A stretch of 64,000 nt of DNA from Polyangiales bacterium. Its GTDB lineage: Bacteria > Myxococcota_A > Polyangia > Polyangiales > Polyangiaceae. Below are positions 1 through 64,000 of the stretch, piece after piece (position 1 is the first letter of the stretch; the number at the start of each line of letters is the position of its first letter). The translations under genes and the position numbers were made by a program. The notes below the pieces were generated by a model. That model did not search any database. It was given only the letters and a program-made list of their open reading frames with translations, and was not told where the DNA came from. The DNA is taken from contig JBBRLQ010000024.1 of the NCBI GenBank assembly GCA_038231275.1, positions 59,244-123,243 of the forward strand, in the 5' to 3' direction.

Positions 1-1
1 C

Positions 2-244
2 GTCGTGCGCGCGGAGGCGCCGGCGCCGAGCCTCGACGAGCTCGAAGCGCAGAACCTGGCGCTCGCGCGGACGTTCGCGTGGGACGAGACACCCGTGAAG
101 GATCACTGGTCGTGGTCGGGCGTCGCCGAGAACGCGTACCGCGCGCCGTGGCTCGCGCTGGCGCAGGGATTCAAGGCGGCGGGCCGACCCGAAGACGCCA
201 AGCGGAACGCGGTGCGCGCGTCGCGGGGATCACTAGGGCCCTGA
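2..244 (+). CDS. 3' end of a gene running in from the left edge; product unknown
   Basis: Open frame from the window edge to TGA at 242-244, plausible composition, convergent with the next gene. Confidence 0.4.
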   Translation, partial: VVRAEAPAPSLDELEAQNLALARTFAWDETPVKDHWSWSGVAENAYRAPWLALAQGFKAAGRPEDAKRNAVRASRGSLGP

Positions 245-249
245 GCGAC

Positions 250-1467
250 TCACTTTTCGCGGATGAGGACGTGCAGATCCGCGAGGTTCAGGCCGGTCGG
301 TCCCCCGGGCAGGGCGGACTTCGCTTCCAGGTGCAGCGCCGCCGTGTCGAAGCGGCGGACCGCCTCGTCGCACTTGGCTTCGTCGATCGCTGTGCAGAAC
401 TCCGCGTCGACGACCGCGCCGGCGGTGCTGCTCCCGCCGTCGACGCCGTCCGACGCGCCACACAAGAACGAGACGCCCGCCGGCAGCGTGTGCGCGAGGA
501 CGGCCGCGAGGTGGCACGCGCGACCGCCACGGCCGGGCTTGATGCCCCCCATCGCCACGAGCGGCTCGGCGGCGCGTACCACCGCTTCGCCGCGATCGAG
601 CTTGTGCGCGATGGCTCGGTACTCCGACGCCATGCGCTGCACCTCGAGGCTCTGCGGCGGGAGCGTGCGGACGCCGTACCCGTGCTTCATGAGGAGCTCG
701 GCGGCGATGCGCGCGAGATCGTCGGGAGCGAGGATGGTGCGCACCTTTTGAAGCGAAGCCTCGGGATCGCCGGGCTTCAGCGTCTCCTTCATCGGAATGC
801 CCCGGAACCTGCGCGCGTGATGCAGCAGGATCGCGCGCGCCTCGGAGGCGGTCGTCGGATCGGGGACGGTGGGGCCGGAGCCGACGTCGTGCGGCGCGCC
901 GCCGATGACGTCGCTCACGAGGTACGCGAGCGTGTGCGTCGGCGCCGCGGCGCGTGTGAGGCCGCCGCCCTTCAGCTTGGAGATGTGCCGACGAACCGTG
1001 TTGAGCTCCTGGATCGTCGCGCCCGAGCCCATCATCGCCGTGATGATGTCGCGCTTTTCCTCGAGCGTGATCCCGTCGATGGGCACCGCGACGAGGGAGG
1101 ACGTGCCGCCAGAAATGAGCGCGAGCACGAGACCCGGCGCCTCGCGGGCGACGTCGATGGCGCGGACCGCCGCGGCGACGCTGCGCATGTCGGGGAGAGG
1201 ATGGGGCGCGCGCAGGAGCTCGACGCGCGGATCCGACAGGCCGCACGGGACGCCGTCGGCGGTGACGACCAGCACTTTGTCGATGTACGGGCTCCATCGC
1301 TCGAGCGCGCCCGCCGCCATCGCCGGCGCGGCCTTGCCGAGCGCGATGATCGACGCCGACAGCGCGCGCGGCGGTCGCGCCGGCAAGACGTCGTGCACGC
1401 GCGTGGCCACGTCCGTCGACGTGACGGTGGCCTGGAAGATCTGGAACAGCAGATCGCGCAAGCTCAT
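250..1467 (-). CDS. Glycerate kinase type-2 family (DUF4147/MOFRL) protein
   Basis: Motifs ALGKAAPAMA, HPLPD, LISGGTSSL, ELNTVRRHISKLKGG, SDVIG..GSGPT, GRGGR, SDGVDG, GPTGLNLAD; ATG at 1467 overlaps the upstream gene's stop. Confidence 0.85.
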   Translation of the reverse strand: MSLRDLLFQIFQATVTSTDVATRVHDVLPARPPRALSASIIALGKAAPAMAAGALERWSPYIDKVLVVTADGVPCGLSDPRVELLRAPHPLPDMRSVAAAVRAIDVAREAPGLVLALISGGTSSLVAVPIDGITLEEKRDIITAMMGSGATIQELNTVRRHISKLKGGGLTRAAAPTHTLAYLVSDVIGGAPHDVGSGPTVPDPTTASEARAILLHHARRFRGIPMKETLKPGDPEASLQKVRTILAPDDLARIAAELLMKHGYGVRTLPPQSLEVQRMASEYRAIAHKLDRGEAVVRAAEPLVAMGGIKPGRGGRACHLAAVLAHTLPAGVSFLCGASDGVDGGSSTAGAVVDAEFCTAIDEAKCDEAVRRFDTAALHLEAKSALPGGPTGLNLADLHVLIREK

Positions 1468-2096
1468 TTCGGACCGCGGTCGTCGAAGTCCACGGCGTGC
1501 GTGCCGAAGAACTGGTGCCACGCAAGCGTCACCGAGAGGTACGCCGCGCGATCGGACGGACCGCGAACCGTCCCCTCCCCGAGCGCCGCGTCGCTCCACC
1601 GAACGCCGCCGTGGAGGCCGATCCACGGACCGCTCGCGCGCGCGAAGACAGGGAGCTCGAGGCCGACGCCGAGCTGGAGACCCGGCTTGTCGCCGAGCGA
1701 GCCGCCGATGGGTTGCGCGAAGAAGGTGCCGAGCTCGAGGCCGAACGAGTCGATTGCGAGGTCCACGCGCGGCGAGCCGAATTCGCGATCTTGGAGCCAA
1801 CGCGCGAGGAAGAGCGGACGCAGCTCGAGGCCGAACGAGACGACGCGCTTCGGTTCTGCGCCCGACGACAGCACGGCGGCGTCCTCGTAGGCCGCGTAGA
1901 CGCCGACGCTGTCGAGGTACCGCACCCTCAGGTCCAGCGTACCGCGCGCGCCGCCGGGGCCGACCGTCGCGCCGAGGCCGCCCACGACCGAGACGTCGCC
2001 GTCGATGCGTCCGTACGTCGCGTCGGGCTTCTCGAGGCGCGGCGGCGCGGCGGGCGGCGCGACGGTCGCGACCTGCGCGAAAACGAGCGCGAGCAT
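1464..2096 (-). CDS. Hypothetical protein, probably exported with beta-barrel-like strands
   Basis: Hydrophobic N-terminus MLALVFAQV, amphipathic beta-strand pattern, coupled to both neighbours by overlapping start/stop codons. Confidence 0.6.
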   Translation of the reverse strand: MLALVFAQVATVAPPAAPPRLEKPDATYGRIDGDVSVVGGLGATVGPGGARGTLDLRVRYLDSVGVYAAYEDAAVLSSGAEPKRVVSFGLELRPLFLARWLQDREFGSPRVDLAIDSFGLELGTFFAQPIGGSLGDKPGLQLGVGLELPVFARASGPWIGLHGGVRWSDAALGEGTVRGPSDRAAYLSVTLAWHQFFGTHAVDFDDRGPK

Positions 2097-3418
2097 CACG
2101 GCCCCTGCCCGCCAAGCGCGAGGGTGATCTCGTCGCGCAGCTCGGGGGCGACGATGAGCCTCACGCGCGAGAGGACCTGGCCCGCGAGGCGCGCGAGGAT
2201 GAACGAGACGTCGCTCAGCGGACGCGCCGGCCCCTTCTGGAAGACCACCATGAGCGGCTCCGGCTCCGCGCCGAACGGCGTGTCGGTGGAGACGTCGAGG
2301 CCGACGTACATGTCCGGATCGAGCCCGCGTTTTTGAGCGACGTCGCGCGCCACGGCGAGCGCTTCGTCGCGCCCGGGACGAATCGCTTGCTCGCCGAAGA
2401 GCTCGTACGTCTTGAAGAGGACGCGCGCGCGAATTCGGCGCGACATGTCCGCGAGCGGCGCGTCGCGAGCCCCCTCCCACGCATGAATGGCCGTAAAAAT
2501 GGCCGCGTCGTCGAGCTCGAGGTAGTCGCCGAGCGCGAGCGGCTGACCATGCGCCCCTTGCTCGATCGCGCGCGGAAGCATCGGGAGGCGATCTCCGGCG
2601 GCGACGCACTGGGTCGCGCGCGCGAGGACGGTGCGGATCATCCACTCGGCGGCGCGCGTCGCCTTGTGCAAGTACACCTGCTGGAACATGAAGAGGCGCG
2701 ACAAGATGAACGCCTCGATGGCCGGCAGCCCCTTCGCCCCATCGATCGCGAGGCCCGGCGCGCGACCCTCTTTCGCCGGCGCGAAGCGAAGGCTGCGAAA
2801 GAGCCACGGCAGATCGTAGTCGCCATAGCGGACGCCGGTGGCATGCGCGTCGCGGAGGAGGTAGTCGCAGCGGTCGACGTCGAGGGTGCCGCTCACCGCC
2901 TTCGCGAGGTACGGGAGCGCCTCGCCGCCTGCCAGGGCTGCCGTGCTCTTGCCCGACGCGAGCGCCGCGACCCGCGCCGGCATGAGGGGGTCGAGCGACG
3001 CGAGGATCTTGTGAACGCCGGTGCCTGGATCCAAGATGATGCGCTCGGTCCACTCCTCGTGGTGCGGCGTGCCCGGGATCGCGTCCTCGAAGAGGTGCGA
3101 GAGCGGTCCGTGCCCGACGTCGTGGAGGAACGCGGCGGCGAGCGCGTCGCGCGCGCGATCGGTCGTGACCTGCTGCCAGAACGGGAGCTCGCCGTGGATC
3201 TGCCGCAGGCGCAGGAGGAGCATCTTCATCACGTGCGCGGTGCCGACCGCGTGGGCGAAGCGCGTGTGCTCGGCGCCCGGGAAGGCGTAGTTGGTGACGC
3301 CGAGCTGCCGGATGCGGCGCAGGCGCTGGACCTCCGGCGTGTCCATGAGCTGCTCGACGACCTGCTCCTCCTCGGACTCGAACGAGACGAGGCCGTGCAC
3401 CGGGTCGCGGAGGATCAT
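2096..3418 (-). CDS. HD-domain phosphohydrolase (SAMHD1/YdhJ-like dNTP triphosphohydrolase family)
   Basis: RDPVHG, QRLRRIRQLG, HTRFAHAVG, LHDVGHGPLSH, LDVDRCDYLLRD, VYLHK motifs. Confidence 0.9.
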   Translation of the reverse strand: MILRDPVHGLVSFESEEEQVVEQLMDTPEVQRLRRIRQLGVTNYAFPGAEHTRFAHAVGTAHVMKMLLLRLRQIHGELPFWQQVTTDRARDALAAAFLHDVGHGPLSHLFEDAIPGTPHHEEWTERIILDPGTGVHKILASLDPLMPARVAALASGKSTAALAGGEALPYLAKAVSGTLDVDRCDYLLRDAHATGVRYGDYDLPWLFRSLRFAPAKEGRAPGLAIDGAKGLPAIEAFILSRLFMFQQVYLHKATRAAEWMIRTVLARATQCVAAGDRLPMLPRAIEQGAHGQPLALGDYLELDDAAIFTAIHAWEGARDAPLADMSRRIRARVLFKTYELFGEQAIRPGRDEALAVARDVAQKRGLDPDMYVGLDVSTDTPFGAEPEPLMVVFQKGPARPLSDVSFILARLAGQVLSRVRLIVAPELRDEITLALGGQGP

Positions 3419-3498
3419 CGGAGACGCGAGACTATCAGATCGACCTCACCGCTGCCCTCGCGTGCGCGACAGCGGTGAGGACGGTCCCGATCTACGAG

Positions 3499-3882
3499 CT
3501 AGAGCTTCTCCTTCAAGTAGCTCGTGATGTAGGGCGTCGCAGCGGCTGCAGCGGTCGAGGCCATCGCCGGATCGAGCCCCGCCTTCGAGACGAGCGCGCT
3601 GGTCACTGCACCGACGAGGGCGCCGGTTGCGCCATCCTCCAGCGCTCCCTTGAGCCCGTCGCCCTTGGCGATGCCAGTCGCGAACGCGGTGAGGAAGTTG
3701 CCGATGCCTTGCTGCGCGACGGCACCGCCGCCGTCTTTGAGGTGGTTGGCGACGGCGTCGGTCGCGTGTCCGAGCGCGCCCTGCGCATCCGCCGGCGGGA
3801 TGCCGGCCCCGGTGAGCGCGTCGAGCGCCTGCTTGCCGTGGGCGGACGACATGAAATCCTTCATCAGCTCTTGAACGTCCAT
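3499..3882 (-). CDS. Small Ala/Gly-rich hypothetical protein
   Basis: GAAGGAG Shine-Dalgarno before ATG (MDVQELMKDF...), typical codon usage. Confidence 0.6.
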   Translation of the reverse strand: MDVQELMKDFMSSAHGKQALDALTGAGIPPADAQGALGHATDAVANHLKDGGGAVAQQGIGNFLTAFATGIAKGDGLKGALEDGATGALVGAVTSALVSKAGLDPAMASTAAAAATPYITSYLKEKL

Positions 3883-3956
3883 CGGCGGGTGCTCCTTCTC
3901 TTTTCGCTTCGTTACGAGGGCGCGGTGTTCGTAGCACGGCCATGTGCGCGGATCGC

Positions 3957-5342
3957 TCACTGGATGAGCAGACTTCCCATCGCGCCGTCGTCGGAGAAGA
4001 CGCGTACTCCCATCGGGCCGCTCTTCGCCGAGCGCGTGACCGTCGCGTCGCGCTCGGCGCGGACGGCGCGCGCTCCGGGTGCCCGCTCGGAGTGCCACGT
4101 GGTCGCGAACGGGCCTTTGCCATCCCACGCCGCCGCGACCGACCACGCGAGCGGCTCGGTCGGCTCGACCAGCGTGATGCGGGCGCTTCGCTTGTCGCGC
4201 TTGTCGCGATGGTCGCGATCGACCTCGACGCGCGGCGGCGGCGCGACGGGCCAGGCAGCAGAGCGCGTGTGCTCGACGGAGACACCCGCGCCCGCGCGAA
4301 GGAGACGCGCGCGCGCGGTCGCAATCGCCGCAGGATTCACGTCGCCGCAGATCGCGCGACGCCCGGTGGCAAAGGCCGCCTCGGCAGTCGTCCCGCTACC
4401 CGAAAACAAATCCACGACGAGCCCGCCCTCCGGGCTCGCGCAGCGCAGGATTCTATCCAGCAGCGCGCGCGGCTTCTGCGTCGGGTAGCCGGTGCGCTCG
4501 CCGGGCTTCGCGTGACGGAGCGGTGGCACGTCGGTCCACAAGGCGTCGACCCGTCGCTCGCGGCAGAGGACACCCTCGTCGTTCTTCACGAGGAAGTATT
4601 TGATGTAGACCTTGCCGCTCGCCGTACGGTGGACGCGTCCGATCTCGTCGAGCTTGGCGATGGACGCGTCGGTGTAGTCGCCGCGCGGCGCGCTCGTGAA
4701 GGGGCGCCCTTGGTCGTCTCGCCGAATGGCGCCGGGCTCGATCGGCTCGAGGCGCGTCGGCGGCGTGAGCGTCGCGTCGGGGCCGCCGTAGACGACGATC
4801 GTGTCGAGTGTGCGACCGAACTGCGCGCTGGTGGCCTGCCGCCCGAGGTTCGGCGCGCGGCGCCACACGATCTCGTTGATGAACGCGTCGCGGCCCATGA
4901 TCTCGTCGAGGAGCGCCCGCACGAGGTACGACGCGCGCCAGTCGACGTGGATCCAGATCGAGCCCGTCTTCGCGAGGAGGCGCACGCCCGCTTCGATGCG
5001 CGGCGCGAGCATGTCGAGGTAGTCAGCGATCTCGCTCCAGCTGTCGCTGTAGGCCTTGGTCCGGCGCACGCGCCCGTCGGCGGGTCCGTCGAGACGCGCC
5101 TCGAGCACGTAGTCCGCTTGCGAGGCGTAGGGAGGATCGATGTAGACGAGATCGACTTTACCGCCGAGGCCGCGCGCGTGCACGGCGCCAGCGAGCTCGA
5201 GGGCGTCGCCCAGCACCAGCGTCTGCGCTCCGTCTCCTACCTGCTCGAGCGCCGAGGTCCGCTCCCCGGCGAAGAGCGGGAGGCCCGGTTCCCAGACGCG
5301 CCGTGGCCAGGTCAGTCGCAGCTCTCGTTTGACCGGCTTCAC
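3957..5342 (-). CDS. Orphan N6-adenine/N4-cytosine DNA methyltransferase (beta-class motif order)
   Basis: VDLVYIDPPY (motif IV) precedes YPTQKP and VVDLFSGSGTT (motif I); start uncertain, GTG at 5342 chosen. Confidence 0.85.
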   Translation of the reverse strand: MKPVKRELRLTWPRRVWEPGLPLFAGERTSALEQVGDGAQTLVLGDALELAGAVHARGLGGKVDLVYIDPPYASQADYVLEARLDGPADGRVRRTKAYSDSWSEIADYLDMLAPRIEAGVRLLAKTGSIWIHVDWRASYLVRALLDEIMGRDAFINEIVWRRAPNLGRQATSAQFGRTLDTIVVYGGPDATLTPPTRLEPIEPGAIRRDDQGRPFTSAPRGDYTDASIAKLDEIGRVHRTASGKVYIKYFLVKNDEGVLCRERRVDALWTDVPPLRHAKPGERTGYPTQKPRALLDRILRCASPEGGLVVDLFSGSGTTAEAAFATGRRAICGDVNPAAIATARARLLRAGAGVSVEHTRSAAWPVAPPPRVEVDRDHRDKRDKRSARITLVEPTEPLAWSVAAAWDGKGPFATTWHSERAPGARAVRAERDATVTRSAKSGPMGVRVFSDDGAMGSLLIQ

Positions 5343-5343
5343 G

Positions 5344-5379
5344 CATTCACCACATTCACCACATTCACCACATTCACCA
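5344..5379. repeat. (CATTCACCA)x4 perfect 9-bp tandem repeat
   Basis: Read directly from the sequence; abuts the methyltransferase start. Confidence 0.95.
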
Positions 5380-5535
5380 GGAGCGAAGAGCTTAGGCCAA
5401 ATCACGCAGGGGTGCGGCGTGCGCAAAATGTCACACAGTCGTATGTCGTAATGGACCCGCCTTTGCGGTAGGCTCCTAAAGTTTCCCTGCCCTGAGGATG
5501 AAATCCTGAGCGCCCCGCGATCCACCGCCCCCCGC

Positions 5536-7599
5536 TTGATCGACATCCTGCGGGCGCTGCCCACGGGGGAGCTAGACTCGCTCGTCTCGCGGCTGGGCAT
5601 CCGCATCGACGCGGCGAAGCGCCTCGATCCGCCGTCGCAGGTGGCGCGTGTGCTCGTCGGCCTGCCCGACCTGCGCGATCCCTCGCGCCTGCCACAAGCG
5701 AGCGTCGAGCTTCTCCATCGCGTCGCGGAGGCGCGAGGCTCGCTCATCGTGCCGTCGATTCCCACGGCCCTCGAGCCGCTGTCGGCGCGTGGCCTCATGT
5801 TCGCGCGCGGCGAGCGCGGCGCGGTGGAGCTCATTCTGCCGGCGGCGTTCTTGGTGCAGCTGCGATCGTGGGAGGGCGAGGATCCGCGCGGGATTCGCGC
5901 GCTGCTCGCGGGCGCGGCGTTCGAGACGGCGAGCGCCATCGCGGCGCACTACCTGGGTCGCCCTGCGACGCCACCCATCGCGTTGTCGCTGGAGCTCGCG
6001 TGGGAGGTGCTCGGCGATCCGGTGCGCCTCAAGGAAGAAGTCCACAAGCTCTCGGTGACCGAGCGACGCGTCCTCGAGAGCGTCGAGCGCGAGGGCGGAG
6101 AGGTCGACACCGAAGAGCTCCTCGAGCTTGAGAAGGAGCCGCTGCGCCTCCGGACCGCCACCGGCGCGACCCCTTCGCGGCGCGGCGTCGGATTCTCGCT
6201 CGAGCGACGCGGCGTGCTGGTGCCCGTGCACCCGAACCGCCACATCGTCCCGACCGAGGTCGCGCACATCATCAACGCCGACGGCCTCGCCGAGCGAGAG
6301 GCGCGACGCGAGCAGGTGAAGAGCTTCGTCGCGGAGGGCGATCATGCGCCGAGGCGCGCGCGCTTCACGCAAGATCCTTCGCCGATCGCGATGGGCCTCG
6401 CCCTCGTCGCGCGCGAGCCCGGCAACGAGGTGCGCGCCGGCATCGGCACCCCCAAGTCGCTCGTCCAGAAGCTCTCGACGCGTTTCGGACGCGATCCCGA
6501 ACATGTGTCTCTCATCGTGGCCCTGTCGCGCGCGGTCGGCCTCTGGGACGTGTCCGCGACTTCGCAGGCGGCGCCGCCGGGGTCGCTCGCCGTGCACGAG
6601 CTCACGCGACTCCTCTTCGGCGCGTGGCGTCGCGGCGGCGCGTGGGACGAGGCGCGCCCCGAGCCCGAGATGCTTCGCGTCGCGGTCGACGCGCGCGATC
6701 CGAGCCCCGTCGGCGTCGTTCGCGAGATGGTGCTCGAGTCGCTGAAGGATCTCGGTGAAGGACGCTGGGTGCCGTGGGCCTCGCTCTCCGGGTACCTGCG
6801 GACGGACCATCGCGTGCCCGGCCTGACGCGCCTCCTGCGACGGTGGGCGGAGCGCGTTGGCGTCGAGGTGACGGAGCCCATGGAGGTCGCGCGACGCATC
6901 GCGCAGGCGAGCCTGCCTGCGCTCGGCATCGTCGACCTCGGCGAGGACGACGCGGAAGAAGGCGGGACGAGCCCTCAGATCGCGCTTCGCCTCACGCCGC
7001 GCGGGCGTTCGCTCCTCTCCGAAAGGCCGCCGACGCTCGACGGGACGAAATCGAAGTTCCTCGACACGCACGTCCTGCGCATCGGGCCGAGCACGCGCGT
7101 CCATGCGCTCCTCGCGATCGCTCCGTTCATCGAGGTCGGCCGCGCGACCGACACGCTCGATCTCATCGTCGCGCCGCAGACGCTCGCGCGCGCGCTGTCC
7201 GCCGGTTTCGAGGCCGACGCGCTTCGCCAACGCATCGAAGCCGTCGCGCCGCTGCCCGAGACGCTCTCGCGCACGCTGGCGCAGGCGAGCGTGGTCGTCG
7301 GCCGCGGGACGTTCAGCGCAGGCGCAGGGTTCCTCTGGGTCGAGGACCACAACGTCCGCGAGCTGCTTCGCACGCGACGCCCGACCGCGGAGCTCTTCGT
7401 CGATCCGTCGCCGCCCGCGGGGCTCATCGTGCAGGCCGGCGTCGATCTGGATCGCCTCAGCCGCCGATGCCGCACCATCGGTGTGGAAGTGCTCGTGGAC
7501 GGTCAGGTGATCCGCGCCAAGACGCAGCCGCCGCCGCCCGTCCGCGCGACGCCGCTCGGCACGCGCGCCACGAAGGACGACAAGAAAGACGACCGCTGA
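5536..7599 (+). CDS. Helicase-associated (XPB/Ssl2 N-terminal, Helicase_C_3-like) domain protein without ATPase motifs
   Basis: Winged-helix-like segments, LRLTPRGR, and C-terminal 'TLARALSAGFEADALRQRIEAVAPLPETLSRTL' typical of the family; no Walker A or DExH motif. Confidence 0.6.
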   Translation: MIDILRALPTGELDSLVSRLGIRIDAAKRLDPPSQVARVLVGLPDLRDPSRLPQASVELLHRVAEARGSLIVPSIPTALEPLSARGLMFARGERGAVELILPAAFLVQLRSWEGEDPRGIRALLAGAAFETASAIAAHYLGRPATPPIALSLELAWEVLGDPVRLKEEVHKLSVTERRVLESVEREGGEVDTEELLELEKEPLRLRTATGATPSRRGVGFSLERRGVLVPVHPNRHIVPTEVAHIINADGLAEREARREQVKSFVAEGDHAPRRARFTQDPSPIAMGLALVAREPGNEVRAGIGTPKSLVQKLSTRFGRDPEHVSLIVALSRAVGLWDVSATSQAAPPGSLAVHELTRLLFGAWRRGGAWDEARPEPEMLRVAVDARDPSPVGVVREMVLESLKDLGEGRWVPWASLSGYLRTDHRVPGLTRLLRRWAERVGVEVTEPMEVARRIAQASLPALGIVDLGEDDAEEGGTSPQIALRLTPRGRSLLSERPPTLDGTKSKFLDTHVLRIGPSTRVHALLAIAPFIEVGRATDTLDLIVAPQTLARALSAGFEADALRQRIEAVAPLPETLSRTLAQASVVVGRGTFSAGAGFLWVEDHNVRELLRTRRPTAELFVDPSPPAGLIVQAGVDLDRLSRRCRTIGVEVLVDGQVIRAKTQPPPPVRATPLGTRATKDDKKDDR

Positions 7600-7609
7600 C
7601 CCCGACCCG

Positions 7610-8866
7610 CTACTTCGAAACGCGAACGATTGACCTGTCCGCCGTGAAGAAGAGCGCTGGACCGTCTGGCGCGAGCAGCGTGTCGACGGAGTAGATCAAC
7701 GGCTGAACGATCGTCACCGCGCCCTTACCGCACTTGGCGCGGCGAAAGAGCACGGAATTCGAGGCGAACGGGACGTCCTGCGCGAGCCAGTACACGTGGG
7801 TCGCGTCGACGGCGATCGACGTGACGATCGGCACCTCGGGTACCTCGGCGACGAGGATCGGCGCGTCGCCGTGCTGCGCGGACGCCGGCAGCCGGTAGAT
7901 GCGCCCCGTGAGTGAGTCTCCCCAGTAAACGTCCTCTCCGTCCGTCGCAATCGCGAGCGGTCGACCCGCGTCGTCCACGACGAGCCTCGGGCCTTGCTCG
8001 GCGGCCTTCACCTGCCCGCCGCCGGCCTCGGGAGCGTCGGGCGCCGTCACCCAGTAGAGGCTCGTGCGGGTGCGGACGAGCGTCCGCAGGACAAATGGCT
8101 CGGCGGCGAACGCCGTCACGCTGCCGTCGAAGGCGGAGCGCGCGACGCGGCTCCCATTGAGATCGGTATACGCGAGGTCCCCCGGCTCCAGGGCGATGTG
8201 GCCCGCGTGCACCGCGGTGAGCTCCTGCCAATCCCCGCCATCGCGGCGAACGCTCGCGACGGAGCCGCGCTCGCGGATCCAAAAGCGGTCGGGGCTGCTC
8301 ACCGCCTCCAAGAGCACTTGATCGCCGTTCGGATCGCTGCCGTCGGGGACGTCGTGAACCGCGACTACTTCGCCGCCGGCGCCTGCAGCCGCGCCGACCG
8401 GAGCTCGCTGGAGCGTGTATCCAGAGACCCAGTAGACGTACCCGTCCTCGACGAACACGGCCCGACTTTCCTGATCGGGCAAACCGGCGAGCGCCATCCG
8501 ATCGCAATAACCGCCGTTGCAGTGGCCGAAGGCGCACGCGTGATCGCAGCGCCCGCAGTGGTCGTCGCGCGAGAGCAGGTCGACGCCAGCCTCGGTACCA
8601 CAGTCGGCGTATTGCGAGACTCCCGCATCGGTGCCGGCGCTTGGAGGATCAGGCAGGCACAGGGGCCCTGTGTCGGCGGTGGCTGCCTCCGACGCGTCCG
8701 AGGGGAGCGTCGTCGCATCGGCAGCATCCGCCAAGCTGGCGTCTCCGGAGTCGGGACCGCCGTCCGGCGCCGTGTAGCCGACGTCGTCGAGCGAGAGAAT
8801 GCCCGCGCACGCGAGGGGCCCACCGAAGACGAGAAGGAGGACGGCGGCGGCGCGCGCTCGACTCAT
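7610..8866 (-). CDS. Lipoprotein with one Cys-rich (HCGRCDHAC) repeat and a beta-propeller-like C-terminus
   Basis: Lipobox PLAC; repeated 'IAxDxxxVYW' blades. Confidence 0.7.
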   Translation of the reverse strand: MSRARAAAVLLLVFGGPLACAGILSLDDVGYTAPDGGPDSGDASLADAADATTLPSDASEAATADTGPLCLPDPPSAGTDAGVSQYADCGTEAGVDLLSRDDHCGRCDHACAFGHCNGGYCDRMALAGLPDQESRAVFVEDGYVYWVSGYTLQRAPVGAAAGAGGEVVAVHDVPDGSDPNGDQVLLEAVSSPDRFWIRERGSVASVRRDGGDWQELTAVHAGHIALEPGDLAYTDLNGSRVARSAFDGSVTAFAAEPFVLRTLVRTRTSLYWVTAPDAPEAGGGQVKAAEQGPRLVVDDAGRPLAIATDGEDVYWGDSLTGRIYRLPASAQHGDAPILVAEVPEVPIVTSIAVDATHVYWLAQDVPFASNSVLFRRAKCGKGAVTIVQPLIYSVDTLLAPDGPALFFTADRSIVRVSK

Positions 8867-10149
8867 TCGGACTCGACGATCGCGACGCGTTCATCGGCCC
8901 AGGCGCTCCGCGGCGCCCGCGTAGTCCGGGCGACCACGCCGCCGGCGCGCACGAACACCTCCACCGGCAGCGCGCGCCCGTTGTACTGGCTCGCCATCGT
9001 GTACCCGTACGCGCCCGCATCGAGGATGGCGACGACCGACGGCGGCTCCTTCGGCAGCGCGTGCTCTCCGAAATCGCACGAGCTCTCGCACACCGGCCCG
9101 ACGACGCGCCACGGGACCGTCTCACCGGAGCCGCCAGCGCCGGGCACCGCGACGATGCGGTGACGCGCCTGATAGAGTGCGGGGCGGATGAGATCGTTCA
9201 TGCCGGCGTCGAGCATGAGCCAGCGGCGCGCGGCGTCGCCCGTCACCGTCTCCTTCTTCTGAATCACGCGCGAGAGGAGAAGTCCGTGCGCTCCGACGAG
9301 CGCGCGTCCCGGCTCGACGTGGAGCGAGAGTCCGGCGAGACCGGCGCCACGCAGCTCCGCGCGCGCCGCGGCGACGAAATCGGCTGGGCGGACCGGGCAG
9401 CCGTCGCCGTAGTCGATGCCGAAGCCCCCGCCGGTATCGACGAACTCAAGGGGAGCTCCCGCGGCTCTGGCGCGTGCCGCGAACCCGAGCAAAACGCGTG
9501 CACTCTGCACGTAAGGGTCGACGGCGGTGAGCTGCGAGCCGACGTGACACGCCACCCCGACCAGCGCGACGTTCGGGAGCGCGACCGCGCGCGCGATCGC
9601 CAAGTCCACGTCGCCGCGCGGGACGCCGAACTTCGCCTCGTCATGCCCCGTCGTGATGTGCGCGTGCGTGCCGATGTCACCGGCGTCGACCTGGGGGTTC
9701 ACGCGAATGCTTACGCGTGCGATCTGCCTCGCCGCGCGGGCGCGTGCGTCGACTCGCTCCAGCTCCTCGAGACTCTCGACCTGCACCGCGCAGATGCCGC
9801 GCGCGATGGCGAGATCGAGCTCGTCATCGGTCTTGGCGACGCCGCTGTAGACAACGTGCGCCGGCGCCATTCCGCACGCGAGCGCCAGCAAGAGCTCGGC
9901 GCCGCTCACGACGTCGGCCCCGCACCCTTCACGCGCCAACGCCCGCACGATCGGCCCCGCGCTGTTCGCCTTGATCGCGTACGCGACGAGCCCAGTCGGA
10001 TCCGTCGTCACCCGCATCGCCCGGACGAGCTCCCGCGCGTCGTCCGCGATGCCGTCGAGGTCGTACACGTACGTCGGCGTCCCGATGCGCGAATCGCCCG
10101 CCACCGCGAGCGACAGACCTAACAGTTTCCGGTGTGTTTCCGAGCTCAC
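8863..10149 (-). CDS. lysA: Diaminopimelate decarboxylase
   Basis: TPTYVYD, AYAIKANS (PLP Lys), KFG, HVGSQ, DTGGGFGIDY, EPGR, DAGMNDLIRPALY, GPVCESSC, GAYG..MASQYN; start either GTG 10149 or ATG 10185. Confidence 0.93.
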   Translation of the reverse strand: MSSETHRKLLGLSLAVAGDSRIGTPTYVYDLDGIADDARELVRAMRVTTDPTGLVAYAIKANSAGPIVRALAREGCGADVVSGAELLLALACGMAPAHVVYSGVAKTDDELDLAIARGICAVQVESLEELERVDARARAARQIARVSIRVNPQVDAGDIGTHAHITTGHDEAKFGVPRGDVDLAIARAVALPNVALVGVACHVGSQLTAVDPYVQSARVLLGFAARARAAGAPLEFVDTGGGFGIDYGDGCPVRPADFVAAARAELRGAGLAGLSLHVEPGRALVGAHGLLLSRVIQKKETVTGDAARRWLMLDAGMNDLIRPALYQARHRIVAVPGAGGSGETVPWRVVGPVCESSCDFGEHALPKEPPSVVAILDAGAYGYTMASQYNGRALPVEVFVRAGGVVARTTRAPRSAWADERVAIVESE

Positions 10150-10197
10150 GGTGTTTCGCGCTTCGTTTCCCGTCCACTTTGGCATAAGTACCAGGCA

Positions 10198-11610
10198 ATG
10201 GCGATCCGCCGCGCCAAGCTCGTGTGCACGCTCGGCCCTGCGTGCAGCACCGTCGAGGGGCTCGAGAGCCTCATCGCCGCCGGCATGGACGTCGCGCGCC
10301 TGAACTTCTCGCACGGCACCCACGCGCAGCACGGCGAGCAGCTCGCGCGCCTGCGCAAGGCCAGCGACAACCAGCGGAAGGCCGTCGCCGCGCTGCAAGA
10401 TCTCTGCGGCCCGAAGATTCGCACCGGCAGCTTCGCGTGCAACTTCACTCTGCCGACCGGCGTCGAGGTCACGCTCGTCGAAGGCGAGGCGTCCGCCGAC
10501 GAGCGCGTCATCCCCATCCAGTACGAGGGCCTCGCGGGCGACGTGCGCGTCGGCGATGTCATCTTGTTCGACGACGGTCGCCTCGTCCTCCGTGTTCACG
10601 GCATCGAGGGCGAGAGCGTCAAGGCGAAGGTCGAGCAGGGTGGCGGAATGCGCAACCACGTCGGCGTGCACCTGCCGAGCAAGACGATGCGCGTCAGCGC
10701 CCTCACCGAAAAGGACAAGGAGGATCTGTCCTTCGGCCTCTCGTCGGGCGTCGACTACATCGCGCTCAGCTTCGTGCGCCGCGCCGACGACATCAAGCTC
10801 GTGCGAGAAATCGCGCTCGAGTGGGGCCAGCCCACGCCCATCGTCGCCAAGATCGAGACCCCCGACGCGATCGAGAACCTCGAGTCGATCGTCGCGGCCT
10901 CCGACGGCGTGATGGTGGCGCGCGGCGATCTCGGCGTCGAGTTCCCGCCCGAGCGCGTGCCGGTCATCCAGCGTCAAATCCTGGGCGTCGCGCGGCGCGT
11001 GCGGCGACCCGTCATCGTCGCGACCGAGATGCTCCAGTCGATGACGAAGGCGACGCGACCGACGCGCGCCGAAGCGAGCGACGTCGCGAACGCGGTCTTC
11101 TCGGGCACCGATGCGCTCATGCTCTCGGGCGAGACCGCGACCGGCGATCACCCTTCCCTCGCCGCGCAAATGATGAGCCGCATCGCGATGGAGGCGGAGA
11201 CCAGCCCCTTCTACGAGCAAGTCCCCTACGCAAGCCGCGCGACCAGCATCGCCGAGGCCGTGGCGCGCGGCGCCTGCAACACCGCGCGCGAGATCGGCGC
11301 GCGCTACCTCGTCGCCTTCACGGAGAGCGGCTCGTCGGCGATGAACGTGAGCCTCGCGCGCCCGTCGGTCCCGATCATCGCGTTCTCGCCCAACGCCAAG
11401 ACGCGCCGACGCATGAACCTCTTCTGGGGCGTCATCCCGCGCGACATGCCGCAAGGCGTCATCGATCCCGACAAGCTCGTCGACTTCTGCACCGCCGATC
11501 TCATGGCGAACGGCCTCGCCTCGCCCGGCGAGCGCGTCGTCATCGTCTTCGGCGCGCCGATCGGCGTCAGCGGAAGTACGAACACGATCCGCGTGCACGT
11601 CCTCGGCTGA
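10198..11610 (+). CDS. pyk: Pyruvate kinase
   Basis: AKLVCTLGP, ARLNFSHG, DLCGPKIR, AKIE, MVARGDLGVE, ATEMLQSM, PTRAEASDV, MLSGETA. Confidence 0.97.
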   Translation: MAIRRAKLVCTLGPACSTVEGLESLIAAGMDVARLNFSHGTHAQHGEQLARLRKASDNQRKAVAALQDLCGPKIRTGSFACNFTLPTGVEVTLVEGEASADERVIPIQYEGLAGDVRVGDVILFDDGRLVLRVHGIEGESVKAKVEQGGGMRNHVGVHLPSKTMRVSALTEKDKEDLSFGLSSGVDYIALSFVRRADDIKLVREIALEWGQPTPIVAKIETPDAIENLESIVAASDGVMVARGDLGVEFPPERVPVIQRQILGVARRVRRPVIVATEMLQSMTKATRPTRAEASDVANAVFSGTDALMLSGETATGDHPSLAAQMMSRIAMEAETSPFYEQVPYASRATSIAEAVARGACNTAREIGARYLVAFTESGSSAMNVSLARPSVPIIAFSPNAKTRRRMNLFWGVIPRDMPQGVIDPDKLVDFCTADLMANGLASPGERVVIVFGAPIGVSGSTNTIRVHVLG

Positions 11611-11631
11611 ATCGCCGTCCGACGAAGAAGC

Positions 11632-12819
11632 TCAGCGCGTGATCGTCGCGCAGCCGAGGACGATCGAGACTTTGCCTTTCGCGTCGTTCTTGACGGAGTT
11701 GCAGTCGGCTCCGTGCAGGATCACCTTCGAAGGGTTCTTCGGATCGTCGTAGGTCCAGCCGTCGGTGCCGTTCTGAACGAGCACGTGCTGCACGCCGTTT
11801 CCGTCGATGTAGATGACGTTCACTTGAGAAGGATCGACCGCGCCGCCCTTGGTGAGGACAAACTCGCAAGTCGCGACCGCGCTGCGGATCTTGTTGATCG
11901 CGTCGATGAAGTCCTGCGTGAGCTGCTGAACGCTCTTGCCGCCCGGGGTCACCTGGAAGTGGCAGGTGCGCGTGGGATCGGAGTTCTCGGTCGGGTTGCA
12001 CCCGGCCGGCGCGGCGCCACCCGCGACGGCGAGCGCGCCCATGAACGCGGGGTCGTAGCTCTTCGTGTCGGTGCTTGGGAACGGGCCGATGCCGACGGCG
12101 AACGTAGCGATGCCCTTCTTGAGCTCGGCCGAGACGAGCGCGGCGTCGTCCGACACGTTGCTGTCGGTGGGGACGCCGTCGGTCATCAGCACGATGACCT
12201 TCTTGCCGCTCGAGAGGAGCGGCGCCTTTGGCGTGAAGGCCTCGAGCGACGCGAACGCGCCGCTGAGCGCGGTCTTGGTCGGCGTGTCGCCGGCAGGGCC
12301 CGACGGCTGGATGCGGCCATGGAGCTTGTCCCTCTGCCCCTTGTCGACGAAGGCGATCGGCACGTCGATGTTCGTCGGGTACGGGCCGGCGCAGCTGCCT
12401 TTGAGCGGGCCGAACGGCGTCTGGATGATCTGGCACGTCGGGTCGAGGTTGTCGGCGAAAGCGATGAGCCCGACGCCGAAGGCCGGATCGTTCTTGGCGA
12501 GCAGATCGTCGAAGATGGCGTCGAGCGCGGGGACGACCGCGGCCCACTTGTTGTCGTTGTCCATGCTGCCGGAGCCGTCGAGGACGATCTGCATGTAGAC
12601 GGGCGCGCGCTGCGCGTCGGCGGTCGCGTTGGCGCAGCCGCCGTCGAGGATGTTGGTGCCGCCGCTCGAGCCGAGGCCCGCGTCGTTGCCGCCGCCGAAC
12701 GCTCCGCTGCTCCCCGAAGGATCGGTGAACCCCGAAGGTCCCTTGCCCGAGCACGCCACCATCACGAGCGCCGTCCCCGCCACCGCGCCCGCACGGCGCG
12801 CCCATTTCGTCCCGCTCAT
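11632..12819 (-). CDS. von Willebrand factor A domain lipoprotein
   Basis: Lipobox VAC, MIDAS DGSGSM, TPT, LMTDG; myxobacterial C-terminal GWTYD...ILHG..C. Confidence 0.85.
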   Translation of the reverse strand: MSGTKWARRAGAVAGTALVMVACSGKGPSGFTDPSGSSGAFGGGNDAGLGSSGGTNILDGGCANATADAQRAPVYMQIVLDGSGSMDNDNKWAAVVPALDAIFDDLLAKNDPAFGVGLIAFADNLDPTCQIIQTPFGPLKGSCAGPYPTNIDVPIAFVDKGQRDKLHGRIQPSGPAGDTPTKTALSGAFASLEAFTPKAPLLSSGKKVIVLMTDGVPTDSNVSDDAALVSAELKKGIATFAVGIGPFPSTDTKSYDPAFMGALAVAGGAAPAGCNPTENSDPTRTCHFQVTPGGKSVQQLTQDFIDAINKIRSAVATCEFVLTKGGAVDPSQVNVIYIDGNGVQHVLVQNGTDGWTYDDPKNPSKVILHGADCNSVKNDAKGKVSIVLGCATITR

Positions 12820-12933
12820 CGTCTACTCCTGTGCTTCAACGCCGGACTTTGCGCATTCGGCGCCTCGCGCCGCAAGCCGTGAAGACGCCGTGAGATGCAA
12901 CGGGGACGGCCCGAGCATGTGCCGAGATGTGCG

Positions 12934-13434
12934 CTAGGCCGTCTTGGCGGAAAAACCGTGCTCGGCGCGTCTCCACAGGGAGACAGGGAGGGCATTTCCA
13001 CGGCGGCGGCGGAGGTCGATGATGCGGGCGCTGGTGAGCGGCACGGTGAAGACCTCGTCGACGACCGCCGCCTCGGAGAGACCGAAGAGGCGCACGAGGA
13101 TAAGTTGCATAGTGCATGCATCCTCTTCTTCGCGGTCGGCGACCTGGGGTTCGACGACGCGCGGGGCGTCGCTGTGGCGATACGGATCGACGCCGAGCCC
13201 GAACTCCGGATGAACGCGCCGCTCGGGATCCGAGACGAGCAGGTGGGCGACCTCGTGGCACTGGCTCTCGAGCGTGAGGCCGGTGGGCCGGAGGTGGCGA
13301 CCGTTCCACGAGTAGCGCGTCTTTCGGTGCGGGCGGCGGGAGAAGAAGATCTTCGCGCCGGGTACGACGCGGTCGACGAGGGTGCGCAGCTCACGCTCCA
13401 CGGCGCGGCGGACGGCGGGAGCGACCTCGTTCAT
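12934..13434 (-). CDS. Small HExxH protein, weakly EpmC (EF-P hydroxylase)-like
   Basis: CHEVAHLLVSDPERRVHPEFGLG followed by EEE..AC. Confidence 0.55.
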   Translation of the reverse strand: MNEVAPAVRRAVERELRTLVDRVVPGAKIFFSRRPHRKTRYSWNGRHLRPTGLTLESQCHEVAHLLVSDPERRVHPEFGLGVDPYRHSDAPRVVEPQVADREEEDACTMQLILVRLFGLSEAAVVDEVFTVPLTSARIIDLRRRRGNALPVSLWRRAEHGFSAKTA

Positions 13435-13477
13435 CGGTCGCCATGGTAACCGGCTCTCAGATGAGAAGCGCGACTCC

Positions 13478-14530
13478 TCAGCGCGTGACGCGGCTCGGCG
13501 AGCATTCGCGCTCGGCGCGCGCACCCGTCATGCCCATGCACCACGCGGTGACGTAGCGGCCGCGCATGCTCGTCTCGTTGAAGGCCGGCCCCCAGTAGCC
13601 GCCGGTGACGTACAAGAAGCCGGGGCTGCCCCAGAGGCCCGAGTACGCGACGAAGAGCTGGTCGTGAAGCGGCGACTCCTTCTCGCCGACGTTGACGAGT
13701 CGCGACGCGGGCTCGGCGCGTCCGTCGGGCCAGATCGCGCGCCCGCCGGTCCATGTTTCGTGGCGAACGCTGCTGCGCGATCCGCTGGCCCGCGTCGAGT
13801 GCCCACCCGGCTCGGACCACACGTGCGCGTGGCCTTCCTGCACGTCGAGCTCGCGCCACGGGATCTCCTCGAGCGACGCGTGGCCGAGGAGTCGCACGAA
13901 CGACGGGGCGAGGCGCGCGTCGAGGACCACGTGCATGCCCTCCCAGTCGCCGCCGTGCTGGCTCGATCCGTCGTTGTACGCGTAGAGGCGCCAGTACTGC
14001 ACGGTGACGCCGCCCTCGTCGCTCGCGTAGACGTGCGCGTAGGTCGTCCAAGCGCGCGGGTCGCGGCTTCCACTGCGCGTGGCGAGGGGAACGTCCTCGA
14101 GGAAGAAGGTGCGCTGCTTGTTCGCGCTCCGCGACCCAGACGAGAGGACGACGTCGGACGCGCCGCACCCGCCTCGGTGTGAGCGGCCGACGAGATCGCG
14201 CTGGGTAGGCGCGCTCTTCATGCGCACTTCGAGGTCCGGGGAGCAGTCGTCGTCGAAGAAGGCGAGCGCGCTCGAGGCGAGGAGGGAGTCGACGTCGACC
14301 GGGAAGTTCGGCTCGTCGTCGCGGTGGTGCACGATCGGCGCGAACCGCTCGGCGATGGCGTCTTCACACGCGTCGGCGAGGCCGTCGTGATCGTCGTCGC
14401 GCGCGTCCCCTCGCGCTTCGCAGGCCTGGGCACTCCCGGCGCGCGGCGCCACGGAGAGAGGGAGCGCCGTCGTGCACCCCGTAGCGCAGAGCGCGAAGGC
14501 GCACAGCGCCGAAAGTCGTCTGCCGGTCAC
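13478..14530 (-). CDS. Lipoprotein with Vps62/NPP1-like domain
   Basis: Lipobox-like ATGC, DDDHDG Ca-binding loop, RFAP, QYWRLYAYN, HGGDWE motif; start uncertain. Confidence 0.65.
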   Translation of the reverse strand: MTGRRLSALCAFALCATGCTTALPLSVAPRAGSAQACEARGDARDDDHDGLADACEDAIAERFAPIVHHRDDEPNFPVDVDSLLASSALAFFDDDCSPDLEVRMKSAPTQRDLVGRSHRGGCGASDVVLSSGSRSANKQRTFFLEDVPLATRSGSRDPRAWTTYAHVYASDEGGVTVQYWRLYAYNDGSSQHGGDWEGMHVVLDARLAPSFVRLLGHASLEEIPWRELDVQEGHAHVWSEPGGHSTRASGSRSSVRHETWTGGRAIWPDGRAEPASRLVNVGEKESPLHDQLFVAYSGLWGSPGFLYVTGGYWGPAFNETSMRGRYVTAWCMGMTGARAERECSPSRVTR

Positions 14531-14656
14531 GAGAAGAGGATGCGACGCCGCCCCACGCCACCGCAATCGATCCTCGCACGCCGCGCCAAGATTGGTCGGC
14601 GCATGTGCGGCAGTCCGGGGTAGTCAAGCTGCCGCGGATGGCGGATGGTTTCGCCG

Positions 14657-15970
14657 TTAGAGGCAGGATTGCGCCACGTCGATGCAGGCGCTCTTGCAGC
14701 AGTACGTGGACCCGGTGCACGGGGCGTTGCAGCCGCCGCAGTTGGCGTTGTCGTTGGTCGTGTTGGTCTCGCAGCCGTTGCCGGCGCCGAGCAGGCCGAT
14801 GTCGCCGTTGCAGTCGGCGAAGCCGAGCGCGCACGCGTAGGCGCACGAGCCGGAGTTGCAAGAGAGGCTGCTCTGGGCCGGCGCATTCGCCGCACAGTCG
14901 ACGCAGCCCGCGCCGCACTGCGCCGTGCTGTTGTCGGGCACGCACGCGGCCGCGCAGTTGTGGCTCCCGCCGTTGCACGCGAAATTGCAGGCCCCCCCCA
15001 CGCACGAAGCGGTGCTCCCGCTCGGCCCCTGGAGGGTGCAGTCGTTGGGGCAAGTGCCGCAGTGCTTCGTAGACGTCGCGAGCGCGACCTCGCAGCCGTC
15101 GCCGCTCGTGCCCTGGGGGAGGTCGTTGTCGCAGTCGGCGGTCCCGCCCAGGCAGGTGTACGTGCACGCGCCGAGATCGCAGGACGGCGTAACGTTCAAG
15201 CTGGCGCTCGGCGTGCAGTCCTTGCAGGCGACGCCGCAGGCGGTGACCGTCGAGTCGGGCACGCACACGCCGCCGCAGTCGTGGAACAGCGCCTTGCACC
15301 GGAAGCCGCACGTGCTGCCCGCGCACGTCGGGTCCGCGTTGGCCGGCGGCGAGCATGGCGTGGTGCAGCCACCGCAGTGGGCCGTGTCCGTGGTCGTGTC
15401 GATGCAGTCCCCGCCGGCGACGCACTGCAGCTGGCCGGCGGGGCACGTGCTCACGCACCCGTAAATTCCGCCGGCGCCCTTGGAGCACACATAGTTGGCC
15501 GAGCACTTGATGCCGCACCCGCCGCAGTTGTCGGACTTCGAAATATCGGTCTCGCATCCGTTGAAGGCGCCGGCGCAATCGCGGTAGCCGTCAGCGCACG
15601 TTGCCTTGCACGCGATCCCGCCATCGAGGCCGATGCAGTCGACCTTGGTCGCGTGCTGGTTGGGGCAGATGTCGCACGATGGGCCGCCGCACCCGAAGTT
15701 GGGGTTGATGATCGAGATGCACGCGCCTGCGCAGTTCTTCTGACCAGGAGGGCAGCCGACGGCGGCGTCGAACGCCCCGGAGGCGTCGGGCAGCGCTTGG
15801 TCGACTGGCGCGTCGCTCAGGAAGAAGCCGTCGCTCGCCGCGTCGGAGGTGGTGGCGTCCATCCCGTCGTCCACCAGCGAGCCAGATCGATTCCCCAGGA
15901 TCGCGTTGCACCCGACGACCATCGCGAAAATGGCCGCGGCCGCCAGGAGGAGCGCGCGAGCGGCGCTCAC
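14657..15970 (-). CDS. Cys-rich repeat lipoprotein (Stig1/MXAN_6577-like)
   Basis: Lipobox VGC; repeated NCGGCxxxC and 'DCxxxxxxGCE' units. Confidence 0.8.
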   Translation of the reverse strand: MSAARALLLAAAAIFAMVVGCNAILGNRSGSLVDDGMDATTSDAASDGFFLSDAPVDQALPDASGAFDAAVGCPPGQKNCAGACISIINPNFGCGGPSCDICPNQHATKVDCIGLDGGIACKATCADGYRDCAGAFNGCETDISKSDNCGGCGIKCSANYVCSKGAGGIYGCVSTCPAGQLQCVAGGDCIDTTTDTAHCGGCTTPCSPPANADPTCAGSTCGFRCKALFHDCGGVCVPDSTVTACGVACKDCTPSASLNVTPSCDLGACTYTCLGGTADCDNDLPQGTSGDGCEVALATSTKHCGTCPNDCTLQGPSGSTASCVGGACNFACNGGSHNCAAACVPDNSTAQCGAGCVDCAANAPAQSSLSCNSGSCAYACALGFADCNGDIGLLGAGNGCETNTTNDNANCGGCNAPCTGSTYCCKSACIDVAQSCL

Positions 15971-16950
15971 CAGAACGTCCCTCCGATGCCGCTCGCCGTC
16001 GGCGCGATGCAAAGGGCCGTCCTCGGCGCCGCCGGGCGCGCCTTCGGCGCGAAGAGGACGAGCAGCACGCCGCCCACGACCGCGGCGCCGCCTACCACGA
16101 ACGACACCGTCGAGACGTTGCCCGCCGTGAGCGCGGCGTCGCGATCGCTCACCCCCTTCGCGTTGCAGAGGTCGCCCGTGCAATTCTTGTCAGCGTCGCT
16201 CTTCTTGGACATCGACTGCAGGCCAGCGATCGAGCCCACGGCGAGCGCCGCGACCCCAACACCCATCGTCACGAAGCCGGCGCTGCGCTGCGTGGCGCTT
16301 GGCCGCGGCTCCGGCGGCTTGACGTCTGGGGGCGGCGGCGCGTCGACCGCGAGCGCGGGGACGTCCAACCTGGCGCTCGCGCTCGGCGCGACCTTGACGA
16401 CGGACGACCACGCCTTTCGACCGGGCGCTGTGGCGGTGACGAGGTGCTGCCCCGGATCGATCGGCAGGACGAGCCCCCACTGGGCCTCTCCCACTTCGAG
16501 CTCGTCGCGCGTGATCTTGAGCCTCGTGGTCTTCGCGTCCGCGGATTGGACGACGAGCGTGAGGTGCGCCAGCTTCGGAAAGAGCGCCGCCGCCCGCGCG
16601 CGCGCGTCCGCCTCGCGCCCTGCCTGCGCTTGCGCCTTCGCTTGTGCGGCCACGTCGAGGAACGACGCCCACGCGCTCGCGGTTCGGCCCATGTTCTCGT
16701 AGCAGTCGGCCAGGTTGTAGAGCGTGCCCATCCCCGGGTCGAGGCGCTGGCTCTCTTCGAGCTGGGGACACGCCGCGGCGAAGTCCCCGCGCGCCATGCG
16801 CCCGCGCGCCTCCTTGAAGAGCGCCTCCGCCGTCGCCTCGTCCGTCGCTGCGCGCGCAGGTGCGCTCGCCGCCAGGATCGCGAAGCTCAAGACGGAGCCG
16901 AGGGCGAGGAGCCGCGCGGTCCTCGCGCGACCGCGTCTACTTGCGCTCAT
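15967..16950 (-). CDS. Exported TPR + PEGA-like domain protein
   Basis: Signal peptide, AEALFKEAR...ACPQLEESQRLDP..GTLYNLADCYE TPR, PIDPGQH PEGA-type fold, C-terminal TM segments. Confidence 0.8.
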   Translation of the reverse strand: MSASRRGRARTARLLALGSVLSFAILAASAPARAATDEATAEALFKEARGRMARGDFAAACPQLEESQRLDPGMGTLYNLADCYENMGRTASAWASFLDVAAQAKAQAQAGREADARARAAALFPKLAHLTLVVQSADAKTTRLKITRDELEVGEAQWGLVLPIDPGQHLVTATAPGRKAWSSVVKVAPSASARLDVPALAVDAPPPPDVKPPEPRPSATQRSAGFVTMGVGVAALAVGSIAGLQSMSKKSDADKNCTGDLCNAKGVSDRDAALTAGNVSTVSFVVGGAAVVGGVLLVLFAPKARPAAPRTALCIAPTASGIGGTFW

Positions 16951-18406
16951 CCCAGGTCACCGGCTTGGTGGCGGCCGGCGGCTCCGGCGACGACGCCGCG
17001 GGGACCGTCGGAGGCGGCCCTGGCGGCGCCAACGCCGCGACGGCCTTGGTCCGCGGCACCGTCGGTGTGCGGGGGGGCGTAGGAGGAGCGGGCGCCGTCG
17101 TGGGGCCGGGCGGCATCGCCGCTGTCGTATCCGGTGGCGGGACCGCCTCCGGCGCGGGCGCAGCGGCGACCGGCGCGGCGTGCGCTTCGGTGCTCTCCGG
17201 CGGCGGTGCCGGCGCCTGCACGGCCGCCGACGTAGCGTGCGTGGTGCGCGACGACGCCTTGCGCGCCGCGACGAGGCCGCCGCTCACGAGGAGCGCGACG
17301 CCGACCGCCCAGCCGACCCCCAAGAGGAAGCTTCGGCGCTTGGACCCCATCGCCGTCGCCGGCATCGTCGGCATCGCCTGCGTCGGGTTTTCGTCGCCGC
17401 GGTTCGTCGTCGCGAGCGCGGCGAGGCTCGGGGAGGCCATGCGCGGCGCCGGCGAGTTCCCCGACAAGCGCCTCATCGCGCGGGCGGTTCGGCTCGCCGC
17501 CTCGGCCCCGATGTCCGTCCCGAATGGCGCGAGCGCCTCGGCCAGCCCGGCGACGTCCTGGAAGCGATCGTCGGGTCGCTTCTCCAGGCACTTGATCACG
17601 GCCTTGTCGATCGCGAGCGGGATCTGGCCGCGCCGCCGCGACGGCGGGAGCGGTGTATCCTCGAGGATCGAAGAGCAGACCTGCGACATGGTCTCGCCCC
17701 CGAACGGCGGCTGGCCGGTGAGGAGCTCGTACAGGATGACGCCCAGCGCCCAAATGTCGGAGCGCGCGTCGGCGTCGCGCGTCGCGCGCATTTGCTCGGG
17801 TGACATGTAGATGGGCGAGCCCAGCACAGCGTGCGCCGAGGTCAGGCTGAGCGTGGCGCCCGACACCGTCGCATCCTTCGAGATGCCGAAGTCGAGAACC
17901 TTGAGGATTGGCACGCCCGACGTCGACGCCGCCAGGAAGAGGTTCGCGGGCTTCAGATCGCGGTGGATGATGCCGAGCGCGTGCGCTTCGGCCAGGCCTT
18001 CGGCGGCTTGCAAAACGTAGTCGACGACGTCGGCGATCGGAAACGCGCCTTGCCGCTGCAGCGTGTGCTCGAGGTCCTCCCCTTCGAGCAGCTCCATGAC
18101 GATATACGGCACCTCGTTCTCGAGGACGCTCGCGTCGTAGACGCGCACGACGTGCTCGTTACGGATCCTCAACGCCGCACGCGCTTCGCGGAGAAATCGC
18201 GCCATCACGTCGACGCCCACGCCCTCGCCGAGCGCGTCGGGGCGGAGGAACTTGATGGCGACGCGCTCCTCGAGCTGGATGTGCAGCGCCTCGACCACGA
18301 CGCCCATGCCGCCTTCGGCGATCCGCCGGACGACGCGGTACTTTCCGGCGACGATGTCCCCCGTCTCGGGGAGCCCGGGTTGAGGCTTCTTCATAGAAGA
18401 CGTCAT
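16937..18406 (-). CDS. Membrane-anchored Hanks-type Ser/Thr protein kinase
   Basis: IAEGGMG, VAIK, HRDLKPANL, DFG, YMSPEQ, DIWALG; TM helix and Pro-rich tail. Confidence 0.95.
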   Translation of the reverse strand: MTSSMKKPQPGLPETGDIVAGKYRVVRRIAEGGMGVVVEALHIQLEERVAIKFLRPDALGEGVGVDVMARFLREARAALRIRNEHVVRVYDASVLENEVPYIVMELLEGEDLEHTLQRQGAFPIADVVDYVLQAAEGLAEAHALGIIHRDLKPANLFLAASTSGVPILKVLDFGISKDATVSGATLSLTSAHAVLGSPIYMSPEQMRATRDADARSDIWALGVILYELLTGQPPFGGETMSQVCSSILEDTPLPPSRRRGQIPLAIDKAVIKCLEKRPDDRFQDVAGLAEALAPFGTDIGAEAASRTARAMRRLSGNSPAPRMASPSLAALATTNRGDENPTQAMPTMPATAMGSKRRSFLLGVGWAVGVALLVSGGLVAARKASSRTTHATSAAVQAPAPPPESTEAHAAPVAAAPAPEAVPPPDTTAAMPPGPTTAPAPPTPPRTPTVPRTKAVAALAPPGPPPTVPAASSPEPPAATKPVTWDERK

Positions 18407-18648
18407 GCGCTCACCCCCCGTCGCTTGCGTACGACCGACATCACAGCCATCCACAGTACCACGCGGCCGCCGGGCGGGAGCGAGGCGCCGTCCTGCGGGT
18501 GAAGGAGGGCGATATGCGCAAACCCGCCACACGTGTCGTCCCCGGGTCCGCCGCGTGCGGCTTTTCAACCTCGACGTCGCGCGGTCGTCCCGCGCGGCGC
18601 GTGCTCACTGGAAATTGCCGCTGAGCTCCCGGTGGGCCGCGGTGCACA

Positions 18649-20058
18649 TTAGGAGACCGGCGGAGGCGGCATCGTCTTCACCCGCTTGGCAGGCATCTCG
18701 ATCGACACCTCCGTGCCCCGGCCGACGTCGCTCTTGATTCGGATCTGCCCGCCAAGCGCGTTCACGAGGCCGTAGACGGCGCTGAGGCCGAGGCCGCTCT
18801 TCGCCGCGTCGGGGCGACCTTGGTAGAACGGGTCGAAGACCTTCGCGAGCTGCTCGGGCGGAATCCCGCGGCCTTGATCGGCGACGGTCAGCACCACCCG
18901 GTCGCCCTCGCGCCGCACACCGGCGGTGATCGTGCCGCCGCCCGGCATCGCCTCGACCGCGTTTCGCGCGACCTGAAAGAGCGCCTCGGCGAGCGCGCCG
19001 ACGTGGACCTCGATCGCGCCGACCTCCGGATCGTAGAAGCGGTCGATGATGACGCCGCTGCGCGCGCGGCCGATCGCGCTCTCCAACGCGAAGTCGAGCA
19101 TCGCGCCGACGTCGGCAGGCTCGAGCGTGCCCTCGGCGCTCATCGCGAAGCGCTTCAGGCGATCGACGCTGCGGCGAATGCGCGCGAGGCCCCCTTCCGC
19201 GCGCTTCAACGCGCCCTCGGCTTGCGCGGGATCGGGCGGCGCCTTCCCCAGCGCCTTCTTCGCCTGATCGGTGGAGGCCACCGAGACGGTGAGCGCGTTG
19301 TTCATCTCGTGCGCCATTCCTCCGACGAGGACGCGAAGCGCCTCGAGCTTCTCGACGACGACGAGCTGCTCTTGCACGCGCCGCATCTGCGCGACCTTTG
19401 CGCTGAGGCGCTCGACGCGGAGGAACGTGAGGAGGGCGGCGCGATGCCGGCGGCGCTCGATGATCCACCCGGCCGCCCACACCGACAACACGAACACGTG
19501 CAGGCTCGGCTGCGCGCTGGGTGCGCCGAGGACGAAGCCGACGTACACAGCCGCCCCGAGCCCGACGCCGAGGCGCGGCGGAAGCGGGAGGAGCGCGAAC
19601 ATTCCCGCGATCGCGAGCGGCGCGGCGAGGACGTATTCGCTCGCGCCGCCGCCGGTCGCGTGCGTGACGCTGCTCCATCCGATCGCGAGGACGAGCCCCG
19701 CAACCGCCGCGAGCCACCGGAGCGCGACGAGGTTGCGCTTGGCGATCGGCACACCGAGCGCGACGCCGCCGAGGAGGATGGTGACGAACGCTTGCCCGAG
19801 CGTCGCGCCGCGCGTGACCGACGGCACGCGGAAGAACAGGTCGACGATCGCGGTGATGCCGGTGACCGTCGCGTAGACCGCCACGGTCGGGAGGAGGCGG
19901 CGCGCGAGGCGTGCGCGTTGATCGTTCAAGAAGCGGCGACGCGGCCGCCCCTTCCGCCCGAGCTGCTCGCCCATCTTGTCCGCGCGATCACGGAGCACGC
20001 TCGCCGCCGGCAGCGTGAAGCGCGGCCGCGTCGGGTGCTGCTCGGCGCCGCTCGGCAT
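18649..20058 (-). CDS. Membrane sensor histidine kinase
   Basis: About 5-6 TM helices, H-box AHEMNN, NAVEA, DQGRGI, FDPF, GLGL. Confidence 0.9.
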   Translation of the reverse strand: MPSGAEQHPTRPRFTLPAASVLRDRADKMGEQLGRKGRPRRRFLNDQRARLARRLLPTVAVYATVTGITAIVDLFFRVPSVTRGATLGQAFVTILLGGVALGVPIAKRNLVALRWLAAVAGLVLAIGWSSVTHATGGGASEYVLAAPLAIAGMFALLPLPPRLGVGLGAAVYVGFVLGAPSAQPSLHVFVLSVWAAGWIIERRRHRAALLTFLRVERLSAKVAQMRRVQEQLVVVEKLEALRVLVGGMAHEMNNALTVSVASTDQAKKALGKAPPDPAQAEGALKRAEGGLARIRRSVDRLKRFAMSAEGTLEPADVGAMLDFALESAIGRARSGVIIDRFYDPEVGAIEVHVGALAEALFQVARNAVEAMPGGGTITAGVRREGDRVVLTVADQGRGIPPEQLAKVFDPFYQGRPDAAKSGLGLSAVYGLVNALGGQIRIKSDVGRGTEVSIEMPAKRVKTMPPPPVS

Positions 20059-20103
20059 GCGGAGATCTTACACGCTCTGTCGCGCGGAGGTCGCTTGCTT
20101 GCG

Positions 20104-21054
20104 CTAGAAAACGCCGCGAATCCCCGCGTATCCCGGCCCGACCACGCCGCTGACCGCGGCCGGGCGCGAGGGATCTGGAGAGAGGAGGAGGTACGCCCCC
20201 ACCGACGCGCTCACGATGCCCGTGAGGAACGCGACGTCGGCGATGGTGCGGAGGAAAATTCCATCGGAGCGCGTCTTCGGATCCTGCGCGCCGGGAGGAG
20301 CGCTGTTGTAGTCGTGCGAGAGCGCCTGCGCGCGGAGGCCGGCGAGAAGTCCCACGAGACCTCCCGCGCCGCCCGCGCCGACGAGCACCCAGCCGATGAC
20401 GTGGCGCTGGCTCATTCCCTCGGGCTCTTTGCCCGAACCACCGGGACCACCGGGGACGTCGACGCGACCGGGGTCGCGCGCGTCGAGCGCGATGTCGACG
20501 ATCGCGGGCTTGCTCGCCGTCACCGTGATCGCCTGACGCTTGGGTGCATAGCCATCGGCGTGCACGTCGAGGAGGTGCTCGCCGAGGACCGAGCGCACCT
20601 CGACGAAATCGCCGGGGACGAGGGCGAGCGGCTGCGAGTCGAGCGTGGCGCGCGCGCCGCTCGGGGCGATGCGAACGCGAAGCGTGCCGAGGCCGGCGCG
20701 CACATGAGACAGCGCGGAGCGCGCGCTGGCGATCTCTTCGGAGGAGGCGCCGCCGTCGTCGGAGAGGAACTTGACGAGTTCTTGCTCCGCGACCGGAAGC
20801 TCGCCGGTCTTCCAGCGCGCGATGCCGAGGTTCAGGAGGATGCTGGGGTGCGCGTAGAGTCGGTACGCTTCTACGAACGCGTCGCGAGCATGCGCGTAGT
20901 CGCCGCCTTGCGCGAGGACGACGCCGCGCCGGAACGCCGCCCGTGAATCTTCGCGCGCGTCGGCGTGCGCGCCACGTCCCGCGAGGGCGAGGACGAACGC
21001 GAGCGCGAGGCCGAAGAGCCACGCGCGGGGGCGCCGCACGGCCAAGAGAGCCAT
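20104..21054 (-). CDS. Exported TPR + PEGA domain protein
   Basis: Signal peptide (AHA), TPR 'FVEAYRL..HPSILLNLG', PEGA 'PSGARATLD...GEHLLDVHADGY', C-terminal TM segments. Confidence 0.8.
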   Translation of the reverse strand: MALLAVRRPRAWLFGLALAFVLALAGRGAHADAREDSRAAFRRGVVLAQGGDYAHARDAFVEAYRLYAHPSILLNLGIARWKTGELPVAEQELVKFLSDDGGASSEEIASARSALSHVRAGLGTLRVRIAPSGARATLDSQPLALVPGDFVEVRSVLGEHLLDVHADGYAPKRQAITVTASKPAIVDIALDARDPGRVDVPGGPGGSGKEPEGMSQRHVIGWVLVGAGGAGGLVGLLAGLRAQALSHDYNSAPPGAQDPKTRSDGIFLRTIADVAFLTGIVSASVGAYLLLSPDPSRPAAVSGVVGPGYAGIRGVF

Positions 21055-21061
21055 TCGGGTA

Positions 21062-22435
21062 TCAATACCGCGGCTTGTCCTGGATGTGGGGGCCCGTCGT
21101 GACTTTCTTCGTCGGCACCGGCGACGGCCGCAGACGGTACGCGCGCGACGGCCTCGACGGTTGCGTGCCTTGTCCTCCGGCCGTCGCGTTTCCCGATCCT
21201 GGCGCGGGCGTCGCGTTCGCTTGGGGATCGTCCGCCGCAGGAAGCGGCGTCGGATCGGCGGGATCTGCCGGGCCCGCGCCGGGCTGCGGATCGCCCGGCG
21301 GAGACGCGGTCGCGGCGAGCGCAGTCGCGCCAACCTCCGGCGCAGCCAGGGGAGGAGGCTGCGCCGCGCGGCTCGAGTGAGGCCGTCCGACCAGCACGAA
21401 GACGAGGAGCGCGCTCGCGCCGAAGAGCGCGGCGCCGGCCAACGCAAGCCCGAGCTTCGACGATCGCGCCGTCCCGCTCGACGACAGCGGCCCCGCGGTC
21501 ATCACGGTCTGCGTCTGCATGATGCTGGACGATCCGCTGTGGATCGGCACGACGCGCGGCATTACCGACGCCGGTCCGAGCGCGCGCCACGCCTTGAGCA
21601 GCTCCTGCGCGGACGCGAACCTGTCGACCGGCTTTCGCGCGAGCGCACGGCCTACCAGCGCGTCGAGCCCCGGCGGCACCGGCACCTGCGCGAGATCCCG
21701 CAGCGACCGCGCCGAGCGCTCCAGCTTGCTCGCGATCATCGCCATCTGCCCCGACGCGTCGTGCGCCAACCGCCCGGAGAGCGCTTCGAACACCACCATC
21801 GCGAACGAGTACACGTCCGCGCGCTCGTCGACCTTCGACGCGCCGCGGATCTGCTCCGGCGCCATGTACGCGATCGTCCCGAGCGCCTCGCCCGTCGTCG
21901 TCAGGTGCTCGACGTCTTGCGAGTCGAGCTTGCACACGCCGAAGTCGAGCACCTTCGCGCGCCCCGCCGACGGCGCGAACGCTCCATCCTCCACCGTCTC
22001 GAGGAAGATGTTGCCGGGCTTCAGATCGCGATGCACGACGCCGGCCGCGTGCGCGTCGATGAGGCCGAGGAGCACGTGCTCGCCGATCCACCGAACCTCG
22101 TCCCACGCGAGATGACCGCCGACGCGCCGCAGGCGTTCACCGAGCGTCTCGCCGTGGAGGAGCTCCATGACGAGGAAGAGCTCCCCCTGCTCGTCGCGCC
22201 CGACCTCGATGAGGCGCGGAACGTACGGGCTGTGTACGCGCGCCGCCGCCTGCGCTTCACGGTAAAGGCGCTGGACGAGGAGATCGCCGAGCACGCTGCG
22301 TGTGACGACCTTGATCGCGACGCGATCGCCGGTCTCAAGGTTGGACGCAGCGAAGACCTCGCCCATCCCCCCTCTGCCGATGGAGGCTTCGAGGCCATAA
22401 CGGCCGCACAAAACGCTCCCGACGCCGATCGACAC
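21062..22435 (-). CDS. Membrane-anchored Hanks-type Ser/Thr protein kinase
   Basis: IGRGGMG, VAIK, HRDLKPGNI, DFG, YMAPEQ, DVYS; TM helix and Pro-rich tail. Confidence 0.95.
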   Translation of the reverse strand: MSIGVGSVLCGRYGLEASIGRGGMGEVFAASNLETGDRVAIKVVTRSVLGDLLVQRLYREAQAAARVHSPYVPRLIEVGRDEQGELFLVMELLHGETLGERLRRVGGHLAWDEVRWIGEHVLLGLIDAHAAGVVHRDLKPGNIFLETVEDGAFAPSAGRAKVLDFGVCKLDSQDVEHLTTTGEALGTIAYMAPEQIRGASKVDERADVYSFAMVVFEALSGRLAHDASGQMAMIASKLERSARSLRDLAQVPVPPGLDALVGRALARKPVDRFASAQELLKAWRALGPASVMPRVVPIHSGSSSIMQTQTVMTAGPLSSSGTARSSKLGLALAGAALFGASALLVFVLVGRPHSSRAAQPPPLAAPEVGATALAATASPPGDPQPGAGPADPADPTPLPAADDPQANATPAPGSGNATAGGQGTQPSRPSRAYRLRPSPVPTKKVTTGPHIQDKPRY

Positions 22436-22464
22436 GACGCTTAGAAACTACCACGAAACATGGG

Positions 22465-24162
22465 TTATCGCCCTTGTGGGCTGGAGTGGGAGCTGTGGGA
22501 GCTGTAGGCCCGAAGCTCCGTCTTGAGGACCTTGCCGGTCGGGTTTCGCGGGAGCGCGTCCAAAAAGACGAAGTCGCGCGGGACCTTGGGGCCGGCGAGG
22601 CGCTCGCGCGTCCAGATCTTGAGCGATCCCTCGTCGAGCGTGGAGCCGCTTTTCTTCACGACGAATGCACGCACGCGCTCGCCCCACTCGACGTCAGGCA
22701 CGCCGACGACCGCCACCTCGGCGAGCTCCGGGTGCTGCTCGAGCGCGCCTTCGACCTCCGCGGGGTAGACGTTCACGCCGCCGCTGATGACCATGTCGCG
22801 CTTGCGACCTTCGATGAAATAGCGACCGTCGCGATCGGCGCGCACGAGATCGCCGACGCTGAAGAAGCCGTCGCGCATGCTGTCTTTCGTGGCGTCGGCG
22901 TCCTTGTGGTACCCGCTCACGAGGAACTTGTTGAGGACGAAGAGCTCGCCCACCGCGCCGGGCGCCACGGACTTTCCGGCGTCGTCGAGGAGGCGGATCT
23001 CATTTCCGGGAACCGCCTTTCCGATCGTGCCCGGCGCGGCGCGCAGATCGGCGGGCTTGGCGAGCGTGACGAGGCCGGTCTCCGTCGCTCCATAGAAATT
23101 GAAGAGCACGTCGCCGAACGCGTCCATGAACTCGAGCGCGAGCGGCCCCGGCAGCGGCGCGCCTCCCGAGAAGACGACGCGGAGCGAGCGCGCGTCGTAG
23201 CGCTGCATCGTCTCCTTGCCGAGCGACAGCACACGATGAAGCATCGTCGGCACGAGCGCGGTCGTCGTCACCTGATGCTTCTCGACGAGCGCGAGGAACG
23301 GCTCCGGCTTGAACTCGTCCATCAGCACCGCGGTGTTGCCGAGCATGTGCGAGAGCGACAAGAACCCGAACGCCGTCGAGTGGTACATCGGGCACGTGAC
23401 GAGGTGAACGTCGTCGACGCGCATCGGCGTCTCCGCGACGAAGCGCATGAAGGCCGGCATCGCGTCCTTCGGGAACTTGCGCACGGCCCCCTTGGGCTTG
23501 CCGGTCGTGCCAGACGTGTAGATCACGACCGACGCGTCGTCCTCTGCGCCCTTCTCGGCGACGAACGGCGTGGTCTCTTCGAGGAGGCGCGCGGACGGCG
23601 TCGTCCCGGGCACGGCGTCGCCGACGGAGTAGTAGGACGTCGCGGCGATCTTCGGCAGCTCCTTCTTCGCTTCTTCGACGACGTGCCAGAGGTCGCTCTC
23701 GAACGCCATCGCGACGGCGCCGCAGTGCGTGGCGAGGTACACGAGCTCCTTGGCCGTAGAGCGCCACGACACCGCCACCGCCGCGGCCCCGAGCCTCGCC
23801 GCCGCCGCGCCGATCTCGATGAACTCGGGGCGGTTCTTCATGATGAGGACGACGCTGTTGCCGCGCTTCACGCCGCGCGCGGAGAGGCCGGCCGCGATCT
23901 TGTCGATGCGCGCGTCGAGCTCGGAGAACGTGACCGCGCGATCGCGCCAAATGAGCGCCTTCTTGTCGGGCGAGTTTTTGGCGTGGATGCGGTAGATCTG
24001 CGACGGGTTCTGCGAGGTGGCGGTGAGCGTGCGGACGAGCTGTGCGACGCCGGGCGCGCGCATGTCCCACATGAAGCCGCTGGTGTTGCCGACCTTCATG
24101 GCGACCTTCACGCGGTCGGGGAGGTCTTGGAGGCGCGCGCGGAGGTCGGTGATTCGGCTCAC
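22465..24162 (-). CDS. AMP-dependent acyl-CoA synthetase/ligase
   Basis: YTSGTTGKPKG, YGATE, GDL, GRKRDMVISGGVN, PRNPTGK. Confidence 0.92.
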   Translation of the reverse strand: MSRITDLRARLQDLPDRVKVAMKVGNTSGFMWDMRAPGVAQLVRTLTATSQNPSQIYRIHAKNSPDKKALIWRDRAVTFSELDARIDKIAAGLSARGVKRGNSVVLIMKNRPEFIEIGAAAARLGAAAVAVSWRSTAKELVYLATHCGAVAMAFESDLWHVVEEAKKELPKIAATSYYSVGDAVPGTTPSARLLEETTPFVAEKGAEDDASVVIYTSGTTGKPKGAVRKFPKDAMPAFMRFVAETPMRVDDVHLVTCPMYHSTAFGFLSLSHMLGNTAVLMDEFKPEPFLALVEKHQVTTTALVPTMLHRVLSLGKETMQRYDARSLRVVFSGGAPLPGPLALEFMDAFGDVLFNFYGATETGLVTLAKPADLRAAPGTIGKAVPGNEIRLLDDAGKSVAPGAVGELFVLNKFLVSGYHKDADATKDSMRDGFFSVGDLVRADRDGRYFIEGRKRDMVISGGVNVYPAEVEGALEQHPELAEVAVVGVPDVEWGERVRAFVVKKSGSTLDEGSLKIWTRERLAGPKVPRDFVFLDALPRNPTGKVLKTELRAYSSHSSHSSPQGR

Positions 24163-24215
24163 GCGCGAACTCTACCAGGCCGCGGACGACACGGCGGTGT
24201 AGTCTGCTCGTGCCC

Positions 24216-24611
24216 ATGGACGAGGAGAAGCGCGAGGCGGACCGCGCCGCGATCACCCTCAAGGTCGACTACAAGCGGATCAACACGTTCTTCGCCGACT
24301 ACACGAAGAACATCTCCAAGGGGGGAACGTTCATCCGCACGACCAAGCCGCTCGCGATCGGCACCGAGTTCGTGTTCGTCCTCTCGCTCCCCGCGCAGAA
24401 CGAGCAGCTCAAGCTCCTCGGGCAGGTGGTCTGGATCACGGAAGAAGAGAAGGCCACCGAAGAGAGCCCGCAAGGCATGGGCATCCGCTTCAAGTTCAGC
24501 TCGGACGACGAGCGCGAGCAGGTGAACCGCTTCGTCGAGCGCCTGATGAACGAGACGCTCGGCGAGCACATCTCGCAGCGCCTCCTCGCCAAAATGCGCG
24601 AGCAGACCTAG
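24216..24611 (+). CDS. TIGR02266-family PilZ-like domain protein
   Basis: KRE..R, YTKNISKGGTFIRT, GQVVW, GMGIRF. Confidence 0.88.
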   Translation: MDEEKREADRAAITLKVDYKRINTFFADYTKNISKGGTFIRTTKPLAIGTEFVFVLSLPAQNEQLKLLGQVVWITEEEKATEESPQGMGIRFKFSSDDEREQVNRFVERLMNETLGEHISQRLLAKMREQT

Positions 24612-24620
24612 ATTCAGAGG

Positions 24621-25586
24621 ATGAAGCTGCCGATGGCCGACGCGCCGGAGCCCAAGATCGATCCGTCGCTGGACCTCGAGGACGAGATCCAGAAGCTCAA
24701 GAAGTCCAAGAACGCCGTCATCCTGGCCCACTATTACCAAGAGGGTGAGATTCAGGACGTCGCCGATTTCATCGGGGACTCGCTCCAGCTGTCGCAAGAA
24801 GCGGCGAAGACGAAGGCCGATGTCATCTGCTTCGCGGGCGTCCACTTCATGGCCGAGACCGCGAAGATCTTGAACCCGGGGCGCATCGTCGTCGTCCCCG
24901 ATCTGACCGCCGGCTGCTCGCTCGCTGACGGCTGCCCGGCCGACAAGCTCGCGGCGTGGCAAGCGCGGTTCCCCGGCGCCGTCACCGTCAGTTACATCAA
25001 CTGCTCCGCCGAAGTGAAGGCGCTCTCCGATTACATCTGCACGTCCTCGAACGCCGAGAAGATCGTGCGCGCCATCCCGGCCGACAAGAAGGTGCTCTTC
25101 GCGCCCGACAAGAACTTGGGCGCCTACCTCCAGAAGCAGATCGGCCGCCCGATGGAGCTCTGGCAAGGCAGCTGCATCGTCCACGAGACGTTCAGCGAAA
25201 AGAAGCTGGTCGGCCTGAAGGAGCGGAACCCCGACGCGGTCGTCCTGGCGCATCCCGAGTGCGAGGAGCACGTCCTCCGCCACGCCGACTACATCGGGTC
25301 GACGACCGGCATCCTCAAGTATGCGGTCAATAGCCCCAAGAAGAAGTTCATCGTCGTGACCGAAGCGGGGATCCTGCACCAAATGCAGAAGGCAGCGCCG
25401 GACAAGGAGTTCATCCCCGCCCCGCCCGACGCGAACTGCGCGTGCAACGAGTGCCCGTTCATGCGGAAAAATACGCTGGAGAAGGTGTACCTGTCGCTCC
25501 GCGATCTGGCGCCCCGCCTCGAGATGCCGATCGATCTCATCACGCGCGCCAGGGTGCCGATCGACCGCATGCTTGCGCTGTCTTGA
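24621..25586 (+). CDS. nadA: Quinolinate synthase
   Basis: ILAHYYQ, GDSLQL, GVHFMAE, GCSLA, YINCS, CTSSNA, CIVH, HPEC, GST, C.FM. Confidence 0.96.
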
Positions 25587-25653
25587 GCGTTTGGCAGGCG
25601 TTTGGAGCAGGTCGACGGTGGTCAGCGCGGCCGCTCCGGCGTAGAGTCTCGCC

Positions 25654-27750
25654 ATGCCGCGTTGGGTTCGTCTTGCGTCGAGCTCGGTCGCCGTCGCGAC
25701 CCTGATCGTCGCGTGCGGATCGCGGACCGGCCTCGATTTGCCGCAGGACGACTGCGCAGAGGGCTTCATCGACTGTCAGCCCGCGCCCGACGCGCACCAC
25801 GACGCACCGCGCGACAACACCGTGCCCGACGTGCTCGTCGATCGCGACGGACCACGCGACGTCTCGCGTGAAGGCGACGGGCCGCTCTTCGAAGGCGGGC
25901 CGCTCGACGTCGTGACGGACTGCGCGCAGCCCGCCTACTGCGATCCGGCGGATCCTGGCTACGTCTACAAATGCGGCGTTCGCATCTTCCAGTGCAGCTC
26001 GCTCGAGCAGTGCGAGCAGGTCGGCGGCTTCGATGCCGGCGACGCGAGCGACGCGGGCACCGCGCAGTGCATCAACCCGTGCCTCGACACGCTCGGGCAG
26101 GACACGTCGAACGGGTGTGAGTTCTTCGCCGGCGTCATCGACACCGAGGCCTCGACGGCGGGCGCGTGCTACGCAGTCTTCATCGTCAACCAGTGGAAGA
26201 CGGGCGAGCCGGCCCGCATCCAAGTCGATCGCGGCGGGACGATCCTTCCGATCGACTCGTTCACGCGCATCCCGGTCGGCAAAGGCACGTCGCTCGCGTA
26301 CGCGGCGTACGACTCGCAAGTGGGGCTCGCGAAGGATCAGATCGCGATCATGTTCCTCTCCGCGAACCCGGCGCTCGCGGGAACGGGCGGCAGCAACCCC
26401 AACGTGCTGGCGCAGTGCCCCGCCGGCGTTACCCCCGCGGTGATCCCCGACGCTGCGCTCCACGGCACCGGCTTCGGGACGGCGTTCCACATCAAGACGA
26501 ACGTGCCGGTCGTCGGCTACCAGATGATCCCGTACGGCGGCGGGCGCGCGCGCGTGACGAGCGCGACGTTGCTCCTGCCCACGAACGTGTGGGACAAATC
26601 GTTCGTCGCCGCCAACGCGCACCCGCAGCCGAACTTCGACGTCGTGCCGCCGGCCGCCGAGGACTCGCCGACGATGATGATCCTCGCGAGCGACAACGAC
26701 ACCCACGTGACCATCAACCCGGTGACGCCCATCACCGGAGGAGGCGGAGTCTCACCCGCGCCGGCCGGCGCACCGGTCACCTACACGATCGGCCGCGGCG
26801 AGTACCTCCAGCTCACGCAGCCGATCGAGCTGACCGGAAGCCCAATCGCCGCCGACAAGCCGATCGCGGTGATTGGCGGATCCACGATCATGCAGGTCCC
26901 CCTCGGCCGGCAGCGCGCCGACACCGCCCACCAGATGCTGCCGCCCGTCAGCGCGCTCGGCAGCGAGTACGCGGCGGTGCGCTACCGGCAGCGCGCGACG
27001 CACGCCGACGAGACCGTTCCCTGGCGCATCGTCGGCGTGGTCGACGGCACTCAGCTCACGTGGGAGCCGTCGATTCCACCCGGCGCGCCGACGACGATCA
27101 ACGCGCGCCAGTTCGTCGAGTTCAACTCGCAAGGCCAGTTCGTCGTCCGCAGCCAGAACGCCGCGCATCCGTTCTACATGGCCGGCTACATGACGGGCGG
27201 AGATACCCCGCCGTACCTGCGGGCCGAGACCGACGGCGGCGTCACCGAGAATGAGACCCCGAACGACGGCGAAGGCGACGCGGAGTTCGTGAACCTCGTG
27301 CCCCCCGCGCAGTTCCTCCCGCGCTACACGTTCTTCACCGATCCGACCTACCCAGAGACGAACCTCGTCGTCACGCGCGTCAAAGATCCGGTGCTCGGCT
27401 TCCCCGAGGTCTCCCTCGACTGCGCCGGCACCCTCGGCGGATGGACGAACCTCGGCGCCGCCGGCCTCTACCAGTACACGCGCGTCGATCTCTCGACCGG
27501 CGATTTCCAGGGCGTCGGAGGCTGCGACAACGGCGTGCACACGATGGTCGGCAGCTTCCCGGGCGTCGACGGCTCCGCGAACGTCCCGCGCTTCGGCGTG
27601 ACGATCTGGGGATGGGGCAACGGCATCACCTACGCGCCATGCTGCGGTAACAACGAGGACCAGAACCCCAAGTACACGCGCTGGGTCAGCTACGCGTACC
27701 CTGCGGGAGCGAACTTCTCGCCGCTGAACAGCGTCGTCATCACGCCTTAG
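25654..27750 (+). CDS. IgGFc-binding-protein N-terminal domain lipoprotein, paralog 1
   Basis: Lipobox VAC; SNGCEFF, AFHIKTNVPVVGYQ, SATLLLPTNVW, ADKPIAVIGG, QMLPPVSALGSEY, WVSYAYPAG. Confidence 0.85.
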   Translation: MPRWVRLASSSVAVATLIVACGSRTGLDLPQDDCAEGFIDCQPAPDAHHDAPRDNTVPDVLVDRDGPRDVSREGDGPLFEGGPLDVVTDCAQPAYCDPADPGYVYKCGVRIFQCSSLEQCEQVGGFDAGDASDAGTAQCINPCLDTLGQDTSNGCEFFAGVIDTEASTAGACYAVFIVNQWKTGEPARIQVDRGGTILPIDSFTRIPVGKGTSLAYAAYDSQVGLAKDQIAIMFLSANPALAGTGGSNPNVLAQCPAGVTPAVIPDAALHGTGFGTAFHIKTNVPVVGYQMIPYGGGRARVTSATLLLPTNVWDKSFVAANAHPQPNFDVVPPAAEDSPTMMILASDNDTHVTINPVTPITGGGGVSPAPAGAPVTYTIGRGEYLQLTQPIELTGSPIAADKPIAVIGGSTIMQVPLGRQRADTAHQMLPPVSALGSEYAAVRYRQRATHADETVPWRIVGVVDGTQLTWEPSIPPGAPTTINARQFVEFNSQGQFVVRSQNAAHPFYMAGYMTGGDTPPYLRAETDGGVTENETPNDGEGDAEFVNLVPPAQFLPRYTFFTDPTYPETNLVVTRVKDPVLGFPEVSLDCAGTLGGWTNLGAAGLYQYTRVDLSTGDFQGVGGCDNGVHTMVGSFPGVDGSANVPRFGVTIWGWGNGITYAPCCGNNEDQNPKYTRWVSYAYPAGANFSPLNSVVITP

Positions 27751-27774
27751 TCGGAGTCGGAGTCGGAGTCGGAG
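27749..27774. repeat. (AGTCGG)x4 hexamer array
   Basis: Begins inside the TAG stop codon of the upstream gene. Confidence 0.95.
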
Positions 27775-27784
27775 GTCTTATTTC

Positions 27785-29851
27785 ATGGCACGTTGGCTTC
27801 GTCTTGCTTCCAGCTCCGTCGCGGTCGCAACGCTCATCGTCGCGTGCGGATCGCGAACCGGGCTGGATTTGCCGCAGAACGACTGCGCCGAGGGGTTCAT
27901 CGACTGCCAGCCGGCGCCGGACGCGCAGCACGACGCGCCGCGCGACAACACGGTGCCGCCGGCCGACGTGCTCGTCGATCGTGACGGTCCCCGCGACGTC
28001 TTCCGCGAAGGCGACGGGCCGCTGTTCGAAGGCGGGCCGCTCGACGTCGTGACCGACTGCGTGCAGCCGGCGTACTGCGATCCGGCGGATCCTGGCTTCA
28101 TCTACAAGTGCGGCGTCCGCATCTTCCAGTGCAACTCCCTCGAGCAGTGCGAGCTCCTTGGGGGCACCGACGCCGGCGACGCGAGCGACGCGGGGACGGC
28201 GTCCTGCATCAACCCGTGCCTCGACACGCTCGGGCAAGACACGTCGAACGGCTGCGAGTTCTTCTCGGCAGTGACCGACACCGATCCCACGAGCGCCGGC
28301 GCCTGCTTCGCGGTCTTCATCGTGAACCAGTGGAAGACCGGGGAGACCGCGCGCATCGAGGTCGATCGCGGCGGGGCGCTCCTGCCGATCGATCAGTTCG
28401 CGCGCATCCCGGTCGGCAAGGGGACCGGCATCACGTACGCGCCGTACAACTCGGCGCAGGGGCTGGCGAAGGATCAGGTCGCGATCCTCTTCCTCTCGCG
28501 CGACCCGAACATCCCGGGCGGCGGCACCAACCCCAACCAGCTCGCGGTGTGCCCCGATGGCGTCACACCTGCGTTCTCCGGCGATGCGGCGCTTCATGGA
28601 ACCGGCATCGGGACGCTGTTCCACATCAAGACGAACGTGCCGGTCGTCGCGTATCAAATTTTCCCGTACGGCGGCGGGCGCGCGCGCATCACGAGCGCGA
28701 CGCTGCTCCAGCCGACGAACGTTTGGGACACGAACTTCATCGCGGTGAACGCGCAGCCGCCGCCGTCCTTCTCGCCGAACCAAGGTCCCACGATGCTCGT
28801 CATGGGGCGCGACAACGACACGCACGTGACCATCAACCCGGTCACGCCGATCACGCCCGGCGGAGGGCTCGGCCCGGGGCCGGCGAACGTGCCGACCACC
28901 TACACCGTGCAGCGCGGGCAATATTTGCAGTTTACACAGCCTGTCGAGCTCACCGGCAGCCCGCTTCGCTCCGACAAGCCGGTGGCGGTCATCGGCGGCT
29001 CGACGATCATGCAGGTCCCGGTCGGGCGCGTACGCGCCGACAGCGCGCAGCAGATGCTTCCGCCGATCAGCGCGATGGGCAGCGAGTACGTCGGCGTGAG
29101 GTTCCGCGCGCGAACGTTCCGCACGAACGAGGCCGTCCCGTGGCGCCTCGTCGGCGTCGTGAACGGAACGCAGCTGACGTGGGAGCCTTCGGTTCCGCCT
29201 GGCGCGCCGACGCTCTTGAACGCCCGGCAGTTCGTGCAGTTCGAGGCCCCCGGCGAGTTCGTTGTCCGGAGCCAGGACGCCGCGCACCCCTTCCACGTCG
29301 CCACCTACATGACCGGCGGCAAGCTGTCTCCTTTTGGCGGCAACGAGGTCGCCGCAGACGGCGAAGGCGACGCCGAGTTCGTCAACGTCGTGCCCCCCGC
29401 GCAGTACCTCCCGCGCTACACGTTCTTCACCGATCCGACCTACCCCGAGACGAACCTCGTCATTGTGCGCGTGAAGGACGCGGCGCTCGGCGTCTTCCCC
29501 GACGTCACGCTCGACTGCAGCGGCACGCTCGCCGGGTGGCAAGCTCTCGGCACCGCGGGGATCTACGAGTTCACGCGCGTGGATCTCCAAACTGGCGATT
29601 TTCAAGCGGTCGGCGGCTGCAACAACGGCGTGCACACGATCGTCGGCACGTTCCCGGGCATCGAAGGCGGCACCAGCGTCCCGCGCTTCGGCGTCACGGT
29701 CTGGGGTTGGGGCAACACCGTTACGTTCCGCGGCTCCGATCCGCCGGATCCGAGCGATCAGCTGAACCCGAAGTACACGCGCTGGGTGAGCTACGCATAC
29801 CCCGCAGGTGCGAACTTCTCGCCGCTCAACAGCGTCGTCGTCACGCCGTAG
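27785..29851 (+). CDS. IgGFc-binding-protein N-terminal domain lipoprotein, paralog 2 (tandem duplicate)
   Basis: Colinear with 25654-27750 over its full length; near-identical N-terminus. Confidence 0.85.
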   Translation: MARWLRLASSSVAVATLIVACGSRTGLDLPQNDCAEGFIDCQPAPDAQHDAPRDNTVPPADVLVDRDGPRDVFREGDGPLFEGGPLDVVTDCVQPAYCDPADPGFIYKCGVRIFQCNSLEQCELLGGTDAGDASDAGTASCINPCLDTLGQDTSNGCEFFSAVTDTDPTSAGACFAVFIVNQWKTGETARIEVDRGGALLPIDQFARIPVGKGTGITYAPYNSAQGLAKDQVAILFLSRDPNIPGGGTNPNQLAVCPDGVTPAFSGDAALHGTGIGTLFHIKTNVPVVAYQIFPYGGGRARITSATLLQPTNVWDTNFIAVNAQPPPSFSPNQGPTMLVMGRDNDTHVTINPVTPITPGGGLGPGPANVPTTYTVQRGQYLQFTQPVELTGSPLRSDKPVAVIGGSTIMQVPVGRVRADSAQQMLPPISAMGSEYVGVRFRARTFRTNEAVPWRLVGVVNGTQLTWEPSVPPGAPTLLNARQFVQFEAPGEFVVRSQDAAHPFHVATYMTGGKLSPFGGNEVAADGEGDAEFVNVVPPAQYLPRYTFFTDPTYPETNLVIVRVKDAALGVFPDVTLDCSGTLAGWQALGTAGIYEFTRVDLQTGDFQAVGGCNNGVHTIVGTFPGIEGGTSVPRFGVTVWGWGNTVTFRGSDPPDPSDQLNPKYTRWVSYAYPAGANFSPLNSVVVTP

Positions 29852-29893
29852 CGTCGGCGCCGTCGCTGCGCGCGGACCATGCTCGGCGAGCGC

Positions 29894-30403
29894 TCACGAG
29901 CGGCGGCGGAAGACGAACGTGACGCCGTCCCTGAGGATCAGGAGGACACCGTCCGGCGTCGCCGTGTACGCCTCGGCGTTGAGCTCGGGGTGCCGGCTCG
30001 TCTGGGTACGGAATTGGGTCCCTACGGTTGCAAAGCGACCTAGCTCGCAGCCGCGCGCCGGCGGCAGGTCGATGGCGGTCATCATCGAGCCCTGCGTATG
30101 GTCCGCGGCGCGCTCCTCGGCGGCGAACCGCATCGCCCAGCGGAACGCGGGCGCGTTGTTGGAGCTCCACTCACCCGATGCTTTGGTGTGGTCGACGATT
30201 TGAACGAGATCGTAGATCCCGTCGGCAACGACACCCCCCACCGCGGTCTGGTGCGGCGTCGTTTGGTACGAGTAGCCCACGAGCGCGCCGCGCGTCAGCA
30301 GATCGCACGTCTCGGCGCCCGGCGCGGTTGGCGTCGCGCTCGTGCCCGAGTTGCAGCCGAGGGTGAAGATCGTTGCGGCGAGCGCGAAAGGCGAGAAGCG
30401 CAT
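29894..30403 (-). CDS. Hypothetical lipoprotein
   Basis: AGGAG Shine-Dalgarno, lipobox TLGC. Confidence 0.7.
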   Translation of the reverse strand: MRFSPFALAATIFTLGCNSGTSATPTAPGAETCDLLTRGALVGYSYQTTPHQTAVGGVVADGIYDLVQIVDHTKASGEWSSNNAPAFRWAMRFAAEERAADHTQGSMMTAIDLPPARGCELGRFATVGTQFRTQTSRHPELNAEAYTATPDGVLLILRDGVTFVFRRRS

Positions 30404-30421
30404 TTCGGATCTCCTAGCACG

Positions 30422-30454
30422 GTCGGAGTCGGAGTCGGAGTCGGAGTCGGAGTC
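30422..30454. repeat. (GTCGGA)x5.5 hexamer array
   Basis: Directly abuts the mlaE stop codon. Confidence 0.95.
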
Positions 30455-31279
30455 CTACAAATCCGTCATGATCGTCGTCGTCACTTGATCCGCCGCAAAA
30501 ATCGCGACGATGCTCGACACGACCGCCTTCGCCGTCGCCTCCCCCACACCGCGCGCGCCGCCGGAGGCGTAAAAGCCCTTCTTGCAGCAGATCGTGCTCA
30601 CGATGAAGCCGAAGATGACGCTCTTCGTGACGAGCATCCTCAGGTCCTTCATTTCCACGAACTGCGTGATCTTGTCGACGAAGAGGCCCGGATCGATCCC
30701 CTGCCACGAGACCGCGACCACGTACGCGCCGACCATGCCGGCCATGGCGAAGAAGATGGCGAGCGCGGGCAAGAGGAGCGTCGTCGCGACGATGCGGGGG
30801 ACGACGAGGAACTGGACGGGGCTGACGCCCATCGTCGTGATCGCGTCGATCTGCTCGGTGACGCGCATGTTGCCGAGCTCGCTCGCCATCGTGCTGCCGG
30901 CGCGCGCGGTGACGACGACCGCAGCGAGGACCGGCGCAAGCTCGCGGGCAAGAGCGAGAGCGACGACGCCGCCGACCATGCCCTCGGCCGAGAACTGACG
31001 AAAACCCACGATCGTGCTGATCGTGAAGGCCATGCCCGTGAAGAGGCCTACGAGCCCGACGATGAACGTGGACCCGGCGCCGATGAAATCGAAGGCGGTG
31101 AGGAACTGCGCGAAGCGAAACGGCGGGCGAACGAGCCAGGTCATCGCCTTCGCGGCGAGCAGCAGGGTTGCGCCGAAATCGTCGAGGCCGTCGAGCACCG
31201 GCGCAAGGATCTTGTCGACCAGGCCGGAGAGGACCGTGAGCACCGACGAGGGCGCTTCTTGCTTCTGGACCTCGTTCAC
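30455..31279 (-). CDS. mlaE: MlaE-family lipid ABC transporter permease
   Basis: RELAPVL, ARAGSTMASELGNMRVTEQIDA, GARGVGEATAKAVV. Confidence 0.92.
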   Translation of the reverse strand: MNEVQKQEAPSSVLTVLSGLVDKILAPVLDGLDDFGATLLLAAKAMTWLVRPPFRFAQFLTAFDFIGAGSTFIVGLVGLFTGMAFTISTIVGFRQFSAEGMVGGVVALALARELAPVLAAVVVTARAGSTMASELGNMRVTEQIDAITTMGVSPVQFLVVPRIVATTLLLPALAIFFAMAGMVGAYVVAVSWQGIDPGLFVDKITQFVEMKDLRMLVTKSVIFGFIVSTICCKKGFYASGGARGVGEATAKAVVSSIVAIFAADQVTTTIMTDL

Positions 31280-31302
31280 GACGAGGGGAGCTTACACCCG
31301 GG

Positions 31303-32532
31303 CTACGGCTCGCGGTAGAAGCGCGGCACGCGGCGGGAGATTTGCGTGAGCACCTCCCACGCGATGGTGCCCATGTGGCCGGCGACCTCATCGGCGAGGA
31401 TCGCGTCCTTGCCGAGCGGGCCGTCCTGCGCGCCGAGGATCACCGCCTCGTCGCGCAGCGCCACGCCCGGGAGATCGGTCACGTCGATCATCGACATGTC
31501 CATCGAGACAGCGCCGATGATCGGCGCGCGGCGCCCGCGAACGAGGACGTGGCCCTTGTTGGAGAGCTGGCGCGAGAGGCCGTCGGCGTAGCCCATTGGG
31601 ATCGTCGCGACGCGGGAGGGGCGGGGCGCGCGCCACAGGGCGCCGTAGCCGACCGGAGCCCCGGCAGCGACGTCGCGCACGTCCACGATCTCGGTGCGCA
31701 CGCGGATGACCTGACGCAAATCCTGAAGGAGCGGCTCGGCGTCGCCGCTGGTCATGGGCGCGGTGCCGAAGAGCGCGATGCCGGGGCGCACGGCGTCGAG
31801 GCGGGCCTGGCCTCGGCCGATCGCGGCGCTGTTCGCGGCGTGACGAAGCGGCGCGCGGATGCCGTGACGCGCGAGCACCGCGGTGGCCTCGTCGAAGCGG
31901 AGCATCTGCTCGGCGGTCTCTTCGTTCGTCGGCGCGTCGGCGCACGCGAGGTGCGTCATCAGGCCGGCGATGCGGACCTCCGGCGTGTCGGCGAGGATCG
32001 CCGCGATCTTGGCGACGCCGTCCATCGGCACGCCGAGGCGAGCCATGCCGGTGTCGATCTTGAGGTGGACGTCGACGGGACCGGGCACGAAGCCGCCGCG
32101 GACGAGGCGCGCGAACGCATCGATCTGCTCGGTGTCGAACACGACTGGGACGAGCCCGCGCGCGACGACCTCGTGGTGCGCGTCGGCATAGTAGCCGCCC
32201 ATCACCAGGATCGGCGTGCGGATGCCGGCCTCACGAAGCTCGATCGCTTCTTCGAGGAGCGCGACGCAGAACCCGTCGGCGCCCGCGCGCTCGAGCGTGC
32301 GCGCGACAGCAGGCGCGCCATGACCGTAGCCATCGGCCTTCAGCACCGCCCACACCTTGGCGCCAGCGGCGTGGCGCTGCACGACGCGGAGGTTGTGGCG
32401 CAGCGCCTCGAGGTTGACCTCGGCGCGCGTCGGCCTCACGGCGTCGGCGGGAGCCGCGCGGCGCGGACGCAGCACGCGGACGAGCGGGTCGGAATCGGGT
32501 GCAGTGAGCTTGGGCATCGAGCTCTGGGCCAT
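31303..32532 (-). CDS. alr: Alanine racemase
   Basis: AVLKADGYGHG (PLP Lys), HLKIDTGMARLG, MTHLA, HAANS, VRPGIALFG, GYADG, VSMD. Confidence 0.95.
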   Translation of the reverse strand: MAQSSMPKLTAPDSDPLVRVLRPRRAAPADAVRPTRAEVNLEALRHNLRVVQRHAAGAKVWAVLKADGYGHGAPAVARTLERAGADGFCVALLEEAIELREAGIRTPILVMGGYYADAHHEVVARGLVPVVFDTEQIDAFARLVRGGFVPGPVDVHLKIDTGMARLGVPMDGVAKIAAILADTPEVRIAGLMTHLACADAPTNEETAEQMLRFDEATAVLARHGIRAPLRHAANSAAIGRGQARLDAVRPGIALFGTAPMTSGDAEPLLQDLRQVIRVRTEIVDVRDVAAGAPVGYGALWRAPRPSRVATIPMGYADGLSRQLSNKGHVLVRGRRAPIIGAVSMDMSMIDVTDLPGVALRDEAVILGAQDGPLGKDAILADEVAGHMGTIAWEVLTQISRRVPRFYREP

Positions 32533-32673
32533 TCGCTACTCCGAACGCGCGCCGAAGGGGAGAGATTCCGCGCGCGCACATCTGTATACGGGCCAAATTT
32601 ACCCGTTTTCCCCTACTTACCAGCAGCGCCCAGCGCGGGCGAGATTTCGGCGTGGAGACCGTATGCGCGTCGC

Positions 32674-34197
32674 TCACGCCGGCTTGGCGACGGGGAGAAC
32701 GAGCTCGAACATGACGCCGTCGGGGCTCGGCACCAGCGCGACGGTCGCGCGCAGATCGGCGCAGATGCGACGCACGATCGCGAGGCCCAGGCCGGTCCCC
32801 ATCGGCTTCGTCGTGAAGAACGGCTCGAACATTCGCTTGGCGACGGGATCGGGGATCACCGGGCCGTCGTTCCACACAGTCAGGACGACCTGCCCGTCGC
32901 CGCGGCGGAGCGCGCCGACCTTCACCTTGCCGTGCGGCGCGGCGTGTTGGAACGCGTTGACGAGCACGTTGAGCGCGGCGCGCCGGAGCAGCGTCGCGTC
33001 GGAGAGCACGAGGAGATCGTCCGCCACCTCGACGTCCAGCTCGGGACTACGCGAGACGAACGACGGATCGTGACGCGCCGCGCGCACCGCCTCCGCGACG
33101 ACCGCCGACAGCGCCGTGGGCTCGAGGCTGGCGACCGACGTGCTGGCGAAGTCGAGCAAGTCAGTGACGAGACGCTTCAGGCGCTCGGCCTCCTGCCGCA
33201 AGATCTCGAGAAGAGCGCGCTGGTCGGGGCCCTGCGCAACGTCGATGCGCTCGAGGGTGCCGACGGCGTTGAACATGATGCCGAGCGGGTTCCGGACCTC
33301 GTGCGCGAGCACGGCGGCCATCTCCCCGACCGCGGCGAGGCGCTCGCGACGGACCATCTCGGTGCGCAGATCGCCGAGGCGCTGCGCCGCCGCGACCTGG
33401 GCTGCGAAGAGCTGGATCGCCACGAAATCGTGCTCCGTCATGTCGCGTCCCATCACCGACAGCACGTGCGTGATCCGGTCGCTCGCGCGCACGGGACACC
33501 ACACGCTGCGCACGAGGCGCGCGCGCTCCATGGTGTCGGACAGCGTCACGGCCTCGGCGACGGCGCCGACGAAGGTCGTCGGGAGGTTGTCGAGGAAGAT
33601 GGCCTCTCCGCGCCGCGCGACCTCGGCGACGACAGGCATCGTGCACGTCATCCGCGGCTTGCCGAGGAGCGAGCGACCGTAGTCGCCGAGGGGTCCGGCC
33701 GGCGCGACGACGCGGCAGACGAAGGAACCCTCGTCGTGCAGCTCGGTGAGGGCGACGACCCAGTCGAGCGCATGGAAGATCGGCTCGCTCGCGTCGAAGA
33801 GTGCGCCGGTTCCGTCGAGGCCGCTCGGGAGCTGCGCGAGCCGCCCGATGAGCGCCTCGGCGCGCGTGGCGGAGGTGACGTCGCGCGCGATGAGCAGCGT
33901 CGCCGACGACGGAAGGCGCGACCACGAAATCTCCGCAAGGAACGACGGCCCGTCGGCTGGGACGAAGCGCATGCGGCAGGAGGCGCCGCCGGCCACTCCG
34001 CCCGCGCGTTGCGCGTCAAGGAGCTCGAAGCGCGCGAGCTCTCCGGGCGCCAAGAGCGCCGCGAACGATTGGCCAGAGAGATCGGCGCCGCGACCGAAGA
34101 GGCGACGGGCCGCGGCGTTGGCGCTCACGACGACGCACCCCTCGAGCAGGAGCACGGCGTCGGGCAGCGCGTCGAGGATCTCGACGGGCGACTCCAC
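32674..34197 (-). CDS. Cytoplasmic PAS/GAF sensor histidine kinase
   Basis: N-terminal PAS (LDALPDAV..NAAARRLFG), AHEVRNPL H-box, FEPFFTTKPMGTGLGL. Confidence 0.9.
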   Translation of the reverse strand: MESPVEILDALPDAVLLLEGCVVVSANAAARRLFGRGADLSGQSFAALLAPGELARFELLDAQRAGGVAGGASCRMRFVPADGPSFLAEISWSRLPSSATLLIARDVTSATRAEALIGRLAQLPSGLDGTGALFDASEPIFHALDWVVALTELHDEGSFVCRVVAPAGPLGDYGRSLLGKPRMTCTMPVVAEVARRGEAIFLDNLPTTFVGAVAEAVTLSDTMERARLVRSVWCPVRASDRITHVLSVMGRDMTEHDFVAIQLFAAQVAAAQRLGDLRTEMVRRERLAAVGEMAAVLAHEVRNPLGIMFNAVGTLERIDVAQGPDQRALLEILRQEAERLKRLVTDLLDFASTSVASLEPTALSAVVAEAVRAARHDPSFVSRSPELDVEVADDLLVLSDATLLRRAALNVLVNAFQHAAPHGKVKVGALRRGDGQVVLTVWNDGPVIPDPVAKRMFEPFFTTKPMGTGLGLAIVRRICADLRATVALVPSPDGVMFELVLPVAKPA

Positions 34198-34203
34198 GGG
34201 GCG

Positions 34204-36702
<2,499 letters not shown>

Positions 36703-36727
36703 CCGGGGGCCAGTATAGCCGGGTTAT

Positions 36728-38590
36728 TTAACCAACGGCGAGGGTAGGCTCCTCGACCCTTTTTTGCGCGAACTGGAGGCGGTGGAGGCGCGCGTACACG
36801 CCGTCCTTCGCGAGGAGCGTCTCGTGGGTCCCCGTCTCGACGACCCGCCCTTTGTGGAAGACCACGATACGATCGGCGGCACGGATGGTCGAGAGGCGGT
36901 GCGCGATCACGATCGCGGTCCTCCCTTCCATCACGGCCTCGAGCGCGAGCTGAAGGCGCGACTCGGTGTCGGAGTCGATGCTCGCCGTGGCCTCGTCGAG
37001 GACGAGGATCGGCGCGTCGCGGTAAACGGCGCGCGCGAACGCGAGGAGCTGCCGCTCGCCGGCGCTGAAATTCGCGCCGCGCTCGTCGACCGGCGCATCG
37101 AGGCCCTCCGGACGTCGCAAGAACATTTCCAGCGCCCCTACCCGCTCCAGCGCGCGCTCCGCCTTCCTACGATCGGGCTTGGGATCGCTCATCGCGACGT
37201 TCGAGAGCACCGTGCCGGTGAAGAGGAAGACGTCCTGCGGCACCACCGAGAAATTCTCGCGCAGCCCGTGACGGTCGTAGCTGCGGACGTCCTTGCCGAG
37301 GACCCGCACGAGACCCCGATTGGCCTCGTACAATCTCAGCGCAAGGGCCGTGATCGTCGTCTTGCCCGCCCCCGTCGCGCCCACGAGGGCCACCTTCTCG
37401 CCGCGCTTCACGGTGAGCGACACGTCGCGCAGCACCGGAACTCCGGGCTTGTACTCGAAGTCCACGTCCACGAGCGCGAGCGCTTCGTCGTTCGGTCCTT
37501 CGGGCCCCGCCTCGTCCGCCGCGACGGGCTCCGGGTCGATCTCTTTCTCGTCGAGCAGCTGGAAGATGCGCTCGGCGCCGCTCATCGCCGACTGCAGGAT
37601 CGTGTAGCGCTGCGCGAGGAGGCTGATCGGCTCGAAGAACTGCTTGATGTACTGCGTGAACGTGACGACGAGCGCGAAGCTGAGCGCGTGGTTTCCCACC
37701 TTCTGGAAGCCGGCCCACCAGAGGATGCAGGCGATGCACACGGTGCCGACCATCTCGATCGCGGCGTCGAGGATCGCCTCGTAGAAAATGGAACGTTTGT
37801 TGGCGTCGCGGTACGAATCGTTGATCTCGTCGAACTCCTTGGCCATCGCCGCCTCGCGCGCGTAGGCCTGCACGACGGCGATGCCGCTCACCTGCTCGTT
37901 CAAGAACGCGTTGAGGCGCGCGGTCTTGGTGCGGATGTCGCGGAAGGCCTCGCGCGAGCGGCGGCGCACGAAATTCACGATGAGGCCGACGACCGGCATC
38001 GCCGCGAAGGCGATGAGGGAGAGCTGCCAGTCGAGGACGAGCATCATGATGACGATCCCGACGAGCGCGACGAGATCGCCGATCGCGTTGAGGACACCCG
38101 ACGCGAAGAGCTCGCCGACGGCGTCGACGTCGTTGGTGGCGCGCGTCACCAGGCGCCCGACCGGCGTGCGGTCGTAGTAGCGGAGCTCGAGCTTCTGGAG
38201 GAACGCGAACACCGTCGCGCGAAGATCGGCCATCGCGCGCGCGCCGCCGATCTGCATCGTGTACATCTGGATGAAGCCGAACACCTGGGCGACGATCACC
38301 AGCGCGGCCAGCGCGACGCCATCGAAGAGGAGCGCGCTGGAGTCCTTTGCCGCGGCCTTCGCGACGACGTCTCCCATGAGGACCGGGCGCACGAGGCTGG
38401 TCCCCGCGAGGAGGATGAGCATCGACAAGGAGAGGACGACGTACTTGCCGTGAGGACGCACGAACGGCAAGAGGCGACGCACCAGCGACGCGTCGTACGT
38501 CTTGGTGAACGCGCCCTCCTCGTGGAACGCGCGCAGCTTCTGCTCCGCCCGCGTCTCCTCCTTCTTCTTCGGCTTCGTGGCGGCGGTCAT
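36728..38590 (-). CDS. ABC exporter, fused permease/ATPase (heterodimer subunit B, MdlB-like)
   Basis: TM domain, GATGAGKT, FSAGERQ, LDEAT, IAHRLST. Confidence 0.92.
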   Translation of the reverse strand: MTAATKPKKKEETRAEQKLRAFHEEGAFTKTYDASLVRRLLPFVRPHGKYVVLSLSMLILLAGTSLVRPVLMGDVVAKAAAKDSSALLFDGVALAALVIVAQVFGFIQMYTMQIGGARAMADLRATVFAFLQKLELRYYDRTPVGRLVTRATNDVDAVGELFASGVLNAIGDLVALVGIVIMMLVLDWQLSLIAFAAMPVVGLIVNFVRRRSREAFRDIRTKTARLNAFLNEQVSGIAVVQAYAREAAMAKEFDEINDSYRDANKRSIFYEAILDAAIEMVGTVCIACILWWAGFQKVGNHALSFALVVTFTQYIKQFFEPISLLAQRYTILQSAMSGAERIFQLLDEKEIDPEPVAADEAGPEGPNDEALALVDVDFEYKPGVPVLRDVSLTVKRGEKVALVGATGAGKTTITALALRLYEANRGLVRVLGKDVRSYDRHGLRENFSVVPQDVFLFTGTVLSNVAMSDPKPDRRKAERALERVGALEMFLRRPEGLDAPVDERGANFSAGERQLLAFARAVYRDAPILVLDEATASIDSDTESRLQLALEAVMEGRTAIVIAHRLSTIRAADRIVVFHKGRVVETGTHETLLAKDGVYARLHRLQFAQKRVEEPTLAVG

Positions 38591-40389
38591 GACGCCTCTG
38601 CCTGGACGTCGCCCGACGGGGGCGGCAGGGAGTCGATGTCGATTTCCTCGAGCGCGCTCTTCGCCGACTGCTCCTCGGCAAACGCCGCGTAGATGCCGCC
38701 CGCGCGCACGAGCTCCTGGTGCGTGCCGCGCTCCACGATCTTCCCCTGGTCGAGCACGATCGCCTGATCGCAGCGCGCCGCCGCCGCCACGCGGTGGGTG
38801 ATCAGCAGCACGGTTCGCTCCTTCGCCTGGCGCTCGATGGCGTCGAGGATCGCGGCCTCGGTCTTCGCGTCGACGGCGGACAACGGATCGTCCAAGACGA
38901 GGATCTTCGGCTCCCACGAGAGGGCGCGCGCGAGGGCGATGCGCTGCTTCTGCCCGCCGGAGAGCTGCACGCCGCGCTCGCCGACCACGGTGTCGAACTG
39001 CTCGGGCAGCGCGAGCGCCTCGGCGAGGACCTGCGCCTCGCCCGCGGCCTCGCGGATCTGCGCCATGGCCTCCTCGTTGTCGGGGTTCTCGAGCGCGAAG
39101 CCGATGTTGCGCGAGACCGTGGTCGAGAAGAGGAACGCGTCCTGCTGCGCGTAGCCGATCGTCTTTCGGACGGCGCCGAGGGGGAGCGAGCACACCTCGT
39201 GGCCGCCGACGAACACCGTCCCGGCCGGCGTCGGCAGCAGGCGCGCGAGGCACATCGCGAGCGTGGACTTTCCGGAGCCCGTCCGTCCGAGGATCGCGAG
39301 GGAGCGCCCCTTTTCGACCTCGAAGCTCACGTCGTCGAGGACCTTGCGCGCGCCGTGCGCGAACGTCAGGTGCGAGACCTTGACCGTCCCCTCGAGCGAC
39401 GCGGGCGCTTCTGCCGGGCCGTCGGTCACCTCGGGCACTGCGTCGAGGATCTCTTTGAGGCGCGCGTAGCCGGCGCGGCCACGCTGGATGATCGAGATGC
39501 TGAAGCCGAGCGCGACCATCGGCCAGGTCATGCGCCCGAGCGCGAGCCAGAACGCAAAGAAGCTGCCTGCCGAAATTTCCCCCGAGAGGAGCTTCGTCGC
39601 GCCGTACCAGAAGAAGACGAGGACGCCCACCGCGCTGGTCGCGCCGACCATCGGCCCCATGAGGCCGCGCAGGCGCGCGAGGGAAAGGCTGGCATCGAGG
39701 TAGCTCTTGTTCGCCTCCTGGAAGCGCCACATCTCGCGCGTCTCGAGCGCGAAGCTGCGGACGACGCGGACGCCCGCGAGGTTCTTCTGGAGCACGTCGC
39801 TCAAGCGGCCGAGGGCCTCCTGGTTGGCGCGCGTGCGCGAGAAGAGGCCGCGCGAGAACGAGCGCGTGACGCCGATGAGGAGCGGCAAGGTCACGAAGGA
39901 CGCGAGCGTCAGGCTCGGCGAGATCTTCGCCATGACCTGCAGCGCGCTCGCGAACGCGAAGACGACGTTGGTGATGTTGAGGATGCCGAAGCCGAAGAGG
40001 AGCCGCACCTGGAGGAGATCGCCGCCCTGCCGGCTCATGATCTCGCCCGCGCTCATCTTCCGATAAAACGCCGCGCCGAGCGTGTGGAGGTGGTGGAGGA
40101 GGACCGTGCGGAGCTCGTACTCGACGTCGCGGCCGGCGTTGAAGATGTACCAGCGCGACGAGACCCGCGCGAAGAGCGCGATCGCCGACAGCCCGAGCAT
40201 GACGAACGCCGCCTGCGCAGCCTGCTCCGGATGAGGCCCGAAGATCGCGTCGATGGCGGACTTGGACCACCAATCGATGCGGTTCATGGCGAGCTGAAAC
40301 ACGCCCAGGACGAGCGCCCCTTTCAAATAGGCGGGCATGTGGCGGCGCATCTGGCCGCCCAGTGTCCTGGGGAGATCTTTGGGGCTCAC
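38587..40389 (-). CDS. ABC exporter, fused permease/ATPase (heterodimer subunit A, MdlA-like)
   Basis: TM domain, GRTGSGKS, LSGGQKQR, degenerate LDDPLSAVD; start uncertain (40389 or 40458). Confidence 0.92.
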   Translation of the reverse strand: MSPKDLPRTLGGQMRRHMPAYLKGALVLGVFQLAMNRIDWWSKSAIDAIFGPHPEQAAQAAFVMLGLSAIALFARVSSRWYIFNAGRDVEYELRTVLLHHLHTLGAAFYRKMSAGEIMSRQGGDLLQVRLLFGFGILNITNVVFAFASALQVMAKISPSLTLASFVTLPLLIGVTRSFSRGLFSRTRANQEALGRLSDVLQKNLAGVRVVRSFALETREMWRFQEANKSYLDASLSLARLRGLMGPMVGATSAVGVLVFFWYGATKLLSGEISAGSFFAFWLALGRMTWPMVALGFSISIIQRGRAGYARLKEILDAVPEVTDGPAEAPASLEGTVKVSHLTFAHGARKVLDDVSFEVEKGRSLAILGRTGSGKSTLAMCLARLLPTPAGTVFVGGHEVCSLPLGAVRKTIGYAQQDAFLFSTTVSRNIGFALENPDNEEAMAQIREAAGEAQVLAEALALPEQFDTVVGERGVQLSGGQKQRIALARALSWEPKILVLDDPLSAVDAKTEAAILDAIERQAKERTVLLITHRVAAAARCDQAIVLDQGKIVERGTHQELVRAGGIYAAFAEEQSAKSALEEIDIDSLPPPSGDVQAEAS

Positions 40390-40458
40390 GTCAGCGCAAC
40401 CCTCTACGATGCTTCGACGCGGAGATCCATCGCGCAGCCCGCGCGTGTTCGTTGCCAA

Positions 40459-41721
40459 TCAGGACCGAAGCGTGGGTTTTCTGTGGGATGTGGCGAGAGA
40501 TCGCGATTTTGCGCCGCCGGCCGCCACGAGGTCCGACAGGGCGACGCGCGTGGCGAGCAGGCCGAGGAAGACCTTCGCGAAGCCCTTGCCGTCGAGCTCT
40601 TGAACGGTGCCCTCGCGGCCGACGAATGGACCGGAGAGGACCTGGACGCGCGAGCCTTTGCCGATCGTCCCGGATGGGTCGACGTCGGTGACCGTGCCGC
40701 GCGCCACCATCGAGCGGAGCGAAGGACGCGCGGGGCGGCCGAGGCGCGGGCGCTTTTGCGCGGACGTCGAGAGGCGTAGCTCGCTCCTCTTCGCGGGCGC
40801 GACGATCGCCGCACGCTTGAGCGACTTTGGCTCTCGCTCCTCCGCGCTCCCCTTCGGCTTGGCCTGCTTGGCCTGCTTGGCGAGCTTGGCTAGTTTCGCG
40901 TGCTCAGGTCGCGGCTCGCGCTTTCGGCGAGGCCAGTCGCGATCGCGCTCTTCGCGGGCGCGCTCTCGCGCGGCGCGCTGCGCTTCCCATTCGCGTCCGA
41001 CGACGAGCAGATCGTTGTCGGGCGCCCAGGTCACGACTTTGTAGACGGGCCCGAGCGCGACGATCGCTCCTTCGAGGAGCTCGTCGAGCTGCGCGGAGTG
41101 ACGCACGGCGACGTTGCGCGGAACGCTCCACCCGACCCACACGGGCGTCTGATCCGTGGCACTTCGAACGACGAGCTCGCGGATCTGCTCGGCGCGCGCC
41201 TCCAGCGCCGGACGCCGGAGCATCCCCGACGCGAGGCCGATCGCGAACTCCTCCGGCAGCGACTCGAGCGCGCTGGTCAGCTCGAGGACCCCTTCAGGTT
41301 CGGCGAGGCGCGCCCGCAAATTTCGCGCGTCGACCCACGCCGCGGGGTGCACCTCGAAGCTCACCTCTACGCGCGCGGCGTCGATCGTGAGCGCCAAGAG
41401 CGCGTGCTTCTGATCGTTCGCCGGCCCCGCGAGCGCCGCGGCGAGCGTCTTTTTGTGGTCGATCAGCCTCTCGAGCTCCGCGCGCGCCTGCGTGTCGCGA
41501 CAGAAGAAGACGCGGAGGCCGTGCGACGGCGATAGGTGCGTGTGCCCGAGCGTCGTCGTGCTCGCCTCGACCCCCATCCCGAGCTCGGCGAGGCGCTCGA
41601 CGACGCCGCGCGCCCACGTCAGCGCCCGCGCGCGGAGCTCGGCGCGCGCAGAGGAGCGGCCGGCCCGGTCGAGGAAGGCGTCGAAGTCGGTCGCCGAGAG
41701 GCGGAGATGAGGTCGGTCCAT
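40459..41721 (-). CDS. Hypothetical protein with C-terminal NusG-type KOW domain
   Basis: GKGSRVQVLSGPFVGREGTVQELD...KVFLGLLATRV. Confidence 0.75.
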   Translation of the reverse strand: MDRPHLRLSATDFDAFLDRAGRSSARAELRARALTWARGVVERLAELGMGVEASTTTLGHTHLSPSHGLRVFFCRDTQARAELERLIDHKKTLAAALAGPANDQKHALLALTIDAARVEVSFEVHPAAWVDARNLRARLAEPEGVLELTSALESLPEEFAIGLASGMLRRPALEARAEQIRELVVRSATDQTPVWVGWSVPRNVAVRHSAQLDELLEGAIVALGPVYKVVTWAPDNDLLVVGREWEAQRAARERAREERDRDWPRRKREPRPEHAKLAKLAKQAKQAKPKGSAEEREPKSLKRAAIVAPAKRSELRLSTSAQKRPRLGRPARPSLRSMVARGTVTDVDPSGTIGKGSRVQVLSGPFVGREGTVQELDGKGFAKVFLGLLATRVALSDLVAAGGAKSRSLATSHRKPTLRS

Positions 41722-41798
41722 ACGATCGTTGCAACCTGGAGGCGTCTGGACCCGACCATATCAAACGACGGGCGTGACCCACGAGAAGAGGAGCCGCC

Positions 41799-42176
41799 AT
41801 GGCCGATGAGCCCAGAGTGTGCGCAGACTGCCGGAGACGCTTCGTCTTCTCCGAACAAGAGCGGGTCTTCTTCGTCGCGCGCGCCCTCGCCGTTCCCCGA
41901 CGATGCCCGCCCTGTAGGAAAGCGCGCCGGCAAGGCGCCGCGCCCGAGGCTCCGTTTTCGGGCGAGCCGCCCTCCGGCACCCGCCGCCGCGAGACCGCGT
42001 CCGGCCCGTTCGTGATCACGTGCTCCGCGTGCAGCGAGAAAGCGACGGTCCCGTTCCTCCCCGAGCCCGGTCGCTCCGTCTATTGTGGCCCGTGTCACCA
42101 TGCGCGCCGTGGGGCCGAAAAGCGGGCGGCCAACGCGCCGCTCGCCGTCGGTGGCGACAAGGATATTCTCGAATAA
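41799..42176 (+). CDS. Zinc-ribbon / CxxC-x17-CxxC domain protein
   Basis: CADC..F.FSEQE...PRRCPPC and CSAC...VPF.P...RSVYCGPC; GAGGAG Shine-Dalgarno. Confidence 0.88.
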   Translation: MADEPRVCADCRRRFVFSEQERVFFVARALAVPRRCPPCRKARRQGAAPEAPFSGEPPSGTRRRETASGPFVITCSACSEKATVPFLPEPGRSVYCGPCHHARRGAEKRAANAPLAVGGDKDILE

Positions 42177-42196
42177 TTTCGTATTTTTACGACATC

Positions 42197-42225
42197 TTGA
42201 CGCGTCGCGTTGTCGTTCTTAGATT
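42197..42225 (+). promoter_or_regulatory. Sigma70-type promoter TTGACG-N17-TAGATT
   Basis: Near-consensus boxes with optimal spacing in an AT-rich island; palindrome TCGTA-N4-TACGA at 42179-42192 just upstream. Confidence 0.65.
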
Positions 42226-42254
42226 GGTGGTGTCCGAAGTCGAGGAGGCCACCG

Positions 42255-42350
42255 ATGCATTTTTCGCGGGAGAGCGTCCGTGAGGTCCTGGTCGCGGCAA
42301 CGCTAGGGCTGTTTTTGGCCGGCCTTTCGGTTCTTTGGGCGGCCCGGTAG
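42255..42350 (+). CDS. 31-aa small single-pass membrane protein (MHFSRESVREVLVAATLGLFLAGLSVLWAAR)
   Basis: GAGGAGG 6 nt before ATG, promoter upstream, ~20-residue hydrophobic stretch; below the ORF-track cutoff. Confidence 0.6.
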   Translation: MHFSRESVREVLVAATLGLFLAGLSVLWAAR

Positions 42351-42426
42351 GGAGAACGGAAGGCACCGGTTCGGTCATCTGTATTTTGTGGTACGGGAAA
42401 GCCCCCGTTTCCGCACAGGAGACCTC

Positions 42427-43572
42427 GTGCCTCGCGCCCCCAAGAAGCCCAAGACCACCGCCGAGAAGCCCGCCAAGCGCCCCGCTACGTCCGACGCCGC
42501 AGACGGAGGCGACACCGAGCAGGACGGCGAGGAGCGCGACGAGAGCGGCGAGCGCGAAGGCCAGGACGAAGAGGAGCACGAGGCGGTCGCCGAGGTCGAC
42601 GCGCCGGCGGAGTCCTCGGGCACCCTCGAGCCAGGTGAGGGAGAGGCCGAGGTCGAGGAGGGCGCCGACGTCGAGGTCGCGGAGGTGGCTCCCGCCTCGT
42701 CGGGCGGCTCTATCGCGCGCTTCGACGCGATGTCGGCCTACCTCCGTGAGGTGCAGCGTCATCCGCTCCTCACGCCAGAGCAGACCCACGAGATCGCCGT
42801 GAAGTTCCTCGCGACGCAGGATCCCGACATCGCGGCGCGCCTCGTCACGAGCAACCTGCGCCTCGTCGTGAAGATCGCGTACGAGTACCGCCGCGCGTAC
42901 AAGAACATCATGGACCTCGTGCAGGAGGGCAACATCGGCCTCATGCAGGCGGTGAAGCGCTACGACCCGTATCGCGGCGTGAAGCTTTCGAGCTACGCGG
43001 CGTGGTGGATCCGCGCATACATCCTGCGGTTCATCCTGAACAACTGGCGCCTCGTGAAGCTCGGCACCACGCAGGCGCAGCGAAAGCTTTTCTTCAACCT
43101 GCGCAAGAAGAAGGCGGAGCTCATGGCGATGGGGATCGACCCCACCAACGCCGAGATCGCCAAGCAGCTCAACGTGCCGGAGAGCGACGTCGCCGAGATG
43201 GACGTCCGCCTCGCCGCGAACGAAAAATCGCTCGACGCGCCGGTGGGCGACGCCGAGGGGCGCTCGATCGCCAAGGTCGACATGATGCCGAGCCTGGCCG
43301 ACGGGCCCGAAGCGCTCATGGCCGACGAGGAGCTGCAGGCGCTCTTGAAGGAGAAGCTCGCCGGCTTCCGTGAGCAGCTGCTCGCCAAGGAGAAGGAGCT
43401 CGCGATCTTCGATCTGCGCTTGGTCTCCGACGATCCGCTCACGCTCCAGGAGCTGGGCGACAAGTTCGGCATCTCGCGCGAGCGCGTACGTCAGCTGGAG
43501 CAGCGCCTGACCGGCCGGCTCCGCGACTACCTGAAAGAGGAGCTGGGCGACGCGGCGGAGGTCGGGGGTTGA
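42427..43572 (+). CDS. rpoH: RNA polymerase sigma factor, sigma-32 (RpoH/SigB-like) family
   Basis: NLRLVVKIA, DLVQEGNIGL, SYAAWWIRA, RpoH box QRKLFFNLR, TLQELG...ISRERVRQLE; acidic N-terminal extension. Confidence 0.9.
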   Translation: MPRAPKKPKTTAEKPAKRPATSDAADGGDTEQDGEERDESGEREGQDEEEHEAVAEVDAPAESSGTLEPGEGEAEVEEGADVEVAEVAPASSGGSIARFDAMSAYLREVQRHPLLTPEQTHEIAVKFLATQDPDIAARLVTSNLRLVVKIAYEYRRAYKNIMDLVQEGNIGLMQAVKRYDPYRGVKLSSYAAWWIRAYILRFILNNWRLVKLGTTQAQRKLFFNLRKKKAELMAMGIDPTNAEIAKQLNVPESDVAEMDVRLAANEKSLDAPVGDAEGRSIAKVDMMPSLADGPEALMADEELQALLKEKLAGFREQLLAKEKELAIFDLRLVSDDPLTLQELGDKFGISRERVRQLEQRLTGRLRDYLKEELGDAAEVGG

Positions 43573-44411
43573 ACGCCGGCGCGGGGACGCTGTACGTCGT
43601 CGCCACGCCGATCGGGAACCTGGGGGACATCACCGCGCGCGCCGTGGAGACGCTTCGTGCCGTTGCGCGCGTCGCGGCGGAGGACACGCGTCGCTCCCGC
43701 TCGCTGCTCACACACCTCGGAATCGCGGGCAAACCGATCGACGCCCTGCACGCGCATTCGGAGGCGCGCGACGTCGAGCGCCTGGTCGTGCACCTCACGG
43801 AGGGAGAGAGCGTCGCGCTCGTGACCGACGCGGGGACGCCGGCGGTGAGCGATCCGGGCGGAGCGCTCGTGCGCGCGGCGATCGCAGCGGACATTCGCGT
43901 CGTGCCAATCCCCGGTCCCTCGGCGGTGCTGGCGGCGCTGGTCGCGAGCGGCCTGGCGGGCGACGGAGGGTTTCGGTTTCTCGGATTCCTCCCGCGCTCC
44001 GGCCCGACGCGCCACGCCGTGATCGCGCGCGCGTGCGAGACGCCGGAGGCGGTCGTGATCTTCGAGGCCCCGAGCCGGACGAAGGAGACGCTCGAGGACC
44101 TCGCCCGCGCGACGCCCGAGCGTGCGGCGTGCGTGGCGCGCGAGCTCACGAAGCTGCACGAAGAGCTCGTGCGCGGCGCGCTCGCGACGCTGGCGGCGGA
44201 CGATCGCGAATGGATCGGCGAGGTCGCGATCGTGCTCGGGCCCCACGATCCCGCATCGCGCGCCGCCACGATCGACGACGCGCAGATCGACGCGCGCATC
44301 GACGAGGAGCTCGCGCGCGGCGCACACGCGAAGGAGGCCGCGGAGCGCGTGGCCGCGTGGTCGGGGAGGCCGAAGCGGGAGATTTACGAACGGGTCGTGC
44401 GCAGGAAGTAA
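43569..44411 (+). CDS. rsmI: 16S rRNA (cytidine1402-2'-O)-methyltransferase
   Basis: LYVVATPIGNLGDIT.RA, AEDTR, DAGTPAVSDPG, PIPGPSA, RELTKLHEE. Confidence 0.95.
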   Translation: MNAGAGTLYVVATPIGNLGDITARAVETLRAVARVAAEDTRRSRSLLTHLGIAGKPIDALHAHSEARDVERLVVHLTEGESVALVTDAGTPAVSDPGGALVRAAIAADIRVVPIPGPSAVLAALVASGLAGDGGFRFLGFLPRSGPTRHAVIARACETPEAVVIFEAPSRTKETLEDLARATPERAACVARELTKLHEELVRGALATLAADDREWIGEVAIVLGPHDPASRAATIDDAQIDARIDEELARGAHAKEAAERVAAWSGRPKREIYERVVRRK

Positions 44412-44470
44412 TCGGAGTCGGAGTCGGAGTCGGAGTCGGAGTCGGAGTCGGAGTCGGAGTCGGAGTCGGA
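44412..44470. repeat. (TCGGAG)x~10 perfect hexamer array
   Basis: Starts at the base after the rsmI TAA. Confidence 0.97.
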
Positions 44471-44507
44471 AAGAGAGCGCGCGCTTCGTGCGCTACGCTT
44501 CCCTCGC

Positions 44508-45704
44508 ATGGCCAAGGAGCGAGAGATCGATGTCGCGTTCGCGCTCGAGGGGGTCTCGTGCGTCGTCGGCGTCCACGCGCTCAGGGGCGTCCGCGACGGG
44601 GATGCGTACGATTTCGCCGTAGAGATTCGCCCGCGGACCGGGCTGACCATCGCAGAGGCGCACTACCGGCTTCTGCTCGTCCTCTCGCAGGCGGAGTGCG
44701 GCCGCGTCTTGCTGGTCGATGCGGACGCCCTTGCGCCGATGCCGATGCGCCAGGCCGAGCGCATTCTTCTCACGGCTTCCCAGCGCGACGCGGCAGCAGC
44801 GCGCGCTTTGGGGCGCGTCGAGGGGATCGCACGGCGGTACGAGCGAGAAGAGGCCGACGCGGCAAAATATCGCGATAGCGCGGCGGCTATCCCGTTGCTC
44901 GCGTTCGACCCGAGCGACGTGAGCCACGTCTTCCGTCTCGCGTTCGAGATCTCGTTCGCGCTCGAAGAGCTCCGTGCCGTCCGCGGTGTATTCGTCGCCG
45001 AAGAGCGACGCCGAGGGCGCACGCAACGCCTCGATGTCTTCGTTGAGCTGCCCATGAACGCGAACGCCGTCTTCGCGGCCCACAAGCGCCTCGTCGAGCG
45101 ATGCGGCTGGGCAGCAGGCCGGGTGCTCTACGGCGACGGCGATATGAGGATGCGCTACCTCGCGCATCGCGTGCGCCAGACCACGTTCGAGCGGATTCAC
45201 GCGCGGGACCGCGCGGAGCGGCGCCTCGCCGAGCCGGTCGTCCGGGACTGGGCGCCGCTCGCACGGGAAGTCGAACGAGGCTTCGCGAACGGCCCACCGT
45301 TGCGCCCGGTGGCGCTGAGGATTGAAGGAGACCACGCGTGCCCGGCCGCTGAGCCAGCCGCCGTACCCCGCGTGCTGCTCGTCCACGAGGACCGCAACTC
45401 TGTCGCCTCGCTCGCTGCGCTCGTTGGGCAGATCGACCTTCAGCAAGCCCGAGACGGATGGGAGGCCATCGATCTCGTCGGCGCGACGAAGTTCGATCTC
45501 GTCATCTCTGGCCTCCGCGTCGGGAGCATGCGCGGAATGCAGATTTACCGGACCGCCGTCGTCGCCGATCCGGAGCTCGCGGAGCGCTTTTTCTTCCTCA
45601 CTAGCGCCGAGACCAAGGACGCCGCGCCGCCATCCACGGCGCTGGCGCGGGTGCTGACGTCTCCGCTCGATCCGGAGGAAGTGCGACGCCTCCTCGGTCT
45701 CTAG
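44508..45704 (+). CDS. Hypothetical protein with C-terminal degenerate receiver domain
   Basis: RVLLVHED...ARDGWEAI...FDLVISGL...MRGMQIY...FFFLTS...VLTSP. Confidence 0.65.
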   Translation: MAKEREIDVAFALEGVSCVVGVHALRGVRDGDAYDFAVEIRPRTGLTIAEAHYRLLLVLSQAECGRVLLVDADALAPMPMRQAERILLTASQRDAAAARALGRVEGIARRYEREEADAAKYRDSAAAIPLLAFDPSDVSHVFRLAFEISFALEELRAVRGVFVAEERRRGRTQRLDVFVELPMNANAVFAAHKRLVERCGWAAGRVLYGDGDMRMRYLAHRVRQTTFERIHARDRAERRLAEPVVRDWAPLAREVERGFANGPPLRPVALRIEGDHACPAAEPAAVPRVLLVHEDRNSVASLAALVGQIDLQQARDGWEAIDLVGATKFDLVISGLRVGSMRGMQIYRTAVVADPELAERFFFLTSAETKDAAPPSTALARVLTSPLDPEEVRRLLGL

Positions 45705-45707
45705 CGC

Positions 45708-45734
45708 TCCGACGCCGACGCCGACGCCGACGCC
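45708..45734. repeat. (T/G)CCGAC x4.5 hexamer array
   Basis: 3 nt after the TAG of the upstream gene. Confidence 0.9.
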
Positions 45735-45765
45735 ATGGCCGCGTCATCGGTGATAGCGTCGCACA

Positions 45766-46902
45766 ATGAGAAGATCTGCCTTGCTGGTTCCCTTCGTCGC
45801 GGGCGCGATGCTCGCTGCGTCCGATGCGTCGGCCACTGGTCATGTCGCCGGGGGAGCGAATCCGCGGCTCTTTCACGCGCACGTGCCGGACGTTGCGCCG
45901 CCGCCCCCGATGCCGACCAAGGATCCGAAGGGTAACCCGCTGCCGAACGTCGGGCCGCCGCCGACGGGGACGTCGAAGATGCCGCTCGTCATCTTGCTGC
46001 ACGGCCTCGCCGTCGACGCGACGATGCAGGACATGTTCTTTCAGCTGCGGACGATCGCCGATCAGCGCCGCTTCGCGTTCGCGTACCTCGACGGCACGCG
46101 CAACGGACTGGGGCTCCAGTTCTGGAACGCCACCGACGGGTGTTGCCAGTTTCCCGCGAACCCAAACTTCGCGACGGCGTTCATGCACGGGATTCACGGG
46201 CTCCTCGGCGCGCTCACGGCGTCGGTCGGGGGGCCGCCGGTCGACGACGTCGGTTACATCGACTCGGTCATCGACGTGATGACCAAGACGTACCCCATCG
46301 ACGAAAAGCGCATCTTCGTCGTCGCCCACTCGAACGGCGGGTTCATGGCGCACCGGTTCGCGTGCGAGAACACGCGCGTCGCCGCGATCGCGACACTCTC
46401 GGGCGCGCAGTGGATGGACGCGTCGAGGTGCCCCGGGACCCACAAGGTATCGGTCCTGCACATCCACGACACGGCGGACGAGATCATTCCCTACGCGGGG
46501 GGCACGCCGCTGCTGTCGCCGCTCTTCTCGCCGGCGATGAGCATCGTGTACCCGAACATCTCGGTGCCGTCGGCGAAGGAGACCGTCGCGCGGTGGGCGA
46601 GGCGCGACGAGTGCAAGGGCGGCCTCACGATGGTCGGCGGTACGAAGGTCGATCTCGAGCAGCGCCTTCCGGGCCCCGACACGCTGATGGAGAAGTACGA
46701 CTGCCCGGCTCCCTACGGCGTCGAGCTGTGGACGATCGAGGGTGGGCCACCGAGGTCGCTGGAGACGCTCGACGGCACGAACTCGGCGCACATCCCGCGG
46801 TTTTACTACCACGGCATGCCGGGTTTCCATGAGCCGCCGGGGAACCAGCCGGCGTTCCCCGACCGCATCTACGACTGGCTCATCGCCCACCCGAAGCCGT
46901 GA
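45766..46902 (+). CDS. Secreted alpha/beta hydrolase (LpqC / PHB-depolymerase-like esterase)
   Basis: Signal peptide, PLVILLHG, WNATDGCC, VDDVGYI, nucleophile elbow AHSNGG, HIHDTAD. Confidence 0.85.
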   Translation: MRRSALLVPFVAGAMLAASDASATGHVAGGANPRLFHAHVPDVAPPPPMPTKDPKGNPLPNVGPPPTGTSKMPLVILLHGLAVDATMQDMFFQLRTIADQRRFAFAYLDGTRNGLGLQFWNATDGCCQFPANPNFATAFMHGIHGLLGALTASVGGPPVDDVGYIDSVIDVMTKTYPIDEKRIFVVAHSNGGFMAHRFACENTRVAAIATLSGAQWMDASRCPGTHKVSVLHIHDTADEIIPYAGGTPLLSPLFSPAMSIVYPNISVPSAKETVARWARRDECKGGLTMVGGTKVDLEQRLPGPDTLMEKYDCPAPYGVELWTIEGGPPRSLETLDGTNSAHIPRFYYHGMPGFHEPPGNQPAFPDRIYDWLIAHPKP

Positions 46903-46910
46903 GGACGACC

Positions 46911-48413
46911 ATGAACACGCCGAGACTTCTCGTCCTCGCCACGCCGACGCTGCTCCTCGCCGCGCTCGCCGCCACGCATTCGGGGCGCGCCGACGCGCTC
47001 ATCAACGGGCGGCCCACGCGCGCCGACGGCTCCGGGTTCGTGCACTTGCACGGCGCGATGTCGACGTGCAGCGGGACGCTCATCGCGCCGGACACGATTC
47101 TCACCAGCAAGGGGTGCTTCACCGCCGCCGAGGTCATCCACGCCGATCTCGCGGGGTGGTTCATGGGCGCGGATGACTCGGACAAAAACGCGCTTCGTGA
47201 GATCCATCCGCACCCGACGCTCGACGCAGCGCTCGTGCGGCTTACGCACCCGATCGTGAGCACGCTCTTCGATCTCTACCCCTTCGAGGCATCGCAGCTC
47301 GTCGGCGCGCGAATGACCTGCAATGGCTACGGCACCATGGGTGGTCCGCAGATCACCTACGGCGGACAGCTGTCGAGCGGCGAGTTCAACGTGCCGTCCG
47401 TCACGCCGACCACGCTCAACGTCGTGAGCCGCGTCCTCTTTGCCGGATACGATCAAGGCGGCGGCTGCGTCGTCGCGCACCAGGGGCGCTCTTTTCTGGC
47501 CGGCGTCATGAGCGTCGCCAACGCCAACCCCACGAGCGTGACCGCGCTGCGCCGCTTCGTCTCGTCGTTCGCGACGTGGCACGAGCTCGAGGCCGGCGAC
47601 ACCGACGTCTGCATCCGTGCGCCGCGATCGGCACCCGCCAACGCGACGACGCCGCTCGAGCTCGCCGCGTGCGACGGCAACCCCAGCGAGGGCTGGGAGG
47701 TGAAGACCGTCGACAACGGCAGCGTGGAGATCCGCGCCAAGGCGAGCAACCTCTGCCTCACCGCGGTCGGCGACGCGCTCGTTCAGGCAATGTGCGGAGG
47801 TGAGATCACCGAGGCGCACCCGGGCAAGCTCCCCAAGCAGCGCAAGCCCGAGCAGATGTGGGCGGTGTCGACCGCCACCGACGGCTTCGTCGAGCTGATG
47901 AGCATCGCGCGATCGGGTCGGTGCATCGAGGCGGTCGGCGTGGGCAAGGGCAATAACGGCAAGCTGACCCTCTCGCCGTGCAATCTCGCGACGCGCAGCC
48001 AGCACCTGCGCATCAACGTGACGCTGCTCGACGAGCGCGATCATCGCCTCGGGGGCGTGCCAGGATGCGCGTCGGCGAAGGAGCTGCGAAGCGCCGGCCC
48101 GATCGGCACCGACGCGTGCAGCGGCAAGGACAACCAGCTCTGGCGCCTCGAGCGCGCGGAACGCCCGTATTTTCTCGTACATTCGCGAGAGGGGCGGTAC
48201 GGGCGCTGCATCTCGTCGAGCGGGAGCGCGCTGCAAGAAGCGGGTTGCATCGGGACGACCGACGCGCAGAAGTGGCGCCTCGAGTACCAGCCGGACGGAA
48301 ACTACTCGCTGCGCGGGAAGCAGACCGGGCACTGCGCCCTCGCGACAGGGGGCGCGCTGGAGCAGATGGCGTGCGACTCGGCGCAGCCGAAGCAGCACTG
48401 GGCGATGGAGTAA
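46911..48413 (+). CDS. Secreted trypsin-like (catalytically degenerate) domain plus two ricin-B lectin domains
   Basis: CSGTLIAP, DAALVRL; QxW-type repeats (QMW, QLW, QKW, QHW) with C-L/I-x patterns. Confidence 0.75.
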   Translation: MNTPRLLVLATPTLLLAALAATHSGRADALINGRPTRADGSGFVHLHGAMSTCSGTLIAPDTILTSKGCFTAAEVIHADLAGWFMGADDSDKNALREIHPHPTLDAALVRLTHPIVSTLFDLYPFEASQLVGARMTCNGYGTMGGPQITYGGQLSSGEFNVPSVTPTTLNVVSRVLFAGYDQGGGCVVAHQGRSFLAGVMSVANANPTSVTALRRFVSSFATWHELEAGDTDVCIRAPRSAPANATTPLELAACDGNPSEGWEVKTVDNGSVEIRAKASNLCLTAVGDALVQAMCGGEITEAHPGKLPKQRKPEQMWAVSTATDGFVELMSIARSGRCIEAVGVGKGNNGKLTLSPCNLATRSQHLRINVTLLDERDHRLGGVPGCASAKELRSAGPIGTDACSGKDNQLWRLERAERPYFLVHSREGRYGRCISSSGSALQEAGCIGTTDAQKWRLEYQPDGNYSLRGKQTGHCALATGGALEQMACDSAQPKQHWAME

Positions 48414-48423
48414 CGACGGTTGG

Positions 48424-48477
48424 GCCGACGCCGACGCCGACGCCGACTCCGACGCCGACTCCGACTCCGACTCCGAC
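48424..48477. repeat. (G/T)CCGAC x9 hexamer array
   Basis: 10 nt after the TAA of the upstream gene. Confidence 0.95.
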
Positions 48478-48551
48478 TTGCGCGTCGGGTCTCGGCGCCT
48501 CATGCTCTCTCCATGAACTTCACCGAGCGCATCTGACGCCGGCCCTCTCTC

Positions 48552-49805
48552 TTGCCGCTCACGCTGGTCACGCTCGCCGACGAGCTGTGGAGCGGCGTGG
48601 CGGTGTGCGGCGCGCCGTCGGTGGAGGACGAGCTCGGGCTGTCGCACCGGGCGTACGTGACGTTCGTGTTCGCCGTGCCGCTGGTCGTCGCGGCCGTCCT
48701 CGAGGGCGGCATCGCGTTGCTCTCGGATTTGCGCGGGCGTGCGCGTGTTCTGGTGCTCGGACAGGCGGCGCTCGCGGCGTCGCTGCTGCTGACGGCGTGC
48801 GCTCGAGGGCCATGGGGCCTCACGATCGGCCTCGCGCTCGCAGGGACGTCCAGCGGCGTCGCGTGCGGTGCAGGGCAGGCGCTCCTGCTCCTTTGCTTCG
48901 GCGACGGTGATGACGCGCGCGATCGCGCGATGGTGCGCTGGACGCTCTACGGCGCAATCGGTGACGTGCTGGCACCGCTCGTCACGGCGGGCGCGGTCGC
49001 GATGGGGTTCTCGTACCGCGCGGCGATGGCGGCGGTCGCGGCGGGAGTTGCCGTCCAGTGCGCGGCGAGCGCGCGACGGCTCCTCCGCACGGAGCCTCCG
49101 CGCGGGGACGCGGACGCGCCGGACTGCGACGCGCCGGCGCCTCTGCGTAGCGCGCTCGCGGCCGCCATCCGTCGTCCCGCGCTGTGGGCGTGGCTCTTCG
49201 CGGCGGCGTCGTGCACGCTCCTCGACGAAGTGATCGTCGCGCTGGCCGCGCTGCGCCTCGTGCGCGATCAAGGTGCCACCGGCGCGCTCGCGGCGGCGTC
49301 GGCCGTGGCGTTCTCGGGGGGCGCGGTCGTCGGTGCGGCGCTCACCGATCGTGCCGTCGCGCGGTGGTCGTCGAGGCGCGTGCTCGTCGCGAGCGCCGTG
49401 GCGTGTGCTGCGGCGCTGGGCGTCTTCGTCGCGTCGACGGCGCCGGTCGCTTCGTGCGCCGCCTTGCTGCTCGTGGGCATCACGTGCGCGCCGCATCACG
49501 CGCTAGCGCTGTCGCGCGCGTACGGTGAGCTTCCCGGCAAGCCGGGAACGGTGCAGGCGATTGGGCAGATTTTCGTCGTGATGGATGTCGCGATTCCCCT
49601 TGCGATCGGAGTCGTGGCGGATCGCTTTGGGCTGGGCGTCGCGGTCGCGTGCCTGCTCGTGCAGCCCGCGGTGATCCTCGCGTGCGCGGTGCCGGGGGGC
49701 GCGGACGCCGACGCCGATTCCGATTCCGACTCCGACGCCGATTCCGATTCCGACGCCGACTCCGACGCCGACTCCGACGCCGACTCCGACTCCGACTCCG
49801 GGTGA
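48552..49805 (+). CDS. MFS transporter with repeat-derived Asp/Ser/Ala tail
   Basis: About 12 TM helices, [11 protein letters not shown] and ADRFG MFS motifs; start uncertain. Confidence 0.8.
49701..49800. repeat. (G/T)CCGA(C/T) x~16 hexamer array inside the MFS 3' end
   Basis: Read directly; left flank of the four-helix-bundle cassette. Confidence 0.95.
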
Positions 49806-49828
49806 CGGGCCTCTCTCGGGTCTGGGCG

Positions 49829-49920
49829 ATTTTGCCGGCGTGCTCGGCGGTGTCAAGGCCGAGCCGGCTGCGCCGGTGCCGCCTGCGGCGGCAGCCTTGA
49901 CACCGCCTGCGCTCGCCGGC
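49829..49920. promoter_or_regulatory. Y-shaped fold-back element, copy 1 (putative ssDNA promoter)
   Basis: 14-bp perfect stem 49846-49859/49894-49907, two triloop hairpins, outer stem 49834-49840/49914-49920; minus-strand TTGACA-N16-CAAAAT. Structure is seen, function is inferred. Confidence 0.7.
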
Positions 49921-49963
49921 TTCGGGGCGGCGCCCCGAGAGAAGGGGGCGCGAGGAGGTTTCG

Positions 49964-50278
49964 ATGTTGAGAGTTTATGAAGAGGTGCTCGAGGTGGTGG
50001 GGATGCTCAGGGAGGTGCTCGGTGAGATCGAGAAGAGGGATGTCGATCTGGGTCGGCAGCTGCGGCGCGCCGCGGCCAGTGTGGCGCTGAACATTGCCGA
50101 GGCGAATGGGAGTCGCGGGAGAAATCGCGGGTTGCGGTTCAGCACGGCGCTGGGCTCGATGCGCGAGACACTCGCATGTCTTCAGGTCGGCGCCGCGTTC
50201 GGGTACGTGGAGATGGACGGTGAGCTGCCGCAGAGGATCGACCGCATCTGCGCGGCGCTCTACTCGCTGGCGAGATGA
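49964..50278 (+). CDS. Four-helix-bundle protein (TIGR02436 / 23S-IVP / Avd-like fold), copy 1
   Basis: [21 protein letters not shown]....[12 protein letters not shown] signature; GAGGAGG Shine-Dalgarno. Confidence 0.9.
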
Positions 50279-50281
50279 GGT

Positions 50282-50322
50282 TCGCCGAGGGCGCCGCGGA
50301 AAACGGCGCCCTCGGCGAGTTT
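50282..50322. terminator. 15-bp perfect hairpin between the convergent genes, probable intrinsic terminator
   Basis: TCGCCGAGGGCGCCG-CGGAAAA-CGGCGCCCTCGGCGA followed by GTTTT. Confidence 0.8.
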
Positions 50323-50640
50323 TCACCGGGACAGGCGGTAGAGAGAGCCGCAGATACCGTCCATTTTGCGTGCAGTCTGCATGCACACCGCCTCCAGGTG
50401 ACCCATCGCAACCGCGACGTCCAAGCAGGCTTGCGTCTCCCGCATCGACCCCAGCGCCGTGCTGAACCGCACCGCGCCATTCCTCCCCCGACTCCCCTGC
50501 GCCTCCGCGACATTCAACGCGACGCTACTCACCGCCCGCCGCATCTGCCGCGCCAAGTCACTATCCCGCTTCTCGATCACCCCCATCGCGTCCTTCAACT
50601 CCCGAATCACCTCCAACACCTCTTCATAAACTCTGAGCAT
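50323..50640 (-). CDS. Four-helix-bundle protein (TIGR02436 / 23S-IVP / Avd-like fold), copy 2
   Basis: [11 protein letters not shown] start identical to copy 1; DLARQMRRAVSSVALNVAEA...[19 protein letters not shown] Shine-Dalgarno. Confidence 0.9.
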   Translation of the reverse strand: MLRVYEEVLEVIRELKDAMGVIEKRDSDLARQMRRAVSSVALNVAEAQGSRGRNGAVRFSTALGSMRETQACLDVAVAMGHLEAVCMQTARKMDGICGSLYRLSR

Positions 50641-50676
50641 CCCAGCCTCCTTCTCCCCTCTCGGGGGCCCCCCTCC

Positions 50677-50766
50677 GCTCGCGAGCGCAGGCGGGGTCAA
50701 GGCTGCCCCGCAGGGGCACCGGCGAAGCCGGCTCGGCCTTGACGCCGCCGAGCACGCGAGCAAGCT
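50677..50766. promoter_or_regulatory. Y-shaped fold-back element, copy 2 (putative ssDNA promoter)
   Basis: Stem 50690-50703/50736-50749 (one mismatch), hairpins TGCCCC-GCA-GGGGCA and CCGGC-GAA-GCCGG, outer stem 50677-50683/50755-50761; plus-strand TTGACG-N16-CAAGCT. Confidence 0.7.
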
Positions 50767-50788
50767 AGCCCCCTCGAGAGAGGAGCAC

Positions 50789-50918
<130 letters not shown>

Positions 50919-50975
50919 TTCCCCCCCGCTCGTCCCCTCGTGCGCGCCGCCCTGGGAAATGCGAGCCTCCCCCTC

Positions 50976-52301
50976 GTGACCGCACGATCCGCCTCGGTTC
51001 TCACCGTCTTCGCGCTCCTCGCGGCGTGCAGCAAAACAGAGCCTCCCGCGCCGGGCCTCCTCGAGGCCGCCCCTACCGTCGCCGCGTCCACCTCTCCTGT
51101 CGACGCAGCGCCGCCCGGAATCGGCGAAGGTGGCGGCACGCTCGAAGCGGAGGGCGCGACGCTGACGATCCCCGAAGGCGCCCTCAGGGGCGCGCGCGTC
51201 TTCACGATCGCGTCCGTGAAAGGTGACGCGCTGGTCGGTTGGCCACGCGGCACCGAGCTCGGCTTCGCCTTCACGCCGGCGGGCGAGCGCTTTCGTGTGC
51301 CGGTGACGATCGCGCTACCGCACCCCGCCAGCCCCGACGGCGGCGGGGGCGGCGGCGAGATCGTCTGCGAGAACCGGCCTGGCGATCGCACCCAGACCCA
51401 GTTCGACGGCACCTTCGACGGCAAGCCGCTGCCCGTCCACGTCAACGTCCTGCCGCGCCGCTGCGCCGTCTATACCGCCGAGCACGCCAAGGCGCTCCAG
51501 GCCGCGCGCGCGAAGGAAGCGGCGATGGTCGACAAGGGGAACACGTCGTACCACTGGGAGATCAAGGGCCAGGTTTGCGATCCACACGATCTGGTACGCC
51601 CCAACGCTGGGCGCGATCTCCGCGAGCCGCCCGGCCTCGGCGGATGCCCGGCCGGGATGGCGCGGATCCCCGGCAGGCCGAGCGCGTGCGTCGACCGCTG
51701 GGAGCCGCACCTCGTCGAGGTGCTGGACGACGGCACGGAGCACACGTGGACGCCGTACTTCAACCCTGCGGGCCTCAAGGTCCGGGCGAAGAGCTCGCCC
51801 GGCGCAGTGCCGCAGGCGTACATCTCACAGGTGCAAGCCGGCGCGGCGTGCGCGGCGTCGGGCAAGCGCCTCTGCAAAGACGACGAGTGGGTGCTCGCGT
51901 GCAAGGGCAGCAAACACACCCAATTTCCCTACGGAAACGAGGAAAAGCGGGGAACATGCAACGATCAACGGGACCCTCACCCGGCGATGCAGTACCTCGA
52001 ATCGCACGATCTCTCAGTGTTCACGAAGCTCGAGCACCCGTGCATCAACCAGGTGCCCGACTCGCTACTGCCAGGCGGCGCGAAGGCCGCGTGCGCGACG
52101 CCCGAGGGCGTCTACGACATCGTCGGCAACCTGCACGAGTGGACGGCCGACCCGAGCGGACACTTCCGCGGCGGGTACTACGTCGACACGTGGCTCAACG
52201 GTCACGGGTGCGACTACGTCACGACCGCGCACGAGGCGCGGTACTGGGACTACTCCACCGGCTTCCGCTGCTGCGCAGACGCGCCCGCGCGCGACCAGTA
52301 G
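50976..52301 (+). CDS. Lipoprotein with C-terminal FGE-sulfatase/SUMF1 domain
   Basis: Lipobox AAC; CPAGMA, GKRLC...EW..AC, FPYG, GVYDIVGNLHEW, FRGG, GFRCC. Confidence 0.85.
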   Translation: MTARSASVLTVFALLAACSKTEPPAPGLLEAAPTVAASTSPVDAAPPGIGEGGGTLEAEGATLTIPEGALRGARVFTIASVKGDALVGWPRGTELGFAFTPAGERFRVPVTIALPHPASPDGGGGGGEIVCENRPGDRTQTQFDGTFDGKPLPVHVNVLPRRCAVYTAEHAKALQAARAKEAAMVDKGNTSYHWEIKGQVCDPHDLVRPNAGRDLREPPGLGGCPAGMARIPGRPSACVDRWEPHLVEVLDDGTEHTWTPYFNPAGLKVRAKSSPGAVPQAYISQVQAGAACAASGKRLCKDDEWVLACKGSKHTQFPYGNEEKRGTCNDQRDPHPAMQYLESHDLSVFTKLEHPCINQVPDSLLPGGAKAACATPEGVYDIVGNLHEWTADPSGHFRGGYYVDTWLNGHGCDYVTTAHEARYWDYSTGFRCCADAPARDQ

Positions 52302-52335
52302 AGTGAGAGCGGGCTAGGCGAGGGCTAGGCGCTGT

Positions 52336-53469
52336 TCAGACGCCGCCGCTCGCGCCGGCCTTCGCGCTGATGCTCGCGCTCGCCTGAACACTGACTCGCA
52401 GCGACGCTTGCGCGGAGATCGTCGCGTTCGCGGCCGCCGCGATGCACGCGCCGGCGTGGGCCGTCAGCTGACCGAGCGCGCTCGGCAGCTCGCTGCCCGA
52501 CTGGACGAGAACCTGCACGTCGCCGGCGATGCGGCGGCCGTACGCGATCTCGGCGGTGACGAGGACGGGGAGGTTCGCTTGCAGCGTGGCGATGAGCTTG
52601 CCCATCTCGCCGGTATTCACCGTCGCGTGGACGGCGACGCGCGCCTCGGTGCACCGCGCGGTGAGCTCCGCGTGCGCTTTGCAGCTCCCGGCGCAGTGGG
52701 CGTCGGCGCTCGGCGCCTTCACGGCGACGTCGCACTTGGGCTCCTTGAAGTCGACCGTGCACGCGCCGTGGCAATCGGCAGTGCACGTCCCCTTGCACGT
52801 TCCGTTGCATTGGCCCGCACACTGGCCGGCACCCGCGGCGCTGCCCGCCGCCGCATGCGCTTGGCCCGCGCACTGCCCCTGGCACTCGCCGTTGCACGTC
52901 CCGGCGCACTGGCCGGAGCACGTCCCCTCGCATCGTCCATAGAGGTGCCCGGGCTCGCAGTGCGCCTTCACGTAGCCGGGGTCGACGTTCACGTTGCATG
53001 CGCCCTTGCATGCTGCTTCAGCGTCGGCGTGGACCTCACATTGCGGCGGGGTGACGTCGGCCTTCACGGACGCAGAGACGCCCGTTCGGAGGATCGCATC
53101 CATTCGCGCGGACACCGCGTTGCACGCTGCAGCGACGCGTCCCTCGTTCTGTCGCGGCGTCATCTGCTCGGGAGGGACGCCCAGATCACGGCCCATGCGC
53201 TCGCACGCGACGCCGACCTCGGCCTCGGCCTTCGCGGCGATCGTCTGCAGGTCGCCGCTCGCGGTGACGAAGGCGCGGATCGTCGCGTTCGCGCGCGCGT
53301 CCGCCTCGAACGACGCGTTCATGGCGCCGCCTTGGAGCTCGGGACACGCGAAGTTGCCGAGCGCGCCCGCGGCGCCCGTCCCTCCGGCGCCGAACTCGCC
53401 TCCGCACGCGACGACGACCGCGCCAACGAACCCGCAGACCACGATGTACTTCGCCGACGTTCGGATCAT
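52336..53469 (-). CDS. Cys-rich (CxGxC repeat) lipoprotein
   Basis: GGAAGAGG Shine-Dalgarno, lipobox VAC, central CEGTCSGQCAGTCNGEC repeats. Confidence 0.8.
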   Translation of the reverse strand: MIRTSAKYIVVCGFVGAVVVACGGEFGAGGTGAAGALGNFACPELQGGAMNASFEADARANATIRAFVTASGDLQTIAAKAEAEVGVACERMGRDLGVPPEQMTPRQNEGRVAAACNAVSARMDAILRTGVSASVKADVTPPQCEVHADAEAACKGACNVNVDPGYVKAHCEPGHLYGRCEGTCSGQCAGTCNGECQGQCAGQAHAAAGSAAGAGQCAGQCNGTCKGTCTADCHGACTVDFKEPKCDVAVKAPSADAHCAGSCKAHAELTARCTEARVAVHATVNTGEMGKLIATLQANLPVLVTAEIAYGRRIAGDVQVLVQSGSELPSALGQLTAHAGACIAAAANATISAQASLRVSVQASASISAKAGASGGV

Positions 53470-53606
53470 GTGCCCCTCTTCCTTGCCGATAGTGGATGAG
53501 GTGCGCAAGGCACGATGCGCGCCACCCGGAGGGCGCGCATAACGCGGGCGAAACGAAGACTACGGACGCGCTCGACCTCCGCATGCGGCGCAAATGCGCC
53601 ACACGA

Positions 53607-54341
53607 TCAGATCGCTCGCCCGAGCGCCTCGTCGACGCTGCGCTGGCTGAAGCCGACCATGATCTTGCCCTTCACGTCGAGGACGGGGATGGAGCCCGCG
53701 CGCAGGCCGTTCTTCGCGAGCTTTTGCTGCATCTCGCGCGCGGCTCCCTGATCGGTCTCCACGTTCTTTTCGATGAACGCCACGCCCTTCTTCCGCAGGT
53801 ACGCGGCGGCGTCGTGGCAGGCGGTGCACCAGTCGGCACCGTAGATGATGACGAGCGGGCGACCGTCGGGCGGCGGATCGGCTTGCGCGAGCGGGCTTCC
53901 GGGTTGCTGGCGAGGAATGCTCGGCGGCGCGTCGCTCGCGGGGGGTGCCGCGCTCGCTAGGGTCGGACCGTTCTTCTCGCGACGCGTCACCGCGAGCTGA
54001 TCGAACTCGAGGCGCGACATGGTCTTGACGGGGTAGAGGCCACCCGCGCCCGCGACGCGCAGGTCCGCGACGAAGACTTTGTCGGCGTGCGTTCCGTCTT
54101 CGCGCGCGGGATCGACGACGCGGACGGCGTCGCGTCCCTCGAGCGGCACGTCGGTCGGGCGAACTTCGACGTGGAAGTCTCCCTTCGCGTCGATCCACGT
54201 GAGGAGCAGCCCCTCGGTTGCGTCGCGGACCTCCACCGTCACGGGCGGATCCGCGGTGGCGCCGCCGTTGCCCTTCCGGCACCCACCGATGGCGAAGAGC
54301 ATCACGAGGGAGAGCGTGACGAGGAAGACGATTCGATTCAT
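53607..54341 (-). CDS. Lipoprotein with C-terminal glutaredoxin (NrdH-like) domain
   Basis: Lipobox GGC; IYGADWCTAC, IPVLDV.G..MVGF. Confidence 0.85.
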   Translation of the reverse strand: MNRIVFLVTLSLVMLFAIGGCRKGNGGATADPPVTVEVRDATEGLLLTWIDAKGDFHVEVRPTDVPLEGRDAVRVVDPAREDGTHADKVFVADLRVAGAGGLYPVKTMSRLEFDQLAVTRREKNGPTLASAAPPASDAPPSIPRQQPGSPLAQADPPPDGRPLVIIYGADWCTACHDAAAYLRKKGVAFIEKNVETDQGAAREMQQKLAKNGLRAGSIPVLDVKGKIMVGFSQRSVDEALGRAI

Positions 54342-56275
54342 CGCGCCGCGTCCGTCTCCGAGAGCTTGGTCCACTCCGACATCATTGCGTCCACCCGCTT
54401 GGACAAAGCTTGCTCCTCGGCGGCCATCTTGGCCAGCTTTGCCCAGTCTCCCGCCGGATCCTCCTTCAATTTCTCGCGCATCACGCCGAGCTGCTTCTCC
54501 CCGTCCGCGATGAGGCTTTCGAGCTCCTCCACGCGCCGCTTCCTCTTCTCGCGGTCGCGGGTGACCTGACGCTGGACCTCGTAGGCATGCTTCTTCGCGC
54601 GCTCCTCGTCTTTGGAGACGGACGGAGGAGCCTCTTTCTTCCTGGCTTCGGGCTTCGGCTCGTCCTTTTTTGGCGGCGCGAAATGGGCGGTGACGTAGTC
54701 CTTGAAGCCGCCGGGGTAGATGTCGACCACGCCGTCGCGCACACTCACGATCCGCGTCGTCACGTTCTCGAGGAAGCGGCGATCGTGGGAGACGAGGACG
54801 ACCGTGCCGTCGAAACCGACCAGCGCCTCCTCGAGGATCTCGGCGGCGGGGATGTCGAGGTGGTTGGTCGGCTCGTCGAGGAAGAGGAGGTTGCGCGGCT
54901 CGAGGAGGAGCTTGGCGAGCGCGAGGCGTGAGCGCTCCCCGCCCGAGAAGCCGGAGACGACGCGGAGCGGGTCGTCGCCCCAGAAGCGGAAGCGTGCGAG
55001 GTATTGCCGCGCCGCCTCGACGGTGAAGTCGCCGCGCACCGTGCGCACGTTGTCGACGGCGGTCATCGTGGGGTCGACCTCGCCGAGGTGTTGATCGAAG
55101 TAGCCTTCCTGGAGGTTCGTGCCGCGCTTCACGGCTCCGGTGTCGTCGGGGAAGCCGCGGCCGGCGAGGAGCTTCAGGAGCGTGGTTTTTCCCGAGCCGT
55201 TGGGCCCGACCACGCCGATCCGCTCGCCGCGGCGCATCAAGATGTCGACGCCGTCGAACAGCGTTCGGCCGCCGCGCACGGCGTGGAGATTCTTGCAGTC
55301 GAGGACGATGTCGCCCGAGCGCGCCGACGGGGCGAAGCGAAACCGGATCTTTTCGGCGACTTGCCAGACGTCTTCCGGTTTGTCGACGCGATCGAGCTTG
55401 TCCAGCATCTTGCGCCGGCTCTGCGCTTGCTTCGTCTTCTGGCCGGCGATGTTCTTGCGGATGAAGTCCTCGGTCTTGTCGATGAACGCCTGCTGACGCT
55501 CCATCACCGCCCGCTCGCGCGCGAGGTCCTCTTGGCGGAGCACGGCGTAGTCCGAGTATTTTTGCCCATAGACGCGGAGGCCTCGCGTCCCGAGCTCCAT
55601 CGTGCTCGGGCAAACGTTGTCGAGGAACTGCCGATCGTGGGACACGACGAGGATGGCGCCGCGGTATTTGACCAGCCACGACTCGAGCCACGCGATGGTG
55701 TCGAGGTCGAGGTGGTTGGTGGGCTCGTCGAGGAGGAGCAGATCCGGCTCTTGCGAGAGGACGACGCCGAGCTGCAGACGGCCGCGCTCGCCGCCGGAAA
55801 GCGACGCCACCGGCCGCGTGAGATCGGCGTCCGAGAACCCGAGCTTGTGGGCCAGGATCGCGACTTCGCGTTCGAGCTCGTCGCCGCGCGCGAGGTGGTA
55901 CTGGTCGGTCACGGTCGCGAGCTGCTCCAGCGCACGCGCGTCGCCGCTCGCCGCTCCCTCTTGCGCCGCCGTCAGCTCCTCGCGAAGGCGCACGACGTCC
56001 GCGAAGCCCGATAGAAACGCGCCGAGCACGTCTCCCTTCGCCACGAGCTCGTGCGACTGCCGGTAGTAGCCGAACGTCGTCTCCTTCTTGATGACGCTGG
56101 ACCCCTGATCGGGCTCGAGCTCGCGCGCGATGATGCGAAGGAGAGTGGATTTACCCGCGCCGTTGGGCGCGACGAGGGCCGCGCGCTCGCCGATGGCCAA
56201 CGTGAAGGTGACGTTCTCGAAGAGCGTGTCGCCGGCGTAGCCGAAGCGCAGGTCGGCGACCTGGAGGACGGTCAT
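54338..56275 (-). CDS. ABC-F family ATP-binding protein
   Basis: Two NBDs (PNGAGKS/LSGGE/LDEPTNHLD; GPNGSGKT/FSGGE/LDEPTNHLD), no TM domain, C-terminal coiled coil. Confidence 0.95.
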   Translation of the reverse strand: MTVLQVADLRFGYAGDTLFENVTFTLAIGERAALVAPNGAGKSTLLRIIARELEPDQGSSVIKKETTFGYYRQSHELVAKGDVLGAFLSGFADVVRLREELTAAQEGAASGDARALEQLATVTDQYHLARGDELEREVAILAHKLGFSDADLTRPVASLSGGERGRLQLGVVLSQEPDLLLLDEPTNHLDLDTIAWLESWLVKYRGAILVVSHDRQFLDNVCPSTMELGTRGLRVYGQKYSDYAVLRQEDLARERAVMERQQAFIDKTEDFIRKNIAGQKTKQAQSRRKMLDKLDRVDKPEDVWQVAEKIRFRFAPSARSGDIVLDCKNLHAVRGGRTLFDGVDILMRRGERIGVVGPNGSGKTTLLKLLAGRGFPDDTGAVKRGTNLQEGYFDQHLGEVDPTMTAVDNVRTVRGDFTVEAARQYLARFRFWGDDPLRVVSGFSGGERSRLALAKLLLEPRNLLFLDEPTNHLDIPAAEILEEALVGFDGTVVLVSHDRRFLENVTTRIVSVRDGVVDIYPGGFKDYVTAHFAPPKKDEPKPEARKKEAPPSVSKDEERAKKHAYEVQRQVTRDREKRKRRVEELESLIADGEKQLGVMREKLKEDPAGDWAKLAKMAAEEQALSKRVDAMMSEWTKLSETDAAR

Positions 56276-56292
56276 GGCGCCCGCTGTTTACC

Positions 56293-56373
56293 ACAGACTC
56301 CGACGCCGACTCCGACGCCGACGCCGACTCCGACGCCGACTCCGACTCCGACGCCGACTCCGACGCCGACGCC
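56293..56373. repeat. (T/G)CCGAC x~13 hexamer array
   Basis: Directly abuts the stop codon of the 56373-57941 gene. Confidence 0.95.
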
Positions 56374-57941
56374 TACGGCTGACAGGTCCCGTTCACGCAG
56401 TACTGGAACTTTGGGCACGCCTTGCCGCAGCCGCCGCAGTTCGCCGGATCGCTGAGCACGTCCACGCACGCGCCGTTGCACTGGTTGGTCTCCGGCCCGC
56501 AGACGCATGCGCCGGCGCGACAGATTCCGCCAGGCATGCACGTCGTGCCGCATGCGCCGCAGTTGGTCGGGTCGAGCGAGGTGTCGGCGCAGAGGCCGTT
56601 GCAAACGGTTTGCCCAGTGGCGCACGCGCACGCGCCGCCGGCGCAGAGCTGGTTGCCGGGGCACGACTTGCCGCAGGCGCCGCAGTTGCCGGCGTCGTTC
56701 AGGGGATCGACGCAAATGCCTCCGCACGCGACGAAGCCCGCTGCACACACGCACGCGCCGCGCCGGCACCCTTGGCCGGCCCCGCAGGCGACGCCGCATG
56801 CGCCGCAGTTCTGCGGATCGCCGGCGAGGTTCACGCACGCGCCGTTGCATGTCGTCTCTCGGCGGCCGCAGGTCGCGGCGCAGCGCCCACGCGCGCACAC
56901 TTGGTCCGCGGCGCACGCGTTGCCGCAGGCGCCGCAGTTGTCGTGGTCGTTCGCGAGCTCGTGGCATGCGCCGTTGCAGAACGTCTCGCCGTCGGGGCAC
57001 TTGCACGCGCCGGAGACGCAGAGCTGACCTATGCCGCAGGGACGTCCGCACGCGCCGCAATTTGCCGGATCGTTTCCCAGGTTCGCGCAGCCGTTCTTGC
57101 ACGCGGCGAGGCTACCCGCGCACGCGCAGGCGCCGGAGACGCACGGCTCGCCGGCGCCGCACGCGTTGCCGCACGCGCCGCAATTCAGCGGATCGCTGTC
57201 GACGTGAACGCACACGCCGCCGCAGCGTGTGCTCCCGGCTGCGCACGCGCACTTGCCTCCGCCACATACTTCGGTGGGCAAGCAGGCTACGCCGCACGCG
57301 CCGCAGTTCAGCGGATCCGCAGTGGTGTCCACGCAGCTCTGGCCGCACGCGGTGAACGGCGGCGTCGTGCAGCTGCCCACGCACGCGCCCGACTGGCAGA
57401 ACGGCGCTGCGGAGGTGCATGTGACGCCGCACGCGCCGCAGTTGTTGGGATCGCTGGCGATGCCGGTGCAGACGCCGCCGCACGCCTGCTCGCTGGGCGG
57501 ACACGCGCATTTGCCCGCGACGCACGCCTGTCCCTTCGCGCACGCGTTGCCGCACGCACCGCAGTTCGCGGCGTCGGATTGCGTCCCGACGCACGCGGCG
57601 CCGCATTTGGTGAGACCGGTCGCGCACGCGGCCTGGCACGTGCCGTTCGAGCAGACGAGACCCGCGTCGCACGCGTGGCCGCACGTGCCGCAGTTCGTGG
57701 CGTCGGACTCGGCGTCGACGCATGCGCCCTTGCAGCTGGTTTGGCCGTTGGGACACGTGGCTGCCGGCGGCACGCCGCATTCGCCGTTGATGCAAGAATA
57801 GCCGCTGGTGCCGGTCTGGCAGTCGGCGTCGGTCGTACACGTCGCCGTCCCGTTCTTGCCGCCGCAGCTCACGACGAGGAGAGCGGCGACGACCACGGCG
57901 AACACGATCACGTGCGAGAGGAGTCGGGTGGGCGTGTGCAT
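56373..57941 (-). CDS. MXAN_6577/Stig1-like Cys-rich repeat lipoprotein
   Basis: Lipobox VSC; more than ten 'DPxNCGACGxxC' repeats. Confidence 0.88.
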   Translation of the reverse strand: MHTPTRLLSHVIVFAVVVAALLVVSCGGKNGTATCTTDADCQTGTSGYSCINGECGVPPAATCPNGQTSCKGACVDAESDATNCGTCGHACDAGLVCSNGTCQAACATGLTKCGAACVGTQSDAANCGACGNACAKGQACVAGKCACPPSEQACGGVCTGIASDPNNCGACGVTCTSAAPFCQSGACVGSCTTPPFTACGQSCVDTTADPLNCGACGVACLPTEVCGGGKCACAAGSTRCGGVCVHVDSDPLNCGACGNACGAGEPCVSGACACAGSLAACKNGCANLGNDPANCGACGRPCGIGQLCVSGACKCPDGETFCNGACHELANDHDNCGACGNACAADQVCARGRCAATCGRRETTCNGACVNLAGDPQNCGACGVACGAGQGCRRGACVCAAGFVACGGICVDPLNDAGNCGACGKSCPGNQLCAGGACACATGQTVCNGLCADTSLDPTNCGACGTTCMPGGICRAGACVCGPETNQCNGACVDVLSDPANCGGCGKACPKFQYCVNGTCQP

Positions 57942-58032
57942 GGGCAGATCGATAGTGGACCTCGCAGCGAGAACAGGATCACGGAAAGCGCCGTGCCCCG
58001 GCATTTACGGCGCAGGGGCACTTTTCCCCGGT

Positions 58033-60237
58033 TCACCGGCACGCCGCGAGGGCCGCGAGGAAGGCTTCCCCCCATGTCGCCGCCGTCGAACCTTCGACCT
58101 GCGCGAGCAGCTTCGCGTGGCGCGCGCGGCGCTCGTCGAACGGCATCGTGAGCGCGCGGCGGAGATCGTCGGCCATGCCGTCGATGTAGTACGGGTTCGT
58201 GAGGAGCGCGTCTTTCAGCTCGACGGCGGCGCCGGCGAAGCGTGACAAGAGGAGCACGCCGGGGTTCGCCTCGTTTTGCGCCGCGACGTACTCCTTCGCG
58301 ACGAGGTTCATCCCGTCACGGAGCGGCGTCACGTACCCGACGGCGGCCGCGCGGTAGAGGCGCGCAAGCTGCGTCGGCTCGTAGCTTCGGTAGAAGTACT
58401 GCACTGGCACCCAGTGCGCCTGGCCGTATTGGCCGTTGATGCGCCCGACGATCTCCTCGACCTGCGAGCGCTGCTCGGCGTAGTGCGGCACGTCGGCGCG
58501 CGACGGCACCGAGATCTGCACGAGCGACACCTTCGTCCGAAACTCCGGATACCGCTCGAGCAGGCTCCCGAACGCGAGGAGGCGCTCGGGGATCCCCTTC
58601 GTGTAGTCGAGCCGATCGACGCCGAGCACGAGCTGCGCGGGCCCGAGGATGCGGAGGAGGCCTTCGATCTCTTCGGTGAACTCGGGCGCGTCGGCGTCCT
58701 TGTAGTCGCTGGGGAGGATGCCGATCGGGAACACGCCGGCGCGCGTTCGGTGGTCTTGGTACTCGATGCCTTCGTCGGAGACGCGTGCAGGATGCAACGA
58801 TCTCACGCACGCCAAGAAATTCCGGAGGAATTGCGGCGTGTGGAAGCCGACGAGATCGAACGCGAGCATCGCGTCGAGGATCTCTTTGTGCCACGGAAGC
58901 ATCTCGAACAGATCCGGCGGCGGGAACGGGATGTGGAGGAAGTGTCCGATGGGGCCGGTGTGCCCGCGCGCGCGCATGTCGCGGGCGAGGAGGAGCAGGT
59001 GGTAGTCGTGAACCCAGACCGTGCCGCCCCGATCGACCGCGGCCACCGCGACGTCCGCGAAGGCGCGGTGCGCCTCCTCGTAAGCGTCCCACTCCCCGCG
59101 CGAGAAGCGAACGCGCCCCGGGAAGCAGTGGAACAGCGGCCAGAGGACCTTGTTGCAGAAGCCGTTGTAGTACTCGCGGTACCAGCGCTCCTTCAGATCC
59201 ACGCCGATCAGGCCTGGAGTGAAGTCCGCTTCGAGCGACGCGACCGGCTCCTCCGCGTCGTCGATGGTCTTGCCGCTCCACCCCAACCACAGGCCTCCAC
59301 GCGTCTCGAGCGCGGGCCGCAGCGCCGACACGAGCCCTCCGACCGACTGCGGCCGACCGTCCTTCGCGCTGCGCATGCTCGGCAACCGGTTCGACACGAC
59401 GAGGAGCGACTGGCTCGCGCCATCCTTCTTCTTCGCCGAGCGGGTCACGACTTGGGATGGCCACGAGGTCACGCGCGCGCGCTTGCCTTCGCGCATCTCC
59501 ACGAGCTCCTCGAGGAACGCGAACACCTGGGGAGTGTCCTCGAGCTCCCAGCGCGCCTTGGTCTGACGGCGCTCGCCGTGACGGACCACGATCGCCTCGT
59601 CTCCGACGCCGAGCGCGCCGAACATGTGCTCGTCGGTGAGGTCGTCGCCGATCGCGAGGACCCGCGCGTCGTGCCCCGCCCGCTCGCGCGCCCACGGGAC
59701 CGCGACCGACTTTCGCACGTACGCTGGCCGCACGTCGATCGCGAGGGTCGACTGCGACGATCGCAGGATCGGGATCTTCTCCGCGAGATCCTGGAGTAGC
59801 GCGGTCACCTCGACCACGAAAGCCTCCCGCTCCGGCCGCGAGAGGCGGCGGTAGTGGAGGACCACGCCGGTCGCCTTCCACTCGACGCCCGACTTCGGGT
59901 ACCGGGCCTTGAGCGCGTCGAGGCGGGACTGGAGGTTCGCGAGGTCGATCGGCTCCTCGCGCAGCGCCTCCCACGCGCCGGCGCCGCGCCGAAACGCGCC
60001 GTGCTCGGCGACCAGTAGCGTCGCCGGAAAATTCTGGTCGAGGTAGTCCCGCGTGCGACCGCTCACGATCACGAAGGCCACGTCGGGCAGCGCCGAGGCA
60101 CGACGGACCAGGTTGCGCACGGCCTCGTCGGGTACCGCCTCCTCGGGCGTCGCCGCGAACGGGATCAGCGTGCCATCGAGATCGCAGAGGATCGCCAGCG
60201 GCGAGTGGCGCGTGAGCTGGTCGAGGTGATCGCTCAC
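58033..60237 (-). CDS. Bifunctional trehalose-6-phosphate phosphatase (N-terminal) / trehalose-6-phosphate synthase (C-terminal)
   Basis: HAD motifs CDLDGTL and GDDLTDE; GT20 motifs VSNRLP, GGLVSAL, WVHDYHL, GVDRLDYTKGI, DGMNLVAKEY. Confidence 0.92.
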   Translation of the reverse strand: MSDHLDQLTRHSPLAILCDLDGTLIPFAATPEEAVPDEAVRNLVRRASALPDVAFVIVSGRTRDYLDQNFPATLLVAEHGAFRRGAGAWEALREEPIDLANLQSRLDALKARYPKSGVEWKATGVVLHYRRLSRPEREAFVVEVTALLQDLAEKIPILRSSQSTLAIDVRPAYVRKSVAVPWARERAGHDARVLAIGDDLTDEHMFGALGVGDEAIVVRHGERRQTKARWELEDTPQVFAFLEELVEMREGKRARVTSWPSQVVTRSAKKKDGASQSLLVVSNRLPSMRSAKDGRPQSVGGLVSALRPALETRGGLWLGWSGKTIDDAEEPVASLEADFTPGLIGVDLKERWYREYYNGFCNKVLWPLFHCFPGRVRFSRGEWDAYEEAHRAFADVAVAAVDRGGTVWVHDYHLLLLARDMRARGHTGPIGHFLHIPFPPPDLFEMLPWHKEILDAMLAFDLVGFHTPQFLRNFLACVRSLHPARVSDEGIEYQDHRTRAGVFPIGILPSDYKDADAPEFTEEIEGLLRILGPAQLVLGVDRLDYTKGIPERLLAFGSLLERYPEFRTKVSLVQISVPSRADVPHYAEQRSQVEEIVGRINGQYGQAHWVPVQYFYRSYEPTQLARLYRAAAVGYVTPLRDGMNLVAKEYVAAQNEANPGVLLLSRFAGAAVELKDALLTNPYYIDGMADDLRRALTMPFDERRARHAKLLAQVEGSTAATWGEAFLAALAACR

Positions 60238-61856
60238 GGCGCCTCGAGCCTCAGCCAGTAGAACGAGTGGGGCCCCAGCGACAGGAAGTAGCGCTCCGTC
60301 GTCTCCGGAAACCGTGCCTCGCCGATGAGCTCGCGCGGGCGCTTGCCGCGGTAGCCCGACAGATCCAGCGTCGCCGGCTGCACAAAGCGCGAGAGGTTGA
60401 CGACGACCAGGATCTCTTCGCGCTCGTACGCGCGGACGAAGGCGAGCACCGCGTCGTTGTCCGTCCCCACGAAGTCGAGGCTACCGCGGCCGAACGCCTT
60501 GGTGGTCTTTCGCGCGCGGATCATGCGGCGCACCCAGCGGAGCAGCGACGTCTCCACACGCTCCTGGACCGCGACGTTGATGGACTGATAGTTGTAGAGT
60601 GCATCCATCGAGACAGGGCTGTAGAGTTGCGCTGGATCGGCGCGCGAGAAGCCGGCGTTCACGTCGCTCGACCACTGCATGGGCGTTCGAACACCGTCGC
60701 GATCGCCGAGGAAGACGTTGTCTCCCATCCCGAGCTCGTCGCCGTAGTAGAGAAAGGGACTGCCGGGCAGCGAGAAGAGCAGCCCATGGAGGAGCTCGAT
60801 CCGCCGGCGGCTGCCCGACAAGAGGGGCGCGAGGCGACGGCGAATTCCCGCGTTGAGCCGCATCTGCGGATCCTTCGCGTACTCGTCGTAGAGGTAGTCG
60901 CGCTCGGCGTCGGTCACCATCTCGAGGGTCAGCTCGTCATGGTTCCGTAGGAAGAGGCCCCACTGGCACCCCTCCTGGATCGCCGGCGTCCTCTTTATGA
61001 TCTCCACGATCGGGCGCTTCGTCTCCATGCGGAGCGCCATGAACATCCGCGGCATGAGCGGAAAGTGGAACGCCATCTGGAACTCGCCGTCGAAATACGG
61101 GACGAGATCCTCCGGCCACTGGTTGGCCTCGGCGATCAGGATGCGCCCCTCGAAATTCGCGTCCACGTGCGCGCGAAGGCGCTTCACGAAGTCGTGCGTC
61201 TCGGGGAGGCTCTCGCAGCTGGTGCCGTCGCGCTCGTAGAGATACGGCACGGCGTCGCACCGGAAGCCGTCGAGGCCGCGGCGCAGCCAGAAGTCGGCCA
61301 CCGCCACCATCTCGTCCTGCACCTTGGGGTTGTCGAAGTTGAGATCGGGCTGGTGCGAGTAGAAGCGGTGCCAATAGTACTGACCGGCGAGATCGTCGAA
61401 CGTCCAGTTCGAGCGCTCGACGTCACGGAAGATGATGCGCGCCTCTTTGTACGCGTTCGTGTCGTCGCTCCACACGAAGTAGTCGCGGTACGGGGACGCG
61501 CGATCGGAGCGCGCAGAGAGGAACCACGGATGCTCGCGCGAGCAGTGGTTGAGGACCAGATCGCCGATGACCCTGAGGCCGCGACGGTGTGCCTCCACGA
61601 TGAGGCGATCGAAGTCCGCGAGCGTGCCGTACTCCGGGTGCACGCCGTAGAAATCGCTCACGTCGTACCCGTCGTCTTTGCGCGGCGACGGGTACGTCGG
61701 GAGGAGCCAGAGGCAATCGACGCCGAGGCCCTGGAGGTAGTCCAGCTTCTCGATCAACCCCGCGAGGTCACCGCGCCCGTCCCCGTTCGCGTCGAAAAAT
61801 CCGCGGACGTGGACCTCGTAGAAGATGGCGTCCTTGTACCAGTGTCCGTCGTTCAT
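60234..61856 (-). CDS. treS: Trehalose synthase (maltose alpha-D-glucosyltransferase)
   Basis: WYKDAIFYE, DDGYD, YYWHRFYSHQPDLN, GFRCDAVPYL, EANQWP, FLRNHDELTLE, GIRRRLAPL. Confidence 0.95.
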   Translation of the reverse strand: MNDGHWYKDAIFYEVHVRGFFDANGDGRGDLAGLIEKLDYLQGLGVDCLWLLPTYPSPRKDDGYDVSDFYGVHPEYGTLADFDRLIVEAHRRGLRVIGDLVLNHCSREHPWFLSARSDRASPYRDYFVWSDDTNAYKEARIIFRDVERSNWTFDDLAGQYYWHRFYSHQPDLNFDNPKVQDEMVAVADFWLRRGLDGFRCDAVPYLYERDGTSCESLPETHDFVKRLRAHVDANFEGRILIAEANQWPEDLVPYFDGEFQMAFHFPLMPRMFMALRMETKRPIVEIIKRTPAIQEGCQWGLFLRNHDELTLEMVTDAERDYLYDEYAKDPQMRLNAGIRRRLAPLLSGSRRRIELLHGLLFSLPGSPFLYYGDELGMGDNVFLGDRDGVRTPMQWSSDVNAGFSRADPAQLYSPVSMDALYNYQSINVAVQERVETSLLRWVRRMIRARKTTKAFGRGSLDFVGTDNDAVLAFVRAYEREEILVVVNLSRFVQPATLDLSGYRGKRPRELIGEARFPETTERYFLSLGPHSFYWLRLEAP

Positions 61857-61892
61857 GCCGGTAGGACCGGCTTAGCATACTGCGGACCCGCG

Positions 61893-63068
61893 TCAGAAAC
61901 GGACCGGGAGGACCAGCGTCTGCGCGGTCCATCCGACGCCGCCGTCGACCTTCGGGTACTCCTGCTCGGTGCCCCACCAATACTGCGCGTCGGGGACGAG
62001 ACCGCCGTCGGGCGCTTTGCTGGTGTTGAAGCTGCCGTCGAAATCGGCGGTGCCGCTCGTGTCGAGCTTTCCGGAGTACCACGGGTCGCCGATCTGCGGA
62101 CCGGGACCATAGAGCGACAGGCGCGCGCCCGCGGTGCCGGGGAGCACCGAGAACGTGAAGGTCGCGGGAAGCGCGACCGGCCCGGCGTCCGCGGACGGCT
62201 GCATCGTCGCGTAGCCGCCGTACGCGATCTCCGCAGCGTTGATGGTGGTGTCCTGCGCGAGGAGGAGCGACGTCGAGATCGATCGACGAAGCGCGGCGAG
62301 CGACTCGGGGCTCGTGCGTTGCGCGTCGGTCTGCGACAAGTACGTCGGGTGGAGGACCTGGACGCGGTAGCTGCCGGTGGCGGCGGCGATGTCGAAGGTG
62401 CCGTCGGCGCCGGTCGTGACGCGGTTCACGAAGAAGTGGTGGCTCTTCGGCTCCTGGCGATCGAGCTGCACGAGGTAGCCGGCGATCGGCGCGCCGCCCG
62501 ACGTGACGGTTCCCTTGAAGTGATACGTCGTCGCGGCTGCTCCTTGCGGCGACGTGAGCTGCGAGCACGGGTTCGGCGCGTTCTTGTCGAACGTCGGCGA
62601 CTCGGCGGGGCACGGGACAAAGTCGGGGTTGGTGGGGTCGATCGTGAAGCGCGCGTAGGTGTCGGGCTTCGCGGCGGCCTCGTCGCCGGTGACCTTGAAG
62701 ACGTAGATGAACTGTCCAGGGGGGACCACCGCGGTACCAGTGAACGTGCCGCTGCCGTCGTCGGCGAGCGTCGCGAACGGCTGCTTCCAGTCCGTCGCCG
62801 CGCCGAACGCGCCGTAGACCTCCACCTTGGTCGCGCCCTTCCACGCGGGCGCGTAACGGAACGTGAAGCCTCCTCCCTTCGACGTGTCGATCGGCGCGTC
62901 TTGCGTGGAAGATCCGTCATCGGTCGGCGTGGACGTATCGGCTTGTCCGCCGCCGTCGGGCGTGGGCGTCGCCCCTCCGTCGGACGACGAGCTGGAGCAC
63001 GCGACGACGACGGCGCCGACGAGCGCGGTGGTACCGAAGAGAACGAGGGAGAAGGTGCGGGTTCGCAT
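61893..63068 (-). CDS. Lipoprotein with CBM48/AMPK-beta-like glycogen-binding module and Ig-like domains
   Basis: Lipobox VAC; FTFRY...ATKVEVYGAF...W.....PGQFIYVF.V.G....DP.NP. Confidence 0.7.
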   Translation of the reverse strand: MRTRTFSLVLFGTTALVGAVVVACSSSSSDGGATPTPDGGGQADTSTPTDDGSSTQDAPIDTSKGGGFTFRYAPAWKGATKVEVYGAFGAATDWKQPFATLADDGSGTFTGTAVVPPGQFIYVFKVTGDEAAAKPDTYARFTIDPTNPDFVPCPAESPTFDKNAPNPCSQLTSPQGAAATTYHFKGTVTSGGAPIAGYLVQLDRQEPKSHHFFVNRVTTGADGTFDIAAATGSYRVQVLHPTYLSQTDAQRTSPESLAALRRSISTSLLLAQDTTINAAEIAYGGYATMQPSADAGPVALPATFTFSVLPGTAGARLSLYGPGPQIGDPWYSGKLDTSGTADFDGSFNTSKAPDGGLVPDAQYWWGTEQEYPKVDGGVGWTAQTLVLPVRF

Positions 63069-63176
63069 GCGGACACGTGGTGCAAGATGCGTGCATCCGG
63101 CGGCGCGTGATCGATCCGTGCACTCTGCAGCCGGCACGCGCTGCCGTTGTGATCGCGTCGATCACAGGGGCGGCAA

Positions 63177-64000
63177 TTATTTTACGGCGAGGGCGAGCGT
63201 GGCGAGCGCGTCGTCGTACGCGACACGATCCTTCGCGTCCTGGCGGAGGAACTGCTCGATCTTCGGCATCTTCGCGATGGCCTCGTCGAGCTCCTTGTCG
63301 GTGCCCTTGGCATACGCGCCGAGCGTGACGAGATCTCGCTTGGCCTCGTAGTGCGACACGAGGGCGCGGAGCTTGCGCGCGGCGGCCTGGTGCTCGGGGC
63401 GGGTGACGGCGTCCATGACGCGCGAGAGCGAGACGGTGACGTCGACGGCCGGGTAGCAGCCTCGCGCGGCAATCGTGCGATCGAGGACGACGTGGCCGTC
63501 GAGGACGCCGCGCACCTCGTCGGCGATGGGCTCGTCCATGTCACCGCCTTCGACGAGGACCGTGTAGATCGCGGTGATGGATCCGCGCTCGCCGTTGCCG
63601 CTTCGTTCGAGGAGGCGGGGCAGCATCGCGAAGACGCTGGGCGGATAGCCGCGACGGGCGGGCGGTTCACCTGCCGCGAGGCCGACCTCGCGTTGCGCGC
63701 GGGCGAAGCGCGTGACGGAGTCGACGAGGAGCATGACCTTCGCCCCCTCGTCGCGAAAATGCTCGGCGTACGCGGTGGCCACTTGCGCCGCGCGGAGGCG
63801 CTCGAGCGCGGCGACGTCGCTCGTCGCGACGACGACGACGCTGCGCGCGCGACCTTCGGCGCCGAGCGAGTGCTCGAGGAACTCGCCGACCTCGCGACCG
63901 CGCTCGCCGACCAGCGCGACGACCACGACGTCGGCTTCGGTGCCGCGCGCGATGGCGCCGAGCAGCGTGCTCTTGCCGACGCCCGAGCCGGCGAAGAGAC
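63177..64000 (-). CDS. FliI/SctN(YscN)-family type III export ATPase, 5' end outside the window
   Basis: FAGSGVGKS, VGERGREV, DSVTRFARAQRE, GYPPSVF, LLERSG, GSITAIYTVLVEG, DEVRGVLDGH. Confidence 0.93.
   Translation of the reverse strand, partial: LFAGSGVGKSTLLGAIARGTEADVVVVALVGERGREVGEFLEHSLGAEGRARSVVVVATSDVAALERLRAAQVATAYAEHFRDEGAKVMLLVDSVTRFARAQREVGLAAGEPPARRGYPPSVFAMLPRLLERSGNGERGSITAIYTVLVEGGDMDEPIADEVRGVLDGHVVLDRTIAARGCYPAVDVTVSLSRVMDAVTRPEHQAAARKLRALVSHYEAKRDLVTLGAYAKGTDKELDEAIAKMPKIEQFLRQDAKDRVAYDDALATLALAVK

Follow-up and report, generated by a model that had tools for sequence, protein, structure and literature searches.

The stretch of DNA analysed here, referred to below as the window, is 64 kb of high-GC chromosome from a Polyangiales bacterium (contig JBBRLQ010000024.1) and encodes two convergent four-helix-bundle proteins, both of which are assigned to PF05635, the 23S rRNA-IVS four-helix-bundle protein family. 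The two genes are separated by a perfect palindrome, and ahead of each lies an element of about 90 nt that folds into a hairpin, with a period-6 tandem array on the far side of it (Table 1). A third period-6 array of similar units, without a cassette, is found at 48425-48478, between an MFS gene and a lectin-protease gene (46899-48413) whose secreted-looking product contains both a trypsin domain and ricin-type lectin repeats and gives a weak match to the CDtoxinA domain. Elsewhere the Pfam content of the window includes pyruvate kinase, NadA, an Hsp70-family protein, alanine racemase, kinases and trehalose synthesis genes. The 35 window ORFs that were scanned include no relaxase, no type IV secretion gene and no phage gene, so that no stage with long-lived single strands is evident, and the hairpin has no match in a phage collection.

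Table 1. Coordinates of the two gene-hairpin-array units, numbered from the first letter of the window
Feature	Position	Strand	Remarks
Period-6 tandem array, distal of copy 1	49704..49800		GACTCC-type units, ~16 copies
-10-like hexamer CAAAAT, copy 1	49829..49834	-	C (-12) is the last stem pair; AAAAT outside the stem
Three-way-junction hairpin, copy 1	49834..49920	-	DNA and RNA folds, covariation, loop statistics
-35-like hexamer TTGACA, copy 1	49851..49856	-	within the paired stem
TTGACA, gene-proximal arm of copy 1, sense strand	49896..49901	+	no -10-like hexamer after it
Shine-Dalgarno GAGGAGG, gene 1	49952..49958	+	conserved GGAG ahead of the ATG in the family alignment
Four-helix-bundle gene 1	49964..50278	+	PF05635, 104 aa, E 9e-13
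Perfect 15-bp palindrome between genes 1 and 2	50282..50318		repeat scan
Four-helix-bundle gene 2	50323..50640	-	PF05635, 105 aa, E 1.5e-12
Three-way-junction hairpin, copy 2	50677..50761	+	folded strand is the plus strand, the template of gene 2
-35-like hexamer TTGACG, copy 2	50739..50744	+
-10-like hexamer CAAGCT, copy 2	50761..50766	+	2/6 to consensus; A-11 and T-7 kept
Period-6 tandem array, distal of copy 2	50787..50918		~22 copies; direct, not inverted, relative to the left array

A conserved hairpin upstream of the four-helix-bundle genes

The first-pass annotation of this DNA had described fold-backs in front of both genes, and these are real: DNA folding gives z = -6.4 for the minus strand of copy 1 and z = -5.2 for the plus strand of copy 2 relative to shuffled sequences, within an overall range of -4.4 to -6.4 for DNA folds and of -2.3 to -6.6 for RNA folds of both strands. 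The copy 1 hairpin is made up of a 7-bp base stem, two conserved small internal loops, a TTGAC/GTCAA stem and two mini-hairpins (49863-49877 and 49878-49892), the loops of which read GCA on the minus strand. In the predicted fold, GTCAAGGC pairs with GCCTTGAC to form the inner stem, and the two mini-hairpins complete a three-way junction. Copies 1 and 2 are more similar to each other in the element upstream of the genes than within the coding sequence, and their base stems differ by compensating changes. In copy 1, an additional outer stem can be recognized by eye between CCTCTCTCGGG (49810-49820) and CCCCGAGAGAAGG at about 49934-49946; a comparable outer stem exists in several alphaproteobacterial copies. 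Searches of Rfam with the region 49000-51500 of the window produced only two chance-level matches, neither of them on the hairpins, and 18 loci from other phyla produced none at E 0.01.

A DNA search detected the element in 61 of the 151 genomes of the same bacterial family. Only two copies are present in the genome under study, as opposed to at least five in one genome of the same genus. In 33 of 40 copies, drawn from about 20 genomes, a PF05635-like ORF begins 33-68 nt downstream in the same orientation; the remaining copies are either cut by a contig end or have no detectable ORF. An alignment of 39 of these copies, with one truncated copy omitted, contains compensatory double changes in 20 of the 26 pairs predicted by RNAalifold, a pattern that argues that the hairpin fold is under selection. 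The period-6 array is likewise a regular companion, being located 30-80 nt distal of nearly every copy in the family, with a different hexamer at each locus, and convergent pairs of PF05635 genes recur. The upstream neighbour is divergent in 10 of the 24 loci that could be scored, gene 2 of the window being such a case, so read-through cannot supply the four-helix-bundle transcript at these loci.

Several loci elsewhere are built on related but distinct plans. A second convergent PF05635 pair in the same genome (L008, contig C80, 146-900) has a simpler upstream hairpin with a GCTTGAC arm and a GAA triloop on the antisense strand, together with a (GGTCGT)n array and without a -10-like hexamer. 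Convergent pairs in another family of the same order (L091, L092 and L094) have an upstream design that differs from the three-way-junction hairpin: a long, near-perfect hairpin abuts the ATG and holds the ribosome-binding site in its 3' arm. In still other families (L071, L079 and L083), the arrays before PF05635 genes consist of GTTGAC- or GTCAAC-type hexamers, i.e. of tandem TTGAC motifs.

Promoter-like boxes in the distal arm

On the strand opposite each gene, the first-pass annotation had noticed a -35/-10 promoter motif in the arm of the hairpin that is farther from the gene, TTGACA-N16-CAAAAT in copy 1 and TTGACG-N16-CAAGCT in copy 2. The sequence agrees in every respect: the spacer is 16 nt in both copies, -11A and -7T are kept in both, and the strand and order of the hexamers are such that the boxes point away from the genes in duplex DNA. 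The motif has a TTGACA-like -35, a spacer within the 16-18 nt range of sigma-70 promoters, and the A and T at positions 2 and 6 of the TAnnnT -10 hexamer, although position 1, a C, departs from the consensus. Since TTGAC lies within a palindromic stem, it necessarily occurs on both strands, and the gene-proximal arms accordingly read TTGACA (copy 1) and TTGACC (copy 2). As had also been claimed, no -10 goes with them; neither copy has an A-N3-T hexamer 16-18 nt downstream, and the family alignment bears this out.

A consensus scanner identified the copy 1 boxes, with 10 of 12 matches, as the only sigma-70-like site in 49400-51200, where 0.0 are expected from 50 shuffles, and as one of two such sites in 40001-60000, where 0.6 are expected. 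The other site (42197-42225, TTGACG-N17-TAGATT, 9/12) is located just upstream of a gene for a sigma-70-family factor (42307-43569). The copy 2 boxes, with 7 of 12 matches, fall under the threshold of the scanner and retain the A at position 2 and the T at position 6. Three occurrences of the loose motif TTGAC-N18-A-N3-T are present in the window against 1.68 expected, and 20 of 100 shuffles also reach three. As the two copies are homologous, the window alone gives no significance to the boxes, and the weight comes from their conservation in relatives.

Read on the antisense strand, the 39 family copies share a GCC-TTGACn core, in which the -35 appears as TTGA in 26, TGGA in 12 and TCGA in one, followed by a spacer of 16 nt in 36 copies and of 15 nt in three. 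The first base of the -10 is C in 28, T in seven and G in four. The A at -11 (the complement of alignment column 39) is present in all 39 and the T at -7 (the complement of column 35) in 36, and the three positions between them carry less than 1 bit each; the hexamer thus shows the information profile of a sigma-70 -10 element. Given that the last stem pair corresponds to position -12, A-11 comes directly after the stem. The base that faces it across the stem base, on the sense strand, is G, T or C and never A (0/39 by eye, 0/29 in a scripted subset). The -10 is fully open in both window copies; in some lineages, pairing with the other flank takes up positions -10 to -8 and leaves T-7 bulged. 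The spacer also contains invariant internal-loop bases, GTGCTCG opposite CCTGCG, that resemble a binding site.

Because A-N3-T is its own complement, both key bases also appear on the sense strand, where a -35 at the right distance is lacking: a sense sigma-70 promoter that shares this A-N3-T was considered and rejected, there being no conserved -35 at 16-18 nt upstream in the family alignment, and no conserved sigma-70 promoter in the sense direction emerged from the consensus scan and the alignment. Sigma-54 and ECF-type readings of the distal flank, checked against the alignment by eye, do not fit in spacing. Among PF05635 genes outside the element family that are preceded by other hairpins, no bias toward antisense promoters was detected, with five sense and five antisense sites and about 3.9 expected (45 regions across the class, one skipped for masked bases).

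The strand that folds

Two tests that are independent of the boxes identify the folding strand. Among 109 unique hairpin cores, the antisense strand has a G-N-A loop with a C-G closing pair in 80 of 101 predicted triloops and the sense strand in 0 of 101, the C-G-closed loops GAA, GCA, GGA and GTA being confined to one strand; GNRA tetraloops follow the same pattern, with 9 of 50 on the antisense and 0 of 50 on the sense strand. The second test concerns wobble pairs. In ten variable pairs across the 109 copies (1090 cells), 955 cells are Watson-Crick and 70 are of other kinds, and reading the antisense strand gives 53 G-T wobble-type cells, compared with 12 for the sense strand. The copies are related, so that these loop and wobble counts, like those on conservation, overstate independence; the direction of the asymmetry is consistent over several positions and phyla. 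Taken together, the loop and wobble asymmetries assign the fold to the strand on which the boxes lie and which is the template of the four-helix-bundle gene, as the first-pass annotation had proposed. Its description of the geometry holds in the predicted folds as well: in the folded template strand, the -35 is paired, the -10 lies unpaired at the base of the stem, and the other arm runs on as the template of the gene. A comparison of folding energies between the strands gave no signal, with the sense strand the better one in 23 of 39 copies (mean -1.0 kcal/mol).

Whether this strand folds as DNA or as RNA is less clear-cut. The excess of triloops over tetraloops (101 to 50), with loops of the c-GNA-g type, speaks for DNA. 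Mini-hairpins of the GCGNAGC type are described as extraordinarily stable in DNA and as poor binders of SSB, and are placed at single-strand DNA priming sites (G4, St-1, alpha3 and ssiA of RSF1010) and in the single-strand promoters of phage N4, in a 2026 review (PMC13037366) and in PMC3201870. Also on the side of DNA, no promoter for an antisense-strand RNA covering the hairpin was found in the consensus scan or the family alignment. For RNA speak the antisense-strand wobble of about 5%, which is typical of RNA helices and fits RNA as well as DNA, and the invariant internal-loop bases of the spacer.

Two other candidate identities were set aside. An integron attC-like site seems unlikely, as the order and sequence of R''/R' core sites are not matched, and an open-complex mimic, with a 13-nt bubble and downstream duplex, is not general, as only 25 of 108 copies have z below -2 and loop sizes vary from 0 to 17.

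Occurrence in other phyla

A blastn comparison of the element with 72,556 plasmids returned 12 records, 11 from Bradyrhizobium and one from Streptomyces; the Bradyrhizobium matches cover exactly the hairpin at 74-75% identity (e.g. L101, 6001-6089). With a search pattern comprising 23 fixed bases, applied to a single genome for each species, at least 122 stretches were located, and DNA was retrieved for 80 loci (L104-L183 among them). Carriers among the matches listed belong to the Alphaproteobacteria (Bradyrhizobium, Caulobacteraceae and others), one Burkholderiales genome, the Myxococcota, Actinomycetota, Acidobacteriota, Planctomycetota and Binataceae. One match, inside an adenylosuccinate lyase gene (L121), is probably due to chance. 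Among the matches listed, 81 unique cross-phylum copies were compared at the two key positions, neither of which was fixed by the search pattern: 66 have T39, 63 have A35 and 59 have both, against a background A or T content of about 15%. The copies without T39/A35 come mostly from one Caulobacteraceae subgroup among the matches listed. Opposite T39, an A is found in 9 of 66 of the listed copies, about as often as expected by chance.

The genomic context differs between lineages. Within the matches listed, a PF05635 gene follows the element only in Myxococcota-type genomes and in one Planctomycetota copy. In other phyla, the hairpin is located 40-120 nt past the stop codon of an ordinary gene, co-directional with it in 13 of 17 cases by a hand tally of the matches listed, or otherwise adjoins IS3, IS110 or IS256 transposase genes, often at their 3' ends. 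Inverted pairs of the hairpin occur in some loci, and one alphaproteobacterial genome has six copies with a shared unit of about 165 nt and sharp edges. An IS110 bridge or seek RNA was considered and appears less likely, as the Bradyrhizobium hairpin is also found without an IS110 gene and elsewhere sits beside IS3 and IS256 genes. The hairpin is more likely a neighbour or target than a part of one insertion sequence, and insertion beside extragenic palindromes (REP) is a known pattern (PMC1525189, PMC12288879).

In a number of alphaproteobacterial loci (L113, L124, L136, L107, L110 and others), GGGAC and then two short direct repeats follow 20-70 nt past the hairpin. These repeats co-vary between loci (GAAGAATG...AAAGAATG, or GGAGAAAC...AAAGAAAC) and enclose a small hairpin, an arrangement that looks like a guide or attachment-type feature. 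Among the papers listed by a literature search of limited coverage, there was no published description of the hairpin.

A possible single-strand promoter

On these data, we propose with a probability of about 0.4 that the element is a single-strand promoter or priming signal comparable to Frpo or ssi. When single-stranded or extruded, the template strand would fold into a long stem with two very stable c-GNA-g mini-hairpins as its cap, and the gene-distal arm of this fold would present TTGACn, 16 nt and cAnnnT, with the -35 and the spacer double-stranded and the stem ending at -12. A-11 and T-7 would stand outside Watson-Crick pairing, in a shape that resembles the fork junction bound by sigma-70 RNA polymerase, and the other arm would continue as template into the four-helix-bundle gene. 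We infer from this arrangement that polymerase could bind there and start about 12 nt past the stem, which in copy 1 would be near 49932, some 32 nt before the ATG at 49964 and ahead of the ribosome site. As the boxes point outward in the duplex, activity would be expected only while the region is single-stranded or extruded, from whatever physiological source the single strands may arise. Such a template-strand promoter would explain how the four-helix-bundle genes are expressed, given that they have no recognisable sense promoter and that their neighbours can be divergent.

The proposal is contested by several of the observations. The -10 is weak, with C at -12 in 28 of 39 family copies and only two of six consensus bases in copy 2, and a promoter model leaves the invariant internal-loop bases of the spacer unaccounted for. 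In most phyla among the matches listed the hairpin has no gene following it, and the locus studied here is ordinary chromosome. Equally unfavourable are the lack of antisense-promoter bias among other PF05635 genes, the restricted occurrence of a downstream duplex, and the chance-level frequency of A opposite T39 in the cross-phylum set. The Frpo-like interpretation put forward in the first-pass annotation therefore stands in part: the geometry, the conservation of the boxes and the folding of the template strand are in its favour, and the chromosomal context, the weakness of the -10 and the situation in other phyla are not.

The possibility that we take most seriously besides, while considering it improbable on balance, is that the hairpin is a REP-type structured repeat or an undescribed RNA with another job, for instance protection of transcript 3' ends, a binding site for a protein or recombinase, or an insertion target, and that the likeness to -35 and -10 boxes is a by-product of conserved sequence. 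Its frequent position alone after the stop codon of a co-directional gene in several phyla, the multi-copy and sharply bounded units of the alphaproteobacterial genome, the inverted pairs and the transposase genes of three IS families that abut the hairpin, REP being known IS targets, would all be natural on such a reading. The invariant internal-loop bases suggest a specific binding partner, the wobble on one strand fits RNA and, by a rough estimate, the prior chance that, with TTGAC fixed, two conserved bases fall as A-N3-T at the right spacing is 0.07-0.13. A repeat or RNA has to contend, on the other side, with the lack of a matching Rfam family, with a preference for c-GNA-g triloops known for DNA, and with a genome of origin that holds two copies and hence no repeat family. 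The folding strand is, moreover, antisense to the four-helix-bundle gene as well as to those upstream genes that are co-directional, so an RNA would need a promoter of its own, and in the matches listed no unpaired feature of the flanks is more conserved across phyla than A-N3-T.

The boxes could also constitute an ordinary duplex sigma-70 promoter that fires outward, crossing a conserved GCTCGCTCGG-type box on its way into the period-6 array or the adjacent gene, with some other purpose for the hairpin. TTGACn-N16-cAnnnT is acceptable for a high-GC organism, the array lies downstream at nearly every family locus, a semi-conserved box occupies the would-be +8 to +17, and in copy 2 the boxes face a gene with an FGE-sulfatase domain at 50940. 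Yet the neighbouring genes show no preferred orientation (10 the same way, 14 opposite and 16 of 40 not scorable), transcription from copy 1 would run antisense into the MFS transporter gene, and the direction relative to the transposase gene is inconsistent in IS-associated copies. The mixed orientation of the neighbours, and an arm kept by compensatory changes on a favoured strand that is left unexplained, weaken this possibility to the point where we regard it as unlikely. A mere chance resemblance, with neither boxes nor hairpin having a function, would agree with the unremarkable count of the loose motif in the window and with the poor -10 of copy 2; the hairpin and the two key bases are, against this, conserved over 39 family copies and 81 of the cross-phylum matches listed, with compensatory changes, and we consider chance very improbable.

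If the single-strand promoter interpretation is followed further, the hairpins of the various phyla might form a chromosomal class of single-strand-specific promoters or priming signals, each a ready-made fork junction for the sigma-70 polymerase, a generalization that we offer as a speculative one and that is suggested by sequence comparison. Expression of the cassette gene (in other phyla, synthesis of a short RNA or a primer) would then be limited to times when the stretch is single-stranded, for which replication forks, repair, uptake, transfer or movement of the cassette itself could provide the occasion. An element of this kind would act as a built-in sensor of the single-stranded state and could explain the expression of promoter-less four-helix-bundle cassettes, thereby giving the widespread and so far unexplained rRNA-IVS-type cassettes a mode of expression. 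Single-strand promoters have so far come from conjugative plasmids and a few phages, in which they set the timing of the earliest gene expression following entry. A chromosomal counterpart conserved in several phyla would carry the principle beyond transfer, and would also represent a compact DNA part with activity restricted to the single-stranded form. Even without a promoter role, a hairpin that is conserved at the nucleotide level and in a strand-specific manner from Alphaproteobacteria to Actinomycetota, and that belongs to no Rfam family, is worth attention.

Relation to known systems

The closest functional parallel is Frpo, in which, according to PMC9849209 and PMC11541004, a stem-loop of single-stranded DNA rebuilds a -35 and a -10 from which the sigma-70 polymerase of the host reads the downstream gene, the boxes not serving that gene in the duplex form. 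The predicted DNA folds described here share with Frpo and ssi a template-strand stem-loop that presents -35 and -10 on the arm that acts as the non-template strand. The differences are considerable. Frpo and ssi belong to the leading regions of conjugative plasmids of the F and ColIb-P9 types, whereas the present element is chromosomal, with no transfer genes in 64 kb. The -10 of Frpo is inside the stem and that of the element outside it and unpaired; the stem of the element is capped by a three-way junction, and the gene downstream is a four-helix-bundle cassette gene rather than ssb, psiB or an anti-defence gene. The blastn comparison of the element with 72,556 plasmids showed no sequence likeness to F- or I-type plasmids. 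The element is not a member of the Frpo family, from which it departs in both context and sequence.

With the mini-hairpin sites of phage and plasmid single-strand genomes the element has in common the G-N-A loop closed by 5'-C...G-3', seen in 80 of 101 triloops; those sites are recognised by primases or by a T7-like polymerase and have no -35/-10 boxes. With REP and BIME sequences it shares the form of a hairpin between genes, a frequent location close behind a gene, an occasional arrangement in inverted pairs, and the insertion of IS elements alongside (PMC1525189). It differs from them in being conserved at the nucleotide level across phyla and not within a genus, in its size of about 90 nt and its three-way junction, and in having only two copies in its own genome; at least five copies exist in a genome of the same genus and six in one alphaproteobacterial genome. 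The IVS-type PF05635 cassettes, such as those in intervening sequences of 23S rRNA, are related through the gene itself, which is of the same family and is similarly bounded by short-period tandem arrays and hairpins. In convergent pairs these arrays are direct and not inverted, and in a single cassette (L018) they are inverted. What sets the present loci apart from the IVS-type cassettes is a separate, conserved three-way-junction hairpin between array and gene, which in other phyla is also found without PF05635.

Follow-up and report, generated by a model that had tools for sequence, protein, structure and literature searches.

The window analysed here, a stretch of 64,000 nt of Polyangiales DNA, contains a compact cassette of two convergent genes. 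Gene 1 (49964-50278, plus strand) encodes a four-helix-bundle protein of 104 aa and gene 2 (50640-50323, minus strand) one of 105 aa, both of the PF05635/TIGR02436 family and each preceded by a GGAGG Shine-Dalgarno sequence (49954..49958, plus strand, and 50646..50650, minus strand). The two proteins are 62% identical, close to the 60% estimated earlier by manual count. Between the 3′ ends of the genes lies a G+C-rich hairpin of 41 nt (50280..50320; z -4.9/-6.0), which receives no intrinsic terminator call and is probably a bidirectional terminator or stabiliser. Upstream of each gene, the template strand forms a long fold-back, at 49811..49944 (minus strand) for unit 1 and at 50653..50785 (plus strand) for unit 2. 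Arrays of the hexamer (NCCGAY)n flank the cassette on the left (49704..49800), where the reading frame of an MFS gene crosses the array and stops at 49805, and on the right (50787..50918). The initial annotation had described the locus as array, fold-back, Shine-Dalgarno sequence, gene 1 and hairpin, followed by the mirror image for gene 2. This layout is confirmed except for the arrays, which share one orientation as direct repeats on the plus strand and are not inverted with the units.

The surroundings are those of an ordinary chromosome with housekeeping genes. Among 48 window proteins (open reading frames chosen by a codon-bias filter), Pfam searches reveal no transposase, reverse transcriptase or relaxase. 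No Rfam family is found in the window, so no rRNA family is present and the cassette is not a 23S rRNA insertion; the absence of all four, asserted before, thus holds. The window also encodes, at 46899-48413, a trypsin-like protease that looks secreted and has ricin-type beta-trefoil lectin domains.

Both cassette proteins score above the HMM cut-off for PF05635/TIGR02436, as had been claimed. A predicted four-helix model (pLDDT 95.9) matches XCC0516 (2gsc) and BT_0352 (2rld) (TM 0.86), placing the window proteins by HMM and fold in one family with these structures and with the IVS-encoded S23p proteins. The same predicted model matches the DGR protein Avd with a TM of 0.73-0.75 at 11% identity, in agreement with the common fold proposed earlier; homology to Avd is noted in the accessible part of PMC10053308. 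Unlike rRNA IVS, the window genes do not lie inside an rRNA gene, have their own predicted fold-back promoter and occur as mobile single, tandem and convergent units. A Coxiella IVS copy has also been called selfish and is preceded by tandem heptamer repeats (PMC4990558, accessible part). Unlike Avd in its DGR setting, the window genes have no nearby reverse transcriptase, the sole RVT_1 match of the genome being on another contig. Among the repeats in 48500-52500, no TR/VR pair is found. Unlinked to the cassette, the genome also encodes a solitary reverse transcriptase (L224; G000:C2:151677-152312), in which a retron-like VTG motif is recognisable by eye.

Relative to the copies in a congener (G019), dN/dS is about 0.1-0.17, and by this comparison the four-helix genes are under purifying selection. 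Such selection would suit a host-beneficial sensor of single-stranded or damaged DNA, or a transfer-induced anti-defence module, roles suggested in the initial annotation and compatible with the promoter step discussed below; in plasmids, Frpo promoters do drive anti-defence genes (PMC11541004, accessible part). These roles nevertheless find no backing and are quite improbable, given that the window proteins match no PADLOC or PHROG family, no close plasmid-encoded protein homologue was found, the genes vary from 0 to >30 copies per genome at non-syntenic loci, and the context is one of chromosomal housekeeping genes. Four viral contigs match the element.

Homologues occur in 82 of 151 genomes of the host's family, with up to 32 per genome, and named loci with homologous units belong to Myxococcales and Polyangiaceae, in line with a myxobacterial host. 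The congener carries the cassette at C84 (77% identity over 1268 nt), a further copy at C85 that is cut by the contig end, and a single unit at C118. At the orthologous sites of the host genome (C6, C12 and C44) the cassette is absent, and C6 and C12 also lack the array. Judged from these occupied and empty sites, the cassette is mobile. The FGE orthologues in G019 and G098 have other neighbours and no adjoining cassette, and the window MFS query finds no match in either genome. A related strain in DNA runs X3/X4 has the same convergent junction, with 32 differences over 503 nt, and no credible excision joint was found in the contigs of four DNA runs.

The cassette resembles MITEs and REPINs in several respects: its terminal inverted repeats are long and imperfect, its copies are dispersed, empty sites exist and a transposase is lacking. 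It differs from them by its conserved protein gene and by the dispersal of single units. No target duplication or cognate transposase is recognised as for an IS or its MITE, the flanks being diverged and filled with arrays. With respect to REP/REPIN-RAYT systems, the host genome has only 2 copies of the element, and its single Y1_Tnp locus, which by eye resembles IS200/IS605 tnpA, lacks it. Br-REP1/2 were rejected as candidates, their sequences in the accessible part of PMC5082802 being different from the element.

A covariance model of the element recovers only the two window copies in the host genome (150 candidates scored) and finds matches in 21 of 61 genomes of the family. This search had been proposed in the initial annotation together with a record of the genes downstream: 21 of 28 covariance-model loci precede four-helix genes, one precedes a remnant, and two precede IS110 transposases on the fold side. 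The idea that the inverted pair itself is the functional unit finds no support. In a sample of 84 full-length genes (loci from part of 452 matches), 16 convergent pairs account for 32 genes, some of the apparent singles being cut by contig or locus ends; partners are 33-76% identical and never identical. Units often occur singly or as tandem direct copies; the basic unit is therefore a leader with its one gene. Pair partners group by lineage (a G000/G019 clade with support 97, G108, G045 and G013) in a quick tree with a weak backbone, in which 17 of 81 branches are starred. This grouping suggests that pairing arose several times from different paralogues, the pairs then moving as a unit. The host genome also holds another convergent four-helix pair, which belongs to a different subfamily (G000:C80:1-980; L001/L004) and whose Shine-Dalgarno sequences and ATG codons are buried in near-perfect mirror hairpins, and two single four-helix genes, L005 (G000:C145) and L006 (G000:C3), with a common third type of long fold-back leader. 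These remaining four TIGR02436 genes of the genome have other fold-backs, in which the geometry described below is absent (by eye).

Arrays of at least 4 NCCGAY units number 155 genome-wide, and besides the two that flank the cassette the window has several others. An array lies within 260 nt upstream of 48 of 70 elements, compared with 41 of 3689 ordinary 200-nt upstream regions (control from one genome), and the array sequence is genome-specific. The idea that the arrays are a product of the cassette was rejected because, in a small sample of 40 regions of 20 kb, genomes with more gene copies do not have denser arrays: the density is about 1 per 100 kb for G045 and G066 (14-19 gene copies) and 6-7 for G005 and G022 (0-1 copies). 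The proposal of a mobile unit linked to the arrays is thus upheld for mobility and for the strong enrichment of arrays beside elements, and finds no support as a genome-wide link. The block from rsmI to the FGE gene (44412-50918) is punctuated by arrays after stop codons, at 44412, 45709, 48425, 49704 and 50787, and is missing from G098, where rsmI directly adjoins the FGE gene (by inspection); it therefore looks like a series of stepwise acquisitions at arrays.

The leaders of genes 1 and 2 are 84% identical over 132 nt, and both fold into a three-way junction. The unit 1 fold-back consists, in order, of a downstream duplex, a bubble, a 23-pair stem carrying a conserved bulge and mismatches, and two hairpins with GCA triloops; unit 2 has GCA and GAA triloops. 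As DNA, the template strand folds with z scores of -7.1 (unit 1) and -4.1 (unit 2), equalled by 0 of 200 shuffles, versus -6.1 and -1.9 for the other strand; the coding-strand RNAs have z scores of -4.2 and -0.9. Two pairs in the outer stem are compensatory between the units, and one branch differs by a whole base pair, so that the compensatory conservation reported earlier is borne out. Rfam searches with the fold-back elements give nothing above chance.

Each fold-back contains a pair of promoter hexamers. On the minus strand, unit 1 has the -35 hexamer TTGACA (49851..49856), paired in the fold, and the -10 hexamer CAAAAT (49829..49834), unpaired from -11. They are separated by a 16-nt spacer, with 17 nt on the template arm. 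The corresponding hexamers of unit 2, TTGACG (50739..50744) and CAAGCT (50761..50766), lie on the plus strand. In duplex DNA the hexamers of both units point outward, away from the gene, and a promoter scanner run on the duplex detects this outward site with 10 of 12 matches. It finds 0 promoter-like sites on the sense strand before either window gene.

This geometry is conserved among relatives. A fixed-register finder that demanded stem pairing in part, and neither the -10 nor the bubble, located the element before 70 of 86 genes (62 distinct elements), the 16 missed being truncated, decayed or of other subfamilies. On the template strand, the 3′ arm has the consensus TTGACN, 16 nt, (C/G/T)ANNNT. 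Both A-11 and T-7 are kept in 59 of the 62 distinct four-helix elements; moving the register by any 1-6 positions leaves the pair in at most one element, and the mirror arm has it in none of the 62. The elements are related, so that element counts are not independent. Watson-Crick pairing is present in 54 of the 62 at -12, in none at -11 and in 3 at -7. A single additional base bulges from the partner arm, bringing it to 17 nt; this arm then runs on into the Shine-Dalgarno sequence and gene, with a predicted leader of 19-47 nt. Such a fork-junction geometry is what sigma70 recognises in the open complex.

An independent scan of species genomes, using a pattern without the -10 and the outer stem, yields at least 122 loci spanning Alphaproteobacteria, Acidobacteriota, Actinomycetes, Myxococcota, Planctomycetota, Chloroflexota and others. 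The strict pattern has a low sensitivity, with matches in 4 of 201 genomes of the phylum. Among the matches listed, the A...T pair occurs at the promoter register in 93 of 120 and on the mirror arm in 0-2 of 122, and pairing falls from 104 of 122 at -12 to 15 of 122 at -11; the 27 of 120 listed matches without the A...T pair count against a promoter reading. An alignment of 24 rows chosen by hand has double changes at 17 of 23 pairs, a value reached by 0 of 500 shuffles and far above that of slid controls. Past the bubble, the flanks re-pair better than with shuffled partners in 50 of 61 four-helix elements and in 98 of 122 scan matches listed. The single-strand-promoter geometry put forward in the initial annotation is thus recovered, by sequence comparison, as a fixed, strand-specific and covarying register across relatives. 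Two features count against it: drift of the -35 to TGGAC, TCGAC or TTGCC in about 40% of four-helix elements, and a -12 position that is mostly C or G.

The gene lies on the fold side in all 70 four-helix elements and in 11 of 11 four-helix cases among the scan matches listed. The upstream host gene is co-oriented for 29 and opposed for 22 of 51 assignable elements (62 elements, 11 without assignment), so read-through cannot serve many copies. With a loose pattern, a promoter-like site occurs in antisense in 59 of 62 relatives and in sense in 12 of 62. Spacers of 16 nt are native to the host genome, where TANNNT at 16/17/18 nt occurs at 15/13/17 sense sites. The outward duplex promoter may therefore be active, and this could itself explain the conservation of the -35 and -10. 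It would then serve as an insulator, opposing read-in transcription while a coding-strand RNA hairpin of the IS10/IS50 type silences whatever reads in, with the gene expressed rarely, by leakage. In IS10 and IS50, fold-back inhibition and pOUT combine an outward promoter with a hairpin at the start of a mobile gene; the window unit differs in lacking an inward duplex promoter and in a hairpin signature that is of DNA type and on the template strand. The scanner's outward site, the native spacer and the buried start sites of the C80 pair all fit an insulator, as does an RBS region that is more open in the bubble-initiated than in the read-in RNA in 30 of 62 elements, although this effect is small (medians 0.41 vs 0.49) and reversed in 10 of 62. 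We consider an insulator unlikely, since it leaves unexplained why pairing stops exactly at -12 and why GNA loops lie on the template strand, and it would give the copies in opposed orientation (22 of 51) no route to expression.

Some features of the fold-back extend beyond the promoter. The CGAGCAC/GCGCGCAG internal loop is invariant, and some branches contain it in several nested copies; recognition by RNA polymerase does not account for it, a point against the promoter reading. In seven loci (L016, L033, L035, L036, L083, L296 and L299) branches of up to 237 nt contain a nested GTGCTCG/CTGCGCGC internal-loop motif, which suggests repeated, putative protein-binding sites. In the accessible part of the transcription start site table of PMC4842269 (supplement 10), none of 29 CGAGCAC rows is the element, the strain possibly being without it, and the right-arm motifs are present only in part in the supplement rows. 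The supplement of PMC9320726 gives no sequence hits, and neither source bears on transcription of the element.

The loops and stems of the branches point to folded DNA as the conserved molecule. GNA triloops number 62 on the template versus 5 on the coding strand, of 107 in four-helix elements, and 80 versus 2 of 124 in the scan matches listed, with a genome background of about 4% per strand. C-GNA-G mini-hairpins are unusually stable in DNA. GNRA and UUCG RNA tetraloops are rare in the branches, and 37 of 52 TTC loops are unable to form the RNA cUUCGg loop. At variable stem positions, 640 of 682 cells are Watson-Crick and 4 of 682 are G-U, and in the scan matches listed wobbles favour the strand other than the coding RNA by 89 to 14. 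Loops and wobbles thus both speak against the idea of a structured coding-strand RNA leader to which the four-helix protein would bind in order to regulate its own gene. A leader of this type would accord with the coding-strand RNA z score of unit 1, with the binding of RNA by Avd in DGR complexes (from PDB titles), and with two conserved mismatches that become G-U wobbles when read on the coding strand (53 of 62 and 39 of 62). It is very unlikely all the same: the coding RNA of unit 2 reaches only z -0.9, the elements have no Rfam match, and 111 of 122 scan matches listed have no four-helix gene directly behind them (some flanks being only 300 nt).

The same module is also found inside insertion sequences and integrative elements. 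Among the 122 scan matches listed, 11 lie before a four-helix gene, 21 at IS110, 16 at ISNCY-like/IS3, 4 near IS21, 7 at other IS and 8 in Tn4371-like ICEs, and 55 have no label; the context labels come from clustering, some may be neighbours only, and many of the 55 have only 300-nt flanks. IS110, IS3, ISNCY-like, ISL3, IS21 and Tn4371-like elements thus have the module in common, and its presence in unrelated IS and ICE, read from their sequences, is a new observation. In the inspected IS110, IS3 and ISL3 members, apparent terminal sequences lie beyond the element, which is therefore internal (by eye). At some loci the fold side directly precedes IS110 and ISL3 transposases; at some IS21, ISL3 and ICE loci a gene is faced instead by the promoter in its duplex orientation, which counts against the single-strand reading. 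Since orientation to the transposase varies in IS, a primer or loading site fits better there than a dedicated gene promoter; before four-helix genes the orientation is always fold-side.

These contexts bear on another reading, in which the fold-back is mainly a signal recognised on folded single-stranded DNA by a mobilising enzyme acting in trans (a HUH transposase, recombinase or relaxase), its likeness to a promoter being secondary. The bulge and mismatches, invariant across phyla, recall extrahelical-base strand selection, and the module does occur near IS ends and in the traF-relaxase segment of Tn4371-like elements. Against it stand the conservation of A-11/T-7 and TTGAC at promoter spacing, the sharing of the module by unrelated transposase chemistries, the lack of any visible attC-type or REP-type core, and a number of only 2 copies in the host genome. 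An oriT has been mapped in the traF-relaxase segment of a betaproteobacterial Tn4371-like member (PMC11448139, accessible part), and the partial rows of the published oriT alignment contain neither GTCAAGG nor CCTTGAC; identity of the element with the Tn4371 oriT was rejected as a positional analogy only. On balance a mobilising-enzyme signal is an improbable primary function.

The reading we favour, and hold to be probable, is that the fold-back is a new sequence class of Frpo-like single-strand promoter/primer site, used by the host RNA polymerase on a pre-melted, folded template. The unit would be a fold-back, Shine-Dalgarno sequence, four-helix gene and hairpin, the window pair representing two diverged paralogues. 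In the folded template strand, the 3′ arm would supply the -35 and an unpaired -10 (A-11...T-7), with pairing ending at -12 and the other arm acting as template, while the downstream duplex closes the bubble to produce an open-complex mimic for a sigma70-type enzyme. Host RNA polymerase would start in the bubble and make the 19-47 nt leader plus the mRNA, and it would do so only while the strand is single-stranded (in replication gaps, incoming DNA or an excised intermediate) or extruded. Each gene thus seems to be switched on only when its template strand is folded into a ready-opened promoter. The same RNA may prime synthesis of the complementary strand, and a role as primer would account for the presence of the module in unrelated IS and ICE in either orientation to their genes. 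The Avd-fold protein might conceivably be a nucleic-acid chaperone that helps the unit to spread into short tandem arrays or together with them, and the pair might supply one promoter/primer site per strand. It is doubtful that an imperfect palindrome so rich in G+C would be extruded from duplex DNA, and no mobilising enzyme was found for the unit; both points count against the model.

The nearest known promoters are Frpo/ssi (ssp class 1-3) in the leading regions of F, ColIb-P9 and pESBL, where a template stem-loop rebuilds the -35 and -10 and can also supply a primer (PMC9849209, PMC12672017 and 10.64898/2026.01.09.698686, accessible parts). The window fold likewise rebuilds both hexamers before a gene, as seen from computed structure and covariation, and, with 0 sense sites and so no gene-facing duplex promoter for the window genes, is predicted to be silent as duplex. 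It differs from Frpo/ssi in having no blastn match to enterobacterial plasmids (judged by hit annotation): the plasmid hits are confined to records of Bradyrhizobium, Streptomyces and Sinorhizobium and a few more, and no hit carries an ssi annotation. It also differs in being chromosomal and multi-copy, with IS-borne kin, rather than located in a leading region, and in its sharp bubble from -11, G+C-rich composition and GNA-loop branches, known here from sequence. The element would work like Frpo/ssi, but it is not a member by sequence or location. Two further mimics are related in principle. 6S RNA is a stem-bubble-stem mimic of the open promoter, and the N4 hairpin promoters place GNA mini-hairpins on the template strand; here the mimic is DNA in cis, predicted to serve a host sigma70-type enzyme, and leads into a gene. 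No description of the element was found in the literature covered, which included few subscription papers and bioRxiv supplements, and a conserved fold-back promoter mimic on a mobile four-helix-bundle unit is apparently a class not described before.

In the literature covered, the leading regions of plasmids are the only places where single-strand promoters have been demonstrated. If the favoured reading is true, mobile elements would commonly sense the single-stranded state via host RNA polymerase. The fold-back is a directly testable substrate of 130 nt, offers a handle on the function of the very large TIGR02436 family, and has a possible synthetic use as a compact promoter gated by single-stranded DNA. 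A bolder and rather unlikely extension would make the unit the smallest of an undescribed mobile class that travels as single-stranded DNA, uses the pre-melted fold-back for both expression and priming, and encodes a protein that anneals or integrates it at short tandem arrays, the pair being a self-priming replicon and the module having been captured by IS and ICE. Were this so, IS110, IS3, ISNCY-like, ISL3, IS21 and Tn4371-like elements would couple expression or circle replication to the single-stranded state, and the TIGR02436 family would gain a function.

Several loci with the module have features of their own. The fold side leads straight into the transposase in six IS110 loci (L122, L123, L214, L197, L290 and L298) and one ISL3 locus (L120), and into an excisionase-like HTH gene (by eye) at L098; in IS110 this is the non-coding end, where a bridge RNA would be expected. 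In L162 and L217, past the element, a Shine-Dalgarno sequence and a mini-ORF of 2 codons lie on the fold side near the right end of IS110. In eight Tn4371-like ICE loci (L101, L119, L125, L134, L135, L154, L165 and L218) the element sits between traF/DUF736 and an SLT gene. Five loci sharing one accession prefix (L124, L142, L159, L170 and L188) are gene-free, stand-alone copies between housekeeping genes, resembling a dispersed repeat. Finally, in elements of the alphaproteobacterial type a GG...CCGAAC core located 20-120 nt beyond the right arm is surrounded by a direct repeat of at least 7 nt that covaries, which differs in sequence between elements and is identical within one (L097, L116, L130, L142, L155, L164, L182 and others). 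The repeat is present in 52 of 72 elements with a GAACA motif, a motif absent from the 62 four-helix leaders, and could be a primer-transfer or recombination signal.

Follow-up and report, generated by a model that had tools for sequence, protein, structure and literature searches.

The locus spans positions 49704-50918 of a 64-kb stretch of Polyangia DNA (hereafter the window, to which all coordinates refer). From left to right it consists of a hexamer array, a fold-back element (Y), a hairpin with a Shine-Dalgarno (SD) sequence, gene 1 on the forward strand, a central hairpin, and then gene 2 on the reverse strand, followed by its own SD, hairpin, Y and array. This anatomy had been proposed earlier from the sequence alone, and all of the parts were found at their place. 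Some details needed correction: instead of being mirror images, the arrays repeat in direct orientation on one strand, and an additional hairpin is present between Y and SD.

The left array, detected with TRF, covers 49704-49800 with 16 copies of (GACKCC)n. It overlaps the 3' end of a predicted MFS ORF, where it is translated as a D/S/A repeat tail. The right array (50787-50918, TRF) contains 22 copies of (CCGACN)n and has the same unit and strand as the left one; the mismatch between the two is 1 in direct and 3 in inverted orientation. Arrays of a similar kind were detected by TRF at six further places within the window. Next to the left array lies the box CCTCTCTCGG (49810-49819, forward strand). 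It is the window version of the family motif CTCGCTCGG, which is situated approximately 15-24 nt 5' of Y and was obtained from a position logo of 95 distinct units plus a flank print.

The first fold-back, Y1 (49834-49920, forward strand), was identified by folding, by covariation and by a covariance model (CM) match of 106 bits. It is built from the stems P1 (49834-40/49914-20), P2 (49846-59/49894-907), P3 (49864-68/49872-76) and P4 (49878-83/49887-92), with an internal loop formed by TGCTC (49841-45) and TGCGCT (49908-13). The promoter scan returned a -10-like hexamer, CAAAAT, at 49829-49834 on the reverse strand, antisense to gene 1. Its C forms the final base pair of P1 and its first A is the first base outside the pairing. 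The antisense strand also carries TTGACA within Y1 (49856-49851).

Downstream of Y1, folding yields the leader hairpin P5 (GCGCCCC...GGGGCGC, 49930-49951, forward strand). In the fold-back model discussed below, the transcript of gene 1 would start at about 49932. The SD sequence GAGGAGG (49952-49958, forward strand), read from the sequence, is located 5 nt 5' of the ATG of gene 1 (49964-50278, forward strand), which encodes a four-helix-bundle protein of 104 aa. The convergent genes are separated by a perfect 15-bp hairpin (50282-50318), followed by TTTT on the forward strand, which is likely the terminator of gene 1. It is not a feature of the family, since the genes abut or overlap in other pairs. 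Gene 2 (50323-50640, reverse strand) encodes a four-helix-bundle protein of 105 aa. Its leader (50641-50676, reverse strand) contains the SD sequence GGAGG, as seen in the sequence and in the family logo, and the corresponding transcript start in the fold-back model would be at about 50665. The 85-nt Y2 (50677-50761, reverse strand; folds and a CM match of 98 bits) is followed by CAAGCT (50761-50766, forward strand, antisense to gene 2), which occupies the -10 position and retains the A and the T.

By Pfam annotation, the 47 ORFs of the window are housekeeping and signalling genes. No transposase (DEDD transposases included), reverse transcriptase, relaxase, mating-pair or phage gene was annotated among the ORFs of the 64 kb. 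The window contains no rRNA and gave 0 Rfam matches at the gathering score over its whole length, and only chance-level matches were obtained for 49600-51000. ORF annotation and Rfam search thus agree with the earlier statement that no transposase, reverse transcriptase, relaxase or rRNA is present.

The four-helix-bundle proteins

Both proteins exceed the curated cut-offs of two profiles: genes 1 and 2 score 48.8 and 48.1 bits with PF05635 (cut-off 33.8) and 52 and 48.1 bits with TIGR02436 (cut-off 24). The AlphaFold2 model of the gene 1 protein consists of four helices (pLDDT 96.2). With this model, Foldseek retrieved 2gsc (E 5.7e-4) and 2rld (TM 0.86), as well as Avd/DGR chains at a TM of 0.72-0.75 with E above 0.2; a PDB profile search found 2gsc at 1.5e-9. 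The membership in TIGR02436 and the fold in common with Avd, as put forward from the sequence, are borne out by these scores. Judged by its modelled fold, the PF05635 protein would be an Avd-like four-helix bundle that is probably nucleic-acid-binding.

Avd acts inside a ribonucleoprotein. Among small bacterial proteins that, to our knowledge, have no role assigned outside DGRs, those of PF05635 belong to the commonest. The family and the fold are also shared with the ORFs of 23S rRNA intervening sequences, and copies of the latter are bounded by inverted repeats. Unlike these ORFs and the DGRs, however, the genes described here stand in intergenic microsatellite arrays, in a window without rRNA or reverse transcriptase. 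PF05635 proteins thereby gain a defined and testable regulatory context. Neither protein was matched by PADLOC or PHROGS, and tblastn against 72,556 plasmids gave no match.

The two proteins are 62% identical (65/105), in line with the manual estimate of about 60%. It had also been argued that the pair is not a fresh inverted duplication. This was found to be correct, as each of the window genes clusters with its own orthologues from two other loci (L001 and L002).

Y as a covarying element of a dispersed cassette family

Y1 and Y2 both fold into a three-way junction, with RNA as well as with DNA parameters. With DNA parameters, Y1 has z-scores of -5.49 (sense strand) and -6.40 (antisense strand) and Y2 of -2.15 and -4.64, while the RNA z-score of the Y2 sense strand is a mere -0.84. 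The mean column identity amounts to 95% over the 87 Y columns, compared to 85% for the whole aligned unit; Y is therefore more conserved than the genes, with their protein identity of 62%. Two pairs of P1 differ and both are compensated (GCCGGCG/CGCCGGC versus GCTCGCG/CGCGAGC). In P4 one entire pair is lost, and in P2 one position is uncompensated (T-A versus C.C).

The covariation was analyzed over 46 distinct Y copies from the window and related loci. It was found that 94.9% of the 1402 cells are paired and that 28 of the 32 pairs show double changes, which upholds the earlier claim of conserved upstream structures with compensatory changes. None of 500 shuffles scored as high, and slid registers gave 31-45% pairing. 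The Y structure is under selection. The unpaired segments, with the internal loop TGCTC and TSCGCK, are invariant across elements in differing surroundings. RNAalifold on whole upstream regions recovered P1 and P2 alone, the variable P3/P4 and the leader being unalignable by MAFFT. A longer stem, in which the flanks beyond P1 would pair, was also considered and was rejected, with 28% Watson-Crick pairs at register 0 against 24-29% in shifted registers. Directly beside P1 (positions 1-11) the flanks are non-complementary, with 5-47% Watson-Crick pairs, similar to shifted registers; about 50% is reached at positions 12-14 alone. Overall, Y, with its length of about 85 nt and its strong covariation, has no counterpart in Rfam.

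Related loci were collected by genome scanning. The scan with the two-protein alignment gave 236 pattern matches, 0 of which were confirmed. With an alignment of 109 proteins, 287 loci were confirmed and 80 of these were kept, so that the family sample, 1.24 Mb in all, is made up of the window and 80 Polyangia loci. In this sample, 100 of the 103 Y sites are followed by a PF05635/TIGR02436 gene on the same strand, 28-73 nt downstream. Conversely, Y is present at 95 of the 106 genes with enough upstream room. The 86 modules include 39 single Y-gene units, 22 convergent pairs and 5 divergent pairs, and tandems occur too. The inverted pair, presented earlier as the functional unit, is hence not essential, and a firing of one or the other copy depending on the exposed strand does not hold as a general design.

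The window locus is one copy of a multi-copy, dispersed cassette family of Polyangia (Myxococcota). One MAG contributes eight loci and another seven, in unrelated contexts. In the synteny comparison, the MFS/FGE neighbors of the window cassette were found at none of the other loci, and the flanking gene families that do recur are generic paralogues (Ser/Thr kinase, histidine kinase, ABC transporter, sigma-54 activator). The basic unit consists of the Y of about 85 nt, a short leader hairpin with SD and a PF05635 gene, and it usually abuts 6-nt microsatellite arrays. In the literature found on PF05635/TIGR02436/IVP and on tandem repeats of Sorangium, Polyangia and Myxococcota, neither Y nor the arrays are described.

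Y is not confined to this gene family. On plasmids of Alphaproteobacteria, insertion sequences of the IS110 family (ISAzs32 is one example) carry homologues in their 3' non-coding region. The CM check of downstream genes that had been suggested thus revealed the gene association given above, but no gene specificity. The IS-borne homologues measure 82-91 nt, score 55-64 bits with the CM and keep the invariant segments. They have the same orientation as the transposase gene and end about 57 nt before the similarity between elements stops. Y accordingly occurs in two phyla and in two very unlike settings, a gene cassette and the non-coding region of IS110-family elements, whose recombinases are RNA-guided. 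In a Bradyrhizobium IS, one of the two copies is 5'-truncated, and the left end is not definable from this pair.

Promoter, RNA or operator

Several features of Y look DNA-like rather than RNA-like. The pairing is Watson-Crick, with G.U in 14 and A.C in 17 of the 1402 cells. The G.U content of de novo folds was tried as a DNA/RNA test as well, but it is uninformative because it follows base composition. Among 93 distinct Y elements, 114 of the 209 hairpin loops read C-TNC-G on the sense strand and therefore C-GNA-G on the template strand, while the reverse case occurs about 4 times. Triloops of the d(GNA) type closed by C:G have an exceptional stability in DNA (PMC3201870). In the promoter hairpins of phage N4, which form on the template strand, supercoil-driven extrusion needs the C:G closing pair and the G and A of the loop (PMC4496689). 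This argument from the strand bias is weakened by the report that a pyrimidine triloop hairpin matched its GNA complement in stability (PMC5449611). In DNA fold energy the two strands of Y are barely apart: of the 93 elements, 57 have the more stable fold on the antisense strand, and the gap averages 0.7 kcal/mol. The leader 3' of Y behaves otherwise: in 88 of 95 units it folds better as sense than as antisense strand. Its main hairpin begins 7 to 15 nt past Y in 62 of 95 units and takes in the SD in 26 of 95.

The antisense strand carries a second regularity. In the window it reads TTGACA, 16 nt, CAAAAT. The family motif is TTGAnn, 16 nt, nANNNT, with the A in 88 and the T in 89 of 95 units, and 72 of the 95 distinct units combine a -35 match of at least 4/6 with A2 and T6. 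On the sense strand a -35 is present but a -10 is not, the matching positions being A in 0/98 and T in 1/98. These antisense hexamers would face the gene only once their strand folds back. Promoters that form by fold-back have precedents such as Frpo (PMC11541004).

It is therefore proposed, with rather less than even confidence, that Y is a structure-gated promoter of the Frpo/N4 type. The proposal starts from the observed structure, its covariation, the associations with gene and arrays, and the motif geometry; the DNA nature of the folded molecule, its use by polymerase and the occasions of folding are inferred. The acting molecule would be the DNA of the gene's template strand, on which Y would form a sigma-70-type promoter when this strand is single-stranded or is extruded through negative supercoiling. 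In this fold, P2 would offer TTGAnn as a duplex -35, and the remaining P2, the internal loop and P1 would provide the 16-nt spacer. The last P1 pair would then be position -12. The outer flank would present the unpaired ANNNT (-11 to -7) opposite the non-complementary, G-rich template flank, a fork or bubble being in place from the outset. Transcription would start about 12 nt beyond P1, where the leader hairpin has its foot, with polymerase moving down the 5' arm into the gene. As long as the DNA is an ordinary duplex, these hexamers point away from the gene. The single-stranded-DNA promoter of the sequence-only reading thus finds support in the Watson-Crick pairing, the template GNA loops and the antisense -35/16 nt/-10 spacing; the dependence on a single strand is putative. 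The module recurs, upstream-facing, in unrelated IS110-family elements of another phylum, which fits recognition by a universal host machine such as RNA polymerase. On the other hand, the -10 consensus (cACGAT) is weak, of four IS-borne copies that were examined, two lack the A/T pair of the -10, and the window is an ordinary chromosome without conjugation genes. A promoter mimic also leaves the invariant TGCTC/TSCGCK, the three-way junction and the CTCGCTCGG box unexplained.

The main competitor is an RNA. Y could belong to the four-helix-bundle mRNA as its 5' domain, namely as a cis-regulatory leader that may be bound by its own protein, or be a processed ncRNA akin to the RNAs of IS1111/IS110 3' regions. 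Its constant position 28-73 nt before the start codon, followed by a hairpin, is the usual layout of a leader, and the structural relative Avd (TM about 0.72-0.75) operates in a ribonucleoprotein. The IS-borne homologues are what keeps this reading alive. The 3' non-coding region of IS1111-type elements makes a functional RNA, the seekRNA (PMC11187229), which raises the chance that Y is RNA. The transposase-bound seekRNAs of the tested elements measure 82-96 nt (PMC11187229, PMC13604230), close to the 82-91 nt of the Y homologues, and the two target-matching segments of a seekRNA, which overlap on the target, could mimic a strictly Watson-Crick covarying stem, as may be deduced from PMC11187229. 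Yet G.U is no more frequent than A.C, the C-UNC-G triloops are unlike typical stable RNA loops, and Rfam gives no match. Moreover, no conserved upstream promoter was seen: the sole conserved -10-like hexamer adjoins P1, and an RNA started from it would miss the 5' arm of P1, which covaries. Unlike guide segments, the unpaired parts stay invariant in different surroundings. P1 itself was considered as a guide matching the flanks, and no enrichment was seen: comparing the P1 segments alone with 290 nt upstream, 7-mers matched in 18 of 92 cases against 13.3 +/- 2.9 in permuted controls. On balance the RNA reading is doubtful, though a serious candidate. In the IS1111/IS110 region (seekRNA or bridge RNA), true homologues of Y adjoin a DEDD transposase. 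The window lacks this transposase, no two-loop guide architecture was seen and the unpaired segments are invariant, not target-specific. The published accounts consulted (PMC11187229, PMC13604230, PMC12288879) do not describe the job of Y in those elements. Were Y an RNA, the IS110/IS1111 non-coding region would gain a conserved domain that is new.

The hexamers can also be taken at face value, as a complete sigma-70-like promoter in duplex DNA. TTGAnn-16-nANNNT would then fire outward from the cassette next to a palindromic operator, the Ys of divergent pairs would drive the partner genes, and the stems would be protein-binding inverted repeats kept symmetric by DNA-level processes. The 5 divergent pairs suit this arrangement, with two Ys about 80 nt apart and each outward promoter facing the partner unit. 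The 39 single units and 22 convergent pairs, however, have no partner for an outward promoter, and the genes would be left without a recognizable promoter of their own. In addition, four nested or adjacent stems of differing sequence covary over some 100 copies, which operator symmetry does not predict. Such an ordinary promoter is very improbable.

In comparison to known structures, the fold-back promoter reading comes close to Frpo/ssi, the single-stranded-DNA promoters found in leading regions of conjugative plasmids, where a folded single strand shows -35 and -10 to the host RNA polymerase and this strand is the template of the gene (PMC11541004). The same geometry, as deduced purely from sequence, applies to the window and to 72 of the 95 distinct units. 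Unlike Frpo/ssi, the locus has no plasmid, oriT or relaxase context, and instead of a long imperfect hairpin Y forms an 85-nt three-way junction, whose -10 lies outside the stem where the fork is open. Y also goes together with one gene family and with IS110-family elements. With the early promoters of phage N4 it has the C:G-closed GNA triloops on the template strand in common (114/209 loops), a feature without which N4 hairpins would neither extrude at physiological supercoiling nor resist SSB (PMC4496689). The N4 hairpins, however, are 5-7 bp long, centered at -11 and read by the virion polymerase, whereas Y carries sigma-70-type hexamers and is far larger (85 nt, four stems). The terminal hairpins of parvovirus/AAV are Y-shaped single-stranded DNA fold-backs. 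The 'rabbit ears' of Streptomyces telomeres are Y-shaped ssDNA too, in which a longer stem bears two small hairpins with GNA loops (PMC5449611). The cassette resembles both in its inverted Y at either end. In contrast to these DNA termini, which prime replication, Y is internal, beside a start codon and without a terminal protein or Rep gene.

If the fold-back promoter reading is right, structure-gated transcription would reach beyond plasmid entry and phage N4 to ordinary chromosomes, and it might explain transposase expression in some IS110-type elements. A broader version, considered rather unlikely, is that Y is a new portable class of DNA-conformation-gated promoter, common to the Polyangia cassettes and the IS110-family elements. 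In relaxed duplex Y would be silent toward the gene; exposure of the template strand, or its extrusion by supercoiling, would switch Y on. The Y of an IS, which faces the element end, would after excision read over the circle junction into the transposase gene. The cassettes would be chromosomal reporters or effectors of local unwinding, spreading between arrays that serve as landing sites.

Hexamer arrays and possible mobility of the cassette

Over all loci, an array is found within 120 nt upstream of 60 of 94 Y units, compared to 1.6% of random positions. Among the internal convergent pairs, 18 of 19 have arrays on both sides; of these 18, 17 are direct, 0 inverted and 1 tied. The earlier view of the arrays as a mirrored part of each unit is at odds with these counts. 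Since they flank the convergent pairs as direct repeats, the arrays look more like an insertion target. Copies within one genome are homologous solely from array to array, over about 1.05 kb. For single units, the array is on the Y side in 17 of 30 and on the gene side in 1 of 30.

It has to be considered that Y is mainly a recombination or mobility signal and the cassette a non-autonomous mobile element that inserts into hexamer arrays. The cassette would hitchhike on IS110-family or other recombinases, with Y as the DNA structure that the machinery recognizes; a promoter role of Y is compatible with this. Many diverged copies per genome in unrelated contexts, the MFS/FGE neighbors unique to the window, the array-to-array homology and the 17 of 18 direct flanks all speak for such a history. 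Furthermore, Y plus about 57 nt is the sole blastn-similar part of otherwise divergent IS110-family elements, and elements of this family insert into repeats, the hitchhiking module of ISPpu9 being found alone as well (PMC12288879). With regard to a MITE-like element, inverted Y ends and dispersed copies are seen, single units have no second end, and the arrays mask target duplications. Against mobility as the main role, no transposase occurs among the window ORFs or in the recurrent flanking gene families of the loci, and by tblastn an IS110-like gene was found in 1 of 81 sources, 2.5 kb from the cassette. The one-sided arrays of the single units are unlike simple array insertion, and the orientation differs, as the Y of the IS faces the nearby element end and the Y of the cassette faces inward to the gene. 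This reading is judged to be unlikely. The tight link to the arrays is a second unexplained feature of Polyangia genomes. Hexamer microsatellite arrays also occupy many short intergenic gaps in the source genome.

Composition of the cassette and its family

The cassette opens with a 6-nt tandem array (49704-49800) and a pyrimidine box (49810-49819). These are followed by Y1 (49834-49920), an 87-nt fold-back element, then by a leader hairpin (49930-49951), a Shine-Dalgarno sequence and gene 1 (49964-50278, + strand). A perfect hairpin of 15 bp (50282-50318) separates gene 1 from gene 2 and its leader (gene 50323-50640, - strand), the 85-nt Y2 (50677-50761, - strand) and a second array (50787-50918). 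Y1 and Y2 are both computed to fold into a three-way junction on either strand. Their mean column identity is 95%, and the differences are mostly compensated changes in the stems.

Both proteins score above the curated cut-offs of PF05635 and TIGR02436, and their identity of 62% agrees with the sequence-only reading (about 60%). AlphaFold2, given an alignment of 109 sequences, models the protein with confidence as a four-helix bundle (pLDDT 96.2). The closest solved folds are 2gsc and 2rld, with the DGR protein Avd further off. In the protein tree each window gene clusters with its own orthologues in two related loci (L001 and L002), so the duplication is an old one, in line with the claim that the pair is not a fresh inverted duplication. 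In other genomes, the pair partners belong to distant clades or arose by separate duplications. The protein search returned 417 relatives, two of which carry N-terminal extensions that, in our own reading, appear to translate through Y-like sequence.

The genome scan confirmed 287 loci, of which the 80 returned were studied. Every one comes from a Myxococcota MAG, mostly of Polyangia, with at most eight loci per genome. A covariance model (CM), first built from the two window copies as had been proposed and then rebuilt from 51 hits, finds 103 distinct Y sites in 1.24 Mb (the window and the 80 loci). Measured solely within 10 kb of four-helix-bundle genes, 100 of the 103 sites have such a gene downstream on the same strand, and Y is present at 95 of the 106 genes with 200 nt or more of sequence before them. 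The distance from Y to the ATG is 28-73 nt (median 45). The original observation is confirmed and now covers a family with 100 or more copies. Y is absent from Rfam, and no description was found in the literature on PF05635-type proteins or Polyangia repeats. The inverted pair of the original description is frequent without being the basic unit, because the 86 modules comprise 39 single units, 22 convergent pairs (the window type) and 5 divergent pairs, the rest being partial or tandem.

Structure and proposed action of Y

Over 46 distinct sequences, 94.9% of 1402 cells are paired and two-sided changes occur in 28 of 32 pairs, so that the compensatory conservation noted between the window copies holds across the family. 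None of 500 shuffles reaches any of five measures, and slid registers give 31-45% pairing vs 94.9% in the true register. Judged from this comparison, the structure of Y is selected. Sequence is invariant amid the covarying stems at the TGCTC of the 5' internal loop, at its partner TSCGCK and at GTCAAGG/CCTTGAC of stem P2; one P2 position is mostly a pyrimidine-pyrimidine mismatch. A subfamily without the TGCTC loop (L023:9864-9953, L029:9862-9954, L074:393-484, L076:4093-4190, L018:1863-1966) has P1 and P2 as one continuous helix and TGGAC as -35. A P4 variant, GCTCGC-TGC-GCTCGC, has two pyrimidine mismatches and recurs in L032, L033, L005, L017, L047 and L080. The pentamer GCTCG, found again in the internal loop and the upstream box, may be a repeated word for protein binding.

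Wobble pairs are no better tolerated than A.C (14 vs 17 cells), which speaks against the RNA readings of Y (a leader, or a domain of a non-coding RNA). The 209 hairpin loops of 93 distinct elements include 148 triloops; 114 of the 209 read C-TNC-G on the sense strand and thus C-GNA-G on the template, and only about 4 the converse. The antisense strand is the more stable in 57 of the 93 elements, with no sense bias of the ordinary kind seen in the leader (sense more stable in 88/95 units). The antisense strand of Y1 contains TTGACA, 16 nt and CAAAAT. Family-wide the pattern is TTGAnn, a fixed 16 nt and a hexamer that begins with the last base pair of P1; at this -10 position A is kept in 88/95 units and T in 89/95. 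The flank opposite is G-rich and non-complementary. The leader hairpin starts within +7 to +15 after Y in 62 of 95 units. Because wobble is no better tolerated than A.C, the loops are of the GNA type on the template, the promoter pattern is antisense and the sense bias is missing, these features point to Y acting as DNA on the template strand of the gene.

In duplex DNA the antisense hexamers direct a promoter away from the gene, and the sense strand has a -35 with its -10 position empty; a plain duplex promoter with an operator is considered very improbable. If the template strand folds back, the same hexamers would be turned toward the gene. The -35 would then be duplex, -12 paired and everything from -11 onward unpaired, facing the non-complementary flank. 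Transcription would start about 12 nt past P1, where the leader hairpin mostly begins. A structure-gated promoter on the template strand is our leading candidate from sequence comparison, held at somewhat under even chances.

A promoter is present in Streptomyces telomeres, and promoter mimicry also occurs at the origins of filamentous phages and of rolling-circle replication. Frpo-type single-strand promoters (PMC11541004) have the geometry proposed here for Y, and in outline Y resembles the 'rabbit ears' into which Streptomyces telomere overhangs fold (PMC5449611). The loop type is shared with phage N4, whose promoter hairpins use the same GNA/C:G residues for extrusion from supercoiled DNA and SSB resistance on the template strand (PMC4496689). 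Triloops of the d(GNA) type with C:G closing are exceptionally stable (PMC3201870); however, a pyrimidine triloop can match the stability of its GNA complement (PMC5449611), which weakens the argument from loop strand bias. The single-stranded-DNA promoter of the sequence-only reading gains sequence support from geometry, loops and pairing, but its -10 is weak and it gives no account of the invariant loops, the junction or the upstream CTCGCTCGG box; the window is plain chromosome.

Relatives of Y in IS110-family elements

In a blastn search against plasmids, the Y region matched Bradyrhizobium plasmids. The plasmid homologues (L081:6002-6085, L082:3002-3083, L084:2499-2584, L085:2497-2587) belong to Bradyrhizobium (two related elements), Sinorhizobium and Azospirillum (ISAzs32 family). 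They score 55-64 bits with the CM, keep all invariant segments and have covarying stems. Each is oriented like the IS110-family transposase gene whose downstream (3') non-coding region it occupies, and no four-helix-bundle gene follows these copies. About 57 conserved nt follow, ending ...CGAACAAARGRAT(G), where similarity between the contexts stops; in distant elements DNA-level similarity is confined to Y and these 57 nt. Of the 4 IS copies examined, 2 lack the A/T pair of the -10 hexamer. The window and the 80 loci hold a single IS110-like transposase match (L022:12573-13466, - strand, 28% identity, E 2e-14), 2.5 kb from the cassette and with no Y beside it.

This homology cuts both ways. 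A module that keeps invariant segments in different phyla and settings is what one would expect if a universal machine such as RNA polymerase recognised it, and in an excised IS circle Y would lie upstream of the transposase gene. In IS1111-type elements, the junction promoter of circles is thought to drive transcription and the downstream non-coding region yields a transposase-bound seekRNA of 82-96 nt (PMC11187229; PMC13604230). Functional RNA is a known product of this region, so that Y may instead be a domain of an RNA. The P1 guide test (7-mers vs upstream flanks) was negative, and we hold the RNA reading possible, ranking it below the structure-gated promoter. A mobility signal, which would be compatible with either, is placed third as unlikely, ahead of the duplex promoter with operator.

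Hexamer arrays and flanking genes

A tandem array of period 5-8 occurs within 120 nt upstream of 60/94 Y units vs 1.6% of random positions, its repeat unit varying from genome to genome. Arrays lie on both sides of 18 of 19 convergent pairs, with the same unit on the same strand in 17 and inverted in none; they are therefore not the mirrored parts of each unit that were originally drawn. This layout suggests that the cassette was inserted into an array or that recombination copied it from one array to another. Such direct arrays, and the fact that copies within one genome are alike only from array to array, favour a mobility signal, and IS110-family elements insert into repeats and can carry hitchhiking modules (PMC12288879). 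However, single units do not fit simple insertion (array on the Y side in 17/30, on the gene side in 1/30), and no mobility gene was found among the recurrent flank families of the loci. The MFS and FGE neighbours of the window cassette were not found at any other locus.

In L049, L051, L037, L003, L005 and L017 the contig ends in or beside the array or Y, a fixed 234-271 nt upstream of the gene start, as expected if these repeats break short-read assemblies of MAGs. The window has six further (NCCGAC)n-type arrays in short gaps between predicted genes (27749-27774, 30422-30454, 44412-44470, 45709-45734, 48425-48478, 56296-56377); such microsatellites seem to be intergenic spacers in the host genome even without a cassette. 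The predicted MFS transporter ORF (48552-49805) reads through the left array, so that its end (49704-49805) is a D/S/A repeat tail with a weak match to SD-repeat adhesin models; an earlier true stop is possible, as is translation of the array.

Two genes upstream of the cassette, a predicted secreted protein (46899-48410) combines Ricin-B lectin repeats with a weak match to a CDtoxinA domain. A 104-aa ORF (37293-37607) with high GC3 (0.90) equals gene 1 in length, with no Pfam match and no similarity to gene 1 detectable by tblastn. An N6/N4 DNA methylase ORF (3960-5939) adjoins an ORF with an HD-associated domain (2099-3418), and the two may form a restriction or defence pair.

Follow-up and report, generated by a model that had tools for sequence, protein, structure and literature searches.

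Just upstream of a four-helix-bundle gene of soil myxobacteria lies a conserved Y-shaped hairpin, and to judge from the sequence the gene may be read from single-stranded DNA (ssDNA). The questions raised by this locus are whether selection has kept the hairpin as folded RNA or as folded DNA, on which strand it folds, and what the folded strand would do for the gene beside it. In the window, that is, the whole stretch of 64,000 nt that was analysed, the hairpin occurs twice in a mirror-image unit of 1.2 kb that runs array, hairpin, gene, inverted repeat, gene, hairpin, array. The left tandem array (49704-49800; period 6, unit GACTCC, 16 copies by TRF) doubles as the 3' end of an MFS-type ORF at 48552-49805 (Pfam MFS_1). 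Next come hairpin copy A at 49834-49920 on the plus strand, which is the sense strand for gene A, and gene A itself at 49964-50278 on the plus strand, which encodes a four-helix-bundle protein of 104 aa (PF05635, E=9.2e-13; TIGR02436; PDB 2gsc, E=2.5e-6). A repeat search placed a perfect 15-bp inverted repeat at 50282-50318, between gene A and the convergent four-helix-bundle gene B (50323-50640, minus strand, 105 aa, PF05635/TIGR02436); despite having no qualifying T-run this repeat is likely to be a terminator, and the terminator scan did not call it. Hairpin copy B follows at 50677-50761 on the minus strand, the sense strand for gene B, and the unit closes with the right array at 50787-50918 (period 6, unit GACCCC, 22 copies by TRF), which is in direct orientation relative to the left one. 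The nearest solved relative of both four-helix-bundle proteins is 2gsc. The unit is flanked on one side by an MFS-type transporter gene and on the other by a gene for an FGE-sulfatase-type protein (Pfam); the wider neighbourhood consists of ordinary chromosome genes, and no recombinase, integrase, relaxase or reverse transcriptase was found there. Proteins of the PF05635/TIGR02436 type are very widespread; we take them to be the 23S-IVS protein and relatives of the DGR Avd protein, and we know of no function for those outside DGRs.

Both copies of the hairpin, folded as DNA and as RNA on either strand, take the same branched shape, with z-scores from -3.55 to -8.32, and none of 200 shuffled sequences folded as well as either copy. 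In copy A the shape consists of a stem P1 of 7 bp, a conserved internal loop, a stem P2 of 14 bp and two arms with loops of 3 nt. The sequence and the fold of the extended antisense strand add an outer helix P0 to this copy, formed by CTCTCGGG at 49813-49820 and CCCGAGAG at 49934-49941 (plus-strand coordinates and sequences). From a comparison of the two copies, the first-pass annotation had read two compensated pairs in the outer stem (GCCGGCG/CGCCGGC in one copy, GCTCGCG/CGCGAGC in the other) and the loss of a single G-C pair from an arm (TGCCGCC/GGCGGCA to TGCCCC/GGGGCA), and the alignment bears out both. It was also right about the loops: all four arm loops are 3 nt long and read GCA or GAA, closed by a C-G pair, on the antisense strand, the corresponding sense-strand readings being TGC and TGC in copy A and TTC and TGC in copy B. 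The 14-bp stem that it described as retained in both copies is intact in copy A, but copy B has a C.C mismatch where copy A has a T-A pair. Over query positions 5-83 the hairpins share 94% identity, while the two genes are 73% identical at the DNA level (compared as complements) and 62% at the protein level; thus the non-coding structure is better kept than the coding sequence.

A covariance model, R1, built on 57 aligned copies gives copy A 89.9 bits and copy B 88.4 bits, and has matches in 48 of 151 genomes from the GTDB family of the source genome, representing 37 of 89 genera. The highest number of R1 copies was 17, in genome G108 (at most 29 candidates were scored per genome); the same-genus genome G019 has 7 and the source genome has 2, copies A and B being the only ones found in it. 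By blastn (E<=1e-3), 78 of 201 genomes from this family contain relatives, many of the weak matches perhaps being due to chance. A total of 138 distinct copies were gathered, one of which contained N and was dropped, and 137 were analysed. A same-strand PF05635/TIGR02436 four-helix-bundle ORF lies at a median of 45 nt past the stem in 117 of the 137; of the remaining copies, 12 have no such ORF and 8 have too little sequence to judge. A tandem array is situated within 250 nt upstream of 98 of 132 copies, at a median gap of 62 nt, and has period 6 in 91 of these, with unit sequences that differ from locus to locus. Where cassettes are paired, among 50 loci with 1.5-kb flanks, nine pairs are convergent, one is tandem and none is divergent, and the hairpins of paired cassettes point outward and the genes inward. 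Searching further afield, we found no match to the hairpin by blastn against a phage collection. Scans of sequence collections with a 14-base pattern returned mostly chance matches: R1 confirmed 3 of the 80 metagenome loci examined out of 120 reported, and none of the 80 viral loci examined, likewise out of 120 reported. In the literature searched by protein family names and hairpins, supplements aside, no description of the hairpin element was found. Four-helix-bundle genes are also preceded by other hairpin families, on contig C80 of the source genome and at locus L184.

The pairing of the hairpin is under selection. In an alignment of 57 relatives (A2), 93.7% of the cells pair, as compared with 76.3% in shuffled alignments and 29-48% when the partners are slid against each other. 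Both sides have changed in 22 of the 31 pairs (242 cells), and none of 500 shuffles reached any of the observed values, so the covariation that the first-pass annotation expected among homologues is present. The sequence of P1 and of the proximal half of P2 is free to change, with compensation, and the distal half of P2 (GTCAAGGC/GCCTTGAC) and the internal loop are conserved in sequence. The arms differ in length and in number: some copies have two, some three, and some have nested modules in which the internal-loop motif recurs; the extra arms of the three-arm and nested variants have the same loops as the ordinary arms, and the total length of the hairpin ranges from 79 to 127 nt. The insert separating the two half-stems measures about 30 to 70 nt depending on the copy, which fits pairing within one strand and not a fixed duplex operator. 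A complementary run of at least 7 nt between the two flanks was found in 42 of 116 copies, against 18% of mismatched flank pairs, and in the copies with such an outer helix it is separated from P1 by a loop whose median size is 13 x 14 nt.

As to the strand, loops were counted in DNA-parameter folds of the 137 copies on each strand. Triloops are equally frequent on both, about 76% (213 of 281 loops antisense, 215 of 288 sense), but the c(GNA)g type accounts for 182 of the 281 antisense loops and for 3 of the 288 sense loops, and the preference for GNA loops predicted from two copies is thus strand-specific across the family. GNRA or UNCG tetraloops, in DNA and RNA folds, were counted 0-1 times each on the antisense strand and never on the sense strand. 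The heptamer GCGNAGC, the canonical DNA mini-hairpin, occurs 198 times on the antisense strand, in 112 of the 137 elements, and 11 times on the sense strand; the wider pattern NCGNAGN' with a complementary outer pair occurs 273 and 16 times, respectively, as compared with 34.6 +/- 6.1 in mononucleotide shuffles. The mismatches are also asymmetric: on the antisense strand they are G.A (105), A.A (42), G.G (39) and tandem GA/GA (21), which on the sense strand become T.C, T.T, C.C and tandem TC/TC. By our reading, the conserved internal loop may be taken as a CGAG/CGNAG purine motif of the antisense strand. The premise of the first-pass annotation that c(GNA)g triloops are exceptionally stable in DNA is in print: d(GCGAAGC) has a melting temperature of 76.5 C, and r(GCGAAAGC) one of 39 C. 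The same review lists mini-hairpin GNA motifs for the origins of G4, St-1 and alpha3, for ssiA and for the N4 early promoters (PMC13037366).

Several measurements weigh less clearly. The nearest-neighbour energies differ between the strands by a mean of 0.53 kcal/mol as DNA (p=0.011) and do not differ as RNA (p=0.87). Among the wobble cells of P1 and P2, 29 are of the antisense type and 15 of the sense type, figures that are few and not independent. Against folding of the template strand as DNA count the G30.T44 pair, a sense-type wobble in 53 of 58 copies, and one sub-family in which the second-arm loops are purine-rich on the sense strand. The earlier proposal of an ssDNA hairpin on the template strand is partly supported: covariation and the asymmetry of loops and mismatches speak for it, but the two strands hardly differ in calculated energy. 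The strongest asymmetries that we measured agree with a DNA fold of the template strand.

Of the alternatives, the one that survives best is that the hairpin works as sense-strand RNA in the 5' leader of the four-helix-bundle mRNA, be it as an RNase III processing site, as a binding site for the encoded protein, or as a relic or analogue of the binding loop of an IS110/IS1111 bridge/seek RNA; we regard this as somewhat unlikely. The fixed orientation to the gene, the short distance and the G30.T44 wobble are in its favour, and there is a precedent in the gene family: PF05635-family ORFs travel together with a long stem as a selfish unit in the 23S rRNA IVS, and RNase III cuts these IVS stems (PMC4990558). 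The IVS of Coxiella and of Leptospira (S23p) share with the present cassette a protein of PF05635/TIGR02436 and a long stem; however, the cassette is not located in rRNA, its gene lies outside the stem and not in the loop, and the IVS stem acts as RNA whereas the motifs of our hairpin point to DNA. Read as RNA, moreover, the hairpin has C(UUC)G and C(UGC)G loops; GNRA and UNCG are absent among 262-288 loops, and the mismatches are U.C, U.U and C.C, including tandem UC/UC. The apparent wobble at T8 has G (73%) or T (24%) as the partner, which suggests an obligate mismatch in place of a wobble. When the 150 nt that precede the hairpin were scored in the sense direction, none of 113 sequences reached a sigma70-like score of 8, and the mean equalled that of the shuffles; nor did the hairpin appear to sequester the ribosome-binding site. 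Rfam searches returned nothing relevant for positions 47000-54000 of the window (E up to 1) or for the gene-less and Bradyrhizobium loci treated below (E up to 0.1), the sole rows being IRES_Bip, MIR8788 and a snoRNA, all far below the gathering score.

Beyond what the first-pass annotation had noticed, the folded antisense strand carries promoter-like boxes. Its 3' arm, read from loop to base, contains TTGACN, 16 nt and (c)ANNNT. The -35-like box is conserved at 96% (T), 64% T or 29% G, 96% (G), 94% (A) and 62% (C), and the -10-like box, which begins at the last P1 pair, reads C (66%) or T (15%), A (99%), three variable bases and T (94%) in 132 copies; A-11 and T-7 occur together in 128 of 135 copies. 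In copy A the -35-like hexamer TTGACA is located at 49851-49856 within the P2 arm and the -10-like box CAAAAT at 49829-49834 at the foot of the hairpin, both on the minus strand, antisense to gene A, and the bases opposite the latter box are non-complementary. An independent promoter scan of 49600-51000 returned this as its sole site (TTGACA, 16 nt, CAAAAT, 49856-49829, minus strand, 10 of 12 matches) and 0.0 sites in shuffled sequence. In copy B the family register gives TTGACG, 16 nt, CAAGCT at 50739-50766 on the plus strand, antisense to gene B, where A-11 and T-7 are kept but the consensus is weak, below the threshold of the promoter scan. A best sigma70-like score of at least 8 of 12 was obtained for 61 of 135 copies on the antisense strand and for none of 135 on the sense strand, with on average 4.33 of 6 matches to TTGACA and 3.08 of 6 to TATAAT. 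The bases opposite the -10-like box are rich in G and C, so that A-11 and T-7 cannot pair, and all five -10-like positions are unpaired in 44 of 116 minimum free energy folds. By eye, ANNNT is kept in 6 of 7 non-myxobacterial copies.

The boxes have features that do not favour a promoter. The -10 is weak, T-12 being present in 15% of the copies, and the spacer contains a conserved motif, GAGCAC, that a sigma70 promoter does not require; both count against an ssDNA promoter, as does the finding that the hairpin families of C80 and L184 show, by eye, no similar boxes. The conservation of the -35-like hexamer is inseparable from that of the stem, and both arms carry the hexamer; in 10 copies a mismatch at pair 19-68 spoils it in the antisense arm and not in the sense arm. 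Since ANNNT reads the same on the complementary strand, only the -35 gives it a direction. The boxes showed no UP element. As for other signals, sigma54 boxes were not supported by eye or by scan, and an intrinsic terminator was not supported by the scan of 49600-51000.

Taken with its strand-specific motifs, the sequence leads us to propose, tentatively and at somewhat less than even confidence, that the hairpin is selected to fold as ssDNA of the template strand and acts there as an ssDNA promoter or initiation signal. It would be the fixed non-coding module of a selfish cassette composed of hexamer array, hairpin and four-helix-bundle gene. In the fold, P2 and P1 would rebuild a duplex -35 (TTGACN) and the 16-nt spacer, and at the stem foot the -10 bases A-11 and T-7 would be left without partners. 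The template would then be the 5' flank of the folded strand, which is antisense to the gene, and because the promoter faces from the loop to the stem foot and this flank is the template, the product would be the mRNA of the gene. We infer that the host sigma70-type RNA polymerase would use the single-stranded form and begin the four-helix-bundle mRNA at a point some 12 nt beyond the stem. The trigger might be any event that makes the strand single-stranded, such as replication, transfer or an excised intermediate. In a convergent pair one gene would be readable whichever strand is exposed, and this would give a reason for the strictly convergent pairs. In gene-less copies a primer RNA might be made in place of the mRNA.

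The closest functional parallel is with the Frpo/ssi promoters, in which ssDNA folds into a duplex-like -35/-10 and drives genes encoded on the transferred strand (PMC11541004). In the promoters of F and ColIb-P9 described there, the promoter faces the base of the hairpin, and the genes driven lie just beyond it with the same strand as template (PMC11541004); here too, the -35/-10-like boxes face away from the loop and a gene lies downstream for which the folded strand is the template. The two differ in that there is no sequence similarity between them, and that our hairpin has a branched top with GNA triloops and a weak -10 that is unpaired instead of duplex. Moreover, the present hairpin is chromosomal in Myxococcota and not in a plasmid leading region, and its cassette has ordinary neighbours without a context in which DNA enters as a single strand. 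In having c(GNA)g triloops on one strand it resembles the mini-hairpins of ssDNA origins and N4, where such loops, with a sheared G.A pair, are on the functional single strand (PMC13037366). However, the signals of G4, St-1 and alpha3, of ssiA and of N4 are read by primases or by the N4 virion polymerase, whereas the hairpin here has sigma70-like boxes and a gene cassette.

The hairpin is not confined to the cassette. Of the 12 copies without the gene, seven belong to one sub-family, marked by a conserved tail about 60 nt long. Among eight loci of the gene-less type with wider flanks, four adjoin transposase genes (one IS110, one ISL3 and two IS21). In 11 Bradyrhizobium records, blastn against plasmids matched the hairpin over its whole length with an identity of about 74%, and R1 gave these copies 48-66 bits; they are gene-less modules beside IS110 genes. 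On three Bradyrhizobium plasmids, five of six R1 matches follow an IS110-family transposase gene at 15-275 nt and are on the coding strand of that gene, and at locus L192 the module precedes such a gene. Two metagenome copies are flanked by inverted repeats (TIR) in a MITE-like manner. The hairpin is an independent, mobile, non-coding module, and the four-helix-bundle cassette is its main carrier in Polyangiaceae.

The position of the modules after, or once before, IS110-family transposase genes agrees with the sense-RNA explanation in its variant of a guide, and the bridge/seek RNA of IS110/IS1111 (PMC11208160, PMC11187229) was considered for this reason. The hairpin resembles the binding loop of a bridge RNA (PMC11208160) in having an outer and a distal stem with a large internal loop between them. 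In contrast to a bridge/seek RNA, the loop bases next to P1 are conserved and not programmable. The transposases beside the module have next to no relationship with one another (BLASTP finds no similarity between those of L207 and L188, and those of L192 and L188 are 25% identical) while the modules are alike at 48-66 bits, which argues against co-evolving guide RNAs. We down-weighted the bridge/seek RNA on these grounds, and also because the same module adjoins IS21 and ISL3 elements and ANNNT persists.

Another possibility, which we judge unlikely, is a REP- or attC-like single-strand recombination or target site, where the folded strand would be recognised by a recombinase or transposase acting in trans, or homed to by insertion sequences, and the promoter-like boxes would be incidental. 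Copy number varies among close relatives (2 in the source genome, 7 in G019, up to 17 in G108), and the gene-less modules with their conserved tail and transposase neighbours at 4 of 8 loci, as well as the two MITE-like copies, speak for it. The cassette is also missing beside the orthologous downstream (right-flank) gene in G019 and G098; the left flank is absent in both, so that no cassette boundary can be drawn. Conserved mismatches and a bulged base resemble marks of strand choice. The integron attC site folds strand-specifically and has conserved extrahelical bases and a variable top, as our hairpin may do too, but no IntI gene is nearby and no attC R/L boxes were seen at the hairpin. The AAV terminal hairpin is likewise a three-way, T-shaped ssDNA fold with two short arms and 3-nt loops, as proposed here; the present hairpin, however, is not at a genome end and no Rep gene is nearby. 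REP/BIME elements are imperfect palindromes of about 35 bp in hundreds of intergenic copies, with a RAYT gene. Like REP/BIME and the ISPpu9-MITEPpu9 arrangement, ours is a repeated palindromic module beside IS110-family transposases that also occurs in solo copies; it differs in being branched, three to four times longer (79-127 nt), and present in 2 copies in the source genome and in at most 17 found per genome. IS110 elements that sit in REPs with a hitch-hiking module, in the ISPpu9-MITEPpu9 arrangement, offer a precedent (PMC12288879), and a REP or hitch-hiker module beside IS110 elements is the better analogy for the copies outside the cassette. On the other hand, no clean empty site or target duplication was found in the relatives compared, no recombinase is linked to the cassettes, and the source genome has one partial IS110 match only. 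A recombination site would also leave unexplained the fixed distance and orientation to the gene and the A...T box.

Finally, we consider it improbable that the hairpin is an ordinary double-stranded signal, either an outward sigma70 promoter that has a palindromic operator and reads into the hexamer array, or a cruciform that supercoiling extrudes: TTGACN, 16 nt and ANNNT would work in duplex DNA and an array lies at a median of 62 nt beyond in 98 of 132 copies, but a duplex promoter has no need of the complementary arm although both stems covary, the spacing of the half-sites differs between copies (34 to about 75 bp), the conserved mismatches and large centres disfavour a cruciform, and the gene itself would be left without a recognisable promoter.

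Returning to the ssDNA promoter, its widest version would make of the locus a chromosomal selfish cassette with its own ssDNA promoter, whose Avd/IVS-type gene is switched on only when the strand is single-stranded, and of the gene-less module a corresponding signal that other mobile DNA would use, across at least two phyla; taken as a whole, this is a speculative reading which we hold to be rather doubtful. It would have the fold held by DNA mini-hairpin loops and sheared G.A pairs, with the -10 pre-opened for the polymerase, and mirror-image pairs serving either strand. The gene-less module would be a priming or expression signal for MITE-like units and for sites beside IS110 elements.

If the promoter reading fails, there is left an undescribed, strongly covarying structured element that crosses phyla. 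Also standing regardless are the approximately 200 canonical DNA mini-hairpin motifs on one strand, and the link that the hairpin element makes between four-helix-bundle cassettes and insertion-sequence hot spots. If true, a template-strand DNA structure with promoter geometry would tie the expression of the four-helix-bundle protein to a single-stranded state of the DNA. If it is confirmed, ssDNA promoters, so far a feature of plasmid leading regions and a few phages, would be present in chromosomal cassettes of Myxococcota as well, and perhaps in MITE-like modules of Alphaproteobacteria.

Immediately to the right of the cassette pair (window positions ~50955-51010), homology begins to two genomes of the same genus, G019 (contig C109, locus L095) and G098 (contig C815, locus L096). 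The cassette and its array are absent at the matching site in both loci, and no MFS gene was found in either genome at E<=1e-10. Since the homologues of the right flank lack the cassette, the array and the MFS gene, we placed the window cassette at a synteny break. The two period-6 arrays, of the GACTCC type at 49704-49800 and of the GACCCC type at 50787-50918, are direct repeats of each other, whereas the cassette they enclose is mirror-symmetric; in related single cassettes (e.g. locus L066) the arrays are inverted, not direct. The MFS-type ORF reads through the left array as a (D-S/A) tail; this may be an artefact of ORF calling. An ORF on the plus strand at 46899-48413 has no relation to the hairpin finding; it encodes two lectin domains of the Ricin-type beta-trefoil class, and a further stretch weakly resembles CDtoxinA (E=2.8e-6).

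The genome of the window (G000) harbours further PF05635 loci. A second convergent PF05635 gene pair is located on contig C80 (L033:1-1030), where each gene has its Shine-Dalgarno site and start codon covered by a long perfect hairpin unrelated to the type described by R1, the covariance model of the hairpin family; a (GGTCGY)n array adjoins these hairpins, and the contig begins at the hairpin. Contig C145 (L034:470-1150) harbours a third type of locus with a weak PF05635 match (29.6 bits), upstream of which are an array of CGCGAAC heptamers and a palindromic, GC-rich region; the CCGCCTGCGC motif at the end of this region resembles the R1 internal loop on its 3' side.

A sub-family of hairpins without the four-helix-bundle ORF (L131, L148, L150, L162, L167, L176 and L177; with wider flanks, L191-L198) has a conserved tail of ~60 nt with CTCCGG repeats, and beside this tail or directly after it lie the starts of transposase genes from IS110, ISL3 and, in two cases, IS21. 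One member (L148/L192) has a 16 x 20 nt loop inside a 15-bp outer helix. In Alphaproteobacteria, the hairpin is also followed by a conserved tail, ending in AAAGAATG (L187-L190 and L206-L208, Bradyrhizobium plasmids; metagenome loci L345 and L401). This combination stands after three mutually unrelated IS110-family transposase genes, once as a solitary copy, and twice within a TIR-flanked MITE-like unit.

In many relatives, R1 copies are frequently located no more than ~100 nt from the end of a contig (e.g. G100:C609:4-90, G019:C47:13-103 and G088:C64:70-154). This is the pattern to be expected if short-read assemblies break at the neighbouring arrays; R1 copy numbers per genome are therefore lower bounds. 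Five R1 copies in one orientation, spaced ~630-660 nt apart, form a tandem run of cassettes in locus L160 (G106:C2:1857083-1860214). Nested hairpin variants of 104-127 nt (L151, L155, L157, L158, L165, L170 and L147, from G066, G045, G125 and G047) repeat the entire 'stem, GTGCTCG/CTGCGCG internal loop, stem' motif in one arm, and the internal-loop motif is thus a reusable module.
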